This document shows positions 1-64,000 of a stretch of DNA of 64,000 nt, in pieces; position 1 is the stretch's first letter, and the number at the start of each line of letters is the position of its first letter. Made by a program: the position numbers and the translations under genes. Source of the DNA: an uncultured Bacilli bacterium (GTDB lineage: Bacteria; Bacillota_I; Bacilli_A; RFN20; CAG-826); NCBI GenBank assembly GCA_944363535.1, contig CALVUG010000003.1:307-64306 (forward strand), in the 5' to 3' direction. The notes under the pieces were generated by a model. It was not told where the DNA came from, did not search any database, and was given only the letters and a program-made list of their open reading frames with translations.

Positions 1-281
1 ACGTTTGTGACGTCACATAGATAAATATCAATTTCATTTTCTATCGCGTAACTTTCTAATTCTCTTTGTGCTTCTAAACAATACGGACAATTTTGGATGA
101 TGAAAGTTAAGATGTAATTTTCCCCGTTCGTGATTGTCTTTTCTTCCACTTCGAAAGGAGTGATACTTACTAAAGATGGATTTTCGCTCCTAATAATTTC
201 GATCTTTTGTTCGATGGGGCGAATCGGACTACACGCTAGAAGGCTAGAAAGTAATAAACTTGGTAAAAATATTTTTTTCAT
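1..281 (-). CDS. Thioredoxin-fold lipoprotein, N-terminal part only (gene continues past the left edge)
   Basis: Absent from the ORF track because no stop lies in the window. Reverse-strand reading from ATG (279..281) gives MKKIFLPSLLLSSLLAC-SPIRP (signal peptide plus lipobox LLAC) ... FIIQNCPYCLEAQRELE (CPYC redox motif). Confidence 0.6.
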   Translation of the reverse strand, partial: MKKIFLPSLLLSSLLACSPIRPIEQKIEIIRSENPSLVSITPFEVEEKTITNGENYILTFIIQNCPYCLEAQRELESYAIENEIDIYLCDVTN

Positions 282-288
282 CAAGTGT

Positions 289-294
289 ATTATA
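289..294 (-). promoter_or_regulatory. -10 box TATAAT 7 nt upstream of ATG 281 (leaderless-type)
   Basis: Reverse strand reads TATAAT-acacttg-ATG with no Shine-Dalgarno in the gap. Confidence 0.4.
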
Positions 295-394
295 ATAAGT
301 TTCAAACTCGCTTACTACAAAGAAAAGAAAATCCATGCTAGATAAAAGTTTTATGGTTTCATAAAATATGATATTATCGAAGTGATTTAAGACT

Positions 395-1246
395 ATGTAC
401 GATAAAGAAGAAGCCAAAAAAATATTTAGCGAACTGACGAATAAACGCGTCCACTACATCTCTTTGATACCAGAAGGGACGACGAATATTCTTTATAACA
501 TTAACGATGCTTACATTTTACGTTTTAGAAAATATCATGACGATTTATTTTATCGTAGTAAAAACGAAAGAGATGCGATAAGAAAAATCGCTCCTTTAAA
601 CATCTCTGAAATCGTCTTATATTACGATGAAGATACGGATATTAAACTTTCTAAGTTTATCCACGGCACGCATCTTTACATCGACTCGCTTTCAGAAGAA
701 CAACTTCGTTACTGCGCGAAAACGCTAAAAAAACTCCATCGAGCGAACTTAAAAATCGAAGGTAAATTTAATAGTTTAGATCGTCTTTACGCTTATAAAA
801 AAGAAGCTGGTGAAACAAACATTCCTAACCTATACGAGAAGCACACGATTAGAGATGCTTTAAACTTCTTAAAGAAGGAAGAAAAAGAATTCGTCTTATG
901 TCATAACGACTTAGTAAGAAATAACCTCCTATTTAAATTCGATAAGATGCTTCTCATCGATTGGGAATACGCTGGGATGAATCACCCCTATTTCGATTTA
1001 GCTTCATTTTTAAGTGAAAATAATATCGAAGATGAAAAGACGATTGAAACTTTCTTAAGATTTTATTTTGGTAGCCAATTTAATTCCTTAAAAATGCGAA
1101 GAATTAAACTTATGTATCGTTACGTCGATATCCTTTGGTATTATTGGGCCTTAGCGATGCTGAAGAAAAGAAAAGAAGACATCTATGAAAAAATAGCGGC
1201 GAATAAGCTCCGCCGCATCCTAGCGATGGCTAGTTTAGAAAAGTAA
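395..1246 (+). CDS. Choline/ethanolamine-kinase-like phosphotransferase (APH/ChoK fold)
   Basis: 283 aa. Catalytic loop LCHNDLVRNNLLF (HxDxxxxN) and the choline-kinase-type motif LIDWEYAGMN. Confidence 0.7.
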   Translation: MYDKEEAKKIFSELTNKRVHYISLIPEGTTNILYNINDAYILRFRKYHDDLFYRSKNERDAIRKIAPLNISEIVLYYDEDTDIKLSKFIHGTHLYIDSLSEEQLRYCAKTLKKLHRANLKIEGKFNSLDRLYAYKKEAGETNIPNLYEKHTIRDALNFLKKEEKEFVLCHNDLVRNNLLFKFDKMLLIDWEYAGMNHPYFDLASFLSENNIEDEKTIETFLRFYFGSQFNSLKMRRIKLMYRYVDILWYYWALAMLKKRKEDIYEKIAANKLRRILAMASLEK

Positions 1247-1250
1247 TTAA

Positions 1251-1793
1251 TTATCTTTTATTTTTAAAAGTTTCATCGTACCTAACGATACATTGTTCGA
1301 TTATTTCGATAGCTTTTTTTGGCCCTTCCGTTTCATAGACTGCGGTAGGCTTACCTTCCAAAGTTTTATAGACGGAGAAGAAATGTTCTATTTCTTCATA
1401 GATATGTTTTGGTAAATCTCTAATATGTCTAAATTTTTGATAGAACGGATCATTTAACGCGATAGCGATAACTTTTTCATCGCGGTAGCCACTATCGATC
1501 ATGTGGAGAACGCCGATAGGATAACATCTGACGATGGTCATCGGAATGATTGGTTCAGATGAGATGACTAAGACATCGATTGGATCTAAATCTTCCGCAT
1601 ACGTATGAGGAATGAAACCATAATTATGTGGATAATGGGTGGAAGTATATAAGATACGGTCAAGTTTTAATAAGCCCGTCTCTTTATCTAGTTCGTACTT
1701 ATTTTTGCTACCTTTTTCAATTTCGATGACGACGTAAAAATCATCAGGTTTAATTCTTTCCTTAGGAAAGGTGTGCCAAATGTTATTGTTCAT
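1251..1793 (-). CDS. ppa: Inorganic pyrophosphatase, family I
   Basis: 180 aa. Motifs [24 protein letters not shown] and DEKVIA are typical of soluble family I PPase. SD GAGGT lies 7 nt upstream. Confidence 0.9.
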
Positions 1794-1857
1794 AATTGCT
1801 ACCTCATAATCTATTATACGTAGAAAAAGATATTTTGCCTAACGAAACTAAACTTTA

Positions 1858-1863
1858 TATAAT
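1858..1863 (+). promoter_or_regulatory. -10 box TATAAT 7 nt upstream of ATG 1871 (leaderless-type)
   Basis: TATAAT-aaattcc-ATG with no SD in the gap. Confidence 0.4.
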
Positions 1864-1870
1864 AAATTCC

Positions 1871-2683
1871 ATGAAATTGAAAGCGTTGTTAGTCTTACCT
1901 TTATTAATTCTAAGTGGCTGCGAAGGTAACCAAAGTACCATCCATTTAGAACGTCATGGCTTATTAGAAAATAATCTTGTCTCCTTAGAAGATGATATTA
2001 CTCTTTTCACAAAAAGTGCGGACAATGATTTATTGATAACGTTAAGTGAAACTAAACAAGATTATGTCGTCTACACTTATAGTGAAAATTGTTCTTTCTG
2101 CGCTTCTTTTCTTCCCATCTTAAAAAATTATTTATTAGAAACGCATCATCTCATCTATTCATATAACACTACTTCGAACAATTTGACAGAATTAAATGAA
2201 GCCTTACCTGACGTCTATTCCGTTTTAAGTACACCTAACATGTCCTTTTTTAAAGATGGAAAAAAGATAAGTGAGCTCGCCTCTTCTCGTTTTCAAAATG
2301 CACACAATTTTGAGATTGCCTTCGATAGTTACGTTGCAAGTTCCCCTATCGCTCAAATGGATGATTTAACTTCTATTTTAAATGTATTTGATAACGAGTC
2401 TAATTACGTCTTATATTTTTACGAAGATGAGTTATCTTACGAATTTTATAAGGAACATTTTTATCCTGACTTTAACGATATAGAAACGTTAAAACCTTAT
2501 CGTATCGATCTATCGAGATTAAGCGATGATGAAAAAAATAGAATTGAAAATGATTTTAATTTGCCTATTACAAGCGGTCTTATTTATTTAAACACATTAG
2601 ATACGACAAAATATATCTTAAGGGATGATGAAAATTATCTCGCGCAATACGAAGAAATAATATCTAGCCTTTCAAACGATTAG
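1871..2683 (+). CDS. Lipoprotein with thioredoxin-like CxxC domain
   Basis: Start moved from the track's TTG at 1796 to ATG 1871. MKLKALLVLPLLILSGC carries lipobox LSGC, and YSENCSFCASF carries a CSFC motif. The C-terminal half is unrecognised. Confidence 0.6.
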   Translation: MKLKALLVLPLLILSGCEGNQSTIHLERHGLLENNLVSLEDDITLFTKSADNDLLITLSETKQDYVVYTYSENCSFCASFLPILKNYLLETHHLIYSYNTTSNNLTELNEALPDVYSVLSTPNMSFFKDGKKISELASSRFQNAHNFEIAFDSYVASSPIAQMDDLTSILNVFDNESNYVLYFYEDELSYEFYKEHFYPDFNDIETLKPYRIDLSRLSDDEKNRIENDFNLPITSGLIYLNTLDTTKYILRDDENYLAQYEEIISSLSND

Positions 2684-3071
2684 AAACATTTAAACGATTT
2701 TTATTTTTAGCTAAATTTAGTTTAGCTTTTTCGATCGCTTCCTCATCATCCGCATGAGCGATGATATCTTCATCGCTAGCGATAGCTTTTAATAATCTAT
2801 CTCTATCGATAGCGTGCGCTTCTTCAATTTGTGAAATTAAGATGGTCACTTCATCTGGCTTAACTTTTAAAAAGCCTTCGCTTACGGCGAACAATTGTTT
2901 TTTCTTCCCGTCGATTATCTCTAATGGCGAAGTGACGATAGGCGCGACTAAGGGCATATGTCCAAATAAAATACCGAGCATTCCAACGGAAGTAAAGACG
3001 TTAATCATCTCCGCATCTTCTTCTAGATAAATACCATCAGGATTAATAATTTGGACGTGAATCTTTTTCAT
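2664..3071 (-). CDS. atpC: F1 ATP synthase epsilon subunit
   Basis: 135 aa, last gene of the atp operon immediately after atpD. Typical epsilon N-terminal beta-sandwich (VQIINPDGIY...) followed by a helical tail. Confidence 0.85.
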   Translation of the reverse strand: MKKIHVQIINPDGIYLEEDAEMINVFTSVGMLGILFGHMPLVAPIVTSPLEIIDGKKKQLFAVSEGFLKVKPDEVTILISQIEEAHAIDRDRLLKAIASDEDIIAHADDEEAIEKAKLNLAKNKNRLNVSNRLKG

Positions 3072-3074
3072 ATT

Positions 3075-4499
<1,425 letters not shown>

Positions 4500-4513
4500 T
4501 TACCTACCTTTCT

Positions 4514-5365
4514 TTAAAGTAAAGCGGAGCTAATCTCATTGATCTCTTCAGTGATGGCTCCTTGTCTAGCTTTGGCTTTTTCAATCGTTAAAGTATCGAT
4601 AATTTCTTGAGCGTTATTAGTGGCGTTTTCCATCTGGGCTCGTTTACTCGCTTGCTCAGAGACGCGGCTTTCTAAATATTTTCCATAAATGGAAGCACTT
4701 AGAACGTGTGGGATTAAAGTATCGACGACCTCTTTTAAATTAGGTTCGATAAGTAAGGTTGAATCATCTTTTAAAACATCATCTTTCGAAGCAAAAAACG
4801 GTAATAGATAAGTCGAAGTAGCCTCGAAGACGAGAGGGTTTTTATAGTGCATGTACACTAATTCGATCGAACCATAAATTTCATCTTGATAAAGTTTTAA
4901 GATGCGTTCTAAGATGACTTCAAGACGTGAACCGATATTTAATTCGTGTTGCGAAAAAGCGATCTTGTTATCGATATTCAATTTATTTAACGCGACTTGT
5001 CCTAATTTACGATTCCCAATCAAATATATTTCATCGTTCGCATGAATCTTCGTCTTTAAAAAAGAAGCAATTTGATAGTTAAAAGATGAAGACATCGAAA
5101 CGCTAGAGAAAATGACGATGAAAAGTTTTCTTTTTTGGAAGTGCGGTCGAAATAAGTAAGGATGATCTTCTTTTCTTAAAAAACGCGAAAAAATATCTTT
5201 ACCTAAATCTAAATACGAATCAAAAAAGATGCGTGACTCCGTTAACTTCTTACGATATTTACGTAAGTTTGAAGTCGCGATGAGCATCATCGCATTCGTG
5301 AGTTTCTTCGTCGAAGAAATCGACTTCACACGTCTTTGGATGTCATTTAAATTTAGACTGCTCAT
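4514..5365 (-). CDS. atpG: F1 ATP synthase gamma subunit
   Basis: 283 aa between atpA and atpD. N-terminal IQRRVKSISSTKKLTNAMMLIA and C-terminal ARQGAITEEINEISSA helices are typical of gamma. Confidence 0.85.
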   Translation of the reverse strand: MSSLNLNDIQRRVKSISSTKKLTNAMMLIATSNLRKYRKKLTESRIFFDSYLDLGKDIFSRFLRKEDHPYLFRPHFQKRKLFIVIFSSVSMSSSFNYQIASFLKTKIHANDEIYLIGNRKLGQVALNKLNIDNKIAFSQHELNIGSRLEVILERILKLYQDEIYGSIELVYMHYKNPLVFEATSTYLLPFFASKDDVLKDDSTLLIEPNLKEVVDTLIPHVLSASIYGKYLESRVSEQASKRAQMENATNNAQEIIDTLTIEKAKARQGAITEEINEISSALL

Positions 5366-5368
5366 CCT

Positions 5369-6889
5369 TTAAATTTCCTCACCGCGATAGACGACTTCTT
5401 TATAATCGCTTATCGTTTCATGTATTGCTTTTTCTAAGTCTTCACTAATCTCTTTTTTATCGATAATTTCCTTCAATAATTCTCCGTGGAAATTTTTCAC
5501 ATATTCATATAATCCATCGAGGAAGAAATTTACTTTATTCGTCTCTAAATCATCTAAATAAGCGTGATTTACTGCAAATAATTCTAAAATTTGTCTTTCC
5601 ATCGGGAAGGGAAAATATTGATCTTGCTTAAATAGTTCGACGAGCACTTCACCATGTTTTAAAATCTCTTTCGTCTTCGGATCTAAATCGCTACCGAAGC
5701 GAGCGAAGTCTTTTAATTCTTGATAGTTCGCTAAAGAGATTTTTAAAGATGAAGCGACTTGTTTCATCGCTTTAATTTGAGCGCTTCCACCGACACGCGA
5801 AACAGATAGACCACTATCGATGGCGGGCCTTACTCCTTCGTTAAATAAATTTGACATCAAAAATATTTGTCCATCGGTAATTGAAATAACATTGGTAGGA
5901 ATGTAAGCGCTTATGTCCCCCGCTTGCGTTTCTATGATCGGTAGAGCAGTTAAAGATCCTCCACCTAATTTATCGCTTAACTTGCACGCTCTTTCAAGTA
6001 ATCTTGAATGGAGATAAAAGACGTCACCAGGATAAGCTTCTCTTCCTGGAGAACGTTTTAAAAGTAAAGATAAAGTACGATAAGCTACAGCGTGTTTCGA
6101 CAAATCATCGTAGACGATTAAAACATCTTTTCCTTGCTCTAGCCATTCTTCCGCCATCGCGGTAGCGCTATATGGGGCAATATATTGTAAAGCAGCATTT
6201 TCACTCGCCGAAGCGGCGACGATGACAGTGTAACTTAACGCATTAGCGAATTTTAATTTTTCGACGATATTAGCGACCGTCGATTGCTTTTGCCCGATAG
6301 CGACGTAGACGCAATAAATATTTTTATTTTTCTGATTGATGATCGTATCGATAGCGATCGCAGTCTTACCTGTTTGTCTATCCCCGATGATAAGTTCTCT
6401 TTGTCCTTTACCGATAGGAATCATCGCATCGATGGCTTTGATACCCGTCTCTAAAGGTTCATCGATCGACTTACGAAGCATGACGCCAGGCGCGATTCTT
6501 TCGATTGGTCTCGTGCGTTCATATTTAATTTCACCTTTGCCATCGATCGCATGGCCTAAGGCATCGACGACGCGGCCTAAATATTGGTCACCAACCCCCA
6601 CTTCGATGAGAGCGCCACTACGTTTAACTTTATCGCCTTCTTTAATTTCTAAATCGCTGCCTAAGACGACGACACCGACATATTCTTCTTGTAAATTTAA
6701 GACTAAGCCTTGCACACCATTTTCGAAGATGACGAGTTCATTTAACATCACTTGGTCTAGACCGTAGACTAAAGCGATGCCATCTCCGACACTTAAGACC
6801 ATGCCAACATCTTCGTTATGGACGTAGAAAGTATGTTCTTTAATTTGCTCTTTAATAAGAGCACTAATTTCTGAAGCATCAATTTTCAT
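5369..6889 (-). CDS. atpA: F1 ATP synthase alpha subunit
   Basis: 506 aa. Walker A GDRQTGKT and conserved [12 protein letters not shown]. Confidence 0.97.
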
Positions 6890-7445
6890 AGGTGGCTATC
6901 TCCTTTCCGTGGAGCGATTTTTTTAAGTTTTTTAATTTACGTTTGATGGACATGTCGATGATACGGTCACCACACACGACTTTAAATCCACCGATTAAAG
7001 ATGTATCGATGCGATTAGATAAATAGACTTCATAACCTAATTTTTTCTTCACGTAATCTTTAATCTTTTCTTGGCTTTCTTCACTTAAGGGATAAGTCGA
7101 ATAAATGTAACCTTCTCTTATACCTAAATAAAGATGAGCTTGATGGATGAAATCATCTAAGATGTAGATAATTTTTCTTGCTCTTCCGTTTTTAGCGATG
7201 AGGAAGATGAGTTTCTTCAAAGGAATTAAAGATAAATCTTTCAACGTTTCATCTAAAATTTTCATCTTCTTTTCATCATCTAATTTATAAGAAGCAAGAA
7301 TGTAGATGAATTGTTCGTTATAAAAGAGTGCATGACGTATCTTTTTTACTTCTTTTAAGTAAGTTTCTAGAGCGTTTTCTTCCCTAGCGACCGCAAAGAG
7401 CGCACTAGCGTATTTAGAGGCAATTTCATCGATCATGATCTTCAC
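6879..7445 (-). CDS. atpH: ATP synthase delta (OSCP) subunit
   Basis: 188 aa between atpF and atpA. N-terminal [12 protein letters not shown] is OSCP-like. Confidence 0.75.
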
Positions 7446-7986
7446 CTTCTTTTAACAGTTCATCGATAATTTTTTCATTATCTTCTTTTTTCACTTCACG
7501 CTCTAAAATCTTCGATGACATCAAGATGGCGACGTCGACGACGTCGTTTTTCAGTTGTTCCTTCGCTAAGGCTTGCTCTTTAGCGATATCTTTCTTCGCT
7601 TCTTCTTTCATCTGGACGATTTCTTTGGCATTTTCTTGCTTGATTAAATCGGCTTGTTTAATCGCCTCATTTTTCGCGCTAGCGATAATTTTATCGGCTT
7701 CGACGTGACTTTCTTTGATGAGATTCTTACTCGATTCGACATTTTCCGCCGCTTCTTTATTTTTATCTTCCGCTTCCTTTATTTCTTTTTCGATATTTTC
7801 TTTTCGTTTCGAAAGCATCTTCTTCACCGGCTTATAGATGAGGAAGGTGACGACGACAATTAAGATGATGAAAGCAATTAATTGCGTCAAAAAGGACCAA
7901 AAGTCAGGGATGAGTTTATCTAAGATGTCATCCCCGTTAATGGGAGGAGTCGATGATAATGTCCAAAGATGAGGAAGATGAAGCAA
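7426..7986 (-). CDS. atpF: ATP synthase Fo subunit b
   Basis: 186 aa with one N-terminal TM helix and a long Lys/Glu/Ala-rich helix. TTG start preceded by AAGGAG. Confidence 0.75.
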   Translation of the reverse strand: MLHLPHLWTLSSTPPINGDDILDKLIPDFWSFLTQLIAFIILIVVVTFLIYKPVKKMLSKRKENIEKEIKEAEDKNKEAAENVESSKNLIKESHVEADKIIASAKNEAIKQADLIKQENAKEIVQMKEEAKKDIAKEQALAKEQLKNDVVDVAILMSSKILEREVKKEDNEKIIDELLKEGEDHDR

Positions 7987-7999
7987 GTAAATTCTCCTT

Positions 8000-8215
8000 T
8001 TAGATGAATAAAATTAAGATAGCGATAACTAAGGCGTAGATCGCTGTCGTTTCCGAAAGTGCGCAGCCAAGGATCATCGTCGTACGAACTTTCGAATAAA
8101 CTTCGGGATTACGAGCGATACCATCCACTGCTTTCATGCAGATGATACCATCTGCGATAGCGGATACAGCCCCCGCTAAGACGGCGATAGCCGCGGCTAA
8201 ATATTTAATTTCCAT
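8000..8215 (-). CDS. atpE: ATP synthase Fo subunit c
   Basis: 71-aa two-helix hairpin with loop ARNPE and carboxylate helix CALSETTAIYALV. The start overlaps the atpB stop (ATGA). Confidence 0.9.
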   Translation of the reverse strand: MEIKYLAAAIAVLAGAVSAIADGIICMKAVDGIARNPEVYSKVRTTMILGCALSETTAIYALVIAILILFI

Positions 8216-8973
8216 CAGTGAGCCCTCCTTTCTTCGAAATTGGTGATGGATATTTCGTGTGCTAAATCTTCGTCAGGCTTCTCTTGCGCGATGAAGATGA
8301 GACTTAAGAAGATAAAGACGACAATTTGGATGAAGCCAGCGAACACATCGAAATATAGATGTAGCACCGGCGTGATGATCGGGGCAATGAAAATAGAATT
8401 TACGCCCGCTGGTAAAGCGCTGAAGATAAGAGCGCTTAAATTTTCTAAAGCCCAATAGACTAAAGATAAGACGATGTAACCACTTAAAGCATTTCCAAAA
8501 AGACGGAAAGCAAAAGATAATAAAGGTGACCACATCGACACTAAGTTGATCGGTAAGAAGATGAAAACTGGTTCGGTAAAACGTTTAAAATATTTCCATT
8601 TATTATATCTTGCTGCTGTAAAGTGAATTAAAAAGAAAGTGCATAAAGATAAAGTTAAAGGAATCGCTAAAGAAGTGACCGGTTGAGGTAAACCTGTCAT
8701 CCCGACGAAGTAACATAAGCCTAGATAAAGGGCGACGCTAACGACGTAAGCCCCAAAATTTTGCTTATCGCTATTCATGAATGAACTCGCTAGTTCATCC
8801 GCTTTCCTCACTCCTAATTCAGCGATTAATAATAAACCTTTCGGAGCTTTTAAAGGGTCTTGTCTTTTAGCTAGGAAGAAGATGACGAAAGCAAATAAAA
8901 TGATGAGACCAATGACGATCAAAGAGACGATAATTTCACCGGACATGTCGAAGACGAAGAAATTATCGAACAT
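8215..8973 (-). CDS. atpB: ATP synthase Fo subunit a
   Basis: 252 aa, polytopic, with the conserved Arg motif FRLFGNALSG. Confidence 0.9.
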   Translation of the reverse strand: MFDNFFVFDMSGEIIVSLIVIGLIILFAFVIFFLAKRQDPLKAPKGLLLIAELGVRKADELASSFMNSDKQNFGAYVVSVALYLGLCYFVGMTGLPQPVTSLAIPLTLSLCTFFLIHFTAARYNKWKYFKRFTEPVFIFLPINLVSMWSPLLSFAFRLFGNALSGYIVLSLVYWALENLSALIFSALPAGVNSIFIAPIITPVLHLYFDVFAGFIQIVVFIFLSLIFIAQEKPDEDLAHEISITNFEERRAH

Positions 8974-9370
8974 AGTTTAAATCCTCTTTGCTCACGCTAG
9001 TCACAACGATGAACATAATATTAATAAAGATGTAAGCTCCCATCACCATGAAGAAATTTAATCCTTCAAGACGATAATAAAAGGTTAATAATGCGGAGAC
9101 AATTAAGCCAAAGGCGTAGAGTAAGAAACGCACACTAAAAAGTAAGACGCTCAAGATAACTTTCTTATTTTTTAAGATGAAGGAAGCACTAATTTCTTGT
9201 AGATAAGAAGCTAAAGAAGCGATAAGTAAACCAAAAAGCCATCCCAATGGATAAGCATATAAACCAAAGAAACATAATGGTAACAAGCATAAAAAAATGA
9301 GCGAACCGATGAGCAATCCGAGCAAGAATTTATATTTTGAATGTAAAAGATAAAAAAAGGTGCGCTTCAT
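8963..9370 (-). CDS. AtpI-like small membrane protein (operon-first gene)
   Basis: About 135 aa with 4 predicted TM helices, directly upstream of and overlapping atpB. ATG at 9370 is preferred over the track's GTG at 9388 because of the adjacent -10 box. Assigned by position only. Confidence 0.45.
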   Translation of the reverse strand: MKRTFFYLLHSKYKFLLGLLIGSLIFLCLLPLCFFGLYAYPLGWLFGLLIASLASYLQEISASFILKNKKVILSVLLFSVRFLLYAFGLIVSALLTFYYRLEGLNFFMVMGAYIFINIMFIVVTSVSKEDLNYVR

Positions 9371-9376
9371 ATATAT

Positions 9377-9385
9377 ATGATAGCA
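9377..9385 (-). promoter_or_regulatory. Extended -10 TGCTATCAT 6 nt upstream of ATG 9370
   Basis: Reverse strand reads TGCTATCAT-atatat-ATG. Candidate atp operon promoter with a leaderless-type layout. Confidence 0.4.
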
Positions 9386-9424
9386 CACCTAGACTTATTA
9401 AATCATTTAAAATCGCACTAAATT

Positions 9425-10633
9425 TTATTTTACTTTCACGTATTTAAATTTTGCATATTTTAAGATACCATTATCCCACTTCAAATCAGTCTCTCCAACG
9501 ATGAGTGGTTTTAGGTATTCTCGGTAAGAAACATCCATCTCTTTATCATTTAAAATCATCGATAAAGGAAGGGTTCTTTCCGTATTAGCAATACCGCTTA
9601 AATCTTCGATGACAAGTTCGGTTTTATAAGGCGAAGATGTAAGTCTTTTAATCGCTACCATCTGGCCTGTAATGCCTTGGCAAGCCGATTTAACCGCTAA
9701 AGCTCCGATAGCTTTGGCTTCATCTTGATCAATTTTTGAAATTGTAAGCGGATTAGCCCTCTGTAATAACGATAATTCGATTGGTCTAGTCGGAATATTT
9801 AATCTAGATTCGACGATCTTACAAAGTTCATTACAAAGCCCGCCTAATTGCACGTGATTAAAAGCATCGACGAATGCGCTTTGACTGCTTCTTTCAAAAT
9901 GGATGCCTTCCGAAATAGCGACGATGCAGTAACCATCTCTTTCGTGAATAGTTTTAACTTTGCTTAAGAAATCTTCTAAGTCAAAATCTTGTTCAGGCAG
10001 ATAAATTAAATCAGGACGCATATCTTCATCTAATAAATCGATCGTCGCGGTAAGCCAACCAGCGTTACGACCCATAATTTCGATGATGAAAACTTTGCCT
10101 TTGCGATAACTCGCCGCGTCGATAGCGATCGATTGGACGACGTTAATGACACATTTCGCCGCACTTGGGAATCCTAATGAGTGATCGGTGCAGGCTAAGT
10201 CATTATCGATTGTTTTTGGAACGCCCATCACTTTGATATCGACACCTTTTTCTTTAAATAATAAAGAAAGTTTGTAGCATGTATCCATCGAATCATTCCC
10301 ACCATTGATGAATAAATAACCGACGTTATGTTTTTCTAAAGTTTTCAAAATTGTAAGATAAATTGGATCGTGGAAATCAGTTGGAAGTTTAAATCTTGAA
10401 GTACCTAAGATCGCTCCTGGCGTCTGGAGTAATAATTCGATATCTTCATCACTTTCCATATTGATATCGATAAGATTATCGTTGATCAAACCTTCGATGC
10501 CATATCTAGAGCCATAGATTGCTCCAATTTGATCAGCGTGTTTTCTTGCTTCTTTAATCGCCCCATATAAGGACGTATTGATAACTGGGGTCGGTCCCCC
10601 ACTTTGGATGTAGACCATCGTCTTTTTTTCCAT
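9425..10633 (-). CDS. pfk: 6-phosphofructokinase with a PPi-dependent-type signature
   Basis: 402 aa. Motifs SGGPTPVIN, NGGNDS, VPKTIDND and MGRNAGWL. Asp at the position equivalent to E. coli G104 and Lys at the position equivalent to G124. Confidence 0.9.
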   Translation of the reverse strand: MEKKTMVYIQSGGPTPVINTSLYGAIKEARKHADQIGAIYGSRYGIEGLINDNLIDINMESDEDIELLLQTPGAILGTSRFKLPTDFHDPIYLTILKTLEKHNVGYLFINGGNDSMDTCYKLSLLFKEKGVDIKVMGVPKTIDNDLACTDHSLGFPSAAKCVINVVQSIAIDAASYRKGKVFIIEIMGRNAGWLTATIDLLDEDMRPDLIYLPEQDFDLEDFLSKVKTIHERDGYCIVAISEGIHFERSSQSAFVDAFNHVQLGGLCNELCKIVESRLNIPTRPIELSLLQRANPLTISKIDQDEAKAIGALAVKSACQGITGQMVAIKRLTSSPYKTELVIEDLSGIANTERTLPLSMILNDKEMDVSYREYLKPLIVGETDLKWDNGILKYAKFKYVKVK

Positions 10634-10793
10634 ATGAACAATACCTCTATAAAATTAACAAAAATATTGTATGTGTATACGCTCACATTTGCAAGAAAAA
10701 GCCATTGAATAAGGAAGTAGATAAAATCATTTTGATAGGTTAATTGATTATGCTAATATAGTATTTAGACAAAAAGAACAGCGAGGTAAAAAC

Positions 10794-12440
10794 ATGTCCT
10801 ATACCCTTTTGATTGACGGCGAACAAAGAACTTATGATACGCCGATGAAATTACTCGATTTACTACCCGAACAAGACAAGAAAAAATATTACGCCGCCCG
10901 CGTCGACCGTCGCGTTAGACCATTAACGTATGAAATTAATGAAGATGCGATCGTCACTTGGCTAGATCTTAGCGATAGGCAAGCCTGCCAATTCTATGAA
11001 AACTCTTTACGTTATTTAATCTGTATGGCTTTCTATCGACTTTATCCGAAGGCAAAAATTAGATTATCTTACAATGTTTCACGTTCTATCTTCTTAGAGA
11101 TTTTAGATAAATCCATCCAAGTGAACATGAACTTGGTCGAAGAGATAAGAGCGAAGATGGAAGAAATCGTTAAAGAAGATTATCCTCTCGTCTTAAAAAG
11201 ATGTAGCAAGGAAGAAATAACGGAAATCTATAAAGAAGAAGGTTACGACGATAAAGTCCAAATCTTACCTTATAGACCAGAAGAAATTTGTCACTATCAC
11301 GAATGTGATGGCTATAAAAATTATATGTATGGTCAACTCGTCCCCTCCACTGGTTACATCTCCAAGTGGCAGATGAGACTTTATCTTCCTGGTATCTTAT
11401 TCCAATATCCACGCTATGAAACGAAAGGTGAAATTCCTCCTTTCCAAGATGCCCCTACTTTCGGCAAAGTCTTAAAAGAGATGCACAACTGGGGTCGTAT
11501 CGCCGGTGCGGATTCGATCGCGGGCATCAATAAACATATCGACCAAGATGGTTCAATTGATTTTATCAATATGTGCGAAGCAAGACACAATAAGATGTTC
11601 GTCGAATTAGGTGATCAAATCGAAGAAAATATCGATAATATTCGTCTCATCTGCATCGCTGGTCCATCAAGTTCAGGCAAGACGACGTTCGCTAATAGAC
11701 TTAGAACGGAACTACTTAGCCGTGGCATTAGACCAATTCGTATTTCGATCGATGATTATTATTTACCACGTAGTCTCGCTCCAAAAGATGAACATGGTGA
11801 ACCTGATTTAGAAAGCATTTATGCTTTAGATATCGATCTATTCAACAAGAATATGGCAGATTTAATTTCTGGTCTCGAAGTTGAATTACCTAAATTTGAT
11901 TTCATGTTAGGCAAAAGAGTAAAAGGAAGAAAACTTCGTGTCGCTATAGATGAGCCGATCATCATCGAAGGAATCCATGCTTTAAATGAAAAGCTCACTA
12001 ATTTAATTCCAAAGCACCAAAAATTTAAAATCTACATCGCTCCACAAGCCCAAATTAATATCGATAATCATAACCCACTATCGCTCACCGATTTACGTCT
12101 ATTAAGACGTATCATCCGTGATAACCGTACAAGAAATGCTTCCGCTATCGATACGATCAAGATGTGGCCAAGCGTACGTATGGGCGAATTCAAATGGATT
12201 TATGATACGCAAGAAGGCGCAAATTACGTCTTTAATTCCTTATTAAGTTATGAAATTTCCGCGATGAAAAAATACGCTATTCCATTACTTAATAACGTCG
12301 ACCGTAATAGCGAATTCTATCCGATGGTCGAAAGACTTATTCGTACTTATAAATTCTTCGAACAAATCGATGATAAATTTATCCCATGCAATTCTCTCAT
12401 GAGAGAATTCATCGGTGGATCATGTTACGAAGGTGAATGA
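10794..12440 (+). CDS. Uridine/nucleoside kinase-family protein with a long N-terminal TGS-like extension
   Basis: 548 aa. P-loop AGPSSSGKTTFANRL and a PRK/Udk-like C-terminal half. The N-terminal ~280 aa resembles the TGS/ThrRS-like extension seen in long Firmicute Udk homologues. SD GAGGT. Confidence 0.7.
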   Translation: MSYTLLIDGEQRTYDTPMKLLDLLPEQDKKKYYAARVDRRVRPLTYEINEDAIVTWLDLSDRQACQFYENSLRYLICMAFYRLYPKAKIRLSYNVSRSIFLEILDKSIQVNMNLVEEIRAKMEEIVKEDYPLVLKRCSKEEITEIYKEEGYDDKVQILPYRPEEICHYHECDGYKNYMYGQLVPSTGYISKWQMRLYLPGILFQYPRYETKGEIPPFQDAPTFGKVLKEMHNWGRIAGADSIAGINKHIDQDGSIDFINMCEARHNKMFVELGDQIEENIDNIRLICIAGPSSSGKTTFANRLRTELLSRGIRPIRISIDDYYLPRSLAPKDEHGEPDLESIYALDIDLFNKNMADLISGLEVELPKFDFMLGKRVKGRKLRVAIDEPIIIEGIHALNEKLTNLIPKHQKFKIYIAPQAQINIDNHNPLSLTDLRLLRRIIRDNRTRNASAIDTIKMWPSVRMGEFKWIYDTQEGANYVFNSLLSYEISAMKKYAIPLLNNVDRNSEFYPMVERLIRTYKFFEQIDDKFIPCNSLMREFIGGSCYEGE

Positions 12441-13534
12441 GATTTCGCTTTATTAGAAGCGATGAATTTATTTCTTTCTTCGATGTAAATTTCTTTAATA
12501 TCTTGCATGTAAGCGTTACGCATTTCTAAGTAACGCTTTTTGCTTGCTTCATCGACGCTTTTGACGTAAAGATTAGTGAATATCGGTTCGACTCTAAAAA
12601 ACGATTCATATAAATTTATAAGACTTGCTTTAGCAAAATATTCTTTTCGAGAAAAGATTAATAAAGGCGAAGAGTGAGCAATTTCAGAAGACATTTCATA
12701 CCATTTCGCATAATTACTTAATCCAGCTGCGACTTCTAAACCATTGCGGAAATTTAGTTTAAAGCCATCAATTTTATTAGTTTCCACTGCATCATAAAGC
12801 CAACCGTATTCGATAAATTTTTTCATATCTTTCGATTTGAGGTCATGTGCTTTCATCTTCTCTTTTAATTCGATAAAAATATTATCTTGCTTAGTTTTAT
12901 CTTCGATGGCGTTTCTAAACGCTAAAGAGTAGACCATATGTCTTAAATAAGCATCAAGACCTTCTTTTTTAGTTTTAACTAAGACGAGTAAAATACATTC
13001 TGATTCATGCATCGTTCGCCACGTGGAAAATGCTTCCGTTTCAAAACCTGCTAAGATGAGATCGACGATACATCTTGCTAAGAAGATGACTTTTTCTAAG
13101 ATATCGAAACGGATATCGTTTTTATTTTTGGCGCGGATGATTGGCAAACTTGAAAGCATAAAAGAAATCATCGTCATGATGTTAGAAATAACTGGTGAGT
13201 ATTTAGAATATAAGCCGTGTGTCTTAATTGAAAATAATTCGATGGTGACAAACTTATCGACGACGCGGTTAACAAGTCCTGCGATGAAAGTTTCATCATA
13301 TTTAATATCTTTTTTATCACTTAAATAAAGTAGTTCTCCAATTGCATAATTTAAAATGATGGATGAATTGATAATTTGATAAGTAGCGATGACTTTATTA
13401 TCTTTAAGATAATCGATTGCAGAACATGCTTCAAAATAAACACGATATAAAATCTCTAAAGAAACTTTATCTTCCATCTTTAAGTTTTCTAATGTCTTAG
13501 CGACAAGTTCTTTACTTATCAAGATTGTTTTCAT
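12425..13534 (-). CDS. Hypothetical all-alpha protein, translationally coupled to addA
   Basis: 369-aa intact ORF. AGGAGG SD lies inside the addA 3' end and the gene overlaps addA by 23 nt. No signal peptide, TM segment or catalytic motif that I recognise. Confidence 0.65.
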   Translation of the reverse strand: MKTILISKELVAKTLENLKMEDKVSLEILYRVYFEACSAIDYLKDNKVIATYQIINSSIILNYAIGELLYLSDKKDIKYDETFIAGLVNRVVDKFVTIELFSIKTHGLYSKYSPVISNIMTMISFMLSSLPIIRAKNKNDIRFDILEKVIFLARCIVDLILAGFETEAFSTWRTMHESECILLVLVKTKKEGLDAYLRHMVYSLAFRNAIEDKTKQDNIFIELKEKMKAHDLKSKDMKKFIEYGWLYDAVETNKIDGFKLNFRNGLEVAAGLSNYAKWYEMSSEIAHSSPLLIFSRKEYFAKASLINLYESFFRVEPIFTNLYVKSVDEASKKRYLEMRNAYMQDIKEIYIEERNKFIASNKAKSHSPS

Positions 13535-16500
13535 CTGTCATCACCTCCTTATAAGTAGCTTTGATGACGCTTGCAAGATAAGTTCTAATCGGTAAATAAT
13601 TTTCATTAATCTTCTCTAGATAATGTTTATACATTCCTAACTGACGAACGTAATTTGGATCATCGATATTAGCAAATTTAAAATCGATGATATCGATGTG
13701 TTCATCGTAAATCAAGATTAAATCGATGAAGCCTGAAACATCTTCTTCATCATCATAATATGAAAATTCATGTAACGCTCTTGCGTCCTTTGCATTTTTA
13801 AAAAGATCTAGCTTCAAGAATCTATCGATATAATTTCTTTCTTTTTCATCTTGAATAAAACTTAGATCAACATTTTTAAAATCTATCTTTTCTAAATAGG
13901 CGTGTAACCTAGTGCCTAAATTAAGTAAGTCTTCATCCGCATTTGAGTTTTCAGCTTTTGAAGCACGAATTCTTTTCAAAGGTTTTAATAAATTTAATTT
14001 CGCGCATGGCTTAATTTCAAGTGTTGCCTTAACAGTTTCTTTTTTATCTTTTAAATCATTTAAGTTATTAGTAATAAGGTCATTCATCCTCATTAATGTT
14101 TCAAAATTTGCGTTTATGACTTCAGGATAATCTAAGAAAGAATAATCTTCATCCATTAGACCATAATAATAGAAATTAGAGAAAGTCGAACAATTTTCTT
14201 TAAGAACATTGGGAATCTTTTTCTTATTATTTAAGTTAGGTAAGGGAAGCAAAACGACGTTTTGTTTCTTGGCACGAGTCAAGCCGACATAAAGTAAACG
14301 AAGTCTTTCCATTGCGAGTTCAGAATTAATTTTATCGCTCAATTGATCTCTAAAAGGTGAACCAATATCACCAAAATCGTAACTTGGAATAAACATGCCT
14401 AATTTTTGGTCGAATAAAATAGATGATCTTGCATCTTCTAAATTAGGTGAGACATTATTAAATGGAAGATAAATATAATCAAATTCTAATCCTTTTGAGC
14501 CATGAATCGTCATAAGTTTCACACAGTTTTCAATATCTTCTTTAACTCGTATTTTCATGCTAACTTCATATTCATCCGCGTCGATGAAATAATTTAATAA
14601 ATCTAAAGCAGATTGGCCGAGTTCATCATAAGAAATTGCTAAAGATAAAATACGATCTAAAATCGCTAAGTTAAAATCATAATTATCGATTTTTAATAAA
14701 TTTTTATAAATATCAAATTGCTCATAAATTGATAAAATCAAATCTCTGATAGATAAGTTATCCTTTTCTAGATTCAATCTATCGACAATTTTATATAAAT
14801 CATAAGAAGAATAAGTTTTATTTTTTGCTAGGTTCGCTAATTCTTCATCGCTTATTTCGTAAATAAAAGAACGTAAAATAGAGATAAAAGAATGGTTAAA
14901 TTCCATCTTTTTACTTTCATCATGAATATAAAATATCAATTTTAGAATATTTTTAATAACTAAATAGATATCGTCCATTTCGACATTATCTTCTCTTTCA
15001 ATAGATAGAGGTATGGAATATTTGTCAAAAATCTTTTTGATGAAATTAAACTTATTTGCTCTATCAATTAAGATAGTAAAATTAGAGAAATTTAAACTAT
15101 TTTTACTCTCTTTAATTCTTCTTAAAATATCAAGCGCAATATAAGTAACTTCAAATTCATCTTTATCGATATTTTCTGAAATTTCACTAGCGGAGTAAGT
15201 TACTACTTGTATGCCTTTATCTACACCATATTTTCCTTGTAATGGTTCCATCGCGTGACCGTTATTATAATCGTATTCTTGATAAGGTGGTTTCATAACT
15301 TTTGCAAAAAATAAGTTTATAGCGTTAATTACTTCTACAGTTGGTCGATAATTTGTTTTTAAAATGTGAGTTTCACCACCTTCATTTTTATTAAATTTAT
15401 TCATCTTTTCTAGGAATAAATCAGGATTCGCATTTCTAAATCGATAGATAGATTGTTTAATATCCCCTACTTGGAAAACATTGTTGTTTTTAATTAAATT
15501 AATCGTTTCTTCTTGTAAATCAGATGTATCTTGATATTCGTCGATCATAATGTAATCAAACATAGATGAAATTTCTTTTCGTACCGAATCATTTTCTTTC
15601 AATAATTTGATGAGATATTTAGCAATATCAATAAAGTCAAACGCATTATTGCGTTTCTTAAAATCTAAAAGCCTGCGATGTAATTCCTTAATAATTTCTA
15701 AAACTATTTCGATATGCTTTTTGCTATTTCGGTAAGTTAAAAGCATCTTTTCCTTGCTTACGAAATGATGAGATTCAGAATAATCATTATGGTCTTTAAT
15801 ATATTCTAAAACGGTTTTTAATCGATAATGGAAATCTTTACTCGCAACGTCTCCTTTTACTCTACCAAATTTAAAATCATTTAACGCTATTAAGTCATCA
15901 TAATCCCTACATGATAAGGCAATCATGAAAGTATTGTAAATCTCATCATTTAACTCGTAATTATTTATATCGTATTCATATTTTAATGTTTTTAATTTAT
16001 CCATTATTTCTTCATAATAATCATCTAAAGATTTAATAAATTCATTTTCATCATAAAAATTTAAAAAATAATTATTGATATATTTTTCTGTATCAGGAAT
16101 AATTTCAAACTTTTTGAAAAGTTTTCTAATGACCTTATTTTTAATATTTTCATCATCTTTAGAAGAAAATTGGGTGATGAAATTTAAAAATCTTTCATCT
16201 TGTTTTTTATAAAATTCATTAAAAATCTCTTGGATAAGACGACTAGTTTCAATTTCTAAAATACCTTTATCTAGAATGGTAACATTCGCATCTAGGTTCA
16301 ATAAATTATGATATCTTCGCACCATCGCTAAGCAAAATGAATCGAAAGTTTCAATGTGTGCTAAATCGACCTTACTAGCGGCTTCAAAATTGCCAACTTT
16401 AATTAAAAGATTTTTTATTCTTTCACCCATTTGTTTGGCTGCTTCCTTAGTGAAAGTTAAAATAAGTAATTTCTCGACAGGAGTACCTTCTAAAATAAGT

Positions 16501-16643
16501 TTAACTGTTCTACTTGATAAAACTTTTGTTTTGCCTGAACCCGCTGAGGCTGAGACAAGAAATTCACCATTGCTTGTTATTGCAGCGGCTTCTTGAGCAG
16601 GATTAAGCTTTTCACTTTTTATAAACTCATCAGCAGTAATCAT
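13512..16643 (-). CDS. addA: ATP-dependent helicase/nuclease subunit A
   Basis: Start set at ATG 16643 (MITADEF..., GGGGG SD, 1 nt after the addB stop). UvrD motif I SAGSGKTKVL, motif II IDEYQDT, and C-terminal RecB-type nuclease GFIDLI...IIDFKF. Confidence 0.85.
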   Translation of the reverse strand: MITADEFIKSEKLNPAQEAAAITSNGEFLVSASAGSGKTKVLSSRTVKLILEGTPVEKLLILTFTKEAAKQMGERIKNLLIKVGNFEAASKVDLAHIETFDSFCLAMVRRYHNLLNLDANVTILDKGILEIETSRLIQEIFNEFYKKQDERFLNFITQFSSKDDENIKNKVIRKLFKKFEIIPDTEKYINNYFLNFYDENEFIKSLDDYYEEIMDKLKTLKYEYDINNYELNDEIYNTFMIALSCRDYDDLIALNDFKFGRVKGDVASKDFHYRLKTVLEYIKDHNDYSESHHFVSKEKMLLTYRNSKKHIEIVLEIIKELHRRLLDFKKRNNAFDFIDIAKYLIKLLKENDSVRKEISSMFDYIMIDEYQDTSDLQEETINLIKNNNVFQVGDIKQSIYRFRNANPDLFLEKMNKFNKNEGGETHILKTNYRPTVEVINAINLFFAKVMKPPYQEYDYNNGHAMEPLQGKYGVDKGIQVVTYSASEISENIDKDEFEVTYIALDILRRIKESKNSLNFSNFTILIDRANKFNFIKKIFDKYSIPLSIEREDNVEMDDIYLVIKNILKLIFYIHDESKKMEFNHSFISILRSFIYEISDEELANLAKNKTYSSYDLYKIVDRLNLEKDNLSIRDLILSIYEQFDIYKNLLKIDNYDFNLAILDRILSLAISYDELGQSALDLLNYFIDADEYEVSMKIRVKEDIENCVKLMTIHGSKGLEFDYIYLPFNNVSPNLEDARSSILFDQKLGMFIPSYDFGDIGSPFRDQLSDKINSELAMERLRLLYVGLTRAKKQNVVLLPLPNLNNKKKIPNVLKENCSTFSNFYYYGLMDEDYSFLDYPEVINANFETLMRMNDLITNNLNDLKDKKETVKATLEIKPCAKLNLLKPLKRIRASKAENSNADEDLLNLGTRLHAYLEKIDFKNVDLSFIQDEKERNYIDRFLKLDLFKNAKDARALHEFSYYDDEEDVSGFIDLILIYDEHIDIIDFKFANIDDPNYVRQLGMYKHYLEKINENYLPIRTYLASVIKATYKEVMTDENNLDK

Positions 16644-16644
16644 C

Positions 16645-18966
16645 TTAACCCCCTTTTTTTGAAATTTTAGTGACCATTTCGTCTTTTCTAAAACAAATGT
16701 CTCTAAAATTACAATATTTGCAACTATTAAAATCATTGCCCATATCTTTTGGATTTATGTCAAATTCGAAATTTTTGATGCGTCTTATTGCATCATTCAA
16801 TAAATCTTCCGTACGTTTATTGACTGCTTTTTCTTGACCTAATTTAATATTCGGACCATTAGATGAATAAGAATAATTAGTTTTAAAGCCTTTAAAATAT
16901 AAACTACTTCTAAGATTATTGTCTTCTAAAGAAGTATCTAGTTTCTTAAAACCGTTTAAATCAAATGTTAACCCGTTAAATTTTTCTTTTTCGATACTTT
17001 CTTTAATTAATTGGTCGTTGCTCTTCATAGAAGATGGATAAAAAACACGAATGTAAGTTCCAACAATTTGTTTAGAAGCATATTCTTTTTCTCTAGAAAG
17101 TAATAAAGAATAAAAAGGTAATTGCAAAGATAAGCCATAATTTGCTAAAAAATCATTATACAAATCGTTATCGGAAGATTTGTAATCGATAATGGCATAA
17201 TATTTATCCATATCCACAAGCATATCAATTTTACCAAGTAACTTTGTATTATCGATATAGTCAATAACAAATGTCTTTTCTTTGATTAATGAATAAGGCT
17301 CTTCAATTTGAAGATAAAATTTTTTTAATAATTCTGCGTTGGTGACGATTACCTTTTTCATCTTTTCTTTAAGCGCAAGTTCGTTAATTTTCCAAGTGTA
17401 ATTTTTAAAGCAATGTTCAAATACTTGATTAAAATCTATTTCTTTATCGATATCAATTTGTTCAAAAACTTTATGTGCGAGTTCGCCTAATTTTAAATGG
17501 ATAGATTCAGAATTATCAGAAATATTAAGAACATGAGAAACAAAATATTTAAAATGACATTCAAAATAAGACTTAATGTGCGAGTAAGAAATAGGGTTTT
17601 TAAAGAAAAGATGCGAATTTTTAAAATTGATAAAAGATGGATCATATAGTTTTGGAAGATCATCACTTAAACTATTTTGATACGCTATAAACATATTATT
17701 CGAATCATTATATTTATCGTTTTTCTCCTTAATCTTTTTAAAATAAGTTAAGGAAGCATTTTTAGAAAAGGAAGCATCTAATTTAATATCTTTTAAATAA
17801 TTTCCTAACATATTAAGTTCATTAACAAATGGTGAAAGAGAAATATTCTCACTTCCTTCAACTTTATGATATGTAAATATTAATTTTAAGTCTGAATGTA
17901 ATAAATTAGTGCAACGCTCCTTTTCAAAATTAGATAATGTTAAATTAGAAGTTAGATGTAGTTTTTGAGAAGTTTCTTCATCTAAACCATGAAATGCATC
18001 ATATACTTTTGGAAAAGATGAATTTGCGAAATTTAAAATAAATAAGTATTTACCTTCAAAAGCATCGAAATCTTCGACAATCTTAATCTTAGATTTTTCT
18101 TTTAAAACTTCGACATCACTATCTAAAAATAAAGCTTTAAAAAATTCAATTTTTCTTTGATGATCAAAATTAAGATTTAAATAAGGTTCCACTAGGTTAT
18201 AAAAATTATCGAAATCATTAGGATAACTTTCTTTTAAGGCATCTAAATTAGTCTCGTTAAATTCGTCTAATTTTAAAAAAGATTTTGCAATAGGCAAGTA
18301 AATAACTTTAATTTTAGAAGGATAATTTAAACCTAGGTGATAACAATTTTCAAGACGATGAATGGAAAGTAAATAAGTATCGTTAAGCCCATAAATTCCA
18401 ATATCTAAAGGATCAATTAAATTATTATTTTCATCGCCTTCACTTACAAGCGAAGCAATTTTATTATAAACATAGTATAATTCATCATCTAGGTTGTTAA
18501 ATATTAAATAAGAAAGATTTTCAATGGGCTTTGCCGCATTAATCGAAGCAAAAACAGGATTAAATCCTAATTTTTCTTTTAAAAATAATAAGAGTTCGTC
18601 ATTTTTTGAATAACCTTCAACTCTTAAAGTTAATCCTTTTAAATCATCTAAATTATTGGATTTGATGTACAAGTTATTATCGATGAGATATCGTTTCATT
18701 TCCGCTAATTTTATAAGTTTAGGATCAAAAGTATTTTCATCGACATATATTAAGTTATTAAAATTCTCTTTTGCGTCTCCATAACTTAAATTAAACTTAT
18801 TAACTAATGCTATAAAAGCTTGTTTTTTAAATGAACCATAATAAAGAGAAATTAAATCTTCCTTAGTGTAAAGTTTCACATCAGCAAAAACATCATTTTT
18901 ACGATATTTTTTAAGAATAATTTTATGTAAAGAATAAGGTGCAAGAATATTATAAATATGGCTCAT
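16645..18966 (-). CDS. addB: Helicase/nuclease subunit B, short form (AddB/RexB-like)
   Basis: 773 aa. Nuclease motif GKIDMLV...AIIDYKS. Iron-staple cysteines: one upstream (SYFECHFKY) plus C-terminal CKYCNFRDIC. No Walker A seen. Confidence 0.75.
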   Translation of the reverse strand: MSHIYNILAPYSLHKIILKKYRKNDVFADVKLYTKEDLISLYYGSFKKQAFIALVNKFNLSYGDAKENFNNLIYVDENTFDPKLIKLAEMKRYLIDNNLYIKSNNLDDLKGLTLRVEGYSKNDELLLFLKEKLGFNPVFASINAAKPIENLSYLIFNNLDDELYYVYNKIASLVSEGDENNNLIDPLDIGIYGLNDTYLLSIHRLENCYHLGLNYPSKIKVIYLPIAKSFLKLDEFNETNLDALKESYPNDFDNFYNLVEPYLNLNFDHQRKIEFFKALFLDSDVEVLKEKSKIKIVEDFDAFEGKYLFILNFANSSFPKVYDAFHGLDEETSQKLHLTSNLTLSNFEKERCTNLLHSDLKLIFTYHKVEGSENISLSPFVNELNMLGNYLKDIKLDASFSKNASLTYFKKIKEKNDKYNDSNNMFIAYQNSLSDDLPKLYDPSFINFKNSHLFFKNPISYSHIKSYFECHFKYFVSHVLNISDNSESIHLKLGELAHKVFEQIDIDKEIDFNQVFEHCFKNYTWKINELALKEKMKKVIVTNAELLKKFYLQIEEPYSLIKEKTFVIDYIDNTKLLGKIDMLVDMDKYYAIIDYKSSDNDLYNDFLANYGLSLQLPFYSLLLSREKEYASKQIVGTYIRVFYPSSMKSNDQLIKESIEKEKFNGLTFDLNGFKKLDTSLEDNNLRSSLYFKGFKTNYSYSSNGPNIKLGQEKAVNKRTEDLLNDAIRRIKNFEFDINPKDMGNDFNSCKYCNFRDICFRKDEMVTKISKKGG

Positions 18967-18973
18967 TTAAATC

Positions 18974-20455
18974 TTATTTTCCTTCCTTAAAACTAATCGC
19001 TGCTTTAACTGCGTTTTTCCATCCCTTAATCTTTTTATTTCTTGTTAACTCATCCATTTTAGGAGTAATAATTTTTTCATATGAATGAAGTTTCAAAATC
19101 TCTTCCATACTTTCAAAATAGCCAGTTGAAAGTCCAGCAAGATAAGCTGCACCTAAAGCAGTCACCTCGACGCAACTTGGTTTCTTTAAAGTCGCACCTA
19201 ATAAATCAGATTGAAATTGTAAGATGTAATTATTTTTAGAAGCTCCACCATCAACTTTTAAATCACCTAATTCAAAATTGATTTCATCTTCCATCGTCTT
19301 TATAACTTCATAACATTGATAAGCAATACTTTCTAGAGTGGCCTTAACAATTTCAAGTTGCGAACTATCGCGCGTTAAGCCAAATATGGCTCCCCTTACG
19401 TCATCGTCCCAATAAGGTGTACCAAGTCCAACAAAAGCTGGCACAAAATATAATTCATTATCGTTTCTTGCCTGATTGGCCTTATTTTCCGTCTCATCAG
19501 GGGTTTTAATAATCTTTAGTTGATCTCTAAGCCAACTAACAGCCGCTCCACCGACGAAGACGCTACCTTCCAAAGCATAAGTGACTTCATCGCCTATTTT
19601 CCACGCTATCGTAGAAAGTAAACCATTTTTTGAATTAACAATTTCACTTCCGGTATTTAAAAGCATGAAGCAACCTGTACCATACGTATTTTTATATTCA
19701 CCTTTTTTAAAGCAAGCATGACCAAATAATGAAGCTTGTTGATCACCCGCCACACCGGTAATAGGTGTATCCACTCTAAAAAATGATGCTTTAGCGAAAT
19801 ATCCACTCGATGCTTGAACACGTGGAAGCATAATTCTAGGAATATTAAATAAATTTAATAATTCATCGTCCCATTCATTTGTGTGGATATTATAAAGTAA
19901 AGTTCTAGAAGCGTTACTGACGTCTGTAGCAAAACTTTGCCCATTACTTAATTTATAGATGAGCCAAGTATCGATCGTACCAAATAAAATTTCTCCATTT
20001 TCCGCTCTAACTTGCCCGTCTTCAATCTTATCTAACAAATAACGAATCTTTGAGGCACTAAAATAAGGATTTAATCTTAAGCCAGTCTTCTCATAAATTA
20101 ATTGTTCTTTATCTCTTCTTTCTTCACAAATTTCTAAAGATTGTCTCGATTGCCAAACGATAGCGTTACTTAAAGGCATACCAGATTTATCGAAGAGTAC
20201 AGTCGTTTCCCTTTGATTAGTTATACCAATACAATCGATATCATCAAATGTAGCGTTACTTTTGACGAGCAATTCATTGATTACATCAATGACAGAGAGC
20301 CAAATTTTTAAAGCATCAACTTCGACGTAACCAGCTTTAGGATAAATTAAAGGGATTTCTTTTTGTGCGATCGCTGCCATATGAGCGGACTTATCAAAAA
20401 GTATCGCACGCGAAGAAGTCGTTCCTTGATCGATAGATAAAATATATTTTTTCAT
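18974..20455 (-). CDS. glpK: Glycerol kinase
   Basis: 493 aa. Motifs SIDQGTTSSRAILF, GDQQASLFG and FGGASKNN-like DGGASKNN. Confidence 0.95.
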   Translation of the reverse strand: MKKYILSIDQGTTSSRAILFDKSAHMAAIAQKEIPLIYPKAGYVEVDALKIWLSVIDVINELLVKSNATFDDIDCIGITNQRETTVLFDKSGMPLSNAIVWQSRQSLEICEERRDKEQLIYEKTGLRLNPYFSASKIRYLLDKIEDGQVRAENGEILFGTIDTWLIYKLSNGQSFATDVSNASRTLLYNIHTNEWDDELLNLFNIPRIMLPRVQASSGYFAKASFFRVDTPITGVAGDQQASLFGHACFKKGEYKNTYGTGCFMLLNTGSEIVNSKNGLLSTIAWKIGDEVTYALEGSVFVGGAAVSWLRDQLKIIKTPDETENKANQARNDNELYFVPAFVGLGTPYWDDDVRGAIFGLTRDSSQLEIVKATLESIAYQCYEVIKTMEDEINFELGDLKVDGGASKNNYILQFQSDLLGATLKKPSCVEVTALGAAYLAGLSTGYFESMEEILKLHSYEKIITPKMDELTRNKKIKGWKNAVKAAISFKEGK

Positions 20456-20462
20456 GTTTCTA

Positions 20463-20468
20463 ATTATA
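20463..20468 (-). promoter_or_regulatory. -10 box TATAAT 7 nt upstream of glpK ATG
   Basis: Reverse strand reads TATAAT-tagaaac-ATG with no SD. Confidence 0.4.
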
Positions 20469-20534
20469 GACTAGATTCACTATATTTTTAATATAATGTG
20501 TGCAATGTAAGAAAAATATGCTTAATATTTAATT

Positions 20535-22955
20535 ATGAAGAACAAACGTTTACTTTTTATTCCCTTGACGACTGCTTTAATAGTGAGTAGCTTTTCCCTA
20601 TTTTTTATCTCTAGCCCAGCTAAGACAACTTCGGTTGCGCAAGTGATTAATGCATCTAATTTAGGTGAAGAACAAATAAGAACATATTATGAAGGTATCG
20701 ATAATCTAAGCGGAGACATTTTACTTACTTCACTTAGCGATATAATTGATGGTCGCACATCTATTTCATACGAAAGTACGTTCGATTGGATGGCTATCAC
20801 TGATAGAGATTGGGTCCAATCTCCACTTAGCGAAGAAGAATTAGCGAATTATGATTTCTCTAACTTATCAAATGATAATCCTATCATGCATCTTATGTAT
20901 CGAAATGATAATTATCTTCCTAGCGCTTCAAGGTATTACGCTAACGTAAGTGAAGATGAAAAAAGTTTCGATAGAGAACACGTCTGGGCTCAAACAAGAG
21001 GCGGCTTCAAAACAAGCATTGGTATGGGCACAGATATGCATCATCTTTTCGCTAGCGATAAAATAAATAACCAAAACGGACATGGTAATAGTGATTTTGG
21101 TAATGTAGATGAGGTAAGTAGCCAAATCGGAAATACCGATTATAACAATACAGGTAAAACCGGAACACAAAACGGTTCAAGCGTCACGGTCTATGAACCG
21201 CACGATGATGTTAAAGGTGATATTGCACGTGCCTTGTTTTATATGGCTGTAAGATATGATGAGACATTATCTTTAAGAAGTGAAATTCAAAATAGCAGCG
21301 TCGTAGGCACCATTGGTAACTTAGACGTTTTATTAGAATGGAATAAAACTGATCCAGTCGACGTTTTTGAAATTCATCGCAACAACTTGATTTACAATAA
21401 CATTCAGCACAATAGAAATCCTTTCATCGACTTCCCTAGTTGGGCGGACGCTATATGGGGAAATGAGACCGCTAACGTAAGTGAAGATACGCCTTCTCTT
21501 ATCGATAACGTCATCGATTTAAGACCTTCGAGGAATGGCAGATTAGTGATCGAACACCTACCAAATAAAATAGCTTATACCCGTGGCGAAGCCTTAGATG
21601 TAACCGGCTTAGTCGTTAGTTACGAGCATGATGGAACGCGTGAAACTATCACTGATTACGTCTTAAGTATCGAAGATGAATCTATTCTATCTAACCCCGG
21701 AAATTATCGTGTCTTCGTCTCTTCTAAACTAGAAGGCATCATCTATACGTATTTTGATATTAACGTTACAAATACCCAAGAAGAGACACCTACACAAACA
21801 GTCATCTACTCAACTGGCTTTGAAGTAAGCGAAGGATTTAGCATTGGAACAAATTATCAAAGTAGCGTCACAAGCGGCCCAGAAGATCAACAATGGAATA
21901 TTGATGGGAATTTTTCTTCATCAAGTGGTAATATCGACGGCGTTTCCGCTAGACTTAGATATTATAAAAATTCAACTAAGTTAAACGAATTAAAAATGGA
22001 ATTCGACGTATCAAAAGTTTCCTCAATTAAATTTGATACGAAGATGCATACTAATCTAACTTTAGATGCTTTCTATAGCTTAGATAGCGGAAAAACTTAT
22101 CAATATTTGAAGCAAGCTGATGGAAGCGATTTTAAAAATGTGAAGACGACAAGCGTTCGAACTTACGAACTAGATGTAGCGAATGGAAGTACTAGTGAAA
22201 CAGTTCGCTTTAAATTCGCTTTAGGCGATGCTTCACAAAAACCAAGCGGTGGTAATACTGAACTAGTAATTGATAATATTAGCATCTATGGAGAAAACTA
22301 CGCTAGTCCATTTGATGATTTCCTCGTCGTTAAAGATTTACCTCGCACTTTAACTTACGAAGTAGGCGATACTTTTACGAGTGAAAACTTACTTGTTAAT
22401 CGCCTTAGTTATAGCGCTCCTACATCTAATTTCTACGATTATACTTTATCGATCGAAGATGGAGTGATTTTAAATACTCCAGGACAAATTAGAGTCGATG
22501 TTAATCCTCTTGATTCTTCTATTAAGTCCACTCATTTTTATATCACAGTCATCGGTGTACTTAGCCCAGCTCAAGCTTTTGCTAATAAACTTGCGAATTA
22601 TAAAACGTGCGTTGATTACATTGAAGCATATGAAACATTAATCGATGAATATAATGCTTTAAGTGACGCTGATAAAGAAGCACTTAAAGACATCATCATC
22701 TACGATTACGATTATCAAGAATATCTAAATAACGGCAAAAGTTATGAAGGCTTAAACCCCACTAGTCAAATTGATGCCCACACAAAATGGATGCAAATTA
22801 TTGCGATGTATGACCGCGCTAATAGCGCCACTTGGGTTTCAAGTCTATTTACTAATCCACAAACGTATCTAACTTTACTTTATATCGCTTTAGCGATAGG
22901 AGCGATAACGATCACCGTTTACTTTATAAGTAAAAAGCGTAAACAAATTCGTTAA
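20535..22955 (+). CDS. Surface-anchored multidomain nuclease (endonuclease I family)
   Basis: 806 aa with an N-terminal signal/TM segment. Endonuclease-I motifs DREHVWAQ, DMHHLF, GDIARALFYM and HNRNPFIDFP. Two Big_3-like Ig repeats (LPNKIAYTRGEALDVTGLVV..., LPRTLTYEVGDTF...) flank a beta-rich module. C-terminal TM helix plus KKRKQIR tail. Confidence 0.8.
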   Translation: MKNKRLLFIPLTTALIVSSFSLFFISSPAKTTSVAQVINASNLGEEQIRTYYEGIDNLSGDILLTSLSDIIDGRTSISYESTFDWMAITDRDWVQSPLSEEELANYDFSNLSNDNPIMHLMYRNDNYLPSASRYYANVSEDEKSFDREHVWAQTRGGFKTSIGMGTDMHHLFASDKINNQNGHGNSDFGNVDEVSSQIGNTDYNNTGKTGTQNGSSVTVYEPHDDVKGDIARALFYMAVRYDETLSLRSEIQNSSVVGTIGNLDVLLEWNKTDPVDVFEIHRNNLIYNNIQHNRNPFIDFPSWADAIWGNETANVSEDTPSLIDNVIDLRPSRNGRLVIEHLPNKIAYTRGEALDVTGLVVSYEHDGTRETITDYVLSIEDESILSNPGNYRVFVSSKLEGIIYTYFDINVTNTQEETPTQTVIYSTGFEVSEGFSIGTNYQSSVTSGPEDQQWNIDGNFSSSSGNIDGVSARLRYYKNSTKLNELKMEFDVSKVSSIKFDTKMHTNLTLDAFYSLDSGKTYQYLKQADGSDFKNVKTTSVRTYELDVANGSTSETVRFKFALGDASQKPSGGNTELVIDNISIYGENYASPFDDFLVVKDLPRTLTYEVGDTFTSENLLVNRLSYSAPTSNFYDYTLSIEDGVILNTPGQIRVDVNPLDSSIKSTHFYITVIGVLSPAQAFANKLANYKTCVDYIEAYETLIDEYNALSDADKEALKDIIIYDYDYQEYLNNGKSYEGLNPTSQIDAHTKWMQIIAMYDRANSATWVSSLFTNPQTYLTLLYIALAIGAITITVYFISKKRKQIR

Positions 22956-24233
22956 TTAACGATTGCGATGATAAAGAGCAATTTCGAGATCATTTAGTTC
23001 TTTTTTGATGTCGCTACTAAGATTAATCGCACCGTTTTTAGTCACTAAGACATCATCTTCGATACGGATACCAATACCAAGTTCTTCGATGTATAGACCA
23101 GGTTCAACGGTAATGACATTTCCCGGCTCTAATGGAAGTTCTCTATCCGATTCATCATGCGTATCTAAGCCGAGATGATGGGAGACGTTATGATAATAAT
23201 ATTTAAAGACGTCTTTATCTTCTTTAATTAAATTAATTTCTTTCAATTCTTTTGCGTAAAAATTAACAGTTTCAGTTTGTAAATCACGAATCGTAAGACC
23301 AGGCTTAATATATTCGATAATATGTTTATTGCATCTTAAAACGATGTCATAAATTTCTTTTTGTGTCGCACTAAATTTACCATTTATCGGATAAGTTCTA
23401 GAAATATCTGCGTGATAGCCATCTAGTTCCGCTCCTAGATCAAATAGCATCAAATCACCATCACGAAGCTTATCGTTCGGCGTCGGATAATGAAGCGTCG
23501 TCGCATTTTTTCCTGAGGCCGCGATCGTAGCGAAAGACAAATTCGCGTTCGCATAATCTTTGATGACGTATTGAAATAAAGAAGCGAGCTGATATTCAAA
23601 AAGACCTGGTTCAATCATATTAATTAACGCATTAATGCCCACATTCGTAATACGAATGGCTTCTTTAATTGCTTTAACTTCATCATCTGACTTAACCATT
23701 CTTAGACGGATGATCATCTTCGATAAATCGATAATTTCTAATTCTTTATCTTTAGCGAAATTATTTAAAATTTCTTCCTTGAAGTTTTCTTGATAATAAT
23801 TATCTTTAATTTTTACTTCTGGGGTCGTATCTAAATAGACATGTTCAATTAAACCATATTGAGTTTCTTCCCCTAAGATGAGCGATAATTTTTCGAAGAA
23901 ATGATCAAAATATAAGATGTTATCGATGCCGCTAATTTTACGGGCTTCATCATCGCTAAGCCTTTTTCCGACCCATTTAGCTTTCACTTCGTTTGGTTCT
24001 TTTATAAATAAGATAACTTTTTCATCCGTGCTCGTTTTTATTAGCATCAAGCAAGATTCTTCTTGGCTAATATTAGTGAGATAATAAAAATTACGATTCG
24101 GCGTAAAAGGATAACTTGCGTCAGTCCCACATTCAAGTTTAGCCATGCCTGAAAACACTAAGGCGATGGAATCGAGTTTCATCTCCGCTAAGATTTTATT
24201 TCTTCTTGCGATTAGTTCTTGTACTTTAATCAT
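22956..24233 (-). CDS. Xaa-Pro aminopeptidase/dipeptidase (M24B)
   Basis: 425 aa. Metal-binding and family motifs DLGAELDGYHADISRT, HHLGLDTHD, VEPGLY and GIRIEDD. SD GGAGG. Confidence 0.85.
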   Translation of the reverse strand: MIKVQELIARRNKILAEMKLDSIALVFSGMAKLECGTDASYPFTPNRNFYYLTNISQEESCLMLIKTSTDEKVILFIKEPNEVKAKWVGKRLSDDEARKISGIDNILYFDHFFEKLSLILGEETQYGLIEHVYLDTTPEVKIKDNYYQENFKEEILNNFAKDKELEIIDLSKMIIRLRMVKSDDEVKAIKEAIRITNVGINALINMIEPGLFEYQLASLFQYVIKDYANANLSFATIAASGKNATTLHYPTPNDKLRDGDLMLFDLGAELDGYHADISRTYPINGKFSATQKEIYDIVLRCNKHIIEYIKPGLTIRDLQTETVNFYAKELKEINLIKEDKDVFKYYYHNVSHHLGLDTHDESDRELPLEPGNVITVEPGLYIEELGIGIRIEDDVLVTKNGAINLSSDIKKELNDLEIALYHRNR

Positions 24234-24280
24234 ATGATTATGCCTCCAAATTACTCTCTTATTATATGCTCATTTTTCTT

Positions 24281-24871
24281 TTATACGACGAGATATTGTT
24301 CTTTTTTTAATTTAATTTCATGAAAAGTTAAATCTAATTTACTTACATCTTTTAAACTAAGAAATGAAATTTTAGCATATTCTTCTAGATGATGTTCTTC
24401 TTTAATTTCAACGTCCTTTTTAGCTTTTAATTTCGCTAAATTTTCATAACTTAACGTCGCTTCGTAGAGATAAGCTTTTTCTTGCTTACCAAACTTAGCC
24501 TCATCGATAAGTAACTTCACCGTATTTAAATACGTTCTTAAAAGTCTAGAAGCACCAAGTAAGGTCCCACCAAAATAACGTACGACGATGATGAGATAAC
24601 AATTTAGATGTAACTTCTCACACATCTCTAAAACTGGCTTAGAAAAAGTATTATGCGGCTCTCCGTCCCCACTTGCGTAACTTACATCAAATATCTTATA
24701 AGCGTAACAATAATGCCGTGCTTTTGGATATTTAATTTTTATTTCTTCTAATATCTTAGTGACATCATCTTTCGTTTCAATCGGCCACAAAACACCAATG
24801 AAACGCGATTTGAGCACTTCTAAAGTCACTTCAAAGGAGTCTTTGGGGACGATGTAATTTAAATAGCTCAT
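24281..24871 (-). CDS. yigZ: IMPACT/YigZ family protein (UPF0029)
   Basis: 196 aa. Motifs SRFIG, ARHYCYAYKI and SGDGEPHNT fit the YigZ N-terminal domain. The start overlaps the stop of the 2103-aa gene (ATGA-type, 4 nt). Confidence 0.8.
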   Translation of the reverse strand: MSYLNYIVPKDSFEVTLEVLKSRFIGVLWPIETKDDVTKILEEIKIKYPKARHYCYAYKIFDVSYASGDGEPHNTFSKPVLEMCEKLHLNCYLIIVVRYFGGTLLGASRLLRTYLNTVKLLIDEAKFGKQEKAYLYEATLSYENLAKLKAKKDVEIKEEHHLEEYAKISFLSLKDVSKLDLTFHEIKLKKEQYLVV

Positions 24872-27800
24872 AAAGTGCGCAAAGTAGAGGCTAAATTAAC
24901 GTAGAAGTTCTCTACACCAAATGGATTAATATAATCAGTGAAAACATCTAAATCAGGATAAGTATTATTTAACGGAGTGATAAAATAAGCCAGATAAAAA
25001 TAATCTGAATAAACGCTATGACCCATATCTTCTAATGCAGCGATAAATGCTTCTCGATTTGTGATCATGTCATTTACATCAATATAATCAAACATATCAA
25101 ATAGCGAACGAATCTCTTGACACGTTTCAGGTGTCACAAGTAAAAGATAATCATCGAACGTTAAATCTTTATAATCTTCGTAAGAACTAGATTCGTAATT
25201 GGTTACTTTTCTAATATCTGTATCGATGATGTCTTCAAAATAAGAGAAGAAATGTCGTATACTAAGATCTAAAGAAACGTAAGCTCTATTGCCGTTACTG
25301 TCGAATGTCGCATTAAAGATGTTTTCTAAATTTAAACTATCAAATCCTAAGATATTTCCAGATAATTGAATAGCAGCTAATTCACCTAATTCCGAATAAG
25401 TATTTAAGAAGAATTTATTGATACCTTCGCCTTCGCTTCTTCCGCTGAAATTAGGCATCAAGGAATAAGAATAGAACTTACCAGCAAGAGAAGAGACATC
25501 GCTATCAAATAAAATAGAAGTTAATCCACTTTCATCGAACATACGAGCGAAGCCAAGAGACGCTGCATCGTAAATTAAATTCGTATCTTCATAAATATTA
25601 TCTAGGAGATAAGAATTGTAGAACGTCTCTAAAATAGTATCAAAATGACTAGATGTTTCAATTAATTCATCTACGGTAGAAATGCGTAAATCAGAGTATT
25701 TACTCGTATCTTCTACGTCCACTAAGACGTCGAATAAATTCTTTAAATTTTCTAATTCGTAATCGCGATATAAAGCTTGTGAGATACGGAAGTTAGCCAT
25801 ATTTTCTTGACTTAGAGGATTAACAAATAAATCTAATAAAGTATGGTTATTATTAGAGTTAACAGTAATTTCTTCTAATTGATTTTCAATCAATTGTGGG
25901 ATGACATTATTTAAAGTATCCACTTCATTTAAACTTCTTAAAATAGCGAACACTTTATCGTTAGGATTTTCTCCAAGTTCAGGTAATAAATTATCTAAGT
26001 TATTTAAACTATCAAAACTGATATTCGTAGAACCTAAATTTTCACCTACGACATCTAAGAAGGCTTTTAAATCATCTAATTCATATAACCAATTACCTTC
26101 ATTTAAACCAGTTTGACTAGTTTCAAAATTTCTTAAGCGATACGCGACATATTCGCTGGCGTTACTTGCGACATCGCTATCGTATCTTGCGTCATAATTA
26201 AGATGATCTAAACCGAGATTAGAATAGACATTAATCATCGTTTGGATGAAGACTGTATCGCTTCCTGAAGAGACACTTCCCGCTTGATGGAAGATAGAAC
26301 TTTCATAGATGGCTTTTAAGCCATTGATGATGTGATTATTATTCTTTATAGAATAAGTCGATAACTTCGTCAAATCTAAATCGGTGATAACCTTTAGTTC
26401 ATCTAACATCGTCTTCATGAATTCGAATTCACTTTCAGGATATTTGACATTGTAATTACTCGCTTCTTCGTAATGATAGAAGACGTTCGCGCTACTAAGG
26501 TCGATACTAAAACCATTTTCTACGTTATTGAATGGATTAACTGAGACGAATTGATGAATTAAATTAGGTGCACCATCATAGATGACATTAGAGTTATTTA
26601 ACGCTACGACTAAATCGTAAACTAACGCTGTATCGACACTTAAATAATCGATACTGTCGATCGACATCGATTCACCATCCGCAATATTGAGCGATTGTAA
26701 GATGCCTAAAACATCGAATATTTGAACGAGTTCTTTTTCTTGATAACTATAATCTACGACATCGCTCGCACCAAACTTAAAATGTTCATTTATAAGATAA
26801 TCAGCCTTGGCGATACCATCTACGTAAACACTAGAGTTATTCATATCTTTTGGTGAAGTTTCATCATAGATGATAATTTGCATATCTTCGAGTTCAAGAA
26901 TACTTGTCGTGAGAGCTTGGAAGAATGAATCTTCTTCACCACTCGTAGGATTTGGACCACTACGATGGAAGATGTGCGAAGCATTAAGATTTAACATCGT
27001 TTCTTCAAATAAATCTAAATCTAAACTGCTAAGGCTCGTATATTGACCTTCATTAATGTAATAAAGATTTTCGATGATAGCAACTAAGTTTTCAATTTCC
27101 CCTTCTAGATAGGGATTATCGCCATTATAATAAACATTCACACTATCAAAGGATACATCGTTTAAGAACGTTAAGCCGGTCGTTACAAGAGTAGCGTTAT
27201 TCATCGCATTTTCAATTTCAGCAGGCAAGATTCTAAAAAACAATTTGGAATCATTTAATGAATTTAAGAAATTAGTGAGAGGTAAAGAATCGATATTACC
27301 ATTTTGATCCAAAGTTGCCCAAAGTCTGTTTAAAGTATCGATAGAAATTTCTCCATTTTCATCGGCGATTGGTGCCGCATTAGAAATGACGTTCATCGTC
27401 AATCTTATCTCGCCTTGTTCCCCTAACCATCCATCGTGAATAACATTCGTGTCCGCATGTTTATTTCCAATACTTATGATATGTTGTTCAATAGTTTGAT
27501 TTGGACCCGCCATCTCGTCAGAGTAACCAATCTTCGTGATAAAATAAGAAATGATCGATTCAAAAGCCGTAAGATTTTCTTCTAACCTTACTTCGCTATC
27601 TTTAAATGTATTGAAGACTTCCGATTCATAAATTTCATTTAATAATTGTTCAAATGTTTCTTTATTTTCATCGATGTCAAAGATATTAAAATCTGGAACG
27701 CTTCCATCTAAGGAAATGCCCACTTCTTTAAAATCAGTTAAGACGTCGACGATTAAATCTAATTCTTGTTTACGACCTTGTTTATCTAAACTTAACAAAG

Positions 27801-30800
27801 CTTCACTATTCGCATTACTTAAATCGAAATCATCGACGGAAACGTGGTCGATAAGTTCATCAATCGCGTTATAAATTGGCACTCTTAAAATATCGACTTC
27901 ATTAAATGAATGAACAGCGTTTCGAAGTAAAGTTTCATCCATTTCATCGCTAAATAAATTGTCAAAAACATTGCCGCTTGGATTAGGTAAAGAATCGATA
28001 GCGAGGTTGATGTCCACTAACATCTTATAGATGCCATAATTTAAATCGTAACCCGTCTCTTGTTCACGACTTGTTAAATCTTTCCAAGCTTCTTTATAAT
28101 TCGCATCCGCGAAATCTTTTTCTATTTCGCTGTAACTAAGCCCATCTGGATCAGCAAAATAATCTCTATTCGTGCCGAGCGAATCCATCGATTGATGTAA
28201 TTTATCATAGATAAAATTAGAAAAAAGGAATTCTTGACTATTTTTATCTACGAACACACTTGAATCCACTAAGTTATCAAGTAATTCTAATACTAGGTCA
28301 GGTTCAACTTTAAAAATATCAATTTCGTTAATATTTTGTTCGAATTTACCAATTGTCGTACAAATTTTACCAAAGACTTTACCTTCTTCCGTCCAGTTGA
28401 CGATGTTAGAAAAAGAAATACCGCTACTAGGATCGATGATACCAGAATTAACAAGATAATAATCGAACGTATCAGCGATGCTAGATTTCGTCACTTCCGA
28501 TAAATCTATCGCAGCAAATATATCGGAGATACGATAAACTGTTTCAAGTTGACCGATCGTTTCATTGCTTAATGTTTCACCTTGTAAGGCATCATAGATG
28601 CCAGTTCCGCCGAAGATGCTAAAGAAGTTTACGATGTAGCCAATTTCACCATCGTAAACAATCTTACCATTACGGTCTAAGATGTAATCACCATTTAAGT
28701 GTTTACTATTTTCCCACTTCGTCACATCGAATCTAGAAGAATCGAAGTCGAACTGAGGAACACTATTTTCGTAGACTAATTCTAAAAGATTGTAGAAATT
28801 ATCCGTCCTCATATTACCGAAAGCATCTTTTGGATTAAGAATATTAGAGACGTAGAATGTTTCAAGTAAAGAGACGAGTTCTTCTTCATTTTCTGGAATG
28901 GAACGTAAGGCCATAGAAATGCTTACATCATCTTTTTCTATGAAGTTATTGGAGACGTAAACGACACCTTCGATACTAGAGAAGATAAGGGCTAATTCTT
29001 CACCGATATGTTCCACTTCCCAATCAAAATTTGCTGGGCTTAGACCAATTTGGCCTAAGGCATTAGTGACATCCGGCGAATCCATGAAGCCTTTGATGAT
29101 ATCAGGTACGATCGAACTTAAAATTTTAGAATGATCAATGGTCGGTAAAATATTCTCCATCCCATCGATAAAATTGCTATCGACGTCGACGATCATCCCT
29201 TCTTCATCGATGGTGATGACATCGCTATTAGTGGGATCCATGATGTAATCGACGATGGAATCATATTCGTTCATGAGTGATAAAGTATTTAATAACGCTC
29301 CAAATTCTTTTTTGAAGTTATAGAACGCTCTTTCATCGTTCATATCGAGGATGATAGATTCTAATTCAGTTGTATCGATACTAATAGTATCGTTTGAAGA
29401 TAAAGAGGTGACGAGTAAATCCACGAGGTCATCGATAGCGTACCTAATTAAATCTGAATCAAATAGGGCATAATCAGCGTTTTCTAACCTATTACCGTCT
29501 TTATCCGTCATTATGGTACGTCCCGCTTCATCGACCCCAATCGGATTACCGTCTTTATCTAACACTCCGACGAAGATGTAACTTAACGCTTTAGCGTTAA
29601 CGAACACTAAGTCGATAATTTGTTGGCCGGTCTCATCGATAGCGACGTCGTTTCTTACGTCGTCCACTAATTCATTAACGCTCACATCTTCTTGATTTTC
29701 ACTCGGTAAGAAGATATCGAGTAAATTTGGTTCAACTTGATTTAATTCGTAAAGCGAATCGTAGATGATAGCTAAGTTTCTTCCCCAATCGATATTTTTA
29801 TAATCTTCTAATTCGCTCGGTAAGTAAGTAGCGATATCTTCTCCTACCGTTCCACTCGACGTGACGCTATATAAGACGATAGGGATGAGACGAGATAATA
29901 ATTCACTATTCGAAATGGATTCAAAAATGCGCATGAAGTAAGGATAATTTTCTTCCGTGAGCATCGATTGATATAAAGTGTCGATATCAATTTCGCTCAC
30001 ATCTTTCCAACCAATCGCATTCCCTTCTCCATCATAATTGACGAAGTTACGTATTAAACCAGAACTAAAGACGTCGGAGACGATAATTTGTAGAGTATCA
30101 ATTTCTTCTTGCACATCGAAATTGAAATCTTCGATTAAAGAAGCGTCGATGTAATTTTCCATCGCATCTTGATTTAAACCAATCGCTAAAGCGATAGGAA
30201 GAGCGTAGACGATCAAATCTGAACCAGATAAAGTTTCTAATAATTGGATGAAGAAATCCGCATTATTAATCAAAGCTGGATCAAAAGAAAAACCATCTTC
30301 CGTCACTAAGCCATTGGAGATGATCGAACCTCCACCATGCCCAATTTGAGCGATGATATCATAAATGCTATCACCCGTCCCAGTATCAGTGAAAAAATCC
30401 ATGAGCCAAGTATCAAAAGTCCAAACGCCATCTTTTGAAGTCCAATTGAAAAAGACGTTAGAAAAAATAGAATTATTATAGGTAGAAACAAAGGAATTTA
30501 AATATTGCGCGACTTCTGAATCGCTTTCGCCCATGTTCGTTTGATCGTAAGCCCTTGAGAAAGTACCGATGATGCTAACGGTTGGAAGTGCACACATCAA
30601 AGTGATGACGACGTATCTAGCACTATGAATTAAACCACCCAGCCATTTCTTTCTTTTCGTCTTAATGACTCTTCTTGGGAAGAAACGTTTTAACACTAAG
30701 TTCCACAAGACGATAGTGAGGAAACCACCGACAGAAATGATGAGGATGGAAGAAATGATAATTGAAAGTAAGGCTAATAACGAAGTGGCGATACTTAAAG

Positions 30801-31179
30801 CATATTCGCTCGCGGCTTGCCCACTTGCGACGCCATAAAGTTCGAAGAATGTTTCGATATAATTCGCTAAAGTGCCAAATACCGAAGTAATTTCTACATT
30901 GATCGGTGCCCCAGTTGAAGGATTGGTAACAGTGAGGTCTTGGATACCAAACGCTCCAAGAATCGGCGCAGCATCAAAGCCCCCAATCCAACGTCCAAAG
31001 GCGGGCGCACAAAATAAAGCGATGATAGCTAAGCCACCCATGAAACAAAATCTAAATAAAGAATTTAATAGCCCTCTTTTCCAACCGATGAGAAAAGAAA
31101 TGAGAAGACCTACAAAAAATAAAACAAAAAGTGTAATTAAGGTAATATTGACGATAAGTCCAAGTGTTTCAGGTGTCAT
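24868..31179 (-). CDS. Giant (2103 aa) polytopic-anchored, acidic repeat protein; N-terminus tentatively CvpA-like
   Basis: One uninterrupted 6.3-kb ORF. About 5 TM helices in the first ~210 aa with a positive loop KRFFPRRVIKTKRKKW. The remaining ~1900 aa is D/E/N/S-rich and carries a recurring motif (see findings). Confidence 0.8.
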   Translation of the reverse strand: MTPETLGLIVNITLITLFVLFFVGLLISFLIGWKRGLLNSLFRFCFMGGLAIIALFCAPAFGRWIGGFDAAPILGAFGIQDLTVTNPSTGAPINVEITSVFGTLANYIETFFELYGVASGQAASEYALSIATSLLALLSIIISSILIISVGGFLTIVLWNLVLKRFFPRRVIKTKRKKWLGGLIHSARYVVITLMCALPTVSIIGTFSRAYDQTNMGESDSEVAQYLNSFVSTYNNSIFSNVFFNWTSKDGVWTFDTWLMDFFTDTGTGDSIYDIIAQIGHGGGSIISNGLVTEDGFSFDPALINNADFFIQLLETLSGSDLIVYALPIALAIGLNQDAMENYIDASLIEDFNFDVQEEIDTLQIIVSDVFSSGLIRNFVNYDGEGNAIGWKDVSEIDIDTLYQSMLTEENYPYFMRIFESISNSELLSRLIPIVLYSVTSSGTVGEDIATYLPSELEDYKNIDWGRNLAIIYDSLYELNQVEPNLLDIFLPSENQEDVSVNELVDDVRNDVAIDETGQQIIDLVFVNAKALSYIFVGVLDKDGNPIGVDEAGRTIMTDKDGNRLENADYALFDSDLIRYAIDDLVDLLVTSLSSNDTISIDTTELESIILDMNDERAFYNFKKEFGALLNTLSLMNEYDSIVDYIMDPTNSDVITIDEEGMIVDVDSNFIDGMENILPTIDHSKILSSIVPDIIKGFMDSPDVTNALGQIGLSPANFDWEVEHIGEELALIFSSIEGVVYVSNNFIEKDDVSISMALRSIPENEEELVSLLETFYVSNILNPKDAFGNMRTDNFYNLLELVYENSVPQFDFDSSRFDVTKWENSKHLNGDYILDRNGKIVYDGEIGYIVNFFSIFGGTGIYDALQGETLSNETIGQLETVYRISDIFAAIDLSEVTKSSIADTFDYYLVNSGIIDPSSGISFSNIVNWTEEGKVFGKICTTIGKFEQNINEIDIFKVEPDLVLELLDNLVDSSVFVDKNSQEFLFSNFIYDKLHQSMDSLGTNRDYFADPDGLSYSEIEKDFADANYKEAWKDLTSREQETGYDLNYGIYKMLVDINLAIDSLPNPSGNVFDNLFSDEMDETLLRNAVHSFNEVDILRVPIYNAIDELIDHVSVDDFDLSNANSEALLSLDKQGRKQELDLIVDVLTDFKEVGISLDGSVPDFNIFDIDENKETFEQLLNEIYESEVFNTFKDSEVRLEENLTAFESIISYFITKIGYSDEMAGPNQTIEQHIISIGNKHADTNVIHDGWLGEQGEIRLTMNVISNAAPIADENGEISIDTLNRLWATLDQNGNIDSLPLTNFLNSLNDSKLFFRILPAEIENAMNNATLVTTGLTFLNDVSFDSVNVYYNGDNPYLEGEIENLVAIIENLYYINEGQYTSLSSLDLDLFEETMLNLNASHIFHRSGPNPTSGEEDSFFQALTTSILELEDMQIIIYDETSPKDMNNSSVYVDGIAKADYLINEHFKFGASDVVDYSYQEKELVQIFDVLGILQSLNIADGESMSIDSIDYLSVDTALVYDLVVALNNSNVIYDGAPNLIHQFVSVNPFNNVENGFSIDLSSANVFYHYEEASNYNVKYPESEFEFMKTMLDELKVITDLDLTKLSTYSIKNNNHIINGLKAIYESSIFHQAGSVSSGSDTVFIQTMINVYSNLGLDHLNYDARYDSDVASNASEYVAYRLRNFETSQTGLNEGNWLYELDDLKAFLDVVGENLGSTNISFDSLNNLDNLLPELGENPNDKVFAILRSLNEVDTLNNVIPQLIENQLEEITVNSNNNHTLLDLFVNPLSQENMANFRISQALYRDYELENLKNLFDVLVDVEDTSKYSDLRISTVDELIETSSHFDTILETFYNSYLLDNIYEDTNLIYDAASLGFARMFDESGLTSILFDSDVSSLAGKFYSYSLMPNFSGRSEGEGINKFFLNTYSELGELAAIQLSGNILGFDSLNLENIFNATFDSNGNRAYVSLDLSIRHFFSYFEDIIDTDIRKVTNYESSSYEDYKDLTFDDYLLLVTPETCQEIRSLFDMFDYIDVNDMITNREAFIAALEDMGHSVYSDYFYLAYFITPLNNTYPDLDVFTDYINPFGVENFYVNLASTLRTL

Positions 31180-31185
31180 GTCAAT

Positions 31186-31194
31186 AATCTAGCA
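31186..31194 (-). promoter_or_regulatory. Extended -10-like TGCTAGATT 6 nt upstream of ATG 31179
   Basis: Reverse strand reads TGCTAGATT-attgac-ATG with no SD. Confidence 0.35.
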
Positions 31195-31263
31195 TATTTA
31201 AATTAGTAATTTAAGAAAAAAATGTATAAATTATAAAAAGAATAATAACAATTGCTTCTTTTG

Positions 31264-31272
31264 TGCTATTAT
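31264..31272 (+). promoter_or_regulatory. Extended -10 TGCTATTAT 6 nt upstream of ATG 31279
   Basis: TGCTATTAT-tttcct-ATG with no SD. Supports ATG 31279 over the track's TTG at 31252. Confidence 0.4.
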
Positions 31273-31278
31273 TTTCCT

Positions 31279-32073
31279 ATGTTTGAAAAAAGAACGTGTC
31301 CTGAATGTCAAAAACAGTATGACGATCATCGTTACCGTTGCCCTAAGTGTCATCTCATCAATGAATTCGCTCGTGACGAAAAGAAGATAAACATGATGTT
31401 TTGGCCTAGCCCGCTCATGCAAGTCGCATATTTTATCGCCGGCATGCTCCTACTTTTTATCATGCCTACGATCATGCAAGCATGCTATGGCTCATTAATT
31501 TCCACTAATCCGATCCTATATAGTGCGCTTGCTAACTTTGCTACTTATTGTAGCATCTTCATCTTATTCGTCTTACTTTTAATTCCTAATTACCCGGCTT
31601 TTGGTAAACAATTTGCTCACGGTTATAAACCTTACATCATCTTCGCTATCGGCTTATGTTTGCTCATCGCTTTTTCTTATTTTTGGTCTTGGATTTCTTC
31701 TATTATCTTACCTGGCACAATTAACGATAATCAAAGTGCTGTTAATGCGGTCACCATAGATTATCCTTTGCTCGCTTTATTTACGACCGTCTTTTTTGCT
31801 CCGTTCGTCGAAGAACTTATCTACCGAGTCGGACTATTTGGTTTCTTACATCGTATCAACCGTTATCTAGCCTACGCTATTACGATTGTTTTCTTCGCTT
31901 TAATTCACATTAACTTTACTTCGCCTAACCTCGCTAGCGAAGCCTTAGCGATTCCAACTTATCTATTTGCGGCATTCATCTTAACCGCTAGTTATGAAAA
32001 AGGTGGATTTGCTTCTTCTTATCTAATTCACGTCGCCAATAATTTGATTGCTTTTATTCTCATCTTAGCCTAA
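31279..32073 (+). CDS. CPBP (CAAX-type) intramembrane protease with N-terminal zinc ribbon
   Basis: N-terminus CPECQ...CPKC (CxxC-x13-CxxC). Polytopic body with FAPFVEELIYRVGLFG (EExxxR) and FALIH motifs. Confidence 0.75.
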   Translation: MFEKRTCPECQKQYDDHRYRCPKCHLINEFARDEKKINMMFWPSPLMQVAYFIAGMLLLFIMPTIMQACYGSLISTNPILYSALANFATYCSIFILFVLLLIPNYPAFGKQFAHGYKPYIIFAIGLCLLIAFSYFWSWISSIILPGTINDNQSAVNAVTIDYPLLALFTTVFFAPFVEELIYRVGLFGFLHRINRYLAYAITIVFFALIHINFTSPNLASEALAIPTYLFAAFILTASYEKGGFASSYLIHVANNLIAFILILA

Positions 32074-32077
32074 TTTT

Positions 32078-33004
32078 ATGGAACAAGTTAACATAGTTAA
32101 AAAATCGCATCGCTTCAACATCTTATCTAACTTTCATCTAAAGTTACTAGCGATGTTTTTTATGACTTTAGATCATATTGGTTTATTGCTCGCTAATAAC
32201 ACAGATTACTTTGGTTTCGTCACTAATTCCCCCATCTTAATTATGTGCGATGTCTTCCGTATCTTAGGAAGACTTTCCTTCCCACTTTTCGCTTTCTTAC
32301 TCGTCGAAGGATTAAGGCATACGCATTCCATTAAAAAATATTTCTTAAGATTTGGCATCATGGCCTCATTAATTACCATCGCTTACATCATCATGATTTA
32401 TGGTTTAAACATGAATACACCCGGCGGAAATATTTTCTTCGATTTACTTTTAGCGGGACTAGCAATTTATTTAATTGAAAAGAAACGATGGATATCTTTA
32501 CTAGCGTTACTACCTTTTGCTTATGCTTTATTTTGCACATTTGTTAATGCATTTGAATACGTTGGAGTCATCAATTGGACGAATTATTTTCCTTACTTTT
32601 TAAGATTACAATATGACGTCTTCGGTTTCGCTTTAATCTTGTCATTTTATTTCGCTTATAAACTTATTCCTTACATGTTTAAGACTGAAGCATTTAAAAA
32701 TTTAGATTTCGATGCTTATAAGACGACGAATGAATATCGTTTATTTGCCAATGGAATGATGATCGCCGCTTTGCTTATCATCAATCTCATCTGGTATTTT
32801 TTAAGCTATTACATCGTTGGCCTACAATACCTCATGGGTCTTGGAGTTGAAAGTTGGTCAATCTTTGCTGGTATCTTCATTTTGCTTTATAACGGGAAAA
32901 GAGGTTATAACGCGAAATGGTTCTATTATGGAGCGTATGCATATTATCCGGTGCATCTTCTTATCATCGGAGGAATCATTTATGCTATCATAATGCTAGC
33001 TTAA
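32078..33004 (+). CDS. TraX-family membrane protein
   Basis: 308 aa, polytopic. N-terminal HLKLLAMFFMTLDHIGLLL matches the TraX signature. Starts 4 nt after the CPBP stop. Confidence 0.65.
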   Translation: MEQVNIVKKSHRFNILSNFHLKLLAMFFMTLDHIGLLLANNTDYFGFVTNSPILIMCDVFRILGRLSFPLFAFLLVEGLRHTHSIKKYFLRFGIMASLITIAYIIMIYGLNMNTPGGNIFFDLLLAGLAIYLIEKKRWISLLALLPFAYALFCTFVNAFEYVGVINWTNYFPYFLRLQYDVFGFALILSFYFAYKLIPYMFKTEAFKNLDFDAYKTTNEYRLFANGMMIAALLIINLIWYFLSYYIVGLQYLMGLGVESWSIFAGIFILLYNGKRGYNAKWFYYGAYAYYPVHLLIIGGIIYAIIMLA

Positions 33005-33024
33005 ACAAAGGAGGACTAGTATTT

Positions 33025-33336
33025 ATGTTATTACACGTTAAAAGCACACAAGAATTTAATGACTTAATTAAGAAGGGAACGGTCGTCGTCGACTTCTACG
33101 CCGATTGGTGCGGACCTTGTAAGTTACTCGCCCCAATCTATGAAAGCGTCGCCGAAGAACTTCAAGATCTTACTTTCTTAAAAGTTAACGTCGATAATCT
33201 ATTAGATATCGCTAGTGAATATCGTATCTCTAGCATTCCCACAATCTTAGTGTTTAAAGATGGAAAAATCGTCGCTCATCACGTCGGCTATCTAGAACGT
33301 TCCCAACTCGTCGGCTTAATTAAAGCAAATATTTAA
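33025..33336 (+). CDS. trxA: Thioredoxin
   Basis: Start at ATG 33025 with SD AAAGGAGGA. 103 aa with the WCGPC active site. Confidence 0.9.
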   Translation: MLLHVKSTQEFNDLIKKGTVVVDFYADWCGPCKLLAPIYESVAEELQDLTFLKVNVDNLLDIASEYRISSIPTILVFKDGKIVAHHVGYLERSQLVGLIKANI

Positions 33337-33375
33337 TTGAACTAACCGTCACTTTGTGCCATAATCTTTGTTGCC

Positions 33376-33449
33376 GCAGGTGTAGTTCAATGGTAGAACT
33401 TCAGCCTTCCAAGCTGACCACGCGGGTTCGATTCCCGTCACCTGCTCCA
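33376..33449 (+). tRNA. tRNA-Gly (anticodon UCC)
   Basis: 74 nt. Acceptor GCAGGTG/CACCTGC, D arm GTTC..GAAC, anticodon stem TCAGC/GCTGA with loop CTTCCAA, T arm GCGGG-TTCGATT-CCCGT, encoded CCA. Confidence 0.93.
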
Positions 33450-33460
33450 GCGACAAAGTT

Positions 33461-33482
33461 CCTAGCTTCGGCTAGGTTTTTT
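33461..33482 (+). terminator. Intrinsic terminator after tRNA-Gly
   Basis: CCTAGC-ttcg-GCTAGG hairpin followed by TTTTTT. Confidence 0.75.
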
Positions 33483-33562
33483 ATTTATTTAAAAAAGAAA
33501 AAGGACGAATTATTCGTCCAAAATCTAAGAAAAGTTTCACAATTAGTGATATAAACTTAAAT

Positions 33563-34183
33563 TTAATTCTTATTACGTTGCTTCATCCTCGCTAGGTCGT
33601 TGACGACGTATTGTAATTGTTTGGCATCAATTTTAGCGACGTCACGCTTTTCGATATTTTTAATGAGACGATTAAGTTTAGAAAGCGGAACAAGATAAGA
33701 ATCTTTTGCGTGTACTTCGAAAGGAAAAAGTAAGCAATCATCGTTTACGACGACGATCGAAATCATCATCTTCGGATCGATATTGGTCGCATAAGAAAAT
33801 CTTTGTAGCCTTTCTTTATTTTTTAAAAGTGGGTTATCGATGTAACGTTTTTCGAATAGTTTTGGATAAAAGAACCATGATTTATCCATTTCATTACCTT
33901 CGATCGCCCCGCGATAGAAACGATCTTTAATGCAATAAATGTACTTATCGCCAAATAGAATATGATCGATATGAATCGCCTTATCATCATCTGGGCGAAG
34001 GATGAAATCGTTGATGAGATAGAAATCAAAATTTAATGCAATCTTATAGATTTTCTTTCCGTAGAAATAAGTGAAATGACGAAAGAAAATGACTCTTTTA
34101 ACGATAGGAAAAAGGAGCAAAAAGAGGACGATTAATCCTCCAATTACAGCTAAAACGATGTATAAAATTTGCTCCGTCGTCAT
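33563..34183 (-). CDS. Membrane-anchored NERD-domain protein
   Basis: 206 aa with an N-terminal TM helix. IHIDHILFGDKYIYCIKDRFYRGAIEG fits the NERD core. Starts 14 nt after the deoD stop. Confidence 0.6.
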   Translation of the reverse strand: MTTEQILYIVLAVIGGLIVLFLLLFPIVKRVIFFRHFTYFYGKKIYKIALNFDFYLINDFILRPDDDKAIHIDHILFGDKYIYCIKDRFYRGAIEGNEMDKSWFFYPKLFEKRYIDNPLLKNKERLQRFSYATNIDPKMMISIVVVNDDCLLFPFEVHAKDSYLVPLSKLNRLIKNIEKRDVAKIDAKQLQYVVNDLARMKQRNKN

Positions 34184-34197
34184 AAGTTAAATTAAGA

Positions 34198-34914
34198 TTA
34201 TTTATCAGCAATTTCTAAGGCGATATCCACCATCGTGGCAACGCCTGTTTCACGTTCTTTAGGAGTAGCCTTCTTACTACTATCTAAAAATAAGTCTGTG
34301 ACCGTTAAAATACATAAGGCTCTTTTTTTAAGTCTGGCCGCGGTCGTATAAAGCGCATAACTTTCCATCTCGACGCCGAGGATGCCAAGCTTAGCCCATG
34401 ACTTCCAGAAGTCAGGATCAAAATCGTAGAAGATATCGCTCGATAAGATGTTACCGACGTGGACGTCTAATCCTCTTCTTACGACGGCAGAATAGGCAGC
34501 GAGAATCATATCGAAATCCGCAATAGCGGAGAACGTTCCGCCTCTTAAATTAAATTGTTGAGCCCAATCTGAATCTGTGGACGCGGATTGACCGATGATG
34601 ACATCGAATAAATTGATGCCCGGTTGATAGGCGCCGCACGTGCCAATACGGATGATCGATTCGACTCCGTAATGGGTGAATAATTCATAAGAATAGATGC
34701 CGATGGAAGGAAGTCCCATTCCGCTCGCCATGACGGAGACACGTTTTCCATTCTTCGTATAACCAGTATAGCCTAGGATACCGCGAACATCCGTGACAAG
34801 TTTTGCGTCGACTAAGAAATTTTCGGCAATCCAAGTCGCTCTTTTAGGATCGCCCGGCATCAAAACCGTCTTAGCGAAAGCACCATCTTCCGCATTTATG
34901 TGGGGTGTAGGCAT
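34198..34914 (-). CDS. deoD: Purine nucleoside phosphorylase
   Basis: 238 aa. MPTPHINAEDGAFAKTVLMPGDPKRA and GVEMES are typical of DeoD. SD AAGGAGG. Confidence 0.9.
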   Translation of the reverse strand: MPTPHINAEDGAFAKTVLMPGDPKRATWIAENFLVDAKLVTDVRGILGYTGYTKNGKRVSVMASGMGLPSIGIYSYELFTHYGVESIIRIGTCGAYQPGINLFDVIIGQSASTDSDWAQQFNLRGGTFSAIADFDMILAAYSAVVRRGLDVHVGNILSSDIFYDFDPDFWKSWAKLGILGVEMESYALYTTAARLKKRALCILTVTDLFLDSSKKATPKERETGVATMVDIALEIADK

Positions 34915-34993
34915 AGATAAATTTCCTCCTTCGTAAATGATGTGTTTCTTTATGCAAATAAATTATAACAACATTTCTTAATTTATTAAATTA

Positions 34994-35602
34994 TTAATCG
35001 TAGATTGTTTTATCGTTTAACGCTGCATCGATGAGTCTTAAAATATCTTTCTTCGTATTTTTAAAAGATAAATTTGGTAAATTATTCACTGGAAAATATT
35101 TAACATCGTTCGTCTCGTAACTATGTTCTTTAAATTCGCTTGTTTGTTCAGCGACGAAACAGACGACGTATTGAGCTTCAAGTAAGCCATTTTGATCTTT
35201 AGAAACGTCTAAAACACCAAGTAATCTTTTAATTTCAATATCGATACCAGCTTCTTGTTTTACTTCATTAATCGCCGCTTCGCTAGGTGAATCACCTAGA
35301 TCGCACCAGCCACCCGGTAAAGAATAAGCATTATCTTTGCTTTCTCTTACAAGCAAGAGTTCATTTTTATCGTTGAACACTAAAGTTCTCACCGAAATGT
35401 TCGGTGTCGGATATAAATCTTTAATAAAATAATTCGGACGATCAAATTTTTCATCGACGAAATGTTCTAAAACATCCATCGACCTCTCCTGCACTTCTTG
35501 ATAATTTTCGATAGCGTAAGGATCTTTAGAATATTTCAGTCCAATCTTTGCGATAGCGATCATGCGCAGCACATAATTATAAAATTCACGGTTATCGATC
35601 AT
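34994..35602 (-). CDS. NUDIX hydrolase with N-terminal helical domain
   Basis: Start at ATG 35602 (GGAGG SD). Nudix box GGWCDLGDSPSEAAINEVKQEAG. Confidence 0.75.
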   Translation of the reverse strand: MIDNREFYNYVLRMIAIAKIGLKYSKDPYAIENYQEVQERSMDVLEHFVDEKFDRPNYFIKDLYPTPNISVRTLVFNDKNELLLVRESKDNAYSLPGGWCDLGDSPSEAAINEVKQEAGIDIEIKRLLGVLDVSKDQNGLLEAQYVVCFVAEQTSEFKEHSYETNDVKYFPVNNLPNLSFKNTKKDILRLIDAALNDKTIYD

Positions 35603-35662
35603 ATTTTTACCTCCACTTTTAATAAAATTAACTAGCATTCAGCAAATACACGTATAATAATA

Positions 35663-36121
35663 ATGTTTATGAATAATTTTCTCCACTCTTTATTAGGTAT
35701 GCCTGAAATTATCATCATCACGATGTGCATCGTCATCTTACTTGGCGTCGCTATTTTCTTACTGACTGGTTTCATTCACGTCAAGAAAGACTACATCGCT
35801 ATCATCGAACGCGTGGATGTTTACGTCAAGATGACGAAGAAAAGATGGAACTATTTTGCCCCTGTCTTATATCGTCGCGCTGGTTATTATTACCTAGGAA
35901 TTAACGATAGAGAAATTAATCTTCCTAACGGAACGAAAGCAAAATTATTTTATGAAATTAAAGATGTTTTACTCTACCATTATTCAGGTCATAATATCAA
36001 AGCTGCAATCGATAGATATTATTTTTTAAATAATAATCGTCTTAATATCGACATCTTAAAAGATGCTTTAAATTCGATTGGTATCAACTTTATTGAAATC
36101 GTCGAAATTAAAAAAGATTAA
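35663..36121 (+). CDS. Small membrane protein, weakly SPFH/band-7-like
   Basis: 152 aa with one TM helix, then KKDYIAIIERVDVY... reminiscent of the SPFH N-terminus. The start is uncertain (ATG 35663 or 35669). Confidence 0.4.
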   Translation: MFMNNFLHSLLGMPEIIIITMCIVILLGVAIFLLTGFIHVKKDYIAIIERVDVYVKMTKKRWNYFAPVLYRRAGYYYLGINDREINLPNGTKAKLFYEIKDVLLYHYSGHNIKAAIDRYYFLNNNRLNIDILKDALNSIGINFIEIVEIKKD

Positions 36122-37906
36122 TTATTCGACGGTGACAGATTTGGCTAAATTACGAGGCTTATCGACGTTTAAGCCTTTTTTGATAGCTGTATAGTAAGTT
36201 AAATATTGCGCGACCATCACTTTCGACATCGGAGAAAGATATAAAGGTGAATCGCAAACGATGATATCATCATCTTCTAAAGATAAAGATTTAGAGGAGA
36301 CGACGAAAACTCTTCCCCCTCTAGCCTTAATTTCTTGGAAGCCATTTCTCATCTGATGGGCAGTCTTTTCTTCCGAGATGAAAGCGATGGAAGGAAATTC
36401 ATTAGAAATTAAAGCGATTGGACCATGCTTTAGTTCGCCCGCTTGCACCGCACTCGCGTTAATGTAGGTCACTTCTTTCATCTTCAAAGCCCCTTCTAAG
36501 GCGGTCGAATAATCGATGCCGCGCCCTAAGAAGAACAAATTATCGTACTTAGCGATTTCTTCGGCAACAGGGATAAACTTTTCTTTATGAGCGATGATCT
36601 TTTCTAGACATTTAACTTGCTCTCTTAATTCATTAAAATGATGACCTTTAATGAAAGCTGCATCTAAAAGCATGAAAAGCAATGCAAGTTCAGATTGATA
36701 AACTTTCGTCGAAGCGACGCTTACTTCCACGCCGCTATAAAGATTTAAATAATATTCAGCTTTTCTAGCTAATGAAGAATATCGATTGTTCGTAATCGTC
36801 AAAAGATGATAAGCATTATCTTGAATGAAAGGGACACATTTTAATAAATCCGCTGTCTCTCCGCTTTGCGAGATGATGATGAACAAAGGATTTTTTGTCA
36901 TCACTACCGGGTGATAGGCAAATTCACTAGCGATGTATGCACTAGCGAGTTTTCCTTTTGACCTTAATAAGTCGACAGCAATTAAAGAAGCATGATAACT
37001 TGTCCCGCACGCTAAGAAGATAATTTCGCTCGCCCTTTCGATAATTTTTAAAAGTTTAGGATCGAACGTATATTCATCATGAAAAACATAGTTTTTAATT
37101 AATCTTTCGATGCAACTCGGTGTCTCTTCAATTTCTTTTAACATGAAATGTGGATAGCCATTAAGAGAAACATCAAGATTTTCGCTACTTCTTTCCACGA
37201 GTTTAACTTTTTCTTCTTGTCCTTGGAAATAGACGTGAATTTCATCTTTAGTTATATAGCCAAATCTTCCATCTTTTAAATCGACGAATTCACGAGAAAT
37301 TTCCGCCATCGGAATTTGATCGCTCGCTAAGTAATTCGCTCCTTGGCCTTTACCGATAAGTAAAGGTGATAAGTTCTTAGCAAAATAAAGGCGATGGGGT
37401 TCAGCAAGATGAACGATGGCTAAAGAATAAGAACCATTTAATTTAGAAGTCGCCATCTCGATAGCTTCGAGCATATCTTTCGCACTAGTGGATAGATAAT
37501 AAGCAATTAAATTAGCGACAATTTCGCTATCGGTGTTCCCATAAAATGAAATTTTATTCGCAGCTAAAAATTCTCTTATTTGGACGAAGTTTTCAATGAC
37601 TCCGTTGTGCACTAAAATAACTTTACGGTCGAAGGAATAAACCGGGTGACAATTTGAAATGGTAACGCCTCCATGCGTCGCCCAACGCGTATGAGCGATA
37701 CCGACGCTAGGAGTGTGTTCGAAAGTCGTAGGTACTTGTTTATCTAAATTATCGACGACGCCGACGCTTCTTTCGAGTAAAGAAAAAGAACCATCCGTCA
37801 CAAATAAACCACAAGAATCGTACCCACGATATTCAAGTTTACGTAAACCATTTAGTAAATAATCACGAAAATCAAGCGCTCCACAAGCGCCAACAATGCC
37901 ACACAT
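36122..37906 (-). CDS. glmS: Glutamine--fructose-6-phosphate aminotransferase
   Basis: 594 aa. N-terminal MCGIVG nucleophile, two SIS domains, C-terminal ...KSVTVE. Confidence 0.95.
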   Translation of the reverse strand: MCGIVGACGALDFRDYLLNGLRKLEYRGYDSCGLFVTDGSFSLLERSVGVVDNLDKQVPTTFEHTPSVGIAHTRWATHGGVTISNCHPVYSFDRKVILVHNGVIENFVQIREFLAANKISFYGNTDSEIVANLIAYYLSTSAKDMLEAIEMATSKLNGSYSLAIVHLAEPHRLYFAKNLSPLLIGKGQGANYLASDQIPMAEISREFVDLKDGRFGYITKDEIHVYFQGQEEKVKLVERSSENLDVSLNGYPHFMLKEIEETPSCIERLIKNYVFHDEYTFDPKLLKIIERASEIIFLACGTSYHASLIAVDLLRSKGKLASAYIASEFAYHPVVMTKNPLFIIISQSGETADLLKCVPFIQDNAYHLLTITNNRYSSLARKAEYYLNLYSGVEVSVASTKVYQSELALLFMLLDAAFIKGHHFNELREQVKCLEKIIAHKEKFIPVAEEIAKYDNLFFLGRGIDYSTALEGALKMKEVTYINASAVQAGELKHGPIALISNEFPSIAFISEEKTAHQMRNGFQEIKARGGRVFVVSSKSLSLEDDDIIVCDSPLYLSPMSKVMVAQYLTYYTAIKKGLNVDKPRNLAKSVTVE

Positions 37907-37914
37907 ATTCGATA

Positions 37915-39273
37915 CTAATCCTCGCTTTCAATAACTTGATAAATACTTTGACAAACCTTTTTACAAAGCTCATTAGTCTTGGCTTCGCACATGATGCGGA
38001 TGAGAGGTTCCGTCCCACTTTTGCGGACAAAAATCCTTCCTTCTTCCGCTAATAAGTCTTCATTTTCTTTTAAGATAGCTTTAACTTTATCATTTTCTAA
38101 AACATGAGAGTCTTTATCTTTCAAACGATAATTGATCATGAGCTGTGGATAGATAGTAATCTCTTTAAGAACTTCATCAAAACTATGACCTAACCTAACA
38201 AATTCATTTAATAAAGCGACCATCGTAAGGAATCCATCACCCGTTTCCAGTTTATCGTATTGGATGATGTGACCCGATTGTTCGCCTCCTAAGATGTAAC
38301 CATGTTCTTTCAAACTTCTTTGGACGTATTTATCGCCGACATCCGTTTGAACGACATCAATCTTTTCATTTTCTAAAGCTTTTAATAAACCGATGTTAGA
38401 CATCTTAGTGACGACGATGGCGTTACCTATCAATTTATTTTGTTCTTTTAAAGCTTTTGCTAAGATGAATAAAGTTTTATCGCCATCGATCACTTCGCCA
38501 TCGTGATCGACGCACATCAAACGGTCCGCATCGCCATCGAAGGCAAAGCCAAGGTCATATTGACCTTCTTTCATCTTAGAAATTAATCCTTCTAGATGCG
38601 TGCTACCAGCATGAAGATTGATATTTTTGCCATCTGGCTTATCGTTAATAAAAGTGACATCGGCCCCTAAGGAAGCAAAAAACTTCGGAGCGATCGCACT
38701 TGCGGAACCATTGGCTAAATCAAGTAATAAACGTAGACCTTTTAAATCGCTCGTCAAGTAAGATTTAAGAAATTCAATATATTCATCTTTTACTTCGTTA
38801 GATGGGACAAGCTTTCCTGCTCTAGCAAACTTTTTGATATCTAAATCATCTTTTTCTTTTTCGATGTAGCCTTCAATTTCTACTTCTAAATCTTCGCTAA
38901 TCTTCGAACCCGTATGAGAAAATACTTTTATCCCATTATCGGTGTAAGGATTATGGGAAGCAGAAATCATGATACCATAGGTATAATGTCTTTTATTGAT
39001 TAGATAAGAAACACTAGGAGTGGTCGTCACCCCTAAGTCGTAGACATTCGAGCCAGATTTAATGATACCTTCCACTAAGGCATCTAAAAGTAAGGAACCA
39101 CTAAATCTTGTATCTCTTCCGATGACGATATGATTTCTTTTACCCGCAACATTAAAACCGATGTAACGTCCGATGCGATAAGCCATCTCACGTGTGAGAC
39201 CTTCGCCGTAGACTCCTCTAATTCCATCCGTACCAAATAGGTGCGGTTTAACTTCATTACATTTCTTCATCAT
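37915..39273 (-). CDS. glmM: Phosphoglucosamine mutase
   Basis: FGTDGIRG and phosphoserine loop SASHNP. Start chosen at ATG 39273 (SD GAGGAAG), giving ~452 aa. The track's longer ORF to 39384 runs through the cdaA 3' end. Confidence 0.9.
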   Translation of the reverse strand: MMKKCNEVKPHLFGTDGIRGVYGEGLTREMAYRIGRYIGFNVAGKRNHIVIGRDTRFSGSLLLDALVEGIIKSGSNVYDLGVTTTPSVSYLINKRHYTYGIMISASHNPYTDNGIKVFSHTGSKISEDLEVEIEGYIEKEKDDLDIKKFARAGKLVPSNEVKDEYIEFLKSYLTSDLKGLRLLLDLANGSASAIAPKFFASLGADVTFINDKPDGKNINLHAGSTHLEGLISKMKEGQYDLGFAFDGDADRLMCVDHDGEVIDGDKTLFILAKALKEQNKLIGNAIVVTKMSNIGLLKALENEKIDVVQTDVGDKYVQRSLKEHGYILGGEQSGHIIQYDKLETGDGFLTMVALLNEFVRLGHSFDEVLKEITIYPQLMINYRLKDKDSHVLENDKVKAILKENEDLLAEEGRIFVRKSGTEPLIRIMCEAKTNELCKKVCQSIYQVIESED

Positions 39274-40060
39274 TTTCTTCCTCTTCATCTCGCATATAAT
39301 TTTCGAAGACACGGAGGAAGTTATCGAGTTGTACGGATTCGAGTTCGCCTCCATAAGCGATGGAAATACGGCCTGTTTCTTCACTTACGACGACTGTCAC
39401 CGCATCAGAAATTTCGCTGATGCCGATAGCCGCACGGTGTCTAGAACCATATTTACCCGTGAGCGGTTTCGTCGTCGGAGTAAAGTAGACGCTTGCAGCG
39501 ACGATCTTATCACCGTGGATGACGACCGCCCCATCGTGTAAGCGTGTGCCGGGATAGAAGATTGTGACGAGTAATTCCATCGTCACCGGTGCTTCGACGA
39601 CCGTTCCACTGCGCATCACATCGCTTAAGGGTGTATGTCTTTCAAAAGTGATGAGAGCCCCAATCTTATGTTTAGATAAATATTGGACTGCATCATCAAT
39701 CGTTTTATAAAGAGCTTCGCGGTCAAAAATTCTTTCTACTTTATTTCTTTTCCCAACGTTTAAAAGACGTTTGCCTTTAAGTGGATTAGCGAGGTAACTT
39801 CTTAAAGTAGAAATGTTAACAGTAAAGACAAGAATTAATCCAGCGGCAAATAAGACGAAACAAACAATCGTCAAAATATCCATGTTGAAGATGAAACTTA
39901 ACACAGTAAGGCCCGCTAGAGAACAAGAATAAATATAGACCGGAACACGCTTGATGAACTTGAAGATGATGAAAAGGAAAAATCCTAACAAGAGAACGAG
40001 AATAATCAACGTGAGAATATTTTGCCAAATCGTAAAATCTTTGATGACGCTTCCTGGCAT
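39257..40060 (-). CDS. cdaA: Diadenylate cyclase, membrane-bound CdaA type
   Basis: 267 aa with three N-terminal TM helices. DAC domain motifs GALITFER, DGAVVI and GSRHRAAIGISE. Confidence 0.9.
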   Translation of the reverse strand: MPGSVIKDFTIWQNILTLIILVLLLGFFLFIIFKFIKRVPVYIYSCSLAGLTVLSFIFNMDILTIVCFVLFAAGLILVFTVNISTLRSYLANPLKGKRLLNVGKRNKVERIFDREALYKTIDDAVQYLSKHKIGALITFERHTPLSDVMRSGTVVEAPVTMELLVTIFYPGTRLHDGAVVIHGDKIVAASVYFTPTTKPLTGKYGSRHRAAIGISEISDAVTVVVSEETGRISIAYGGELESVQLDNFLRVFENYMRDEEEENDEEM

Positions 40061-40081
40061 AACATTAATTCCTTTCTACAA

Positions 40082-40579
40082 TTAACGAATCCAACGATGA
40101 GCAAATCTAGAAGCCGCGGCCGCTGCAATCGCCCCGACGATATCGTCGATGAAAGTGTTACAGTGCCCTTCCTTCTTGCCTTCTTTATTCAATTTATCAA
40201 TAATCTTGTATTTCTTCTTATCGATGTAACCAAAATTGGTCAAAGCGATGGAACCGTAGAGATTACAAATGCCATAGGCTAAGACTTCATCCACACCATA
40301 TAGACCTTCATCATGATCAAGTAATTCTTCTAATTCCTTATCGTGAAAAGATTTCGATTCGACGAGACGGTCAAGTTCAATCGCGGTCATGATAGCAAAT
40401 TGCACTTCTCTTTTTTCGATGACGCTTACGACGGATTCACGTAATTCTTCCATCTTCAAATCGAGATGATAATCCGCTTGTAAATATCTTGCGCATTCAG
40501 CAATATCATCGATACTTACTCCACGCATTTCCAATAAGTCGATACATTTTCTTAGATAATCAGCCATAATTTTTACCAT
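40082..40579 (-). CDS. yutG: PgpA-like phosphatidylglycerophosphatase family protein (B. subtilis YutG-like)
   Basis: 165 aa. Close resemblance, from memory, to YutG: ...EGLYGVDEVLAYGICNLYGSIALTNFGYIDK...FIDDIVGAIAAAAASRFAHR. Confidence 0.75.
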   Translation of the reverse strand: MVKIMADYLRKCIDLLEMRGVSIDDIAECARYLQADYHLDLKMEELRESVVSVIEKREVQFAIMTAIELDRLVESKSFHDKELEELLDHDEGLYGVDEVLAYGICNLYGSIALTNFGYIDKKKYKIIDKLNKEGKKEGHCNTFIDDIVGAIAAAAASRFAHRWIR

Positions 40580-40584
40580 AATCG

Positions 40585-40593
40585 ATTATAGCA
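40585..40593 (-). promoter_or_regulatory. Extended -10 TGCTATAAT 5 nt upstream of yutG ATG
   Basis: Reverse strand reads TGCTATAAT-cgatt-ATG with no SD. Candidate promoter of yutG-cdaA-glmM-glmS. Confidence 0.45.
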
Positions 40594-40834
40594 AACAAAG
40601 TTTGTAAGTAAAAGTTAGATTTTTTATTCGTTCATATTAGCAATGAATTTAGCCGTCAAAAGCCCATTATTTAAGAAAAAATTTCTTTCCTGAAAAACTT
40701 TTGGTTAACTTTCTAGAAAAGAAATGATGATTAAATTTAATTTATTTTTACCTCATTTAAAATCATACTTTTTGCAGTCGACAAAAAATACTTATAAGGT
40801 ATAATATAGGCAGTCAATCAAAGGAGTATCAAAC

Positions 40835-41731
40835 ATGAAAGTTTACATCACCTCTGACGATAATGCAGGCTTCACCCCTAATGAAGCTAAAGAGCTCAAT
40901 ATCGCTATCATCCCTATGCCCATCATCATCGATGGTGCACCATATTATCAACATAAGACGTTAGATGAAAAGACGTTTTACGAAAAACTCATCGCTGGTT
41001 CAAATGTTTCGACCTCGCAACCCCTCCCACAAGATTTAATTTCCGTCTGGGATGATAAACTAAAAGAATATGATCAAATCGTCCACATCCCGATGTCGAG
41101 TGGTCTATCTAATTCTTGCCAGATGGCTAAGATGCTCGCCGAAACCCCTCCTTACGTCGGCAAAGTTTTCGTCGTCGATAATCATCGTATTTCTGTCACT
41201 TTAAAAAGTTCAGTTTATGACGCTATTGCGCTTGCGAAGCAAGGTCTAAGCGGCGAAGAAATTAAAAATAAATTAGAAGAAGATGGTTTCAATTCTGAAA
41301 TTTATATCATGGTTGACACCCTCAAATTTTTAAAGAAAGGCGGACGAGTGACCCCCGCTGCCGCAGCTTTTGCCGGGGCCTTAAATATCAAACCTATCTT
41401 AAAAATTGAAGGTGAAAAACTCGATGCTTTCAAGAAAGTCATCGGAACGAAAAAAGCTAAACTTGCTATGATCGAAGCCATCGAAAATAACTTAAATAAT
41501 AAATTTAAAGATGTGCCGCGTGAAGAACTCGCCTTTGCCATAGCTTACACTTACGATTTAGAAGAGGCTAACATCTTTAAAAAACAAGTCTTAGATCATT
41601 TTGGTGTCAAAGACGTGTTGATGAATCCTTTGTCTTTATCGATTGCGACGCACATCGGCCCTGGGGCCTTAGCCATCACCGTCACTCACGTGTTCGATAA
41701 AAATTTATCTTTAGATAATTACAAAGAATAA
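40835..41731 (+). CDS. DegV-family fatty-acid-binding protein
   Basis: 298 aa. Motifs ITSDDNAGF..., STSQP, LSGLSNS-like SSGLSNS and KKGGRV. SD AAGGAG. Confidence 0.9.
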   Translation: MKVYITSDDNAGFTPNEAKELNIAIIPMPIIIDGAPYYQHKTLDEKTFYEKLIAGSNVSTSQPLPQDLISVWDDKLKEYDQIVHIPMSSGLSNSCQMAKMLAETPPYVGKVFVVDNHRISVTLKSSVYDAIALAKQGLSGEEIKNKLEEDGFNSEIYIMVDTLKFLKKGGRVTPAAAAFAGALNIKPILKIEGEKLDAFKKVIGTKKAKLAMIEAIENNLNNKFKDVPREELAFAIAYTYDLEEANIFKKQVLDHFGVKDVLMNPLSLSIATHIGPGALAITVTHVFDKNLSLDNYKE

Positions 41732-41737
41732 GGTTAA

Positions 41738-41760
41738 AAGAGCGGCTACCGCTCTTTTTT
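41738..41760 (+). terminator. Intrinsic terminator after degV
   Basis: AAGAGCGG-cta-CCGCTCTT hairpin followed by a T-run. Confidence 0.75.
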
Positions 41761-41777
41761 AAAAAGGAGAAAAGTCT

Positions 41778-42278
41778 ATGAAAAAGAAAAATAAAGAACT
41801 AAAAGGTCTTCGTCTATTTTATTTTGTGATGAAACAGACACATATGCTTCCTATCATTGGAGGGTTTATCATCTATTTCTTCATCATGGCTACCATCATC
41901 TTCTTTACTTCTAACACGAGTGTTACTCAATATTCTAATATAGAAAATTATGGCGATGCTTTATGGTTTAGTTTCGCTAGTGTTTTTACTATCGGTTATG
42001 GCGATATTTGGGTAAGCGGAGTGGTCGGAAGAATTCTAACTGTTCTTCTTGTCATCTATGGCGTTTTTATCATCGCTATCATCCCAGCTGTGTTCTTAAC
42101 ATTTTATCAAGAAAAAATGAATCAAAAATTTAATTCTTCCGCTTCTTATCTTTTAGATAAATTAGAGCACCTTGAAGAACTAAGTAAAGAAGAATTAAAA
42201 AATCTCTCTTCTGACATCAAGAATTATCGACGTAGAAAAGAGATGAAAAGGAAGGTAAAAGAAGAAAATACAAATTAA
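41778..42278 (+). CDS. Two-TM potassium channel without a fused RCK domain
   Basis: 166 aa. Selectivity filter TIGYGD between two TM helices, then a short coiled C-terminal tail. Confidence 0.8.
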   Translation: MKKKNKELKGLRLFYFVMKQTHMLPIIGGFIIYFFIMATIIFFTSNTSVTQYSNIENYGDALWFSFASVFTIGYGDIWVSGVVGRILTVLLVIYGVFIIAIIPAVFLTFYQEKMNQKFNSSASYLLDKLEHLEELSKEELKNLSSDIKNYRRRKEMKRKVKEENTN

Positions 42279-42934
42279 GAGAATATTTCTTCTAATTCTT
42301 TAAACAAATTATCGCTTGCGAAGAACATAATTCTATCTCCTGGATAAATCATCGTTTGACCATTTGGGACAATCAAATCTTCGCCGTGATATATAGCGAT
42401 CATCAAAGCGGACTTCGGTAGATGAAGTTCGCTTACTTTTTTACCGACCGCGACACTACCTTCATTCGCCACTAATTGGACGATTGAATGCCCGCCTTTG
42501 GAAAGCTTTAACAAAGTTAAGAATGAACGCATGCTCATTTCTTCGACGACTAGATGACCAATAATATCAGCTTGGTTAATCGATGCATCCACACCCATCC
42601 CGAAATTAAATAACCAAGCATTATTAGGATTATTGACTCGAGCGATGACTCTTGGGGCTTGGAATTCAAATTTAGCGATCATTGAACAAACTAAGTTCGT
42701 TTCATCGTGTCCCGTCACACAAGCGACGACGTCAGCCTTATCGATATGGACAGTCGCTAAGACGTTTGGATCACTTGCGTCACCAAATAAGACGTGTTCT
42801 TCACCAAATTTTTTCATTAAATTAGGAATGTGCGATTGATTGAAATCAATGACCATGAAATCGCAATCATTTTTCTTTAAGAGGTCGGCCATGTAAGTAC
42901 CGATTTGTCCACCACCAATAATTAATGCATACAT
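42275..42934 (-). CDS. RCK/TrkA-type K+ transport regulatory protein (TrkA_N + TrkA_C)
   Basis: 219 aa. Rossmann IIGGGQIGTYMA and a C-terminal RCK_C-like half (IYPGDRIMFF). Confidence 0.8.
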   Translation of the reverse strand: MYALIIGGGQIGTYMADLLKKNDCDFMVIDFNQSHIPNLMKKFGEEHVLFGDASDPNVLATVHIDKADVVACVTGHDETNLVCSMIAKFEFQAPRVIARVNNPNNAWLFNFGMGVDASINQADIIGHLVVEEMSMRSFLTLLKLSKGGHSIVQLVANEGSVAVGKKVSELHLPKSALMIAIYHGEDLIVPNGQTMIYPGDRIMFFASDNLFKELEEIFS

Positions 42935-42949
42935 AATTATTCTTTCCTC

Positions 42950-43600
42950 CTAAATGCCTAAAATATTTTTTAAAGTACGTTTCGCGGAAGTACGCGTCAC
43001 TAGATATAAAATATCACCAGTTTGGATGACATCTTCTTTCTTTGGAATAAAAGAAGTATCATTTCTTACGATAGCGATAACTTTAATATTTTGTTCTTCT
43101 TCAATTTCATCTAACGTCATCCCTTCGACGCTTGGGGTCGCAGTGATACGCACGATTTCAGTCGAAGCATCGCGTCCTAGAAGCGCTAAAGAGTCGAAAG
43201 TATTGAAGGAAACGAGTTCGATCGCTCTATCGACAGCGAAGCCAGTGACGGAAATTGTTCTAATACCTAAAGCTTCAAAAATCTTCGCTTTCCTTGGATT
43301 ATAAATACGAGCGATGACGTGTTTTACGTAGTAAATATCTTTGGCAATCTTAGCCATCACGCTATTTATTTCATCACTTCCCGTCGCAGCGACGAAAATG
43401 TCCGTGTATTCAATTTCCGCTTCTTCTAAAATTTCCTTATCCATCCCGTTTCCGACGATTTGGGTACCGTTAAAATCCGCGCCTAAATCGTAAAATTTAT
43501 CGGGTGATAAATCGATGATGGTAATCGTATGGCCACGCCTATATAACTCCAAGGCTAAAGCGGAACCAAATTTTCCTGAACCGACGATGAGTACTTTCAT
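42950..43600 (-). CDS. RCK/TrkA-type K+ transport regulatory protein (second copy)
   Basis: 216 aa. IVGSGKFGSALA and C-terminal IQTGDILYLV. Lies 22 nt after the ATPase stop and 15 nt before the next trkA-like gene. Confidence 0.8.
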   Translation of the reverse strand: MKVLIVGSGKFGSALALELYRRGHTITIIDLSPDKFYDLGADFNGTQIVGNGMDKEILEEAEIEYTDIFVAATGSDEINSVMAKIAKDIYYVKHVIARIYNPRKAKIFEALGIRTISVTGFAVDRAIELVSFNTFDSLALLGRDASTEIVRITATPSVEGMTLDEIEEEQNIKVIAIVRNDTSFIPKKEDVIQTGDILYLVTRTSAKRTLKNILGI

Positions 43601-43622
43601 AAAACTATTCCTCTACTTTCTT

Positions 43623-46496
43623 TCATTTTATAACATTTTTACGTCTTTTAAGATATTTTCTTAATTCTTCGATGCCGATGACGATAAATGGGAAGGTAAA
43701 CATTACTAACCAAATACGATAATCATAAATAGCATTCGTCTCTAAGACGACCGTATTTAACATCGGAACGAATAAGACGATGATAAGTAAGGCAATTTCG
43801 GCGACGATACCAATTAAAATTGAACGATTGGAGAATAAGCCAACCTTAAAGGTCGAATCTTCTTCCGTACGACAATTGAAGACCATCCCGACTTGACAGA
43901 AGACGATACTTGCTAAGATGACGCTCGTCGAAGACATCCAATATTCGCTTCCTTGTGCGGGGAAACCAGTGAATGAACCAGTTTGGAAATAGACGTACAT
44001 AAAGTAAGCGAAGACCGCTAAAGCGGAAGTGACTAAACCTAGATAGAACGCCCTTCCATAAAGTTTTTTCGTAATCAAATGTTCATCTTTCTTACGCGGT
44101 GGCTTATCCATGATGCCAGGCATCGGTTTTTCTGAACCTAAGCCTAAAGCTGGAAGCATATCCGTCCCTAAGTCGATGATTAAAACTTCTAAGATAGTAA
44201 GCATCATCGGCACTCTTCCGATAGTGAGTAATGGAATTAAGACGGGAATCGCTTCTGGAATGTTCGAATTGAAGATGTAAGTGATAAATTTCTTGATGTT
44301 AGCAAAGATCGTTCTTCCTTCTTCGATAGCGGTGACGATGGAAGCAAAATTATCATCGGTTAAAATCATGTCCGCGGCGTCTTTTGCCACGTCCGTTCCA
44401 GCGATGCCCATCGCGATACCAATGTCCGCTTTTTTAAGCGCCGGTGCGTCGTTAACGCCATCTCCTGTCACAGCGACAATTTCACCAAGTTCTTGTAGAC
44501 AAGAAACGATACGATATTTTTGTTCAGGTGCCATCCTTGCAAAGATGATTTCCCCTTTAAGTAAAGTCTTTAGTTCATCATCGTTCATGGCATTAAGTTC
44601 CGCCCCACTTACGACGTGCGGATCTTCGCCTTTAACGATGCCGATATTTCTTGCTATCGCTAAAGCGGTCAAAGAATAATCGCCCGTAATCATGATAATT
44701 TTAATGCCAGCTTTATGGCACGTCGCAATCGCATTTTCAATCCCTTCTCTCGGTGGATCTTGCATCGCTTCTAAACCAAGGAAAGTTAGATCTTGTTCGA
44801 TGAGTTCAGGCGTATAATCGGAAATAGCTAGAGGAAGTTTATCGCTACGCTTAATGTAACGAAGCGCCATCCCTAAAACTCTTAAGCCATTCCTAGCGTA
44901 TTTATCATTTGCCGCCATGGCTTTCTTTTTATCATCTTCGTTAATTTCTCTAATCTTACCGTTTTCTAAAATGTATTTACATTTATCAATTAACTCTTTT
45001 GGCGAACCTTTCGTATAAGCGATACGCTGCGCCCCATCGACTTCGCGGTCGAGTTGGTGGATAGTCGTCATCATCTTTCTTACGCTATCGAAAGGTAAGG
45101 CTCTAATACGAGGCGTAATTCTTGTAATATTTGGCCCACTTACTAAACCTTTTTCTGCGACGACACCTAAACAAGCTTCAGTAGGATCACCTAAGACGAT
45201 AAATCTATTCTCTTCTTTCTTATGGACGATTTTGGCATCACTACATAACGCTCCACAAGTAAGTAACGCTTTTAAATCTTTATTATTTAAAGCCGTAATT
45301 GGCTCTTTTCTTTCATTTAAAATTTCCCCTTTTAAAGAATAACCACTTCCGGTGACGCTAAGTTCGCCCGTCGGTAAATATAAATATTTAACGGTCATTT
45401 CATTCTTCGTCAAAGTGCCCGTTTTATCTGAACAAATGACAGTCGTCGAACCAAGCGTTTCAGCCTTAGATAAAGATTTCACTAATGCCCCTTCTTTAGC
45501 AAGTCTTTGGACAGCTTTTGCTAACGATAAAGAAACTGTGGGCAGTAACCCTTCAGGAATGAAAGCGACGATCATCCCTAAGGCGACGACAAATTGTTGT
45601 AAATACATGCTCGGTTTATCAAAACCTTCGACGACACCATAGGTGATAACTGAAAAGATAAAGACAATTAAACCGATACTTAAAGCAATTAAAGCAATTG
45701 TTTTCGTCATCTTTTCTACTTCGTTTTCTAAAGGCGATTTTGATTCACCAATTTCTTGCGTTAAAGAAGCAATCTTACCAAATTCCGTGTCCATCGCCGT
45801 GGCGATGACGACGCATCTTGCCGTGCCAGTAGAAACTGACGTACCAGCGAAGACGATATTTTTCGCACGAATGGAAGTTTCCGGTAATTCTTTATGTGGT
45901 TCGCTCGTCTTCCTTGAAGGCGTCGCTTCTCCATCTAACGCACTTTGATTACACGTTAAATCGTTGCAGTTCAAGATGCGCGCATCCGCGCTTATTCTAT
46001 CCCCTTCAGAAAGGATGATGATATCACCGGCGACTAAATCTTTCGCTTCGATTTGTTGTTCTTGGCCGTCTCTAATGACACGGGCGTAACTTGGAAGCAT
46101 CTTCGAAAGTGCTTCGGTCGATTTCATCGCTTTATGTTGTTGAAAAAATGAAAATAGACCGTTGATGATATTAACTAAAAATATCGCGATAGCGAGATAA
46201 AGCATCCCTGGATCTTTTAAAGGTCCGATCGAAGATTCACTTTCTTCAGCGATGAAGCAAGCGACGATAGAAATCGTCCCAGCAATCCAAAGGAGGATCG
46301 CTAACATGGAGGTGAAGTTTTTAAAAAAGACTTTAAAAGTATTTTCTTTTTTCTTCTTAGCGATAATATTAGGCCCATTTTTTAATAATCTTTCTTCCGC
46401 TTCTTTCGCGCTGAGCCCATGTGCGGAAGTATTAAATTCATCGTAGATTTGTCTCGATGTCGCTTTATATATTTTATTTAATCGTTCTTGTTCCAT
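43623..46496 (-). CDS. P2-type cation-transporting ATPase with Na,K-ATPase-like (P2C) ion-site residues
   Basis: 957 aa. Motifs DKTGTLT, TGDGVNDAPALK, TM4 IPEGLLPTV, TM5 YIFNSNIPEAIP and TM6 IDLGTDMLPALGLG. Confidence 0.9.
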   Translation of the reverse strand: MEQERLNKIYKATSRQIYDEFNTSAHGLSAKEAEERLLKNGPNIIAKKKKENTFKVFFKNFTSMLAILLWIAGTISIVACFIAEESESSIGPLKDPGMLYLAIAIFLVNIINGLFSFFQQHKAMKSTEALSKMLPSYARVIRDGQEQQIEAKDLVAGDIIILSEGDRISADARILNCNDLTCNQSALDGEATPSRKTSEPHKELPETSIRAKNIVFAGTSVSTGTARCVVIATAMDTEFGKIASLTQEIGESKSPLENEVEKMTKTIALIALSIGLIVFIFSVITYGVVEGFDKPSMYLQQFVVALGMIVAFIPEGLLPTVSLSLAKAVQRLAKEGALVKSLSKAETLGSTTVICSDKTGTLTKNEMTVKYLYLPTGELSVTGSGYSLKGEILNERKEPITALNNKDLKALLTCGALCSDAKIVHKKEENRFIVLGDPTEACLGVVAEKGLVSGPNITRITPRIRALPFDSVRKMMTTIHQLDREVDGAQRIAYTKGSPKELIDKCKYILENGKIREINEDDKKKAMAANDKYARNGLRVLGMALRYIKRSDKLPLAISDYTPELIEQDLTFLGLEAMQDPPREGIENAIATCHKAGIKIIMITGDYSLTALAIARNIGIVKGEDPHVVSGAELNAMNDDELKTLLKGEIIFARMAPEQKYRIVSCLQELGEIVAVTGDGVNDAPALKKADIGIAMGIAGTDVAKDAADMILTDDNFASIVTAIEEGRTIFANIKKFITYIFNSNIPEAIPVLIPLLTIGRVPMMLTILEVLIIDLGTDMLPALGLGSEKPMPGIMDKPPRKKDEHLITKKLYGRAFYLGLVTSALAVFAYFMYVYFQTGSFTGFPAQGSEYWMSSTSVILASIVFCQVGMVFNCRTEEDSTFKVGLFSNRSILIGIVAEIALLIIVLFVPMLNTVVLETNAIYDYRIWLVMFTFPFIVIGIEELRKYLKRRKNVIK

Positions 46497-46615
46497 ACCT
46501 TGTAATCCTAACGAAATACAGTCAATATGATATAAAAATTTATTTAAAAAATAAACAAGGAGTTACGAAAATATTTCACTATTTGAAAGATGAGGTGAAT
46601 GAAGGTCATAAAAAA

Positions 46616-47902
46616 CTACATCCACTTATCGTCTAACAAGAAGTCTTCTAAGCTCGTATGATAATAACCTCGTTCATCAAAATAAGCTAAAAGACATTCC
46701 TTTTCGACGATGATCTTTTTGAATGCATCTTTTAAAAGATCGAAAGCTTTCGTTTCCTCAAGGTATTTTTTTTCATCGCTTAACGTATGGACAGATTGGA
46801 TGTAATATTTCGTATTATTTTTCGTCGCGACGAAATCAATTTCTAATTGTTTCTTATAATTTTTTCCTTCGACCTTATAATTATAATTATAATTGCCGAC
46901 GTCAACTTTAAAACCTAAGACTCGCAAATGGTTGAAGATGACATTTTCCATCAAGTGATTTTCTTCCACTTGACGAAAATTGATCGAAGCATTTCTTAAA
47001 CCCGTATCGACAAAATAATATTTGAGCGGAGAGCCGATATATTTTCGACCCTTAACGTCGTATCTTTGGGCGTCTTTAACAATGAAAGCATCGCTAAAAT
47101 AAGTAAGATATTTATTTATCGTCGATGGGGCAACGTTACGTTTTAAGTTAGTTTTAAAAGTGTTCGCTAATTTAGTGACACTAACTAAAGAGGAGGTCGA
47201 AGAAGATAGAAAGGCTAATAAAGCATCTAAAACATCTTTATTTTCTTCGATATGATGTCTTTCGATAATATCTTTTAGGTACACATTTTTTAATAAATTA
47301 TGTAAGTAATCATCTTTTTCTTGCTCACTTTTCATCTCTAAAATCAAAGGCATACCACCATAAATTAAATAATTCTTCAAAGCATCTTTTTTATCTTCGA
47401 CGTTCGTAAAATATTCCTTATAAGTTAGAGGATAGACTCTAATTTCATCAATTCTTCCGCGGAAGATAGAAAGAATATCGCTCGATAACATCATCGAATT
47501 CGAACCAGTGACGTAGATATCTAGTGTATCGTAACTATTTAACTCATTTAATAATTCGTAAATGTAGATGGAACCATTTACCCCTTCTACCGTCGCTTTT
47601 TCTAAATATTGAATTTCATCGATGAAAAGATAATATTTTTCATGAGCATAAATCATGCGCGTCTTCACGTAATCTAAAAGATGATAAGGATTACGATATT
47701 TAAAATCGCTCATCTTATCGAATTGAATTTTGATGATGTTTTCTTCTTTGACACCAATGGAAAGTAGATAATTATAAAACAAAGAGAATAGCAAAGTAGA
47801 TTTACCAACGCGACGAATGCCTGTGATGACTTTAACTAAACTACTATCTTTTTTAGCGATCAATTGGTGTAAATATAAATCTCTTGCAAACATCATTTTC
47901 AT
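46616..47902 (-). CDS. AAA+ ATPase of the AAA_14/DUF4143 type
   Basis: 428 aa. P-loop GIRRVGKSTLL, Walker B LFIDEIQ, and a C-terminal region typical of DUF4143 proteins. SD AGGAG. Confidence 0.8.
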   Translation of the reverse strand: MKMMFARDLYLHQLIAKKDSSLVKVITGIRRVGKSTLLFSLFYNYLLSIGVKEENIIKIQFDKMSDFKYRNPYHLLDYVKTRMIYAHEKYYLFIDEIQYLEKATVEGVNGSIYIYELLNELNSYDTLDIYVTGSNSMMLSSDILSIFRGRIDEIRVYPLTYKEYFTNVEDKKDALKNYLIYGGMPLILEMKSEQEKDDYLHNLLKNVYLKDIIERHHIEENKDVLDALLAFLSSSTSSLVSVTKLANTFKTNLKRNVAPSTINKYLTYFSDAFIVKDAQRYDVKGRKYIGSPLKYYFVDTGLRNASINFRQVEENHLMENVIFNHLRVLGFKVDVGNYNYNYKVEGKNYKKQLEIDFVATKNNTKYYIQSVHTLSDEKKYLEETKAFDLLKDAFKKIIVEKECLLAYFDERGYYHTSLEDFLLDDKWM

Positions 47903-47936
47903 CTCCTATTTTTTCGGATAGACGAAATTTTATAAC
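47896..47936. repeat. Direct repeat copy 1 (includes SD and ATG of the AAA ATPase gene)
   Basis: ttttcatctcctattttttcggatagacgaaattttataac. Matches copy 2 at 37 of 41 positions, with a 74-bp period. Confidence 0.85.
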
Positions 47937-47969
47937 ATAATTATACACAAAAATAGGCAAAATTAACAA

Positions 47970-48010
47970 TTTTCATCTCACAATTTTTCGGATAGACGAA
48001 ATTTTATCAC
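47970..48010. repeat. Direct repeat copy 2 (decayed duplicate of the leader and start)
   Basis: ttttcatctcacaatttttcggatagacgaaattttatcac. On the reverse strand it would start an 11-codon ORF, MKIVNFAYFCV. Confidence 0.85.
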
Positions 48011-48015
48011 TTGGC

Positions 48016-49725
48016 TTACTTCAATTTATTGAGAGTTAAAACGAAACTTTTGGCTAATAATTTATCTTCTTTATAGTTATGGCTAAGAAGAATTTTTTCA
48101 TCATCTATTTGGTAAGCAGAAACATCTTTGCTCATATTGATGATAAGTTTAATTTCTTTTTCTTCATCAAATCTTTTTAAGATGAATAAGTTCTTATCGC
48201 AATCTACACTAATACCTAAGCTATTAATATTTTGTTCTTCGTGAATTTTTGCTAAGGCTTTGATCATCTTTAAAATATCGAAGTTCCACTGACTTTCATC
48301 CCAATCGAAGCACTTACGATTATTTGGGTCCGCTAAGCCAGTTAGACCAATCTCATCACCGTAATATAAACAAGGCACACCAATGTAAGTATAAAGTAAG
48401 GCATAACCGATAAATAACTTATCAATATCTTCCTTACATTCGCTATAAAAACGCGGGATATCGTGCGAAGAAAGTAAGTTCAATAAATTGTAATTTATCG
48501 GCGTTTTGTAGCGAAAATAGTTGCTCACTAAGCGATTTTTAAACTTTATTGCGTCAATTCTTTCATAAGCGACGTAATCTAAAACATCACGCGTAAAAGC
48601 GTAATTCATGATGCTATCAAATTCGAAACCATCATTTAAAAATGCATGTGCGTCATGCCAATTTTCGCCGAGTAAGACGATATTAGCGTTAATCTTATTT
48701 AATTCGTTTCTTAACCTAATCCAAAATGAATGAGGAATTTCATCGCTCACGTCGAGTCGATAACCATCGATATTGAAATTGATGACGTAATGCTTCGCAG
48801 CTTCAATTAAATAATCTTGCACTTCTAAATTATTTAGATTAAGTCTAGGCAAGAATTTTGCGGTACCAAAAGATTCATAATTCCCTTTTTTCATATCGAC
48901 TTCATCCCCATCGATATAAAACCAATCGTAATATTTAGATTTCTTTCCATATTTTTTAACATCTTCAAAAGCAAAGAAATGCGTGGAGACGTGATTGTAA
49001 ACACCATCAAGTAAGATAATCATTTTCCTTTTATGCACTTCATCGACAAGATTTTTTAAATCGATATCGCTTCCGAAGTCACTTGCGACTTTAAAATAAT
49101 CAATTGTGTCATATTTATGATTCGTTTCAGCTTCACAAATAGGCGTAAGATATAAAGCATTCACATTTAAAGACTCGATGTAATCAAGTTTATCTAAAAT
49201 GCCTTTTAACGTTCCGCCCGCGATAGAAGAAGAAGTAATATCCTCACCCCATCTTATGTTGATGCGTGGATTTAAATTATCCTCTTTATTAAATCTATCG
49301 ACGAATATTTGATAGAAGCGTCTATTCGCTAATACTGGGCTCACTTTAATTAGATCATTCTTATTGATATAAGAAACTTGGAAGAAATTAAATTGCCCTT
49401 GCTTGATATCGTAACTATCGCTTACCCCAAATTCACTAAAGTATTTGATACTTCCATCTTTCAAAGTAATTTTAAAGACGTAAGCCAGTCTTTTATCAGT
49501 AAGCTTAAGTCTAATGACGTAATAATCTTTACTATCATCACTCGCAACTTTCTTCATTTCTAAAAAATTAACAAATTTATGGAACTTATATTTTTCGTTA
49601 TACATAAGTTCCACCTTAACGATATCATCATCTTTTTTCGTGATTAATCTAATTTCTACTTCATTTATAGACAAAGCAAAAGAATAAAGCGAATCCGCGA
49701 TATGTCTTAAACTAGAATTTTCCAT
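48016..49725 (-). CDS. Cytoplasmic GH13 alpha-glucosidase of the neopullulanase/cyclomaltodextrinase/maltogenic-amylase type (paralogue 1)
   Basis: 569 aa with no signal peptide. GH13 regions DGVYNHV, DGYRLDVSDEIP, GENWHD and LLSSHDIPRF. N-terminal extra domain. Confidence 0.85.
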   Translation of the reverse strand: MENSSLRHIADSLYSFALSINEVEIRLITKKDDDIVKVELMYNEKYKFHKFVNFLEMKKVASDDSKDYYVIRLKLTDKRLAYVFKITLKDGSIKYFSEFGVSDSYDIKQGQFNFFQVSYINKNDLIKVSPVLANRRFYQIFVDRFNKEDNLNPRINIRWGEDITSSSIAGGTLKGILDKLDYIESLNVNALYLTPICEAETNHKYDTIDYFKVASDFGSDIDLKNLVDEVHKRKMIILLDGVYNHVSTHFFAFEDVKKYGKKSKYYDWFYIDGDEVDMKKGNYESFGTAKFLPRLNLNNLEVQDYLIEAAKHYVINFNIDGYRLDVSDEIPHSFWIRLRNELNKINANIVLLGENWHDAHAFLNDGFEFDSIMNYAFTRDVLDYVAYERIDAIKFKNRLVSNYFRYKTPINYNLLNLLSSHDIPRFYSECKEDIDKLFIGYALLYTYIGVPCLYYGDEIGLTGLADPNNRKCFDWDESQWNFDILKMIKALAKIHEEQNINSLGISVDCDKNLFILKRFDEEKEIKLIINMSKDVSAYQIDDEKILLSHNYKEDKLLAKSFVLTLNKLK

Positions 49726-49824
49726 ACCTCAATTTTATAAGATTAATCTTTTAAAATAAATGAGAAATTAAAACTATGAAATAAGTGAAGATTTTATTAA
49801 ATACAATTTAATAAATTATTTCTT

Positions 49825-51555
49825 TTATTTCTTAATTTTCTTCACTTTCGTATATAGGAGCATACCGTTGAAGAAATCGTCATTACGATCGATTCTTAAA
49901 GTTAAATATTCACCTTTTTGATCATGGCTTACTAAAAGCATCTTCGCGTTTAAATCATAAAGTTTTTCGACGAGCAAATATTTATGCGCTTTGACGAAAG
50001 CTTTATCTTCGTGCATAACGTAAAATTCTTGACCAATTTTTTTCGTTTCGACATCGATAATAGGCTTACTAATTTCATCATTGACCATAATCACATTATC
50101 GTCTTTATCGCACACACTTAACGTATTTAAAGGCGCGTAAAGTTTAACTTTATCCCCCACTTTAAAATGCTTATCTTTATCGCACATGAAAGTGATACGA
50201 ATGAAGTCTTTTTTCATCCTTGCAAAGTAGACGTTAGATTTGGAACGAACATCTTTGGCTCTTATTTCCACTTCCACTTCAAAATCATCGTCATTTTCGC
50301 GATTTAATTTAAAAGCTTCTGAAGGCACTCTAATCTTACCTTCATCGCTACCAAATTCGTTCACTAAGGACTTATTTAAGAAATCTTTGATCGTATATTT
50401 CTTGTCGATGATCAGATCCGCAGCTTCAAGTTTTAAAGTGACGGGGATGTAGTTATAATCGTTAATTTTTAAGATGGAAACTTCATCTTCATTAAATAGA
50501 TGAATCTTATCTTTATTCACTTTTAGATAGATAGGACCTTTTAAATCATCGCCCATATCCATCTTCAAAGATACGATAGTGTTCTCTTCTCTTCCCGGTA
50601 AAGATAGATATAATAAAGTCTCATTACCGAGTTTTTCCACTAAGTCGATTTTTTCGACGTAGAAATCGTAATCTTCTTTACTGGCGATATCAAAATCTGA
50701 AGGTCTAATCCCTAAAATTAAATTTTGTTCATCGTAACCTGCCATCATCTTATTTTTCGTCTTCTCAGATAAAGTTAAAGAAGTGTTTTCATCTAAGATT
50801 AATTTATCGCCTTTTAAAGTAACTTTAAAAATGTTCATCTGAGGCGAACCTAAGAAAGTGGCGACGAAAACGTTGACAGGATGTTCATATAAATTGACCG
50901 GCGTATCGATTTGTTGGACGAAACCATCTTTCATGACGACGATGCGATCCCCCATCGTCATCGCTTCAGTTTGATCGTGAGTGACGTAGATGAAAGTTCC
51001 CTCCACTTGCTTATGTAACTTAGAAATTTCGCTACGCATCTGGACGCGTAGTTTTGCGTCTAGATTACTAAGCGGCTCATCGAATAAGAAAGCTTTCGGG
51101 TTTCTAATTAAACATCTTCCTAAGGCGACTCTTTGCCTTTGCCCACCGCTAAGTTCTTTTGGCTTTCTTTCTAATAATTCTTCAATGTTAAGTAACTTCG
51201 CGACGCTATTAACTTTTTCTTTGATAACTTCTTTCTTTTCGTGATGACATTTTAAAGAATAACCAAGGTTATCAAAGACCGACATATGAGGATATAACGC
51301 ATAGTTTTGGAAAACCATAGCAATATCGCGGTCACGCGGTTCGATGTTATTCACTAACGTATCGCCGATATAAATTTTACCGGAAGTAATTTCTTCTAGA
51401 CCAGCGATCATCCGTAAAGTCGTCGATTTACCGCAGCCCGATGGGCCGACGAAGATGATGAATTCCCCATCTTCAATTTCTAAATTAAAATCTGATACGG
51501 CACGCACGTTGCCTTTATAAACTTTGGAGACGTCCACTAATGTAACTTTTGCCAT
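49825..51555 (-). CDS. MalK/MsmX-type sugar ABC ATPase with a ~217-aa C-terminal extension
   Basis: 576 aa. GPSGCGKST, LSGGQRQR and FLFDEPLSNLD. The canonical regulatory domain ends near ...KIHLFNEDE (aa ~358), followed by extra OB/TOBE-like sequence. Confidence 0.85.
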   Translation of the reverse strand: MAKVTLVDVSKVYKGNVRAVSDFNLEIEDGEFIIFVGPSGCGKSTTLRMIAGLEEITSGKIYIGDTLVNNIEPRDRDIAMVFQNYALYPHMSVFDNLGYSLKCHHEKKEVIKEKVNSVAKLLNIEELLERKPKELSGGQRQRVALGRCLIRNPKAFLFDEPLSNLDAKLRVQMRSEISKLHKQVEGTFIYVTHDQTEAMTMGDRIVVMKDGFVQQIDTPVNLYEHPVNVFVATFLGSPQMNIFKVTLKGDKLILDENTSLTLSEKTKNKMMAGYDEQNLILGIRPSDFDIASKEDYDFYVEKIDLVEKLGNETLLYLSLPGREENTIVSLKMDMGDDLKGPIYLKVNKDKIHLFNEDEVSILKINDYNYIPVTLKLEAADLIIDKKYTIKDFLNKSLVNEFGSDEGKIRVPSEAFKLNRENDDDFEVEVEIRAKDVRSKSNVYFARMKKDFIRITFMCDKDKHFKVGDKVKLYAPLNTLSVCDKDDNVIMVNDEISKPIIDVETKKIGQEFYVMHEDKAFVKAHKYLLVEKLYDLNAKMLLVSHDQKGEYLTLRIDRNDDFFNGMLLYTKVKKIKK

Positions 51556-51561
51556 AACTAA

Positions 51562-52434
51562 TTATCCTTTCACAGCACCGCTAGTCATACCATTGACCAT
51601 GTACTTAACTAAGAAGAAATATAAGACGACGATTGGAACAGCGATGAAGACGCTACCGGCGGCGAACCTAGCAAATTCGTCTTGCCCTAGTTGCATTAGA
51701 CCAACCGCGACGGTCCAATTGTCTTTTTCAATCAGCAATAATTTAGGAAGGATGAAATCTGACCACGGCCAAGTAAAACTTGTTAAAGCCGTATAGACGA
51801 TGATGGGTTTTGCCAAAGGCAAAGTGATAGTCGTAAATATTCTGGCATTCGTTGCCCCATCAATTTTGGCCGCTTCGTAAATCGATTGTGGAATCGTATC
51901 GAAGAAACCTTTTTGGACGAGGTAACCTAAAGGAGCGGTACAAGAATAAATTAAGACTAAACCCCAGATGTTATTGACGATGTTGAACTGCGTCATCAAA
52001 ATGTAAATGACCGTCATCCCCATGAAGCTTGGAAACATCGAAAGCACTAAAGCGGATTTCATCAAACCTTTCCTCGCTTTGAATTGGAAATAGGAGATGA
52101 CGTAAGCTGTGCCAATAATTAAAAGCGTAGAGAAAATACAATTGAAGATAGCGATCACTAAAGTATTTGCGAGCCACTGCGGATAATTGTGATTCGCCGT
52201 ATCGGTAAACAATTTGATGAAAGCGTCAAAAGAATAAGATTCGGGAAAAAACCCTGGGGTATCGTAAAGCGAACCAGTCGCTGAAAAGGAAGATAAGATG
52301 AGCCATAAGCATGGGAAAAGGAAAATAGCGCAGACGATAATTAAGACGCAATATATCGCTACCGCACCAAGAACTTTTTTTACCTTGTAATTCATCGCCT
52401 TAGTGCTCGACCGATTTAAAGTCATAGTTTTCAT
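51562..52434 (-). CDS. Maltodextrin ABC permease (MalG-like)
   Basis: 290 aa with 6 TM helices and EAA loop YEAAKIDGATNARIFTTITLP. Confidence 0.85.
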   Translation of the reverse strand: MKTMTLNRSSTKAMNYKVKKVLGAVAIYCVLIIVCAIFLFPCLWLILSSFSATGSLYDTPGFFPESYSFDAFIKLFTDTANHNYPQWLANTLVIAIFNCIFSTLLIIGTAYVISYFQFKARKGLMKSALVLSMFPSFMGMTVIYILMTQFNIVNNIWGLVLIYSCTAPLGYLVQKGFFDTIPQSIYEAAKIDGATNARIFTTITLPLAKPIIVYTALTSFTWPWSDFILPKLLLIEKDNWTVAVGLMQLGQDEFARFAAGSVFIAVPIVVLYFFLVKYMVNGMTSGAVKG

Positions 52435-53786
52435 CGGAAAGTATCCTCCTTCTTATAAGCTGGGGATTTAATGTATATAATTAAAGAAATAGACGAAGTA
52501 ATTATAAATATAATTAATGATATTGCTGCCCCAATCGAATAAAATTGATTATCAATGGAAAGACGATATAACCAGTTTATTAATAAATCCGTATCATTAG
52601 AAACAAAATATCCTTCCGTGGTCACCGTGGACCTTAAAAAGTAGAACACACCGAAGTTATTGAAATTACCGATGAAGGAAGTAATTAACGTTGGAGTCGT
52701 GGCGAAGATGACGAAAGGTAAAGTGATATCTTTAAATTGTCTAGCTGAGCCTGCGCCGTCAATTTTAGCGGCTTCGTAAAGATCGCTATTGATGTTACTT
52801 AAAATACCCGTCGCTAAGAGCATGACGCTAGGAATGGTAAGCCAAGCATTGATCATTAGACCGATAAATCTCGCCCACCACGTCCCATCTTCCGTTAAAA
52901 ACGGAATTGGACTTCCCCCATTAGAGGTAATCATATTGTTAATTGGGCCACCTTGTGCGAACATAAATTTGAAAGCCGTCAAGGTGATGAAACCCGGAAT
53001 AGCATACGCTAAAATAGGAAATAATCGCCAGAAGAATTTACCTTTGACAATCTTTTTATTAAGTAAGATTGCTAAAAGCAAACCTAAAACGTAATTTAAT
53101 AACGTCGTCGCCACAGCCCAAAGGATATTCCACCCTAAGATTTTGAAGAACGTCGGGCCAATTTCTCCTAAGGAAAAAATTTGGACGAAATTTTCTAATC
53201 CAACCCAATCCACTAAGACGGGAGGAATGTAAGGTTCACCATAATTTGTAAACGCCACTAAGATCATGAAGACGATTGGAATGACGCTAAAGATGATCGT
53301 GCCAAGTAATGGTAAGAATAAGACCGTCTTATAGAACTTCTTATCTAATAAGTCTTTTAAATCATCTTTAAATTTCTTGGGCTTTTCACCTTTCAACACT
53401 AATTTAGATGTATTGTTCGCGTCGCGAACATTAGAAATATAAAGTGCGATAAATAAGATTAAAAGGAAGACGGACATGAGGCCTAATAACATGAAGATGA
53501 CCGAATTATCGCCTTGTTTTCCAGTCCAAGGATCACCTTGTACCGTTCCTAAGGTAAATAGACCAACGATCCATTGGAAACCATAGATAGCAAAGAAAAG
53601 AATGCCTAAAATTTCTACACCTAAATACATGATGCCTCGGCCCACTTGACGATACATAAATTGGCCTAAGCCCATGAGGCTCATGCTCGCTTTCGTATTG
53701 GTATTTGCGACTTTGAAGAAGTTGATAAAATTCGTCCAAGAATCGCTTATTTTAATTCCTAATCTTCGAAAGGCTCTCTTCATCAA
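52431..53786 (-). CDS. Maltodextrin ABC permease (MalF-like)
   Basis: 451 aa with EAA loop YEAAKIDGAGSARQFKDITLP. Overlaps the malG-like start by 4 nt. Confidence 0.85.
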   Translation of the reverse strand: MMKRAFRRLGIKISDSWTNFINFFKVANTNTKASMSLMGLGQFMYRQVGRGIMYLGVEILGILFFAIYGFQWIVGLFTLGTVQGDPWTGKQGDNSVIFMLLGLMSVFLLILFIALYISNVRDANNTSKLVLKGEKPKKFKDDLKDLLDKKFYKTVLFLPLLGTIIFSVIPIVFMILVAFTNYGEPYIPPVLVDWVGLENFVQIFSLGEIGPTFFKILGWNILWAVATTLLNYVLGLLLAILLNKKIVKGKFFWRLFPILAYAIPGFITLTAFKFMFAQGGPINNMITSNGGSPIPFLTEDGTWWARFIGLMINAWLTIPSVMLLATGILSNINSDLYEAAKIDGAGSARQFKDITLPFVIFATTPTLITSFIGNFNNFGVFYFLRSTVTTEGYFVSNDTDLLINWLYRLSIDNQFYSIGAAISLIIFIITSSISLIIYIKSPAYKKEDTFR

Positions 53787-53826
53787 CTTCTCCTCCTTTT
53801 AGTTGTTTAAAAGTAAATAATTAACA

Positions 53827-55290
53827 TTATCTATCTAATAAATGAATCGCATCGTAAATATCTTGCGATAATTGTTCTAAAGCGGCTTGAATCTTATCTA
53901 ACGTATCATATTTAGCATTCGCCCCGCGATTTGAATCCGCCGCCACATCGCCCATAAAAGAACCAGCTGGGGTCCACACTTGGTCGATAGCTTTAATTGA
54001 AGGCATAAGAACGATGCTACCGTTAGAGACGCGGTCGAAAAGTTGCTTCGAAAGTTCAGTCGATTCCGCCGAAACGTCACTTCTAGCCGGAGCAATTTGT
54101 AAAAATTCTTCTCTTAATTTCGCCATCTCATAAGACGTCGCGAAATTGATGAACGCTAAGGAAGCATTAGGATATTTCGTATAACTTGACATCGCATAGC
54201 CATTGATGCCACCCATCTGCTTACATTCGATCATTTCATCGCTAGGATTAATTAAATCACCATTCGCTGGTAAATCAGGGAATGGCACACCGATGACATT
54301 TTCTTCCGCTAAAGCGGTCGCTTCTTCTAAAGTTAAACCTTTTTCACTTTGATAAGTCGTCGCTAAGGTAGAAACGATGACGCTTCTTACATCAGGAGTA
54401 GTCACGCTAGAAAAATATTTACCTGACGCCATCGACCCAGAGATAGCAAGTTTTGCGCTATCATCGATACAAGCTGCACTCATCTCCGCGGCAAATTGTC
54501 TTAACACTTGGACGCCATATCTTGCATCACCAGCATGTAAACCAATATCGGTATCATCTCTATTATTATCACCAAATAAATAAGCTCCATAACTAAACAA
54601 ATAACCACTCGAGAAATAGAAATCATTTAAAGAAAATTCAAATCCATACTTAGTGTTATCTTGTTCGTGATAAATTTTTGAAAATTCATACAAATCTACT
54701 AAGTTTTCGACCATATCAGGGACACCATTTTGATCATCGTCCCAAGTCGTTTCCCAATCCGCAGGCAACAAATCTTTACGGTAATAGAGTAAAGGTGATT
54801 GGATGTTGAGCGGTACACCAAAGGTGTAATTTACTCCACCCACTTCCGCTTGATATGCCGCTTGAGCGGCGCTAGGAATAACTCCACTTTGATAAGCTTC
54901 GATCTTTTCAACGGGAAGAGGAGTGACATGCCTATCTTGCACCCAACCCATCAAGACGTCATTGGCCTGATAGATGACATCTGGCCCATAACCATAAGGC
55001 CCACTATTAGGAAGATCAGCAAATTCACCTTGATTGGCGTCGACTGCGGTGATGTTATATTCCGCATAAGCTTCATTAAATGCATCTAGCAATTCATCGA
55101 GATAGCCCATCTTAATAGCTGTATCGTTTTCGACGACTTTGATCGTCGCCCCGACTTCTAGATTCCCATCAAACTTATCGAAGACACTTCCGTCTCCGCC
55201 ATCATCTGGGTCATCGCCCCCACCGCAACTAGCGAGTCCAATAACTAAAGTCGAGAGCAATAAGGTAGAAATAAGTTTCTTACTTTTCAT
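53827..55290 (-). CDS. Sugar ABC solute-binding lipoprotein (MalE-like, long)
   Basis: 487 aa. Lipobox GLASC followed by a GGGDDPDDGGDG linker. Family-1 SBP-like. ATGA overlap with the upstream GH13 stop. Confidence 0.8.
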   Translation of the reverse strand: MKSKKLISTLLLSTLVIGLASCGGGDDPDDGGDGSVFDKFDGNLEVGATIKVVENDTAIKMGYLDELLDAFNEAYAEYNITAVDANQGEFADLPNSGPYGYGPDVIYQANDVLMGWVQDRHVTPLPVEKIEAYQSGVIPSAAQAAYQAEVGGVNYTFGVPLNIQSPLLYYRKDLLPADWETTWDDDQNGVPDMVENLVDLYEFSKIYHEQDNTKYGFEFSLNDFYFSSGYLFSYGAYLFGDNNRDDTDIGLHAGDARYGVQVLRQFAAEMSAACIDDSAKLAISGSMASGKYFSSVTTPDVRSVIVSTLATTYQSEKGLTLEEATALAEENVIGVPFPDLPANGDLINPSDEMIECKQMGGINGYAMSSYTKYPNASLAFINFATSYEMAKLREEFLQIAPARSDVSAESTELSKQLFDRVSNGSIVLMPSIKAIDQVWTPAGSFMGDVAADSNRGANAKYDTLDKIQAALEQLSQDIYDAIHLLDR

Positions 55291-56999
55291 AGTTTTTTTA
55301 CCTCCTTCGTGATAAGAAATCCTTCGTGTAGTAAGTTTTTAAAATTGAAATTGTTTGCTAAGACGATTTCCCCTTTGGGCAAAATCGTTTTGACCTTGTT
55401 AGATAAATTGACGTATAAAGTTACTACTTTATTTTTGTTAAATCTTTCTAGGATTAAGACACCATCTTTTTCGATGATATTTATCTCGAGTTCGTTCATC
55501 TTCTCTTCCTTATGCAAAGCAAGTAAAGATTTAATCGTTTCATTAATTTTTTTATCCCACTTATTTTCATCCCAGATGAAGCAAGCGCGATTATATGGAT
55601 CATAACCTCCATCTAAACCAATTTCATCACCGTAATATAAACAAGGGACACCGATGTAGGTATAAAGTAAGGCGTAAGCGATAAGGTAACGATTGACATT
55701 ATGCTTACAGTCTTCTAAGAAACGATCGACGTCATGACTAGAAAGTAAATTTAACAAATTGTAATTGACGTTACGTTTATATCTAAATAAGTTGGAAATC
55801 AAACGATTCTTAAACGTCTTTGCACCACTTTTTTCGTAAGCTACATAATTTAATACTTCTTTAGTAAAGGCATAGTTCATGATGCTATCGAATTCGAAGC
55901 CTGTATTTAAATACGTATGGGCGTTATGCCAATTTTCCCCAAGTAAGACGATATCTTTTTTAATCTTTTTAAGTTCGAACCTAAATTTTAGCCAGAAAGT
56001 GTGGGGAATTTCATCGCTCACATCGAGTCTAAAGCCATCGATGTTGAACTTAGTGACGTAATGCTTCGCCACTTCGATGATGTAATCTTGCACTTCTTCA
56101 TCGTTTAAATTTAATCTAGGTAAATTGGGGCAACTCGCAAACGTTTCATAATTTTTCTTACTTTCATCGACTTTTTCCCCATCGATAAAAAACCAATGAT
56201 AATATTTAGAAACTTTCCCTTTTTCTTTTACATCTTTAAAAGCAAAAAAATCATCGGAAACGTGATTGAATACGCCATCGAGTAAGATGATCATGTCGTT
56301 CCTATGAAGTTCTTTCACTAAGGAAGATAAATCTTCTTCATCACCGAAATCTTCACTAATTTGATAGTAATCGATCGTATCGTATTTATGATTGGAATAA
56401 GATTTAAAAATAGGCGTCAAATAAAGAGCGTTAATGCCAAGACTTAAAAGGTAATCAAGCTTCTGCTTAACGCCCCTCAAATTGCCGCCAGCAATCGTTT
56501 TGGGAGTCACCTTATCGCCCCATGAAATATTTATGCGCGGATTAACTTTACTTTTATCATCGTAAAATCTATCGACGAAGATTTGATAGAAACGACGGTT
56601 TTGTAAGATGGGATTAATCTTAATGATATCTAAAGGATTGATGAATGAAACTTGGAAGAAATCGTAAAAGCCTTTAGAAATATCGTAAGTTTCAGACACG
56701 CCACTTTCACTAAAGTAATAAACTTTATCGTCTTGTAAGGTCAATTTGAAAACGTACGCAAAGCGTTTATCTTTCAATTTGATCCTACGGACGTAATAAT
56801 CGTAAGTATCGTCATGACAAACTTTAGGCATAAGTAAAGTTTTTACACATTCATGAAATGAATATTTATCGTTACACACTAATTCAACTTTAGAGATATC
56901 ATCATCCTTTTTTGTAAGTAAACGAATTTCTACTTCGTCTTCGCTTACCGCAAAAGAATAGATCGAATCACTTTTATGTCTTAAAGCTGCTTTGTCCAT
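55287..56999 (-). CDS. Cytoplasmic GH13 enzyme, paralogue 2 (about 60% identical by eye to 48016..49725)
   Basis: 570 aa. DGVFNHV, DGFRLDVSDEIP, GENWHN and LLSSHDVDRF. No signal peptide. Confidence 0.85.
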   Translation of the reverse strand: MDKAALRHKSDSIYSFAVSEDEVEIRLLTKKDDDISKVELVCNDKYSFHECVKTLLMPKVCHDDTYDYYVRRIKLKDKRFAYVFKLTLQDDKVYYFSESGVSETYDISKGFYDFFQVSFINPLDIIKINPILQNRRFYQIFVDRFYDDKSKVNPRINISWGDKVTPKTIAGGNLRGVKQKLDYLLSLGINALYLTPIFKSYSNHKYDTIDYYQISEDFGDEEDLSSLVKELHRNDMIILLDGVFNHVSDDFFAFKDVKEKGKVSKYYHWFFIDGEKVDESKKNYETFASCPNLPRLNLNDEEVQDYIIEVAKHYVTKFNIDGFRLDVSDEIPHTFWLKFRFELKKIKKDIVLLGENWHNAHTYLNTGFEFDSIMNYAFTKEVLNYVAYEKSGAKTFKNRLISNLFRYKRNVNYNLLNLLSSHDVDRFLEDCKHNVNRYLIAYALLYTYIGVPCLYYGDEIGLDGGYDPYNRACFIWDENKWDKKINETIKSLLALHKEEKMNELEINIIEKDGVLILERFNKNKVVTLYVNLSNKVKTILPKGEIVLANNFNFKNLLHEGFLITKEVKKL

Positions 57000-57047
57000 A
57001 AAATGTTTCCTTTTTTAAATATGCAGAATAAGTTAGAATTATTTTTG

Positions 57048-57833
57048 ATGAAGAAGAAGATTACGATGCAAGATATCGCGAAGATGTGCGGCGTCAGTGT
57101 CGCAAGTGTTTCTTACGTTTTAAACGATAAGAAGGATTCACGTATCACTGAAGCGACGAAGCAGAAGATTTTACAAATCGCTAATCTTTACATGTATCGT
57201 TCTAACCCTTATGCAAGAAGCCTCGCCACCGGAGAAATTCATAATATTCTTTTCTTCTACGGTGAGAACGACTTTCCTCTTTATCAGGCCGAAGTCTTAA
57301 GATTCATCAATCATCTTTCCACTCATCTAAGACCTTATAAATACAATATCACAATCGCCCCTAACAATATGATTGCTAAATATAATTACGTCGACGCTAT
57401 CATCACTTACCGCGTTGATAAGGAAACTTTTATGAAACTTGGGGAATTAAATTTCATTCCACTCATCTCAGTCGATTGCCTCATCGAAGATAATCTTTTC
57501 TTCGAAATTAACAATTCCTTTAAATCATTAAATTCAAATGAATTTACTTACTTCTCCTTACCTTATTTAGATGATAAGACGATCACTTCTTTAAAAGAAC
57601 GATTTGACGTTCGTTTCATCGTTGATTTTAAATCTTTAGAAGAAGAAGTAACTAAGTTAGATAAACCACTCATCGTCTTCAATTCATCTTTACATCATTA
57701 TCTTGATGTCTTAAATGTCGAACATCAATTTTATGACGTCGATAAGACAAAGAAATTTGAGGCTATCATCGAAACTTTAAATTTAGCTATCAACCGCGAA
57801 GAGAGCACTAAGCATCAATACTTCATCGATTAA
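57048..57833 (+). CDS. LacI/GalR-family regulator with a short, divergent effector domain
   Basis: HTH MQDIAKMCGVSVASVSYVLN...ILQIANLYMYRSNPYARSLA. About 261 aa in total, against ~330 typical. Start at ATG 57048 (57066 is an alternative). Confidence 0.75.
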   Translation: MKKKITMQDIAKMCGVSVASVSYVLNDKKDSRITEATKQKILQIANLYMYRSNPYARSLATGEIHNILFFYGENDFPLYQAEVLRFINHLSTHLRPYKYNITIAPNNMIAKYNYVDAIITYRVDKETFMKLGELNFIPLISVDCLIEDNLFFEINNSFKSLNSNEFTYFSLPYLDDKTITSLKERFDVRFIVDFKSLEEEVTKLDKPLIVFNSSLHHYLDVLNVEHQFYDVDKTKKFEAIIETLNLAINREESTKHQYFID

Positions 57834-57837
57834 CCAT

Positions 57838-57875
57838 GGGTGCGGTAAGAAGGATAATCCGCACCCACAGTTTTT
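57838..57875 (+). terminator. Hairpin terminator between convergent genes
   Basis: GGGTGCGG-13 nt-CCGCACCC, then acagTTTTT. Confidence 0.6.
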
Positions 57876-57886
57876 AAATGATGATT

Positions 57887-59356
57887 TTAGGCTGCTGCCG
57901 TAATCGTGATGATGTGAGAGTAGGTGTTTAAAGAGATGAGATATTGACCAGGAGTGTTAAAGACGATGTTCGTCGCACTGAGGTCATAAGCATCACTTGC
58001 TACCGCCACGTAAGCTGAAGCGAAGAAATCGACGTATGGGCTTGCAAGTTCAGCATTGTAATATTGAATACCTAATTGTTCGCCCGCTGCGCTAACAGTA
58101 ATCGGAGTTGCGAGTTCCATGACATCAGGATCGCTTGCGCTTTGCGTAAGCATCAAGCTTTCATCGATGCCCCAACTTCTTCCACCGAAGTTACCATCGA
58201 CATAATATGAGGCCACAGGTGCTACATATTCATCGTTCTTGGTCACTTCTAGCGTTTCCGCGGCTGCGTCATAAACGAAGTTATAATAGCCATCAGCGAG
58301 AACTTTCATATTAGATTCACCGCTGACAAGTTCTTTACTAGCGTCCGTTAAGTTAGAGCCACGAATGTAAGCATTACCTTCACTTACTTCACCAGTAGCA
58401 GTATCGGTGACTAAGGAAGCAAACATAAATTCATCGCTCGCTCTTAAATAAACGTTATTTAATGTATGGATGCCATCAGTTTCAACCATCAAGGTGTGAT
58501 CATTGTGTAAATCGGCCCAAGCGGTAATTTCTGCACCTTTTAGGTAGAAGGTCGTCGTCGTCTCTGGTCTAGTTTCGGTCGACTCACCAACTCTTTCCCA
58601 TTCTAAGGTATCGTAATAGTTACGGTTGTTATAAGTTTCTGGTGAATCATTTAGTTGGAAATCACCAGCGGGATAAGTCGTAAGGGTGAATTTATAACGA
58701 CCATCGACATTCGCCGTAATGTTAGAGGTGTAATTATCAGCCCCTAAACCACCACCGACGGAGAAATATTCCGTTCCATCACGAGTTGGTTCAACTAAGT
58801 AACCGCCACCTCTTTGGTGACCCCAAGAAACGGTACCAGTTTCTTCATCGATGACAGGATATGTGAATTGGAATTGATCGCCGATAAATAAGTTAATTTC
58901 GATGGTGAAGATGTTCGCACTATCATTATCTTCTTTAACCATGTAATGTTCATCGTTGAACACTTTACCCCAGTTCGAAATGCGAAGTAATTCGGTTTGT
59001 CCACTTCCCGCGAGCGCCCAGCGACGCGTATCTTCTTCATAAGAGACAAATGAACCAAAGATTGATAAGTCATCAGTGACTGGTGTCGTAAAATCGTAAG
59101 CATGCGTTAACGTTGGTTCACCATACCAGCCAAGGAACGTCTTATCAGTAACTGTTGTTGTCGGATCCCATTCAGGAGCGGTATTGCCATCTTCCACTTC
59201 TTCAGTGTGAAGGACAGTTTCACCGTCGAGATAAGAAACCGTATGTGTTTCATCAGGACCTGGACCAGGGGCAGGACCTGGATCGCATGAAGAAACCCCC
59301 ATGACGAGCGCCACTCCACATAAAAGTGGCAAAATTGTGAATAGCTTTCTTTTCAT
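57887..59356 (-). CDS. Surface lipoprotein: Listeria-Bacteroides repeat plus three tandem beta-sandwich (CBM/SusE-F-like) modules
   Basis: Start at ATG 59356 (SD GGAGGA). Lipobox GVSSC then a PGPAPGPGP linker. FLGWYGEP repeat. Three modules each ending in G-x-Y-x-Phi-x-Phi (DGRYKFTLT, DGYYNFVYD, PGQYLISLN). Confidence 0.7.
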   Translation of the reverse strand: MKRKLFTILPLLCGVALVMGVSSCDPGPAPGPGPDETHTVSYLDGETVLHTEEVEDGNTAPEWDPTTTVTDKTFLGWYGEPTLTHAYDFTTPVTDDLSIFGSFVSYEEDTRRWALAGSGQTELLRISNWGKVFNDEHYMVKEDNDSANIFTIEINLFIGDQFQFTYPVIDEETGTVSWGHQRGGGYLVEPTRDGTEYFSVGGGLGADNYTSNITANVDGRYKFTLTTYPAGDFQLNDSPETYNNRNYYDTLEWERVGESTETRPETTTTFYLKGAEITAWADLHNDHTLMVETDGIHTLNNVYLRASDEFMFASLVTDTATGEVSEGNAYIRGSNLTDASKELVSGESNMKVLADGYYNFVYDAAAETLEVTKNDEYVAPVASYYVDGNFGGRSWGIDESLMLTQSASDPDVMELATPITVSAAGEQLGIQYYNAELASPYVDFFASAYVAVASDAYDLSATNIVFNTPGQYLISLNTYSHIITITAAA

Positions 59357-59390
59357 TAGCATTCCTCCAAATGTGTGCCTAATCGTCACT

Positions 59391-59406
59391 GCTTAAACGT
59401 TTAAGC
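59391..59406. promoter_or_regulatory. Perfect 16-bp palindrome GCTTAAACGTTTAAGC, candidate LacI-family operator
   Basis: Central AAACGTTT core typical of LacI/GalR operators. Lies 15 nt downstream of the putative -10 and 35 nt upstream of ATG 59356. Confidence 0.55.
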
Positions 59407-59421
59407 ACTTTCTTTACTTAC

Positions 59422-59450
59422 ATAATAATGGCTAAATTTAGCCTTTGCAA
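59422..59450 (-). promoter_or_regulatory. Sigma-70-type promoter of the lipoprotein gene
   Basis: Reverse strand reads TTGCAA-17 nt-TATTAT. The spacer contains the 14-bp palindrome GGCTAAATTTAGCC (59430..59443). Confidence 0.45.
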
Positions 59451-59567
59451 ATAAATTTTTTTCATAAATTTTTTCGCTTAATTTTTTTAAGCAACACCCT
59501 CTTTTTCCTTAATATATTAAAGAAATAATAAAAGCGAAAGAAAAAGCTAAAAATATGAAAAAATTAA

Positions 59568-59605
59568 GCAAAAGAAAAGGGCTAAGAATTTATTTTTCCT
59601 AGCCC
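59568..59605 (-). terminator. Intrinsic terminator after the 953-aa gene
   Basis: Reverse strand reads GGGCTA-loop-TAGCCC followed by TTTTCTTTT. Confidence 0.6.
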
Positions 59606-59632
59606 GAAGAGTGAAAAGGAGATGAATGTTCA

Positions 59633-62494
59633 CTAAGCTTCCACTTCGTAAACCTTGGTGACTCCTAATTCATCGTTTTGATGTTCATTGATAAAATTAT
59701 TCATCTTCGATAAATCCACTACTTCACCTAAGTTCACTAAATTTAAGGAAGCATTTAAGGAAATAGGAACACCGACGTTAATGTTAAGTGTGACGTCGAT
59801 CCCTTTTAATTCTTTCTTTACTTCATCCGCATAAACTTTGATGAGAATGTTACTTAAGTCTTCATTCTTAGTTAGTTCATATAGATTGAAATCGAGGTAG
59901 AAATATTGACCAGTAGAATTATATTCTAAGTTGTTAATTAAATTTTCATAGTGGATGATTTGACCTTCCGTATTAGGCGACGAAGTTTCGATCATATTAA
60001 GATACATATCGCGTAAATCTAAGATGAACTCTAACATGTAATCTAAGATGTTATTGAAGAACGTATCTAAATCCACTACTTGGGTATAAGTGACATCATA
60101 TTTTGAACTAAATAAGCCCGTCTTTTGATCATAATCCGTCTTTTCTAAATAGATAAGACCATCTCTATAATAAATAGAAGCACTTCTTTCGATGTTAAAA
60201 ACACTCGATTGAATATAATCAGTATTATCGTTTACCGCAGCGATGACGGGAACATCAGGCAAATCAATCGCTAAAGAGACGTTTCCAGCCTCGTTTTTAA
60301 TTTTGATGTCGACTGGTAAATCGACATTCATAATGCTTAAAAGATTTAAATTGACATTACCTTCGAAATGATAATCGTTATGGACTGCGGTATTGATACC
60401 TAATTCTAAGAACAATCTCAAATCGTTAAAATCGAAGTAAGTATCAGAAATTTTTAGTCTACCTGCTTCTAAAGAAGCATCGTAAGCTTTTAAATCTAAA
60501 GAAATATTTAAAGTTTCACTTCCAAAAGTCACGTTAGAAATATCTAAACCATATAAATTAGATTCATCGTAACGAATAGAAATTAGCATATTTAAATCAT
60601 CGAAGCCTAATAACGCTCCAGAAAGATTGAAGGAAATTAACGTATCTGTAACATTTAAATTTGAAATGCTAGGCGTCGCTAAAAGTAAACCATAATCCCC
60701 ACCCATTAAGGCCGTGTATAAAGGCGTCGATTCAATCATCGTAATGATATCACCAAATAATTCCATGAAATGTTCATCGCGGTTAGAGATGACTTCTTTT
60801 ATCATGTTCATCACATCTTCGATAGCGTTCCCATCCATCTTCGCTCTTAAATTAGAGTTATAAGCCATGAGTAAATTATTGTCTTTACGGTAATCCGCTT
60901 GGATACGATGCGAATAATTAGAGCGATCCACTAGAGTCACTTCGCCAAAACCAAATTTTTCATAAACGTCAAATTGGAAGCCACCATCTAAAGTAAGTTC
61001 AGGTGTATTAATATCGCTAGATACCATTTCCCCTTCTAATTCAATTCTAAATTGATTTTGTTTCGTTAAATTAAATATTGTTGGAATAAGATTAAACGCT
61101 GGATCAATTGCGACGTATTTACTTACTTCAGGAGTTTTTAAATCGTAAGTAATTTGATTTAATTCTAAATCGAAATGGTAACCACCGTAACTGACGTCAT
61201 CTAAAGAAACCCCAATAAGTTCATTTGTAGATGATAAAGATAAAGTGAACGCTTCCATCTCTAAACCGAAGACTGATAAATCGAAAGTAATACTAGTTAC
61301 ATTTTCGCTTACATCAATTTTAGTAATCCAACTATTTAGATTTTCTAAATTAGAAAGAATGTTCATAATTTCATCCATCGCTAAGCCTTCGGAAACTTCC
61401 GTTAAGAAACTAGATAAAGTTTCATCTCCAATTTGTTGAAGAAGATAAGACACTAAGGAAGCGATAGATTCGCTTTGGACGCTAATGAAGTTAACGTCCC
61501 CTTGATTTAAATAGATCGCCTCATCTAAATAATAAAGTTCGAAGTTATGGCTTCTCGCGTTTTCATTTAAACTAAAATCTAAAGCATATTGATTAACGTT
61601 TAAATCGAAAGATAAATCACCAGCTAAGTTAATTAAAGGTAATAAATTTTCATCTTTCATCGTCACATTTAAATCAAACGTATTCGTTTTAGAATTAAAC
61701 GTATGATATAAGTTCTTAAATAAATTCGTCAGAGGTTCCATACTTTGATAAATTGGTGAACCTTCGATACTTTCAGGGCTAACGATTGCACTTGCGGAAC
61801 TAGTTCTAACAATGTCTACATCCAAGAAAGCGAACATATCTTGATAGAAGAACTTATTCGTTCTTAAACCCGTAAATTCGTAATTGAAATCAGATTTAAA
61901 AAATAAGGAAATATTTTCGTCGATTGCAAGTTCGAAGACGTAACCATCTGGATCCACTAATGGTTCCATGGCTTCAATTTTACCTAGTAAGCCTGCTAAG
62001 TCGAGGTTCACTAAGGAATCAGGTAAAGCAACGTTAATATTTAAAGATGATAACATGTCGATAAAACTTAAAATATTTGCGTTGCTCATCTTTAGATGAG
62101 AATCGTTATAATCTAAAAATAAAGTTTCATCGATGTAAGTCGCACTTGCGTTAACTTTAGAACCACCAAAATTGATATCTAAATCGCCTTTAATTTTTAA
62201 ATTGGTTAAATCGCTCGCATCCGCGCTTGCATCAATTAAGACTTTACCTTGGCTTAAAGAAGGTTGATAAGTAAAACTAAGTTCGCCATCGACGTCAAAC
62301 GTCTCAAGCGAAGTAAGTGAAGACATTAAAATTTCGCTTGGTTTCAAAGGCGGTTCAGGATCTGGTTCAATGGGGGTTGGCCCAACGCTTTGTGAACCAA
62401 TAGCCATACATAAATAATAACTTCCAAAACCTGATGCCGTTAGCAAAACTAAAAAAGTTGCCGTCTGCTTTAAAAATCCTTTCATCTTTTTCAT
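59633..62494 (-). CDS. N-terminally anchored 953-aa protein built from four ~200-aa units; function unknown
   Basis: N-terminal TM helix, Pro-rich linker PIEPDPEPPLKP, then a beta-rich N/D/L/S-rich body. ATGA overlap with the upstream 299-aa gene. Confidence 0.75.
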   Translation of the reverse strand: MKKMKGFLKQTATFLVLLTASGFGSYYLCMAIGSQSVGPTPIEPDPEPPLKPSEILMSSLTSLETFDVDGELSFTYQPSLSQGKVLIDASADASDLTNLKIKGDLDINFGGSKVNASATYIDETLFLDYNDSHLKMSNANILSFIDMLSSLNINVALPDSLVNLDLAGLLGKIEAMEPLVDPDGYVFELAIDENISLFFKSDFNYEFTGLRTNKFFYQDMFAFLDVDIVRTSSASAIVSPESIEGSPIYQSMEPLTNLFKNLYHTFNSKTNTFDLNVTMKDENLLPLINLAGDLSFDLNVNQYALDFSLNENARSHNFELYYLDEAIYLNQGDVNFISVQSESIASLVSYLLQQIGDETLSSFLTEVSEGLAMDEIMNILSNLENLNSWITKIDVSENVTSITFDLSVFGLEMEAFTLSLSSTNELIGVSLDDVSYGGYHFDLELNQITYDLKTPEVSKYVAIDPAFNLIPTIFNLTKQNQFRIELEGEMVSSDINTPELTLDGGFQFDVYEKFGFGEVTLVDRSNYSHRIQADYRKDNNLLMAYNSNLRAKMDGNAIEDVMNMIKEVISNRDEHFMELFGDIITMIESTPLYTALMGGDYGLLLATPSISNLNVTDTLISFNLSGALLGFDDLNMLISIRYDESNLYGLDISNVTFGSETLNISLDLKAYDASLEAGRLKISDTYFDFNDLRLFLELGINTAVHNDYHFEGNVNLNLLSIMNVDLPVDIKIKNEAGNVSLAIDLPDVPVIAAVNDNTDYIQSSVFNIERSASIYYRDGLIYLEKTDYDQKTGLFSSKYDVTYTQVVDLDTFFNNILDYMLEFILDLRDMYLNMIETSSPNTEGQIIHYENLINNLEYNSTGQYFYLDFNLYELTKNEDLSNILIKVYADEVKKELKGIDVTLNINVGVPISLNASLNLVNLGEVVDLSKMNNFINEHQNDELGVTKVYEVEA

Positions 62495-63390
62495 ACATTT
62501 TCTCCTTCATAATTAAAATTTGTATTTAAACTCGGAATGTCAATCTTGACATTTGGATAATAAAAATCTATTAGATGCGCATTAGAGGTGTGCGCTCCCA
62601 TCATGTAGACGGTATAAATTTCATCGATTTCTCGTTCTATCAAATTTAAATCTTCATCTAAAGTAATTTTCATCTCGACGCTAGTAAATTCTGGTTTTCT
62701 TGATAAATCGGACATCTTTTCCATTTGCTTGACGTAACGAAGTACGCTCGTCGTGGGATTTAAAGATAAGCTAATAACGTAGTTATTTTCTTCTTTACTT
62801 ACTTCACTATTTAAAACTGTCTTAGAAGAGATAATATAAATCGAACTTCTTTTTAAAGTTTTACCCCACTCTTCTTCGTAATCTTCTAAATTAGAAATAG
62901 TTTTATCTTCTTCATTCCAAGAAGCCATGACACCATCTTTAATATCTTTACCGTTATAAGTCGTCACACTTCCCGCTTCTTGATAAAATCTTTTGGCGAC
63001 GCTTACAATACCGGATTGAGAAATGGATTCATTAAAATATAAATCGTTATTTTTAATAGATACACTTCTTAAAGTTTGGTTGACGATAGAAGCCGCAATG
63101 TTTCCATCGGTCACACTATAAGAATTTTCTTCTAATTCGAATTTATGGTAAGCAATATTTACTAATTCGTAAGGTTCAAAACTAGAATAATCACCATTAG
63201 AGTTCGAATATTCTTTATATAATGCATCGATATCATCTTCATAATTTAAAGGATCATAAGCATCGTAATTGGTTTTAGGTCCTAAAAATTCTTGACCAAA
63301 AAACACTCCCACTCCGACACCAAGCGAGATGGCGAATACTGAGACGATGGAAGTAATGATGATTTTTTTCTTGCTAGGTTTATTTTTCAT
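62491..63390 (-). CDS. N-terminally anchored 299-aa protein, operon partner of the 953-aa gene
   Basis: MKNKPSKKK followed by a TM helix, then a soluble domain. No family that I recognise. Confidence 0.7.
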   Translation of the reverse strand: MKNKPSKKKIIITSIVSVFAISLGVGVGVFFGQEFLGPKTNYDAYDPLNYEDDIDALYKEYSNSNGDYSSFEPYELVNIAYHKFELEENSYSVTDGNIAASIVNQTLRSVSIKNNDLYFNESISQSGIVSVAKRFYQEAGSVTTYNGKDIKDGVMASWNEEDKTISNLEDYEEEWGKTLKRSSIYIISSKTVLNSEVSKEENNYVISLSLNPTTSVLRYVKQMEKMSDLSRKPEFTSVEMKITLDEDLNLIEREIDEIYTVYMMGAHTSNAHLIDFYYPNVKIDIPSLNTNFNYEGENV

Positions 63391-63518
63391 AGCAAGCGTA
63401 ATTAAAAACTTTTTTCTCGCTTTTGTCGCCCTCTTAATAAGAACCTAGAAAATAGAGTGATATCTATAATTAATAGAATAGTGAAAATCTACTCTCTGAT
63501 TTGGAGAGTTAGATAAAA

Positions 63519-63536
63519 AAACTTTTTTAAAAGTTT
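63519..63536. promoter_or_regulatory. Inverted repeat AAACTTTT-tt-AAAAGTTT over the -35 region of the XRE gene
   Basis: 8-bp arms ending 8 nt upstream of the -10 box. Candidate autoregulatory operator, but AT-rich and low-complexity. Confidence 0.35.
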
Positions 63537-63544
63537 AAAATAGT

Positions 63545-63550
63545 TATAAT
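63545..63550 (+). promoter_or_regulatory. -10 box TATAAT 7 nt upstream of ATG 63558 (leaderless-type)
   Basis: TATAAT-agacaac-ATG with no SD. Confidence 0.45.
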
Positions 63551-63557
63551 AGACAAC

Positions 63558-64000
63558 ATGGAAGAATTAAAAAGAATTGTTGGAAAAAACTTAACGAATT
63601 TAAGAAAAGAAAAAAAGATGACCCAATTAGAAGTCGCTGAATTATTTAATTATAGCGATAAAGCGGTATCTAAATGGGAAAATGGCGATACTTTGCCAGA
63701 TTTAGAAACACTTTATAAACTTGCGACATTTTATGGCGTCACTTTAGATTATTTAGTCAAAGAAGATAGAAGTAGGGAAAAAGATCGTTACCGCTTAAGA
63801 CCACAAAATAAAATATCGATCACTTGCCTTTTAGTAAGTCTCGTATGGATGCTCGCTACGATCATCTACGTCTGGGTTTTAATGGTAAATGATATCAACT
63901 ATTGGCAAACTTTCATTTGGGCAGTTCCAGTTTCTTGTATCGTCTTATTCGCTATTAATCACGTCTGGGGTCAAAGAGTTTATATCTTTTACATCTCCAC
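63558..64000 (+). CDS. XRE-family HTH regulator with C-terminal TM segments (3' end beyond the window)
   Basis: Not in the ORF track because no stop lies in the window. MEELKRIVGKNLTNLRKEKKMTQLEVAELFNYSDKAVSKWENG (Cro/C1 HTH), then hydrophobic helices ISITCLLVSLVWMLATIIYVWVL... Confidence 0.8.
   Translation, partial: MEELKRIVGKNLTNLRKEKKMTQLEVAELFNYSDKAVSKWENGDTLPDLETLYKLATFYGVTLDYLVKEDRSREKDRYRLRPQNKISITCLLVSLVWMLATIIYVWVLMVNDINYWQTFIWAVPVSCIVLFAINHVWGQRVYIFYIS

Follow-up and report, generated by a model that had tools for sequence, protein, structure and literature searches.

The reverse-strand open reading frame at 24868..31179 is a genuine, conserved gene for a very acidic, all-helical repeat protein, one of about 150 giant proteins that make up an unnamed family in uncultured Bacilli. 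The product is read here as a four-pass membrane anchor joined to an exported alpha-solenoid, tandemly duplicated from a unit of ~215 aa, which would form an elongated scaffold or spacer on the cell surface; we give this reading a probability of about one half. A structural role is the most likely one to infer, with an enzyme or a variable adhesin less likely. The window, i.e. the whole stretch of DNA analysed, is 64 kb long.

Gene, locus and relatives

The gene has 2103 codons and a TGA stop, and both the ORF list and the translation bear out the frame given in an earlier note on this DNA. Full-length homologues are found at 84-96% identity, and also at 50%, 27% and 25%. The gene is under purifying selection, with a whole-gene dN/dS of 0.115-0.128 relative to the L001 and L002 orthologues.

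How is the gene started? An extended -10-like element, TGcTAGATT (31186..31194, reverse strand), ends 6 nt upstream of the ATG, and no Shine-Dalgarno sequence precedes this ATG; these features, read from the sequence, agree with the leaderless-type start proposed earlier and make the element a candidate leaderless promoter. It is not among the listings of a simple consensus promoter scan. The identical element is found at the identical distance in L001, L002 and L005 (L005 is the orthologue at 50% identity), and L003 has GATAAT 8 nt upstream of the start instead. The leaderless start thus appears to be kept across orthologues. At the other end, the stop overlaps the start of yigZ in an ATGA (24868..24871, reverse strand), also as described before; yigZ (24281..24871) is a UPF0029/IMPACT_N gene by the Pfam match of the downstream ORF. 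A 4-nt overlap is likewise called in L003 and L004, and L005 has a 3-nt gap in its place.

Orthologues with as little as 22-25% identity still have the locus Trx-TraX-Rce1-like <> giant-YigZ/ParA-PepP. ATP synthase, PRK and FGGY genes are syntenic too, so synteny tells little about function, and it may reflect merely a conserved gene order within one clade.

When 1.84 billion representatives were searched exhaustively with a profile, 154 relatives came out at E<=1e-3, and 125 of these also passed E<=1e-10. With few exceptions they measure 1500-3000 aa and have 2-12 matched stretches, and the N-terminal transmembrane (TM) layout is common to family members. By a hidden Markov model (HMM) of the repeat unit, relatives carry 0-6 full units each; copy number has therefore changed in evolution. 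One relative (P0009), which is 428 aa longer than the protein considered here, has two extra full units. The only name on these sequences is 'hypothetical protein', in one case with '[Bacilli bacterium]'. Searches of Pfam, NCBIfam, PHROGs, PADLOC and PDB sequences returned no match, consistent with the earlier view that the protein has no recognisable enzymatic domain.

A repeat of about 215 residues

Is the repeat a true duplication, or does a loose motif in a sequence of skewed composition give the appearance of one? The composition is indeed skewed, as had been noted (L 11%, I 9.1%, S 9.1%, D 9.0%, N 8.3%). A plain BLASTP comparison of the protein with itself gave no off-diagonal match, and the N-terminal 'units' are weak one by one (E about 0.005-0.1). 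A regular expression for the motif has 13 matches in the ectodomain as against 2.9 +/- 1.7 in 2000 shuffles, but this enrichment is weak by itself because the expression was defined after the fact. A profile self-alignment (hhalign) built from eight homologues, however, reaches well beyond the short motif. The top off-diagonal score is 220 (E 4e-24; aa 320-1907), on a colinear path that keeps an offset of 195-266 aa across 1200 columns, and further scores are 196, 118 and 99 (offset about two units); column-shuffled and reversed controls of identical composition reach at most 27 and 38. Moreover, the unit HMM, non-iterated and trained with aa 1625-1837 left out, detects this untrained unit at 7e-9 and finds two to six units in distant relatives. 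The compositional reading is rejected for aa 970-1852 on the profile controls and the untrained-unit match, and for the protein as a whole it is scarcely credible.

The profile period of ~215 aa confirms the two-motif repeat of ~218 aa first noticed by eye. All 12 motif peptides quoted at that time are present, with high-end coordinates 0-11 nt from the earlier values. From LVDSSVF downward the spacings are 366/273/375/273/384/291/378 nt, so that a unit measures 213-225 aa; the last four are as previously reported, and the first three replace 377/270/378. The two halves of a unit show no significant likeness to each other (7% probability), so that the description of two alternating motif types within one unit is apt.

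Four units are clear. The first of these, aa 970-1182 (27634..28272; all unit coordinates are on the reverse strand), carries LVDSSVF and FNEVDILRVPIY and is marginal, with hhalign E-values of 7e-5 to 5e-4 against the next two; the unit HMM matches it at aa 972-1172, though it was part of the training alignment. The other three match one another at 94-98% probability (E 1e-7 to 1e-12). They are aa 1183-1397 (26989..27633), with IYESEVF and LNDSKLFFRILP and 94-97% probability against the following units (E 1.6e-10 and 2.2e-7); aa 1398-1623 (26311..26988), with LNASHIF and LNNSNVIYDGAPN (95-98%); and aa 1624-1852 (25624..26310), with IYESSIF and LNEVDTLNNVIP (94-95%). Upstream, aa 317-969 (28273..30231) hold about three diverged units on the colinear off-diagonal path; their type-A motifs lie at around aa 422, 681 and 891, those of type B at around aa 317, 572 and 775. 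Here aa 317-574 match aa 575-774 by hhalign (E 2e-5 to 1e-4), and the non-iterated unit HMM gives only a partial match, at aa 660-728. As the degenerate repeat reaches back to about aa 317, the earlier figure of 3.5 units becomes four clear units plus at least three degenerate ones. The C-terminal tail, aa 1853-2103 (24871..25623), is the least constrained part of the protein (dN/dS 0.26-0.42) and, with a best hhalign E of 0.0034 against the units, is at most a weak, unconfirmed relative of the repeat.

Membrane anchor and topology

The anchor, aa 1-208 (30556..31179, reverse strand), has four TM helices, at about aa 3-35, 37-66, 121-166 and 178-214. About five had been suggested, but hydropathy in 19 family members supports four, and AlphaFold makes TM3 one 46-residue helix. 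An acidic outer loop of 55-65 aa (aa 61-125) holds a small beta-hairpin; G32, G36, F163 and P199 are invariant or almost so. Between TM3 and TM4 lies the basic loop KRFFPRRVIKTKRKKW (aa 164-179; 30643..30690, reverse strand), confirmed as first read, which is predicted to be cytoplasmic and is the main determinant of topology. Hydropathy and loop charges are kept in the 19 members examined: in every one this loop has 4-10 K/R and 0-3 D/E (mostly zero), the outer segments that flank it are acidic with 0-2 K/R, and an acidic character is shared by the N-terminus, the loop at aa 61-125 and the segment after TM4. By the positive-inside rule alone, the large acidic domain probably lies outside the cell, where it had been placed before; none of the results speaks against a position on the surface. 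This domain is 1895 aa long, with 334 D+E as against 92 K+R, a pI of 4.05 and two Cys. It begins with a juxtamembrane region, aa 209-316 (YNNSIFxNVFFNWT...DG.T.D; 30232..30555, reverse strand), which shows the tightest constraint in the protein: dN/dS is 0.025-0.043, identity to L002 and L001 is 94-99%, and Y234, S237 and D256 are invariant across 21-27 diverged members.

Shape and role of the large domain

AlphaFold models of aa 1-1000 (pLDDT 80.2) and of two units, aa 1398-1852 (pLDDT 77.9, pTM 0.80, all-alpha), have 57-66% helix and 1-5% strand; pLDDT falls below 50 where the C-terminal tail begins. Foldseek top matches of both models are all alpha-solenoids (importin-beta, CAND1, SA2, exportins, SARM1 ARM, She4 and Uso1), but with a best E of 0.034 and TM-scores of 0.1-0.2 these are not significant, and 'solenoid' is only a class-level reading of the models. 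From these models we infer the shape and length of the ectodomain. TM4 would act as a signal-anchor after a loop with 8-9 Lys/Arg, and the roughly 1900 residues that follow would be exported as a continuous, very acidic, nearly pure alpha-helical solenoid. This would have arisen through tandem duplication of a ~215-aa unit bearing two distinct helix-capping motifs, (L/I)x(E/N/A)SxhF and LNxSxhhxxhP(N), four copies remaining clearly similar and at least three older ones having diverged. The result would be a long and rather stiff rod or superhelix, measuring tens of nm, that stands on the cell surface, may have divalent cations bound to it, and could serve as a spacer, or as a scaffold on which other surface molecules dock. 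The earlier note had also named a surface coat and an adhesin as candidate roles, on the premise of a wall-less organism.

Several known systems share parts of this design. ARM/HEAT scaffolds (importin-beta, CAND1, cohesin SA2, the SARM1 ARM domain), the sole kind of structure returned by Foldseek, are likewise long and all-helical, with repeated hairpins and conserved helix-capping positions, but their unit is about 40-45 aa, there is no Pfam ARM or HEAT match here, and the present protein is bacterial, membrane-anchored and probably extracellular. Gli349 and Gli521 of Mycoplasma mobile, from a Bacilli-derived lineage, have several thousand residues, an N-terminal TM anchor and internal repeats and form elongated surface structures. 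They are similar by description in size, anchoring and repeats; Gli349 repeats, however, are about 100 aa long, and our protein has no sign of a motility machinery. The YueB/EsaA/Pip (YhgE/Pip) proteins of Firmicutes, surface fibres and phage receptors, have long, mainly alpha-helical ectodomains that extend tens of nm from the membrane, as proposed here, but they have TM helices at either end, and their coiled stalk is not repetitive; Pfam and NCBIfam gave no match to them.

Could the large domain be cytoplasmic instead, making the protein a membrane-tethered scaffold within the cell or a cytoskeleton-like element, with a role akin to that of the helical scaffolds found in Mollicutes? Alpha-solenoids are usual in cytoplasmic scaffolds and rare outside bacterial cells, those in the Foldseek lists are overwhelmingly intracellular, and the protein has no cleavable signal peptide. 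Kyte-Doolittle analysis also flags a hydrophobic helix at aa 317-337 in most members, and a membrane crossing there would flip the topology. Several homologues, however, have D or E within this stretch, which lacks flanking K/R; it is also homologous to non-TM motif helices of later units, and in the AlphaFold model (hydrophobic part, aa 317-335) it forms two short helices, 12 and 15 residues long. A cytoplasmic location would also badly break the positive-inside rule, with about 11 K/R outside as against 2-3 inside, and is quite improbable. Somewhat more doubtful still is that the TM domain is a conserved CvpA-type module for membrane homeostasis or transport, with the giant domain as an accessory regulator or sensor. 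The model would be MarP, a periplasmic protease held by a CvpA-like anchor and similarly composed of a small polytopic anchor with a large extracytoplasmic C-terminal domain. Four helices, a basic loop before the last one and a short basic G-x-x-R-G turn after TM1 that includes G32 and G36, like the LIRGF of CvpA, recall CvpA/Colicin_V (PF02674), and the sole local profile match falls exactly on this turn. That match is not significant, though (43 columns, 2.4% probability, E 0.019), Pfam Colicin_V matches none of 21 members, E. coli CvpA lacks the structured 55-65-aa outer loop, and the TM domain is less constrained than aa 209-316 (dN/dS 0.11 vs 0.03); the 'CvpA-like' label first attached to the anchor thus failed every test.

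An adhesin is unlikely, if less so; in this reading the exposed rod of repeats would attach to host mucus, to plant particles or to other cells, its reach being tuned by the number of repeats. The giant, repetitive, surface-exposed architecture and varying copy number would suit it; so would the faster evolution of distal units and tail (dN/dS 0.12-0.42) than of the membrane-proximal part (0.03-0.07), and samples that look gut- or host-associated, going by contig names. RTX/Bap/SiiE adhesins, too, are giant, acidic, tandemly repeated and likely cation-binding surface proteins, but their repeats are beta-rich and Ig-like and they use type I secretion or LPXTG wall anchoring, whereas the present protein is helical, TM-anchored and without LPXTG; no Ig-like, lectin, LRR or vWA domain was found. 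Typical adhesin genes are variable and multi-copy; here no second copy was found in the window and five diverged relatives have the gene at the same locus. Strong overall purifying selection (dN/dS about 0.12) and a syntenic locus that stays fixed agree better with a conserved structural role than with a fast-evolving adhesin.

Repeated units and the protein family

The giant gene lies on the minus strand at 24868..31179 and, by ORF list and translation, encodes a product of 2103 aa. All peptide strings listed in the earlier note are found in this product, with high-end coordinates that differ by 0-11 nt. From LVDSSVF down the spacings are 366/273/375/273/384/291/378 nt; the alternation described before is retained, and some of the values differ slightly from those first given. 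Motif steps alternate between ~91-97 and 122-128 aa, with a sum of 213-225 aa per unit. Thirteen matches to the loose motif lie in the ectodomain, versus 2.9 +/- 1.7 in shuffles; this count is not relied upon because the motif was defined after the fact.

Does similarity extend beyond the short motif? BLASTP of the protein against itself gives no off-diagonal match because the units are too diverged, and profiles are therefore needed. With a profile of eight homologues, self-alignment yields off-diagonal scores of 220 (E 4e-24), 196, 118 and 99, at one-unit offsets of 195-266 aa and two-unit offsets of about 405-445 aa, over a range from aa 320 to about aa 1907. With identical composition, column-shuffled controls reach no more than 27, and a reversed control reaches 38. 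In unit-versus-unit comparison, aa 1183-1397, 1398-1623 and 1624-1852 recognize one another at 94-98% probability and aa 970-1182 is marginal. Nearer the membrane, aa 317-574 and 575-774 reach significance only at E about 1e-4 to 2e-5 within the N-terminal group, and N-terminal units show weak links to the C-terminal group when compared singly. A non-iterated unit HMM finds four full units, at aa 972-1172, 1184-1388, 1399-1614 and 1625-1837, the last of which lies outside the HMM training columns and is still matched at 7e-9. Since profile self-alignment, controls, unit comparisons and unit HMM agree, the internal repeat is real, and the earlier note was right to describe one ~218-aa unit with two alternating motifs. 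Its figure of at least 3.5 repeats becomes four clear units, with three or more degenerate ones in addition. A half-unit duplication with a true period of about 109 aa is rejected, as the two halves of a unit are alike at a non-significant 7% probability.

A word-indexed search returned only 11 homologues. An exhaustive hmmsearch with the unit profile over 1.84 billion representatives returned 154 proteins at E<=1e-3, of which 125 also pass E<=1e-10. Nearly all have a length of 1500-3000 aa and 2-12 matched stretches. Thirty-one members were read, and up to 27 sequences, including the window protein, were aligned at once. Full-length identity to the window protein is 16-31%, except for two close orthologues at 57% and 89%. 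Common to the aligned members are the anchor and residues G36, P199, Y234, S237, D256, W929 and E932. The window protein has the features by which the family is defined: a four-TM anchor, the YxxS...D juxtamembrane signature and at least two LNxS..hP-type units (four full ones). Members carry 0-6 full units, a number that correlates modestly with length (r = 0.45); a 50%-identity orthologue (P0009) has five by the unit HMM and is 428 aa longer than the window protein. A distant subfamily is represented by P0103 (L009 3767-10738; JGI metagenome sample 3300002220), which has 16% identity, 12 very regular ~175-aa repeats with the same N-x-S-x-x-L-R-x-x-L-P motif, and a different, non-syntenic neighbourhood.

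The only name on members is 'hypothetical protein', and the sole organism label is that of MBQ7243512.1 (P0030 cluster), 'MAG: hypothetical protein [Bacilli bacterium]'; two GTDB matches are 'uncultured bacterium' MAGs. Plasmids searched by tblastn gave no match to the giant protein, and nothing on such a protein was found in the literature searched. In a 5.8-billion-protein database the TM-domain profile (A5) matched a single truncated orthologue; hydrophobic sequence probably overwhelmed the word prefilter. Pfam, NCBIfam, PHROGs and PADLOC gave no match to the window protein, Pfam gave single chance-level matches only among 21 members, and no PDB sequence came below E 0.18 with either the whole-family or the unit profile; the earlier statement that no enzymatic motif is recognizable is borne out by these blank searches. 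The giant protein belongs to a new, unannotated family, known from uncultured Bacilli only and lacking Pfam, NCBIfam or PDB matches, within the known broad kind of giant repeat surface proteins, and its fold is unusual for the location. Judged by sample names, the host group looks gut- or host-associated. Of practical value is that about 150 giant ORFs so far called 'hypothetical' now fall into one family whose domain plan and repeat unit are defined.

Whole-gene dN/dS is 0.128 against the 87% orthologue and 0.115 against the 84% orthologue. By region it is 0.025-0.043 in the juxtamembrane module (aa 209-316), about 0.07 in the degenerate units (aa 317-970), 0.12-0.16 in the clear units (aa 971-1852) and 0.26-0.42 in the tail (aa 1853-2103). 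From this gradient it follows that the membrane-proximal half forms the conserved core, with looser constraint at the distal end.

Membrane anchor and helical domain

Kyte-Doolittle hydropathy of 19 family members shows a conserved anchor layout: TM1, a short K/R turn, TM2, a 40-60-aa acidic loop and a hydrophobic stretch of about 42-46 aa (extremes 30-58 aa). The loop before TM4 has 4-10 K/R and 0-3 D/E (none in most of the 19), and acidic sequence follows directly after TM4. An AlphaFold model of aa 1-1000, built on a 27-sequence alignment (pLDDT 80.2), has helices at aa 3-35, 37-66, 121-166 (a single helix) and 178-214, and a small beta-hairpin plus helix in the outer loop. The G32-x-x-(K/R)-G36 turn after TM1 is conserved. 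Hydropathy and model together give four TM helices, in place of the five or so counted before. The Kyte-Doolittle scan also flags aa 317-337 (LPIALAIGLN), but this hydrophobic helix is rejected as a fifth: it has D or E in several homologues and no flanking K/R, is modelled as two short helices and is the counterpart of non-TM motif helices in later units. Hydropathy shows no C-terminal TM segment in the window protein.

Both basic loops are probably inside, with the N-terminus, the aa 61-125 loop and everything past aa 209 outside, an orientation drawn from the positive-inside rule only. The outward-facing domain of the earlier note is favoured to the extent that charge bias places it there.

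The exported domain has 1895 aa, with 334 D+E, 92 K+R, a pI of 4.05 and two Cys. A second AlphaFold model, of aa 1398-1852, has pLDDT 77.9 and pTM 0.80; for alignments this shallow, both models are judged confident. Their helix content is 57-66% and their strand content 1-5%. The Foldseek check suggested earlier was run on both models and gave no PDB match at E<=0.001. The top matches (E>=0.034, probability <=0.35, TM-score <=0.2; even related long solenoids superpose poorly) are almost wholly ARM/HEAT-type solenoids, i.e. importin-beta, CAND1, SA2, exportins, SARM1 ARM, She4 and Uso1. The modelled ectodomain is read as an alpha-solenoid class without a close solved relative. From the models we infer a rod, tens of nm long if each 40-aa helical hairpin adds about 1 nm, as in solenoids generally.

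At aa 538-566 (window 29482-29568) are two DKDGN motifs 18 residues apart (LDKDGNPIGVDEAGRTIMTDKDGNRL), modelled as short beta-bridges. G538 is invariant or nearly so in the wider family alignments, and D541, N545, P546 and G553 are invariant only in an 8-sequence alignment of closer homologues. The segment is a possible divalent-cation site, one that does not match the canonical EF-hand pattern.

Possible role and alternative explanations

The anatomy described here is held to be correct with a probability of about 0.85. How might such a protein work? TM4 with its basic n-region would serve as a signal-anchor for export of the acidic helical domain, which would fold as a continuous solenoid of ~215-aa units; with its pTM of 0.80, the two-unit model favours a rigid junction over a beads-on-a-string arrangement. 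The conserved module at aa 209-316 is likely to pack on the anchor's structured outer loop. The rod could act as a surface spacer or docking scaffold, perhaps with stabilizing divalent cations, a role that is put forward tentatively.

Other explanations are an adhesin, a cytoplasmic scaffold, a CvpA-type membrane function with an accessory domain, and a compositional artefact. The last would suit a motif defined post hoc, and it is at odds with the profile self-alignment scores, which shuffling at identical composition abolishes. An adhesin would suit the giant, repetitive architecture; giant repeat proteins of bacterial surfaces are well known and, to our knowledge, nearly all beta-rich adhesins or S-layers. 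The RTX, Bap and SiiE adhesins, however, have Ig-like beta-sandwich repeats and a type I secretion signal or an LPXTG sorting signal, whereas Pfam adhesin domains are absent from the window protein and 21 members, the models have little strand, and the C-terminus (...NLASTLRTL) has no sorting motif. Firmicutes S-layer proteins have wall-binding domains and a cleavable signal peptide, whereas the giant protein has a four-TM anchor, and no SLH, CWB2 or other wall-binding Pfam domains are found in it or in the 21 members.

A CvpA-type function would fit the four TM helices and the short basic turn after TM1, seen in the hydropathy of 19 members and in the AlphaFold model. Yet Colicin_V (PF02674) has no Pfam match at E<=1 in the window protein or at E<=0.1 in 21 diverged members. 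The hhalign matches, both around the G..RG turn, are not significant: 23 columns at 0.8% probability with E. coli CvpA, and 43 columns at 2.4% (E 0.019) with a low-diversity CvpA profile of 12 enterobacterial sequences (79-99% identity). This profile is shallow because the homologue search seeded with E. coli CvpA gave Enterobacterales only among the matches listed. The 'CvpA-like' label is not supported, and the giant protein is not a detectable member of that family. A cytoplasmic scaffold would fit the closest working likeness, the ARM/HEAT scaffolds, but here the domain would be on the cell exterior; the reversed topology would put about 11 K/R outside and 2-3 inside. Membership in that group is not detectable either, as ARM, HEAT or related repeat models are absent from the Pfam results for the window protein and 21 members. 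The bridge-like lipid-transfer class (AsmA/TamB/VPS13) consists of beta-groove proteins and is rejected on the low strand content.

In cell-biological terms the exported rod resembles, by description, Gli349 of Mollicutes, a giant TM-anchored surface protein, and the helical fibres of Firmicutes YueB/EsaA, without being a detectable member of either group: PDB and Pfam searches gave no match related to Gli349, and for YhgE/Pip/EsaA there is no Pfam or NCBIfam match, nor are TM helices found at both ends. It differs from known giants in being conserved, syntenic, under purifying selection, all-helical, solenoid-like and probably extracellular, with a small polytopic anchor. If outward topology and rod shape hold, the family would represent a new type of surface architecture in a poorly known group, and also a clade marker. 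An unlikely, more ambitious proposal makes it the main envelope organizer of reduced, possibly wall-less uncultured Bacilli: this conserved core gene would give rise to a rigid, cation-bridged forest of 40-50-nm alpha-solenoid rods, setting a defined extracellular compartment (a protein 'pseudo-wall') and docking lipoprotein and TM-anchored exoenzymes. If true, this would be an extracellular ARM/HEAT-like fold; we know of no such use described in bacteria.

Locus and neighbouring genes

Relatives at 50%, 25%, 22% and 21% identity share the order thioredoxin-TraX-Rce1-like (divergent) followed by giant gene-YigZ-PepP, with a ParA-like gene in place of YigZ in one of them; the order is absent from the most distant member examined. 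Because FGGY kinase, PRK, ATP synthase and AddAB-like genes are also syntenic in the region, this looks like clade-level gene order rather than a sign of a functional operon. YigZ beside a prolidase-type peptidase is a pair that E. coli has too. Divergence is faster in the giant protein than in PepP and FGGY (25% vs 45-54%; 50% vs 74-79%) and about equal to that of YigZ and the Rce1-like protein.

The overlap of the giant-gene stop with the yigZ start is read in the sequence as ATGA. The 72-bp divergent intergenic region upstream (31180-31251) has no Shine-Dalgarno sequence, and an extended -10-like TGcTAGATT ends 6 nt before the ATG, as it does in the two orthologues used for dN/dS (L001, L002) and the 50%-identity orthologue (L005); another locus, L003, has GATAAT 8 nt before the start. 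The leaderless-type promoter suggested before is consistent with this conserved arrangement, though a generic promoter scan did not pick out the element, and a conserved leaderless mRNA for the 6.3-kb gene is plausible. Antisense to the giant gene, inside its 5' end, a 106-aa GTG-start ORF at 30872-31192 (+) is most likely no real gene but a by-product of the TM-coding region.

Is the host wall-less? No peptidoglycan, sortase or wall-binding domains are found in the 64-kb window or in the flanks seen, and several neighbouring surface proteins are lipoproteins. At 20535-22955 (+) is an 806-aa Endonuclease I homologue with a signal peptide at the N-terminus and a TM helix, then KKRKQIR, at the C-terminus, without LPXTG; the sequence marks it as a membrane-tethered surface nuclease, a kind of protein common in wall-less relatives of Bacilli. 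The TM-anchored nuclease, the neighbouring lipoproteins and the lack of wall domains are weak hints.

The stretch at 13512-20455 has a GC of 0.27-0.30, versus about 0.36 elsewhere, and covers an AddA/AddB-like pair (a 1074-aa UvrD-type helicase and a 773-aa PD-(D/E)XK nuclease) together with part of a glycerol-kinase-like gene. As the same genes are syntenic in relatives, the drop may reflect local base composition and not a foreign island. At 57887-63390 (-) three ORFs, secreted or lipoprotein-like, are kept together on two other contigs (L012, L013): one of 500 aa with a Listeria-Bacteroides repeat, and two of 953 and 299 aa without a Pfam match. At 36122-40060 (-), cdaA (DAC domain), glmM and glmS are adjacent without a cdaR-like gene between; the cdaA and glmM ORFs overlap as listed, and the order is the same in L005. 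Lastly, a possible mobile or defence-associated insertion is the AAA_14/DUF4143 ATPase gene at 46616-47902 (-), which lies in a lower-GC patch (0.31-0.33) with a P-type ATPase on one side and an amylase/ABC sugar-uptake cluster on the other.

Follow-up and report, generated by a model that had tools for sequence, protein, structure and literature searches.

Na,K-ATPase-type ion residues and two linked RCK genes suggest a putative regulated potassium pump

Gene layout of the locus

In a 64-kb stretch of DNA from an uncultured low-GC Firmicute (referred to here, at its full length, as the window), a P-type ATPase gene is followed on the same strand by two genes for stand-alone RCK proteins, RCK1 and RCK2, at intergenic distances of 22 nt (ATPase/RCK1) and 15 nt (RCK1/RCK2). 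A small K+ channel gene is convergent with RCK2, the two overlapping by 4 nt, and cdaA lies 2.2 kb past RCK2 on the RCK2 strand, separated from it by two converging genes and one PgpA-like gene (Table 1). An earlier sequence-only reading had described the ATPase, the two trkA genes, the converging channel, the gap and overlap lengths and the distance to cdaA, and the ORF coordinates reproduce all of these exactly; the strings it had quoted (DKTGTLT, TGDGVNDAPALK, IPEGLLPTVSLSLA, KKFITYIFNSNIPEAIPVLI, IIDLGTDMLPALGLGSEKP...IMDKPPR and TIGYGD) are all present in the translations.

Table 1. Genes and motifs at the locus (positions in the window)
Feature	Position	Strand	Evidence
P2-type cation-transporting ATPase, 957 aa	43623..46496	-	ORF list, Pfam, NCBIfam, PDB matches
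RCK1, 216 aa, TrkA_N+TrkA_C	42950..43600	-	Pfam, NCBIfam NF007039, PDB matches
RCK2, 219 aa, TrkA_N+TrkA_C	42275..42934	-	Pfam, NCBIfam NF007039, Vibrio TrkA match
Minimal 2-TM K+ channel (TIGYGD), Lmo2059-like, 166 aa	41778..42278	+	Pfam Ion_trans_2, PDB
Diadenylate cyclase CdaA (context only)	39257..40060	-	DAC domain, TIGR00159
DKTGT phosphorylation motif, D357-T361	45414..45428	-	ATPase translation; invariant alignment columns
TM5 motif S744-N745-I-P-E748 (Na,K-ATPase S775, N776, E779)	44253..44267	-	Alignment to 8D3U and 2ZXE, motif table
TM6 motif D775-L-G-T-D779 (Na,K-ATPase D804, D808; SERCA N796, D800)	44160..44174	-	Alignment, motif table
TM8 Q868 to M871 (Q868 at Na,K-ATPase Q923, SERCA E908; M871 at site-III Asp926)	43884..43895	-	Alignment (second matched stretch), motif table

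The ATPase has Na,K-ATPase-type residues at cation sites I and II

The ATPase contains the Pfam domains Cation_ATPase_N, E1-E2_ATPase, Cation_ATPase, Hydrolase and Cation_ATPase_C; its DKTGT motif, TGDGVNDAPALK hinge, 10-TM architecture and paired Cation_ATPase_N and Cation_ATPase_C domains mark it as a type-2 (P2) P-type ATPase. Its best PDB sequence matches are eukaryotic P2C enzymes (Na,K-/H,K-ATPase alpha, 507 and 502 bits), with Na,K-ATPase alpha3 first at 507 bits, LMCA1 at 462 and SERCA at 434. Aligned to human Na,K-ATPase alpha3 (8D3U), it is identical at E327, S775, N776, E779, D804 and D808 and likewise at Q923 and E954, and its TM4 shares the PEGLLxTV pattern of eukaryotic P2C pumps. 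Across an alignment of 11 ATPase family members, E315, S744, N745, E748, D775, D779, Q868 and E900 are invariant, and at the two positions that separate Na,K-ATPase from SERCA (D804 versus N796 and Q923 versus E908) the family is of the Na,K-ATPase type. The alignment therefore bears out, for cation sites I and II, the earlier claim of Na,K-ATPase-type rather than SERCA-type ion-site residues, and the five equivalents it had named (S775, N776, E779, D804 and D808) hold residue by residue. By contrast, the Na+ site III set (D926 and T774, with Y771, Q923 and E954) is incomplete in the alignment and motif table: Y740, Q868 and E900 are conserved, but Asp926 is replaced by Met871 and Thr774 by Asn743, so that the pump probably has no third Na+ site. 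The D926-equivalent position varies across the ATPase clade (M, A, V, E, Q or N). Also unlike the eukaryotic P2C pumps, the ATPase comes without a beta subunit: the beta-binding TM7–TM8 loop is absent (about 23 residues between the aligned stretches, lacking the SYGQ region, versus about 47 in Na,K-ATPase), and neither the ORFs nor the Pfam domains of the operon include a beta-like gene.

Placement within P2 is less definite. TIGR01106 is the best NCBIfam match of the ATPase at 607 bits, under its curated cut-off of 946 bits, and its relatives score within about 40 bits on the IIC and PMR1-type models, in either direction, with several clade members scoring equally or higher on the PMR1-type model. 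In the motif table, the SNxPE/DLGTD pattern is spread over a very large prokaryotic radiation. A rough neighbour-joining tree, which carries no support values and no P2B or P2D references, places the Na,K-ATPase (NKA) fragment inside this wide radiation and not beside the RCK-linked clade, and the ATPase and the eukaryotic sequence do not come out as sisters. Because the whole-protein scores tie between P2C and PMR1-type models, we call the enzyme NKA-like rather than a proven P2C member. The earlier label 'P2C-type' was thus apt for the residues of sites I and II but overstated for the protein, given the TIGR01106 score, the PMR1-type tie, the missing Asp926 and beta-subunit loop and the breadth of the SNxPE/DLGTD pattern. 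With no firm P2C placement from the whole-protein profile scores, the ion specificity of the clade is to be read from the site residues only.

RCK1 and RCK2 look like the two halves of TrkA

Both RCK proteins are of the TrkA/KtrA type, each combining TrkA_N (a Rossmann fold with GxGxxG) with TrkA_C; the nucleotide motif is GSGKFG in RCK1 and GGGQIG in RCK2, with an acidic residue after each. On the NF007039 model, RCK1 covers positions 1–220, the N-terminal half of TrkA, and RCK2 covers positions 232–445, the C-terminal half; RCK2 also matches residues 236–450 of Vibrio TrkA with 129 bits. As each corresponds to one half, the pair has the appearance of a split TrkA. RCK1 matches 4J9U and 3L4B in the PDB, and these structures, the single-chain Vibrio TrkA and Thermotoga maritima TM1088A/TM1088B, respectively, are among the top PDB matches of both proteins. 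Like RCK1 and RCK2, TM1088A and TM1088B are encoded by adjacent, translationally coupled genes related to TrkA halves, and they show that a TrkA ring can be built from two subunits; that ring works with the TrkH protein TM1089 (PMC4380455). They differ in that TM1088A lacks the RCK_C domain found in both RCK1 and RCK2, and in that the partner gene of the window pair is one for a P-type ATPase. A four-fold RCK ring has no evident docking surface on a P-type ATPase, which is a point against pump regulation.

As the sequence-only reading had claimed, the window lacks TrkH/KtrB. An ORF domain scan of its 64 kb found no TrkH/KtrB-like ORF. The remaining polytopic membrane ORFs of at least 150 aa that were scanned encode ABC permeases, ATP synthase subunit a, a CAAX protease and TraX, and for a 2103-aa ORF Pfam gave no match. 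Nor was TrkH/KtrB found in the Pfam-annotated loci that bear the ATPase–RCK operon. The large membrane ORFs (300–700 aa, at least 6 hydrophobic segments) of 21 further loci also yielded none, the MFS-like, Amt-like and 500-aa ORFs there being assessed by visual inspection alone. Across the window and the loci examined, the RCK pair accordingly has no TrkH/KtrB (SKT) gene near it.

The ATPase–RCK1–RCK2 order is conserved across phyla

Whether the ATPase–trkA–trkA synteny extends to relatives had been left as a check by the sequence-only reading. It does: about 30 loci, spread over five phyla and with unrelated genes on their flanks, share the order ATPase, RCK1, RCK2. We found it around ATPase homologues of 87, 70, 63, 58, 54 and 53% identity, with unrelated flanks in each, and a genome scan detected it at 21 of 80 loci, both RCK genes being readable in 19 of those 21. 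Carriers include Clostridia, Erysipelotrichaceae, Bacillus, Coriobacteriia, Thermoleophilia, Nitriliruptoraceae, Anaerolineae, Chloroflexia, Geomonas and Rokuibacteriota. The ATPase stop codon overlaps the RCK1 start by 4 nt at 13 of 25 loci, and RCK1–RCK2 gaps are mostly 1–27 nt. Reciprocally, RCK1 homologues of about 216 aa that were picked blind to context (44% and 34% identity) both lay directly 3' of a P-type ATPase (2/2). Pairwise distances are correlated between ATPase and RCK1 (r = 0.76), ATPase and RCK2 (0.66) and RCK1 and RCK2 (0.78). Such recurrence of one three-gene order in different phyla goes far beyond what chance would give; the three genes are a conserved module and no local accident.

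Three Chloroflexi loci have a KimA-like gene (sole PDB match KimA 6S3K, E = 1.5e-15) immediately upstream of the ATPase; in one of them (L033) the two genes overlap by 4 nt. Close relatives in the Lactobacillales (S. ratti and Limosilactobacillus) carry the pump without neighbouring RCK genes, so RCK adjacency is not needed for the pump to work. No ATPase–RCK fusion protein occurs among the 150 best RCK1 relatives, and a search of the RCK-linked pumps for a clade-specific cytoplasmic surface found none.

Orthology to S. mutans Trk1 and a possible c-di-AMP link

The pacL-trk-trkB operon ('Trk1') of Streptococcus mutans is orthologous and has the same gene order; its ATPase is about 50% identical to that of the window, RCK1 is the orthologue of SMU_1562 (CabPA; 37% identity, E = 4e-51) and RCK2 that of SMU_1561 (TrkB; 34% identity, E = 3e-53). 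Trk1 is listed as a putative K+ transport system (PMC7082836) and treated in the literature as a Trk/KtrA-like system, although the main K+ uptake system is reported to be Trk2, not Trk1, as PMC7082836 gives it from Binepal 2016. We found no paper on S. mutans Trk1 that deals with a P-type ATPase as its membrane partner, with Na,K-ATPase-like sites or with cross-phylum conservation. The window differs in its uncultured host and its extra K+ channel neighbour.

SMU_1562 is a reported c-di-AMP-binding protein (PMC10281425, PMC5575661, PMC12453120), and KhtTU and KefC/KefF provide a precedent for c-di-AMP acting through RCK_C (PMC10117811). The RCK_C signature for c-di-AMP quoted there from Schrecker 2019, (I/L)(I/L)X2DX1RX5N(I/L)(I/L), was found in 0 of 28 RCK1 and 0 of 26 RCK2 sequences, a relaxed pattern included; because CabPA, a reported binder, also lacks it, this absence is not decisive. 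No ydaO riboswitch was found. In one other lineage (L008/L009), a DAC gene lies 363 nt downstream of RCK2. The c-di-AMP link drawn in the earlier reading thus appears plausible but indirect for the window proteins, with CabPA orthology and this second DAC gene for it and the missing signature and riboswitch against it.

A model for the three-gene operon

Given the Na,K-ATPase-type sites I and II, the conserved ATPase–RCK linkage and the lack of an accompanying TrkH/KtrB gene, we favour, with moderate confidence, a reading in which the three genes would form one operon for a single K+-homeostasis device, an RCK-regulated K+-importing P-type pump. Its membrane part would be a P2-type ATPase with two central cation sites that resemble sites I and II (K+/Na+) in Na,K-ATPase; it would lack the third, Na+-specific site, would not need a beta subunit, and would most likely use ATP to move Na+ or H+ out and K+ in. 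The two cytoplasmic RCK proteins, as putative split-TrkA halves, would most likely form a hetero-oligomer comparable to the 4+4 TM1088A/B ring or to RCK dimers; by binding adenine nucleotides, and perhaps c-di-AMP, this complex would act as an on/off switch for the pump. We infer the direct RCK–pump contact, and likewise the transported ions, the transport direction and the regulatory ligand; in this form the K+(/Na+) pump first hypothesized from the sequence is the favoured one. To our knowledge, no RCK-regulated P-type ATPase has been documented. Stand-alone RCK/KTN proteins do act beyond TrkH/KtrB, as KhtTU and KefC/KefF regulate CPA2 antiporters, although their membrane partner is a secondary antiporter and that proposed for the window pair a primary ATP-driven pump. 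KdpFABC likewise builds bacterial ATP-driven K+ uptake around a P-type ATPase, but KdpB is a P1A enzyme acting through the channel-like KdpA, whereas the window system lacks KdpA, KdpC and KdpF, its ATPase scores merely 110 bits on TIGR01497 (kdpB), and its K+ sites appear to lie within the pump itself.

Enterococcus hirae has a Na+-ATPase operon that includes the KtrB-like NtpJ, and the RCK pair could similarly be a gating ring for a TrkH/KtrB encoded elsewhere, the ATPase being merely co-expressed, for example to extrude Na+ that enters with K+. Both RCK proteins are unmistakably of the TrkA family, their nearest tandem relative, a 467-aa TrkA, adjoins TrkH genes, and the TM1088A/B ring works with a TrkH. 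We nevertheless regard this as unlikely: no TrkH/KtrB turned up near the operon in the window, in the Pfam-annotated loci or among the large membrane ORFs scanned at 21 further loci; across five phyla the constant partner is the ATPase, whose stop codon often overlaps the next start; its divergence is paralleled by that of the RCK proteins; and the one trkH described in S. mutans already has its own adjacent trkA (Trk2, PMC7082836). Still less probable is that the RCK proteins are soluble gating subunits of the adjacent RCK-less channel and the ATPase is unrelated to them, the alternative raised by the sequence-only reading. MthK, whose soluble RCK subunits are translated separately, offers a precedent, and the convergent channel/RCK2 arrangement is kept in an 87%-identical relative (L091). 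But the channel (Ion_trans_2; best PDB match 4H33, Lmo2059, E = 5e-12) is absent from the other 90 loci examined, and every other RCK-pair locus does without it; it lies on the opposite strand, Lmo2059-type minimal channels function without RCK domains, and the RCK pair tracks the ATPase. As the channel is retained only in that close relative, it is a lineage-specific neighbour outside the conserved module, and an MthK-like pairing is very improbable.

The ATPase could also export Ca2+ or another non-K+ ion, as a pump of the P2A/PMR1 kind, while the RCK proteins served mainly as c-di-AMP-dependent signalling adaptors rather than pump regulators, in the manner of CabPA, a reported binding partner of the response regulator VicR in S. 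mutans (PMC5575661, PMC10243994). The clade members with higher PMR1-type scores fit this idea, and some database sources label relatives as calcium- or magnesium-transporting ATPases. The site residues, however, are unlike every Ca2+ pump pattern (D at SERCA N796, Q at E908, SNxPE versus SNVGE), and P2A-like controls in the same alignment retain NLVTD and E. In Chloroflexi the operon also includes the KimA-like K+ transporter, and phyla that lack VicR-type biofilm circuits conserve the operon too, which points to a role in transport. We consider a Ca2+ exporter with signalling adaptors rather improbable, and return to the RCK-regulated K+ pump, which builds on direct observations of gene order, tight coupling, cross-phylum conservation, TrkA-half homology, cation-site residues and orthology to S. 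mutans Trk1. A pump with the ion residues of the animal Na,K type, encoded together with two RCK genes, suggests a putative kind of regulated potassium pump.

Conservation of the operon

The P2-type ATPase (the pump) is followed, after 22 nt, by the gene for RCK1 and, 15 nt further on, by that for RCK2; a K+ channel gene on the opposite strand converges on RCK2, and the two stop codons overlap by 4 nt. The sequence-only reading had described this four-ORF layout, and we reproduced its coordinates, gaps and convergent overlap and found every quoted motif string in the translations. A scan of polytopic membrane ORFs also bore out its statement that the 64-kb window holds no TrkH or KtrB candidate, the other ORFs scanned being two ABC permeases, ATP synthase subunit a, a CAAX protease and TraX. 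One ORF of 2103 aa, predicted to have about seven hydrophobic segments, has no Pfam match at E ≤ 0.001. Inside the intergenic gaps of the operon, a promoter and terminator scan gave nothing exceeding the shuffled background.

Features of the window and of related loci (L0xx, loci from other genomes)
Feature	Position	Strand	Description
ATPase (pump), 957 aa	43623-46496	minus	full P2-type ATPase architecture (Pfam)
RCK1, 216 aa	42950-43600	minus	TrkA_N+TrkA_C (Pfam)
RCK2, 219 aa	42275-42934	minus	TrkA_N+TrkA_C (Pfam)
Channel, 166 aa	41778-42278	plus	Ion_trans_2 (Pfam)
cdaA	39257-40060	minus	DAC domain (Pfam); 2.2 kb from operon
cdaA-glmM span	37915-40060	minus	
glmS	36122-37906	minus	
2103-aa ORF	24868-31179	minus	
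Low-GC stretch	13512-18966	minus	27% GC, about 37% elsewhere
DUF5677 gene	12425-13534		
Paralogous ORFs	48016-49725, 55287-56999	minus	about 570 aa
Sugar ABC ATPase	49825-51555		
Sugar ABC permeases	51562-53786		
Sugar ABC probable binding protein	53827-55290		
KimA-like genes, Chloroflexi	L031:1973-3802, 5078-6976		upstream of ATPase
KimA-like gene, Chloroflexi	L033:5178-6995		upstream of ATPase
KimA-like genes, Chloroflexi	L059:1836-3659, 5134-6951		upstream of ATPase
CdaA-type cyclase gene	L008:12604-13419		also in L009
Pump without adjacent RCK (Lactobacillales)	L024:6974-9790		
Pump without adjacent RCK (Lactobacillales)	L093:6001-8781		
S. mutans pacL allele	L092:6001-8523		GCA_020530485.1; 840 aa

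Homologues of the pump at 87, 70, 63, 58, 54 and 53% identity have RCK1 and then RCK2 directly downstream, within entirely different flanks. In a scan of 80 loci with one genome per species, RCK genes directly followed the pump gene in 21 (both were readable in 19 of those), and the ATPase–trkA–trkA synteny that the sequence-only reading had singled out for checking is thus conserved in relatives. Represented among the 21 loci are Erysipelotrichaceae, Bacillus marasmi, Lachnospiraceae and Clostridiaceae, Coriobacteriaceae such as Collinsella and Olsenella, Thermoleophilia and Nitriliruptoraceae, and Anaerolineae, Chloroflexia, Geomonas and Rokuibacteriota. Gene order never varies among RCK-linked loci; in 13 of 25, the ATPase stop and the RCK1 start share a 4-nt overlap, and RCK1 and RCK2 are mostly 1–27 nt apart. 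Pairwise protein distances of the ATPase, RCK1 and RCK2 are correlated (r = 0.66–0.78). A neighbour-joining tree places most RCK-linked pumps in a single large clade, where only some Lactobacillales and a few others lack adjacent RCK genes; at its margin lie two Thermoleophilia loci, one of them grouping with RCK-less archaeal sequences.

Among the RCK-less Lactobacillales pumps of this clade (table; also L019 and L022) are those of S. ratti, of Limosilactobacillus and of a streptococcal cluster that is very abundant (7161 member sequences), although S. mutans keeps its RCK genes. The missing neighbours look like secondary loss or relocation of the regulators. In another relative, L007, an FMN_red/Flavodoxin_2 gene after RCK2 was considered as a KefF/G-like accessory and set aside, being mainly an FMN_red match in a single locus.

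Elsewhere in the window, the low-GC stretch encodes an AddA/AddB-type pair (a UvrD helicase of 1074 aa and a PD-(D/E)XK nuclease of 773 aa), which the DUF5677 gene adjoins. The two paralogous ORFs, with near-identical N termini, flank the sugar ABC transporter cluster; Alpha-amylase_N and Alpha-amylase domains were found in the ORF that takes the equivalent place upstream of the ATPase in L091, the 87%-identical relative.

Cation sites and subfamily of the pump

Among solved structures the pump matched Na,K-ATPase alpha best (507 bits), followed by H,K-ATPase (502 bits), with lower scores for Listeria LMCA1 (462), SERCA (434) and SPCA (420 bits). Aligned residue by residue, pump E315 corresponds to Na,K-ATPase E327, S744, N745 and E748 to S775, N776 and E779, D775 and D779 to D804 and D808, and Q868 to Q923. 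Both positions that discriminate Na,K-ATPase from SERCA are of the Na,K type (D for N796, Q for E908), and the site I and II residues and Q868 do not vary across eleven aligned family members (54–71% identity).

The label 'P2C-type' from the sequence-only reading fits the residues of sites I and II but has limits, in that the Na+-specific third site of Na,K-ATPase is incomplete (Asp926 is Met871 and Thr774 is Asn743 in the pump), the beta-subunit-binding TM7–TM8 loop is about half the length of its Na,K-ATPase counterpart, and whole-protein profiles do not single out P2C. The Asp926-equivalent position is variable within the pump's clade. The window pump scored 607 with TIGR01106, the P2C (Na,K-/H,K-ATPase alpha) model, against a cut-off of 946, and 572 with a PMR1-type model; in other clade members the two were tied or reversed (Collinsella, 625 versus 662; C. 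thermosuccinogenes, 635 versus 673), and in a P2A-like control they lay 190 bits apart. SNxPE and DLGTD also occur in a very large prokaryotic radiation without RCK neighbours (including Nitrospira, cyanobacteria, proteobacteria and archaea), and in a rough neighbour-joining tree a human Na,K-ATPase fragment fell inside that radiation, not beside the RCK-linked clade. We therefore describe the pump, on its residues, as Na,K-ATPase-like in the two central cation sites and treat P2C as no more than a candidate subfamily. A recent review mentions prokaryotic pumps with sites of this type from methanogens and describes them as functionally uncharacterised (PMC10654040). A search for clade-specific residues that could mark an RCK docking surface returned just six scattered positions, which are not interpretable.

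The RCK pair and its probable membrane partner

RCK1 aligns to positions 1–220 and RCK2 to positions 232–445 of one 446-residue TrkA model and, because they cover its successive halves, the pair looks from these alignments like a TrkA split into two genes. RCK2 scores 129 bits against residues 236–450 of Vibrio TrkA, the first RCK of TrkA is a slightly better match for RCK1 than the second, and both proteins carry a GxGxxG motif and the following acidic residue. The two share one reading frame in the window (42935–43600, minus), separated by the RCK1 stop and 15 nt. A recently interrupted TrkA was considered as their origin and is ruled out by the relatives, in which spacing and frame are not constant (the two genes overlap by 4 nt in L007 and L051); RCK1 and RCK2 are therefore two genuine genes. 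A structural precedent, among the top PDB matches of the pair, is the two-subunit 4+4 ring of Thermotoga maritima TM1088A/B.

Taken together, the pump, RCK1 and RCK2 are very probably functionally linked. The main rival explanation is that the RCK pair serves a TrkH or KtrB encoded elsewhere and that the pump is merely co-expressed. TrkA relatives do keep such company: the TM1088A/B ring partners the adjacent TrkH, TM1089 (PMC4380455), and the closest tandem TrkA (467 aa) adjoins two TrkH genes. For the operon itself, no TrkH or KtrB was found in the Pfam-annotated loci that carry it, nor did the large membrane ORFs of a further 21 loci include one, three of these ORFs (one MFS-like, one Amt-like and one of 500 aa) being judged by eye only. 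In the reverse direction, two homologues of RCK1 with a single RCK (44% and 34% identity) were picked blind to genomic context, and each sits immediately downstream of a P-type ATPase gene. The 150 best representatives contained no Rosetta-stone ATPase–RCK fusions, the longest matches being tandem TrkA proteins of about 470 aa. We regard service to a distant TrkH or KtrB as unlikely and favour the pump as partner of the RCK pair.

The channel is a minimal 2-TM K+ channel whose closest solved relative is Listeria Lmo2059 (4H33, E = 5e-12). Its convergent position recurs in the 87%-identical relative, where the contig end leaves 56 residues of the channel to compare (54% identity); the channel was found in no other locus examined, making it a lineage-specific neighbour of the operon; the earlier suggestion that the RCK proteins complement it in an MthK-like arrangement is for that reason unsupported. 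A 161-aa ORF converging on RCK2 in two loci (L005 and L006), considered as a counterpart, is unrelated to the channel.

Links to potassium and c-di-AMP

In three Chloroflexi loci one or two membrane genes, encoding 605–632 aa, precede the pump in the same orientation, without a Pfam or NCBIfam match at the thresholds used. That of L033 overlaps the ATPase start by 4 nt, and its protein, the one covered by the solved-structure search, matched a single solved structure, the K+ transporter KimA (6S3K, E = 1.5e-15), of the same length.

In S. mutans, the locus reads malR-malQ-glgP-pacL-trk-trkB, and the identities to the window proteins (pump about 50%; RCK1 37%, E = 4e-51; RCK2 34%, E = 3e-53) identify pacL-trk-trkB, at the level of sequence, as orthologous to the window operon. 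These genes (SMU_1561–1563) are listed as a putative K+ system, Trk1 (PMC7082836), and Trk2 (trkA-trkH) is reported in the same paper, citing Binepal 2016, as the main K+ uptake route. SMU_1562, the gene of the RCK1 type, is cabPA; S. mutans has two TrkA-family proteins that bind c-di-AMP, and its product is one of them (PMC10281425, PMC5575661, PMC12453120). Expression of pacL and trkB rises jointly under conditions that the authors read as osmotic stress (PMC2957427), and another study lists both pacL and trk as up-regulated (PMC9513430). The pacL allele in the S. mutans locus L092 lacks about 80 nucleotide-binding-domain residues of the window pump (query about 430–510), which may be a strain-specific in-frame deletion.

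A gene for a CdaA-type diadenylate cyclase, on the same strand as RCK2 and 363 nt beyond it, occurs in the L008/L009 lineage (pump 58% identical to that of the window), echoing the proximity of cdaA in the window. There, glmM and then glmS come directly after cdaA, with no cdaR-like gene between cdaA and glmM; the longest glmM ORF extends into the end of cdaA, and its true start is probably internal. The published RCK_C c-di-AMP signature is absent from all orthologues, a test that is uninformative because the positive control, CabPA, also lacks it. At Rfam gathering thresholds, no c-di-AMP (ydaO) riboswitch was found upstream of the operon in 14 loci (the window and 13 related). The two absences weigh against a simple c-di-AMP story.

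Proposed mechanism and implications

RCK domains are standard cytoplasmic switches of K+ channels, Trk/Ktr transporters and some antiporters, and for P-type ATPases regulation comes from terminal autoinhibitory domains or small membrane peptides. We propose that the three genes form one K+-homeostasis device, in which a P2 pump carrying two cation sites of the Na,K-ATPase type would be controlled by a split-TrkA RCK assembly sensing adenine nucleotides and possibly c-di-AMP; the pump would most likely import K+ as counter-ion and export Na+ or H+. We lean modestly towards this full model of an RCK-controlled K+-importing pump, for which we infer the direct RCK–pump contact, the transported ions and the ligand. 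More tentatively, RCK1 and RCK2 could constitute a dedicated hetero-oligomeric regulatory subunit on the cytoplasmic headpiece of the ATPase, yielding a primary K+ pump gated by nucleotides and/or c-di-AMP.

The cluster is already named in one species, as Trk1 of S. mutans, where the RCK1-type protein binds c-di-AMP. In the searchable literature we found no description of a P-type ATPase as the conserved membrane partner, of the operon's cross-phylum conservation, of the pair's split-TrkA nature or of the pump's Na,K-ATPase-type sites. If true, a conserved pairing of RCK proteins with a P-type ATPase would give primary pumps a new regulatory architecture, and a headpiece-binding RCK subunit would make this the first RCK-controlled P-type ATPase. 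Such a pairing would also account for the unexplained Trk1 locus and the c-di-AMP receptor CabPA. It would provide a bacterial model for the role of prokaryotic Na,K-ATPase relatives and a tractable entry to the field's question of what prokaryotic pumps with Na,K-type sites transport (PMC10654040). Many anaerobes of the gut and mouth carry the operon, among them Collinsella, Clostridia, Erysipelotrichaceae and S. mutans, and their fitness depends in part on K+ and osmotic homeostasis.

Follow-up and report, generated by a model that had tools for sequence, protein, structure and literature searches.

A conserved gene trio in uncultured Bacilli encodes predicted LolA/LprG-type half-barrels, one or several per chain, beside a regulator of BcrR-like architecture

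We analysed a 64,000-nucleotide stretch of DNA from an uncultured Bacilli bacterium (the window), in which ORF calling placed a 299-aa gene at 62491..63390 and a 953-aa gene at 59633..62494, both on the minus strand. The initial annotation had described a two-gene operon of N-terminally anchored proteins, and the ORFs, their ATGA overlap and the N-terminal hydrophobic segments bear this out. The overlap between the ATG of the 953-aa gene and the TGA of the 299-aa gene can be read directly in the junction GTATGAAAAAG, and both proteins have the claimed basic start and single transmembrane (TM) helix, i.e. a K-rich N-terminus with one hydrophobic segment. A conserved lipobox cysteine is absent from both N-termini, which carry TM anchors instead. 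Since an AAGGAG Shine-Dalgarno (SD) sequence accompanies the ATGA overlap, the sequence indicates translational coupling of the two genes. The operon also has its own terminator, as claimed: a hairpin (59605..59579) that starts 28 nt past the stop codon of the 953-aa gene, is followed by TTTTCTTTT and marks the operon end. The next gene downstream in the window encodes a lipoprotein with a Listeria-Bacteroides repeat. The features of the operon are as follows.

62491..63390, minus strand: 299-aa partner, single-pass membrane protein, N-in/C-out (ORF; predicted topology)
63295..63363, minus strand: partner TM helix, aa 10-32, hydrophobic segment with conserved GxxxG
62551..63174, minus strand: partner extracellular domain, aa ~73-280, single LolA/LprG-like open beta-barrel in the AF2 model
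62502..62507, minus strand: Shine-Dalgarno AAGGAG of the 953-aa gene, within the partner gene's 3' end and spaced 7 nt from the ATG (sequence)
59633..62494, minus strand: 953-aa protein, N-terminal TM anchor and four tandem units (ORF, unit homology)
62396..62461, minus strand: TM anchor of the 953-aa protein, aa ~12-33
61781..62353, minus strand: unit U1, aa 48-238
61139..61753, minus strand: unit U2, aa 248-452
60470..61123, minus strand: unit U3, aa 458-675
59636..60433, minus strand: unit U4, aa 688-953
59579..59605, minus strand: intrinsic-terminator-like hairpin, 10-bp stem with 5 G-C pairs, then TTTTCTTTT (sequence)

The motifs from which four units had been proposed in the 953-aa protein were all recovered exactly with their coordinates, save that KGDL starts at aa 102 instead of aa 101. 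Using a profile comparison built from a 93-sequence alignment, U1 matched U2 with 98.7% probability (E 2.7e-16, 173 columns) and U3 with 96% probability (E 3e-9), and U2 matched U3 with 99.9% probability (E 7e-32, 205 columns); the pairwise alignments among these three units span 166-205 columns. On this evidence U1, U2 and U3 are homologous to one another. U4 aligned in register with both U1 (77%, E 2e-5) and U2 (58%, E 1e-4), and its sequence kinship to the other units is borderline, as of a divergent unit. That is, the four-unit claim held for U1-U3 and for the order of elements, which recurs four times, but for U4 only marginally. Within the protein, the units are 17-34% identical and joined by short, conserved linkers (P240, Y249, Y460). 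The partner showed no significant sequence similarity to any of U1-U4 in the profile comparison, so that the weakly similar element once noted in it is insignificant and the resemblance lies at the level of the fold only. The marginal similarity of U4 and a partner sequence unlike any unit could suggest that the apparent repeat arose by chance in a beta-rich protein and that the two genes are neighbours by accident. This is refuted by the E-values among U1, U2 and U3 (3e-9 to 7e-32), by unit HMMs that tile relatives without gaps and by the adjacency of the pair in 25/28 loci, which leave it practically no chance of being right.

AF2 predicted a helix, 6 strands, a helical insert and 5-6 strands in each unit, in the same order throughout (~11 strands and a helical insert per unit). 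The partner model reached a pLDDT of 89.9 and a pTM of 0.82; the 953-aa model is of moderate quality (pLDDT 69.7, pTM 0.43) and its inter-unit geometry unreliable. Its lowest pLDDT values fall in the helical inserts, which is compatible with a mobile lid. The best Foldseek match of the partner model was LprG (3mh8_A, probability 1.0, TMt 0.52), with LolB, EPD-BCP1 and the S. aureus protein 4eg9 as further matches (probability 0.9-1.0 and TMt 0.37-0.52 for LprG, LolB and EPD-BCP1) and a weak match to MucB (probability 0.28-0.33). For the 953-aa model, LolA, LprG, RseB and LolA3 were matched at probability 0.97-1.0, over ~200-235 columns for single-domain proteins and ~300-345 columns for LolA3 and the two-domain RseB; its units matched LolA, LprG and RseB with probability about 1.0 and TMt 0.3-0.5. 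Overall, matches to LprG, LolA, LolB and RseB reach probability 1.0 at modest TM-scores of mostly 0.4-0.5. The predicted structures show the unclosed antiparallel beta-barrel with helical lid or plug of the PLLLF superfamily (SSF89392), and we predict the extracellular parts of both proteins to be LolA/LprG-type open beta-barrels, one in the partner and four in the 953-aa protein. The initial annotation was therefore wrong to title the fold unknown, and its guess of a LolA/LolB-like half-barrel was returned by structure prediction for both proteins; the Foldseek matches of the 953-aa model were LolA-like rather than Ig-like.

Sequence-based searches were negative throughout. Neither protein matched LolA, LolB, LppX_LprAFG, MucB_RseB or related DUF families in Pfam/NCBIfam at E up to 1, and a set of 46 diverse relatives gave no LolA-clan match up to E 0.05. 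Sequence and profile searches of the PDB gave no match for the two proteins or their relatives, and PADLOC and PHROGs models none for the two proteins. In agreement with the initial annotation, Pfam, NCBIfam, PADLOC, PHROGs, PDB sequences and the literature yielded no system built in this way. The three-gene unit formed with the divergent regulator described below belongs to no described family, while the fold itself is already known.

Among the proteins of that fold, LolA, LolB, LprG and LppX are lipoprotein and glycolipid carriers of the PLLLF superfamily. They resemble both proteins in the predicted ~11-strand open antiparallel barrel with helical insert and include the best Foldseek matches, and a single barrel attached to the membrane alongside another barrel protein is reminiscent of the LolA-LolB hand-over. 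However, the proteins studied here match no clan family by sequence or profile and are anchored by a TM helix, being neither soluble nor lipoproteins; the 953-aa protein has four barrels in its chain, and relatives have up to about 16. In contrast to the Lol pathway and LprG-Rv1410, no LolCDE ABC transporter or Rv1410-type MFS transporter accompanies the module in 28 loci. Going by taxonomy, the Bacilli/Erysipelotrichaceae host lineage is not known to possess an outer membrane. Both RseB and MucB consist of two LolA/LolB-like domains in tandem. RseB, which matched the 953-aa model over ~345 columns, acts with a membrane-spanning regulator. SsdC of B. subtilis, a ring-forming sporulation protein, is TM-anchored and combines an N-terminal TM segment with an extracellular RseB-like domain (PMC7769602), a layout like that of the 299-aa partner. 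These three proteins have two domains at most, versus 4 to 16 units here, and their family is recognisable by sequence, unlike the 299-aa and 953-aa proteins. LptC-LptA-LptD and TamB/YhdP/AsmA-like proteins likewise have an N-terminal membrane anchor and, beyond it, a long extracytoplasmic stretch of repeated beta structure that could span the envelope, which makes them conceptual analogues of a chain of hydrophobic grooves; yet their folds are of the beta-jellyroll or beta-taco type, and they connect two membranes. LptD matched the 953-aa model (pTM 0.43) with a Foldseek probability of 0.16 or less, and TamB, YhdP and AsmA were not among the 50 matches listed.

Conservation was assessed in 28 non-redundant loci of Bacilli/Erysipelotrichaceae MAGs, obtained from gut and rumen; the host lineage itself is uncultured and Erysipelotrichaceae-like. 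The partner, the large protein and a divergent XRE-TM gene were present in 28, 25 and 25 loci, respectively, no other gene occurred in more than 3, and the trio is kept down to about 27-34% identity amid unrelated flanks. The co-occurrence asked of the two genes and the XRE gene is thus seen, as they form the only conserved set. Partner and large gene are adjacent in 25/28 loci; of the three others, one is a contig end and another has a possibly fragmented gene. Across the 28 loci the module is accompanied by no conserved transporter or energy source, and likewise by no conserved enzyme or sporulation gene. The closest relatives have a Peptidase_S8 gene after the XRE gene.

The latter observations bear on a role of the barrels as scaffold or allosteric activator of a cell-wall or envelope enzyme. 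GerS and SsdC would be the models for it; for no other LolA-fold protein of monoderm Firmicutes is a role known (bioRxiv 10.1101/2025.01.13.632879; PMC7769602). GerS of Clostridioides difficile is a single-domain lipoprotein which, through strand-swapped dimerisation, activates the amidase CwlD and, as a monoderm Firmicute protein of LolA fold, also has no sequence similarity to LolA, and SsdC shares the partner's arrangement of N-terminal TM segment and extracellular barrel. The Peptidase_S8 gene also speaks for this role. But no amidase is linked to the module, no enzyme gene is conserved with it, neither protein has a sequence match to MucB_RseB or another family, and sporulation genes are not conserved across the 28 loci, which makes such a role very unlikely.

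The large-protein family comprises 497 representatives with the architecture TM-U1-(U2/U3)n-U4, in which 2 to about 16 units are tiled by the unit HMMs. The membrane-proximal U1 and the distal U4 are kept family-wide and the internal U2/U3 units are multiplied. In the giants, units are a median ~27% identical; some giants show recent block duplications of 2-3 units. Giants also carry 8 CBM5/12 modules or Listeria-Bacteroides repeats, which supports an extracellular location. Lipid-related genes occur near some relatives: a Lipase_3 gene lies 14 nt downstream of a 15-unit giant, the XRE gene is co-directional with LPG_synthase_TM and GT4 genes, and PlsC-type acyltransferase, GT2 and HGSNAT-type membrane acyltransferase genes follow the large gene in single lineages. 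These neighbours are anecdotal and inconsistent, and hint weakly at lipid biology.

Alternatively, such an architecture could describe a surface fibre, spacer or adhesin, in which the units are rigid blocks of an anchored stalk that projects U4 and, in the giants, carbohydrate-binding modules, with the partner as base or assembly factor. The variable unit number between fixed first and last units, block duplications as in length-variable surface proteins, the CBM5/12 modules and repeats of the giants, the repeat-bearing lipoprotein encoded downstream in the window and the short, conserved linkers all fit this picture. However, the units are old and differentiated, both here and in the giants, and not homogenised like typical adhesin repeats; the C-terminus (...NDELGVTKVYEVEA) has no LPXTG, hydrophobic tail or other wall-anchor signal; the fold is neither Ig-like nor a beta-sandwich; and adhesins are not typically tied so strictly to a single-barrel partner and a sensor embedded in the membrane. 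We consider the fibre unlikely, and an MSCRAMM-type Gram-positive repeat adhesin was rejected on the missing LPXTG and hydrophobic tail, the LolA-like rather than Ig-like fold and the 17-34% identity of the units.

The third gene of the trio runs divergently from the operon, and its start and the shared promoter region contain the following features.

63558..64000, plus strand: first 147 of the 201 codons of the divergent regulator gene, which continues beyond the window (translation)
63545..63550, plus strand: regulator-gene -10 box TATAAT, with the ATG 7 nt further on, no SD (sequence)
63519..63536, no strand assigned: another perfect palindrome, AAACTTTT-TT-AAAAGTTT, immediately upstream of the regulator-gene -10 box
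63491..63509, no strand assigned: operator-like palindrome ACTCTCTGATTTGGAGAGT, family consensus aWTCTCT-N5-AGAGAGTt
63427..63458, minus strand: conserved box pair ACTCTATTTT (63458..63449) and AAGAGGGCG (63435..63427), from aligned intergenic regions
63401..63429, minus strand: putative operon promoter, -35 GCGACA (63429..63424), 17-nt spacer, -10 TTTAAT (63406..63401)

The gene from 63558 encodes an HTH followed by TM helices, as expected for the membrane-tethered XRE regulator of the initial annotation. Its full length of 201 aa was read from locus L004, which is 100% identical across the visible 147 aa: an XRE-family HTH (aa 1-66), a linker and four TM helices (aa ~83-188), without extracellular domain. 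HTH_3, HTH_19 and HTH_31 profiles match the N-terminus, generic repressor models match the HTH in the PADLOC/PHROGs search, and the four hydrophobic segments carry conserved Trp/Pro positions. A tblastn search against plasmids returned many XRE+TM relatives at 27-34% identity, none identified as BcrR. BcrR, the membrane-bound bacitracin sensor of Enterococcus faecalis, has four TM helices and lacks an ectodomain; this one-component regulator detects a membrane-associated antibiotic directly and turns on the neighbouring operon (PMC3968067; PMC13384398). The regulator described here has a BcrR-like architecture (~200 aa, N-terminal XRE HTH, four TM helices, no ectodomain), a likeness of domain layout. 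Like BcrR, it forms its own transcription unit adjoining the presumed target operon, and the inverted repeat in the promoter region of BcrR's target finds a parallel in a candidate palindrome at fixed position in 19/25 loci. The target operon differs, being neither a bcrABD-type transporter nor a UPP phosphatase. This architecture, the candidate operator in the divergent promoter and the variable unit number were all absent from the initial annotation.

The palindrome ACTCTCTGATTTGGAGAGT is the sole match to the strict pattern across the 64-kb window. That pattern occurs in 14/25 intergenic regions (1.4/kb versus 0.018/kb outside, ~80-fold enriched); with up to 2 mismatches it was found in 19/25 loci (background 0.18/kb), in nearly all of these 47-53 nt upstream of the XRE ATG. 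We presume it to be the binding site of the XRE-TM regulator. The second palindrome, AAACTTTT-TT-AAAAGTTT, is visible in the close relatives L001, L004 and L006 only and absent from distant loci. In addition, the boxes ACTCTATTTT and AAGAGGGCG, visible to the eye in most of the aligned intergenic regions, form CTCT/AGAG half-sites ~18 nt apart that abut the operon -35 box, and are possibly a second operator. The distance of the regulator's -10 box to its ATG and the lack of an SD suggest a leaderless mRNA; a -10 box lies 6-7 nt before the XRE start in 12/26 loci and an SD-like sequence occurs in 3/26 only. The operon ATG comes 10 nt after its -10 box, again without SD, from which we infer a very short or absent leader; 7/26 loci have a similar -10 box close to the operon ATG, and some lineages an SD instead.

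The partner and/or the large protein might also serve the regulator as its extracellular ligand-binding arm and signal to it through TM packing, which would make the operon mainly a signalling device and less an effector. Analogues are VtrA/VtrC and ToxR/ToxS, where a barrel binds bile salts, as well as RseB/RseA. The regulator itself has no ectodomain, the trio is strictly co-inherited, and the TM helix of the partner is as conserved as its ectodomain, with a nearly invariant GxxxG (G24 93%, G28 97%). RseB and MucB, both among the Foldseek matches, are LolA-fold lipid-sensing regulators of membrane-spanning anti-sigma factors, and the literature describes co-component systems in which a single-pass barrel protein accompanies a TM transcription factor (PMC9214523). 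On the other hand, the candidate sensors are encoded in the regulated operon and not co-transcribed with the regulator, an extracellular chain of 2 to 16 units is hard to account for, some giants have no partner and XRE gene nearby (L036, L038), and no regulon past the module is evident, with a single operator match in the 64-kb window. Taken together, we regard a co-sensor as distinctly unlikely.

Our preferred reading, itself tentative and possible rather than probable, is that the trio constitutes an inducible module of the envelope in which a hydrophobic ligand is bound or passed on, controlled by a BcrR-like membrane sensor. The regulator would sense a membrane-resident signal via its TM bundle, bind the palindrome and control the operon. 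The ligand of the barrels would be hydrophobic or amphipathic, for instance a lipid, a glycolipid, the acyl chains of lipoproteins or a host- or bile-derived amphiphile, with the single-barrel partner as loader or acceptor at the membrane surface, like LolB or LprG. The multi-barrel chain might then carry or hand the ligand across the wall zone, its length matched to envelope thickness. A role as lipid carriers is weakened by GerS and SsdC, which are not lipid carriers (bioRxiv 10.1101/2025.01.13.632879; PMC7769602), by the missing sequence link to the LolA clan and by the modest TM-scores. The boldest form of the proposal, in which the chain of 2 to ~16 half-barrels is a lipid or amphiphile relay or conduit through the monoderm cell wall, loaded by the partner and switched by the sensor, is doubtful, and we give it little weight. 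If true, it would represent a Gram-positive counterpart of diderm Lol, Lpt and bridge-like lipid transport, built from a known fold in a different arrangement. In these uncultured Bacilli, the module may move greasy molecules across the cell envelope.

The operon encodes the 299-aa partner and the 953-aa large protein on the minus strand of the window.

Features of the operon
62491..63390, minus strand: partner gene, a 299-aa ORF (ORF calling)
62502..62507, minus strand: strong Shine-Dalgarno (SD) sequence AAGGAG of the 953-aa gene, inside the 3' end of the partner gene (sequence)
59633..62494, minus strand: large-protein gene, a 953-aa ORF (ORF calling)

The junction between the two genes reads GTATGAAAAAG, so the stop codon of the partner gene and the start codon of the large-protein gene overlap as ATGA, as the initial annotation had described. 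Its account of two anchored proteins was borne out as well: both products are Lys-rich at the N-terminus and then carry one hydrophobic segment each. A hairpin followed by a T-run (59605..59579), located 28 nt past the stop codon of the 953-aa gene, provides the operon with the terminator of its own that had been proposed. The adjoining divergent XRE gene was also found; it starts at 63558, encodes an HTH followed by hydrophobic helices, and leaves the window. All previously listed motifs and their coordinates were recovered, with one trivial exception (KGDL at residue 102 instead of 101). Immediately past the terminator, a 500-aa gene (57887..59389, minus strand) encodes a protein whose N-terminus resembles that of a lipoprotein (...GVSSC) and which further has a linker rich in Pro, Gly and Thr and a single Listeria-Bacteroides repeat (Flg_new). 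It lies within a 2-kb stretch with a GC content of 0.40 (versus 0.33 for the operon), is retained only in the close relatives at loci L001 and L004, and stands outside the conserved module.

The large protein had been described as four tandem units, U1 to U4, and we compared these by sequence profiles. With a family alignment of 12 sequences, U2-U3 was the sole significant pair (97%, E 7e-11). When the comparison was repeated with 93 sequences from an exhaustive search, U1-U2 (98.7%, E 2.7e-16, 173 columns), U1-U3 (96%, E 3e-9, 166 columns) and U2-U3 (99.9%, E 7e-32, 205 columns) all scored highly, whereas U4, though in register, reached just 77% probability against U1 (E 2e-5) and 58% against U2 (E 1e-4). 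Judged by these profile scores, U1, U2 and U3 are certainly homologous; pairwise identities among the units of the 953-aa protein are 17-34%. The fourth unit is borderline in sequence and a divergent relative; the four-unit build proposed earlier is supported. The 93-sequence profile comparison revealed no significant sequence similarity between the partner and any of U1-U4.

Neither protein belongs to a catalogued sequence family. Pfam and NCBIfam gave no meaningful match for the partner or the large protein, and Pfam none among 46 diverse relatives. Searches of PDB sequences with single sequences and family profiles of both proteins were negative, and no defence or phage family of PADLOC and PHROGs was matched by either. 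With the family alignments, AlphaFold2 modelled the partner confidently (pLDDT 89.9, pTM 0.82) and the large protein moderately well (pLDDT 69.7, pTM 0.43). In the large protein, each unit consists of an N-terminal helix, six strands, a helical insert and five or six further strands, the insert being the least confident part of each unit. Foldseek against the PDB placed Mycobacterium tuberculosis LprG first for the partner (probability 1.0, TMt 0.52, 221 columns), followed by Staphylococcus aureus SAOUHSC_02783, EPD-BCP1, LolB and DUF1329. For the large protein, LolA of four species, LprG and EPD-BCP1 were matched over about 200-235 columns (probability 1.0, TMt 0.33-0.52), LolA3 and the two-domain RseB over about 300-345 columns (probability 0.97-0.99), and ushers, TbpB and LptD at low probability only. 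The modest TM-scores indicate likeness at the superfamily level and not close kinship. These matches come without a link at the sequence level. A LolA/LolB-like half-barrel is the best-supported description of the fold. Thus, what the initial annotation had offered as speculation gained support, and the 'unknown fold' of its title is contradicted.

With the large protein as query, a word-indexed search found only 16 clusters, and with the partner 50; all were labelled 'hypothetical protein' or nameless, and a third such search with a diverse alignment found 16 proteins, one of them new. An exhaustive profile search yielded 497 representatives at 50% identity (E <= 1e-30 for 212); some are 2000-4174 aa long and show as many as 16 matched stretches. 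Tiling the relatives with unit HMMs gave the general order TM-U1-(U2/U3)n-U4. U1 opens the series behind the TM anchor or, in two relatives (P0193 and P0196), behind an N-terminal extension; U4 comes last in most relatives tiled and went undetected in a few of the many-unit giants. Totals range from two units (584 aa, locus L032) over the four of the 953-aa gene to about 16. The units of the giants are mostly old (median identity about 27%), and blocks of two or three units have been duplicated recently, for example units 6-8 and 9-11 of P0168 (95-100% identity) and units 3-4 and 5-6 of P0136 (84-92% identity). Extra surface modules occur in some giants: one has eight CBM5/12 domains and another has Listeria-Bacteroides repeats, which fits with an extracellular location of the family. 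A surface fibre or adhesin is one reading of such proteins, though we consider it rather unlikely. No paralogues of the module genes were found in the 64-kb window. Elsewhere in the window, a 2103-aa ORF (24868..31179, minus strand) with several N-terminal hydrophobic helices and no Pfam match at E <= 1e-5 encodes a large uncharacterised membrane or surface protein unrelated to the 953-aa family.

A scan of one genome per species detected 30 loci (28 non-redundant), all from MAGs of uncultured gut, rumen or faecal Bacilli, Erysipelotrichaceae or 'Mollicutes'. Clustering of the ORFs showed that the partner (28 of the 28 loci), the large protein (25) and the XRE-TM regulator (25) are the only genes common to these loci, in line with the expected co-occurrence; there is no fourth conserved gene, every other one being present in at most three of the 28. 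Departures from this set comprise a contig end, a large gene that may be fragmented, a short version with two units and another version of 1653 aa. The gene order (divergent regulator, partner, large protein) persists down to 27-34% identity and amid unrelated flanks. The three genes are strictly co-inherited. Two giants (L036 and L038) have no partner or regulator gene nearby. At L036 (8001..21597), a 4042-aa relative of 15 units with eight CBM5/12 modules lacks both genes upstream and is followed 14 nt downstream by the gene of a 484-aa Lipase_3 protein and by that of a 172-aa unknown protein. At L037 (9408..13643), two genes lie downstream of a 2979-aa, 10-unit relative: one encodes a TMEM164-family membrane domain fused to an ABC ATPase (877 aa), the other a 532-aa protein that weakly matches ABC_tran_2. 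At L040 (3627..16183), the partner gene precedes two tandem large paralogues on the plus strand, of 1408 aa (six units) and 1316 aa (four units plus a 300-aa N-terminal extension); the XRE-TM gene heads a minus-strand operon together with genes for an LPG_synthase_TM protein (472 aa) and a GT4 glycosyltransferase (391 aa).

Integrase and type I R-M genes lie near the module in L001, and an integrase and a HipA-like gene follow the plus-strand operon in L040. A mobile-element or defence-island reading was nevertheless rejected, since the flanks are mostly housekeeping and different in every lineage. The window itself is ordinary chromosomal DNA of a low-GC Bacillota, with genes for GlmS, GlmM, an AddAB-type helicase-nuclease, a P-type ATPase, glycerol kinase, amylases with a sugar ABC transporter, and a LacI-family regulator. 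In L001 (1..4455), a relative of 92% identity, three Methylase_S type I S-subunit genes are interleaved with a Phage_integrase gene about 5 kb past the XRE gene. This cluster looks like a shufflon-type phase-variable R-M specificity locus; the window ends short of the equivalent region.

The complete 201-aa sequence of the regulator comes from another locus, which matches the visible 147 residues with 100% identity. Mean column conservation is 0.76 in the HTH, 0.38 in a variable linker and 0.55 in the four hydrophobic helices (residues 83-188), which have conserved Trp and Pro positions. Compared by architecture, the regulator has the layout of Enterococcus faecalis BcrR, an XRE HTH plus four TM helices. 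The 201-aa protein contains no extracellular domain; that the module provides a co-sensor for it is a reading we regard as improbable. Two plasmid tblastn matches that we inspected are other XRE regulators with TM helices and not BcrR. Small plasmid-encoded XRE regulators with C-terminal TM helices are 27-34% identical to the regulator, with the match reaching the TM region, and are common in Enterococcus, Bacillus, Staphylococcus, Listeria and lactobacilli (1236 records); one adjoins a lactococcin 972-family bacteriocin gene. They seem to form a large class of membrane-bound one-component regulators that has received little study.

Features of the divergent promoter region
63491..63509, divergent intergenic region: operator-like palindrome ACTCTCTGATTTGGAGAGT (pattern scan)
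63545..63550, plus strand: regulator -10 box TATAAT, 7 nt before the ATG, without SD (sequence)

The strict palindrome pattern occurs once in the 64-kb window and in 14 of 25 intergenic regions (1.4 per kb versus 0.018 per kb elsewhere). Allowing up to two mismatches, it was found in 19 of 25 loci (background 0.18 per kb) and lies almost always 47-53 nt upstream of the regulator start codon. The divergent promoter region thus contains a conserved operator-like palindrome, the predicted site of the regulator. CTCT/AGAG boxes beside the -35 box of the operon recur in many loci by an alignment read by eye. Between the operator and the XRE -10 box lies a perfect 8+8 palindrome, AAACTTTT-TT-AAAAGTTT (63519..63536), confined to the closest relatives. 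A -10 box 6-7 nt before the XRE ATG is present in 12 of 26 loci and an SD-like sequence in three of 26, which suggests a leaderless regulator mRNA. The partner gene lacks an SD in the clade of the window and has one in some others, so this trait is less general. Both divergent genes (63545..63560 and 63388..63429; L002-L040) seem to have very short leaders or none.

What could such a module do? We tentatively propose that it handles a ligand. The regulator would respond to a membrane signal and control the operon, the barrels would bind a hydrophobic or amphipathic ligand, the single-barrel partner would act at the membrane surface, and the multi-barrel chain would pass or hold the ligand across the wall zone. 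The TM helix of the partner is unusually conserved and has a GxxxG motif (G24 93%, G28 97%). Support for the idea of ligand binding comes from what LolA, LolB, LprG and EPD-BCP1, the best matches by structure, are known to do, from the precedent of a membrane-sensing regulator and from scattered lipid-related neighbour genes in relatives. Such neighbours are Lipase_3 after the 15-unit giant, LPG_synthase_TM and GT4 beside the XRE gene, and a PlsC-type acyltransferase, GT2 and HGSNAT-type acyltransferases downstream of the large gene. As a consistent feature of the module they were rejected, each being limited to single lineages, and we therefore count them as weak evidence. Use of the barrels as an enzyme scaffold seems very doubtful to us. 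No transporter is linked to the module in the 28 loci, and GerS and SsdC, the two proteins with this fold that have known roles in monoderm Firmicutes, do not carry lipids (bioRxiv 10.1101/2025.01.13.632879; PMC7769602); both points count against a ligand. The handling of a ligand, the fibre, the co-sensor and the scaffold are partly compatible and not fully exclusive.

By its proposed mechanism, the module would be most like a LolA/LolB- or LprG-type hand-over system under a BcrR-type sensor. However, the partner and the large protein failed the sequence-profile test for the LolA, LolB and LprG families, have no lipobox and come without LolCDE or an MFS partner; together with the multi-barrel TM chain, this sets them outside these families. 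The nearest architectures are those of RseB and MucB, with two barrels, and of SsdC, with a TM anchor and a barrel. The literature gave no multi-barrel chain on a TM anchor, in agreement with the earlier remark that no described system has such an architecture.

How lipids, glycolipids and lipoproteins move across the wall zone of single-membrane bacteria is poorly understood, as is the uptake or expulsion of host amphiphiles (bile acids, fatty acids, sterols) by gut species. Diderms and mycobacteria classically use LolA-fold proteins for such tasks; to our knowledge, those of Firmicutes have so far been known only from sporulation and germination. The proteins described here form a new, fairly large family that profile libraries have missed, with a known fold in a new multi-domain arrangement: length-variable, membrane-anchored, and within a tightly conserved three-gene module with its own regulator and operator-like palindrome. 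Given the defined operator and small regulator, tests of the system in Bacillus subtilis should be easy. Were it to prove a fibre or a sensor, it would still represent a new use of the LolA fold and a new target class for BcrR-type regulators. With its 2-16 predicted barrels, partner and regulator, the family is a testable candidate for the movement of lipids or amphiphiles in the envelope.
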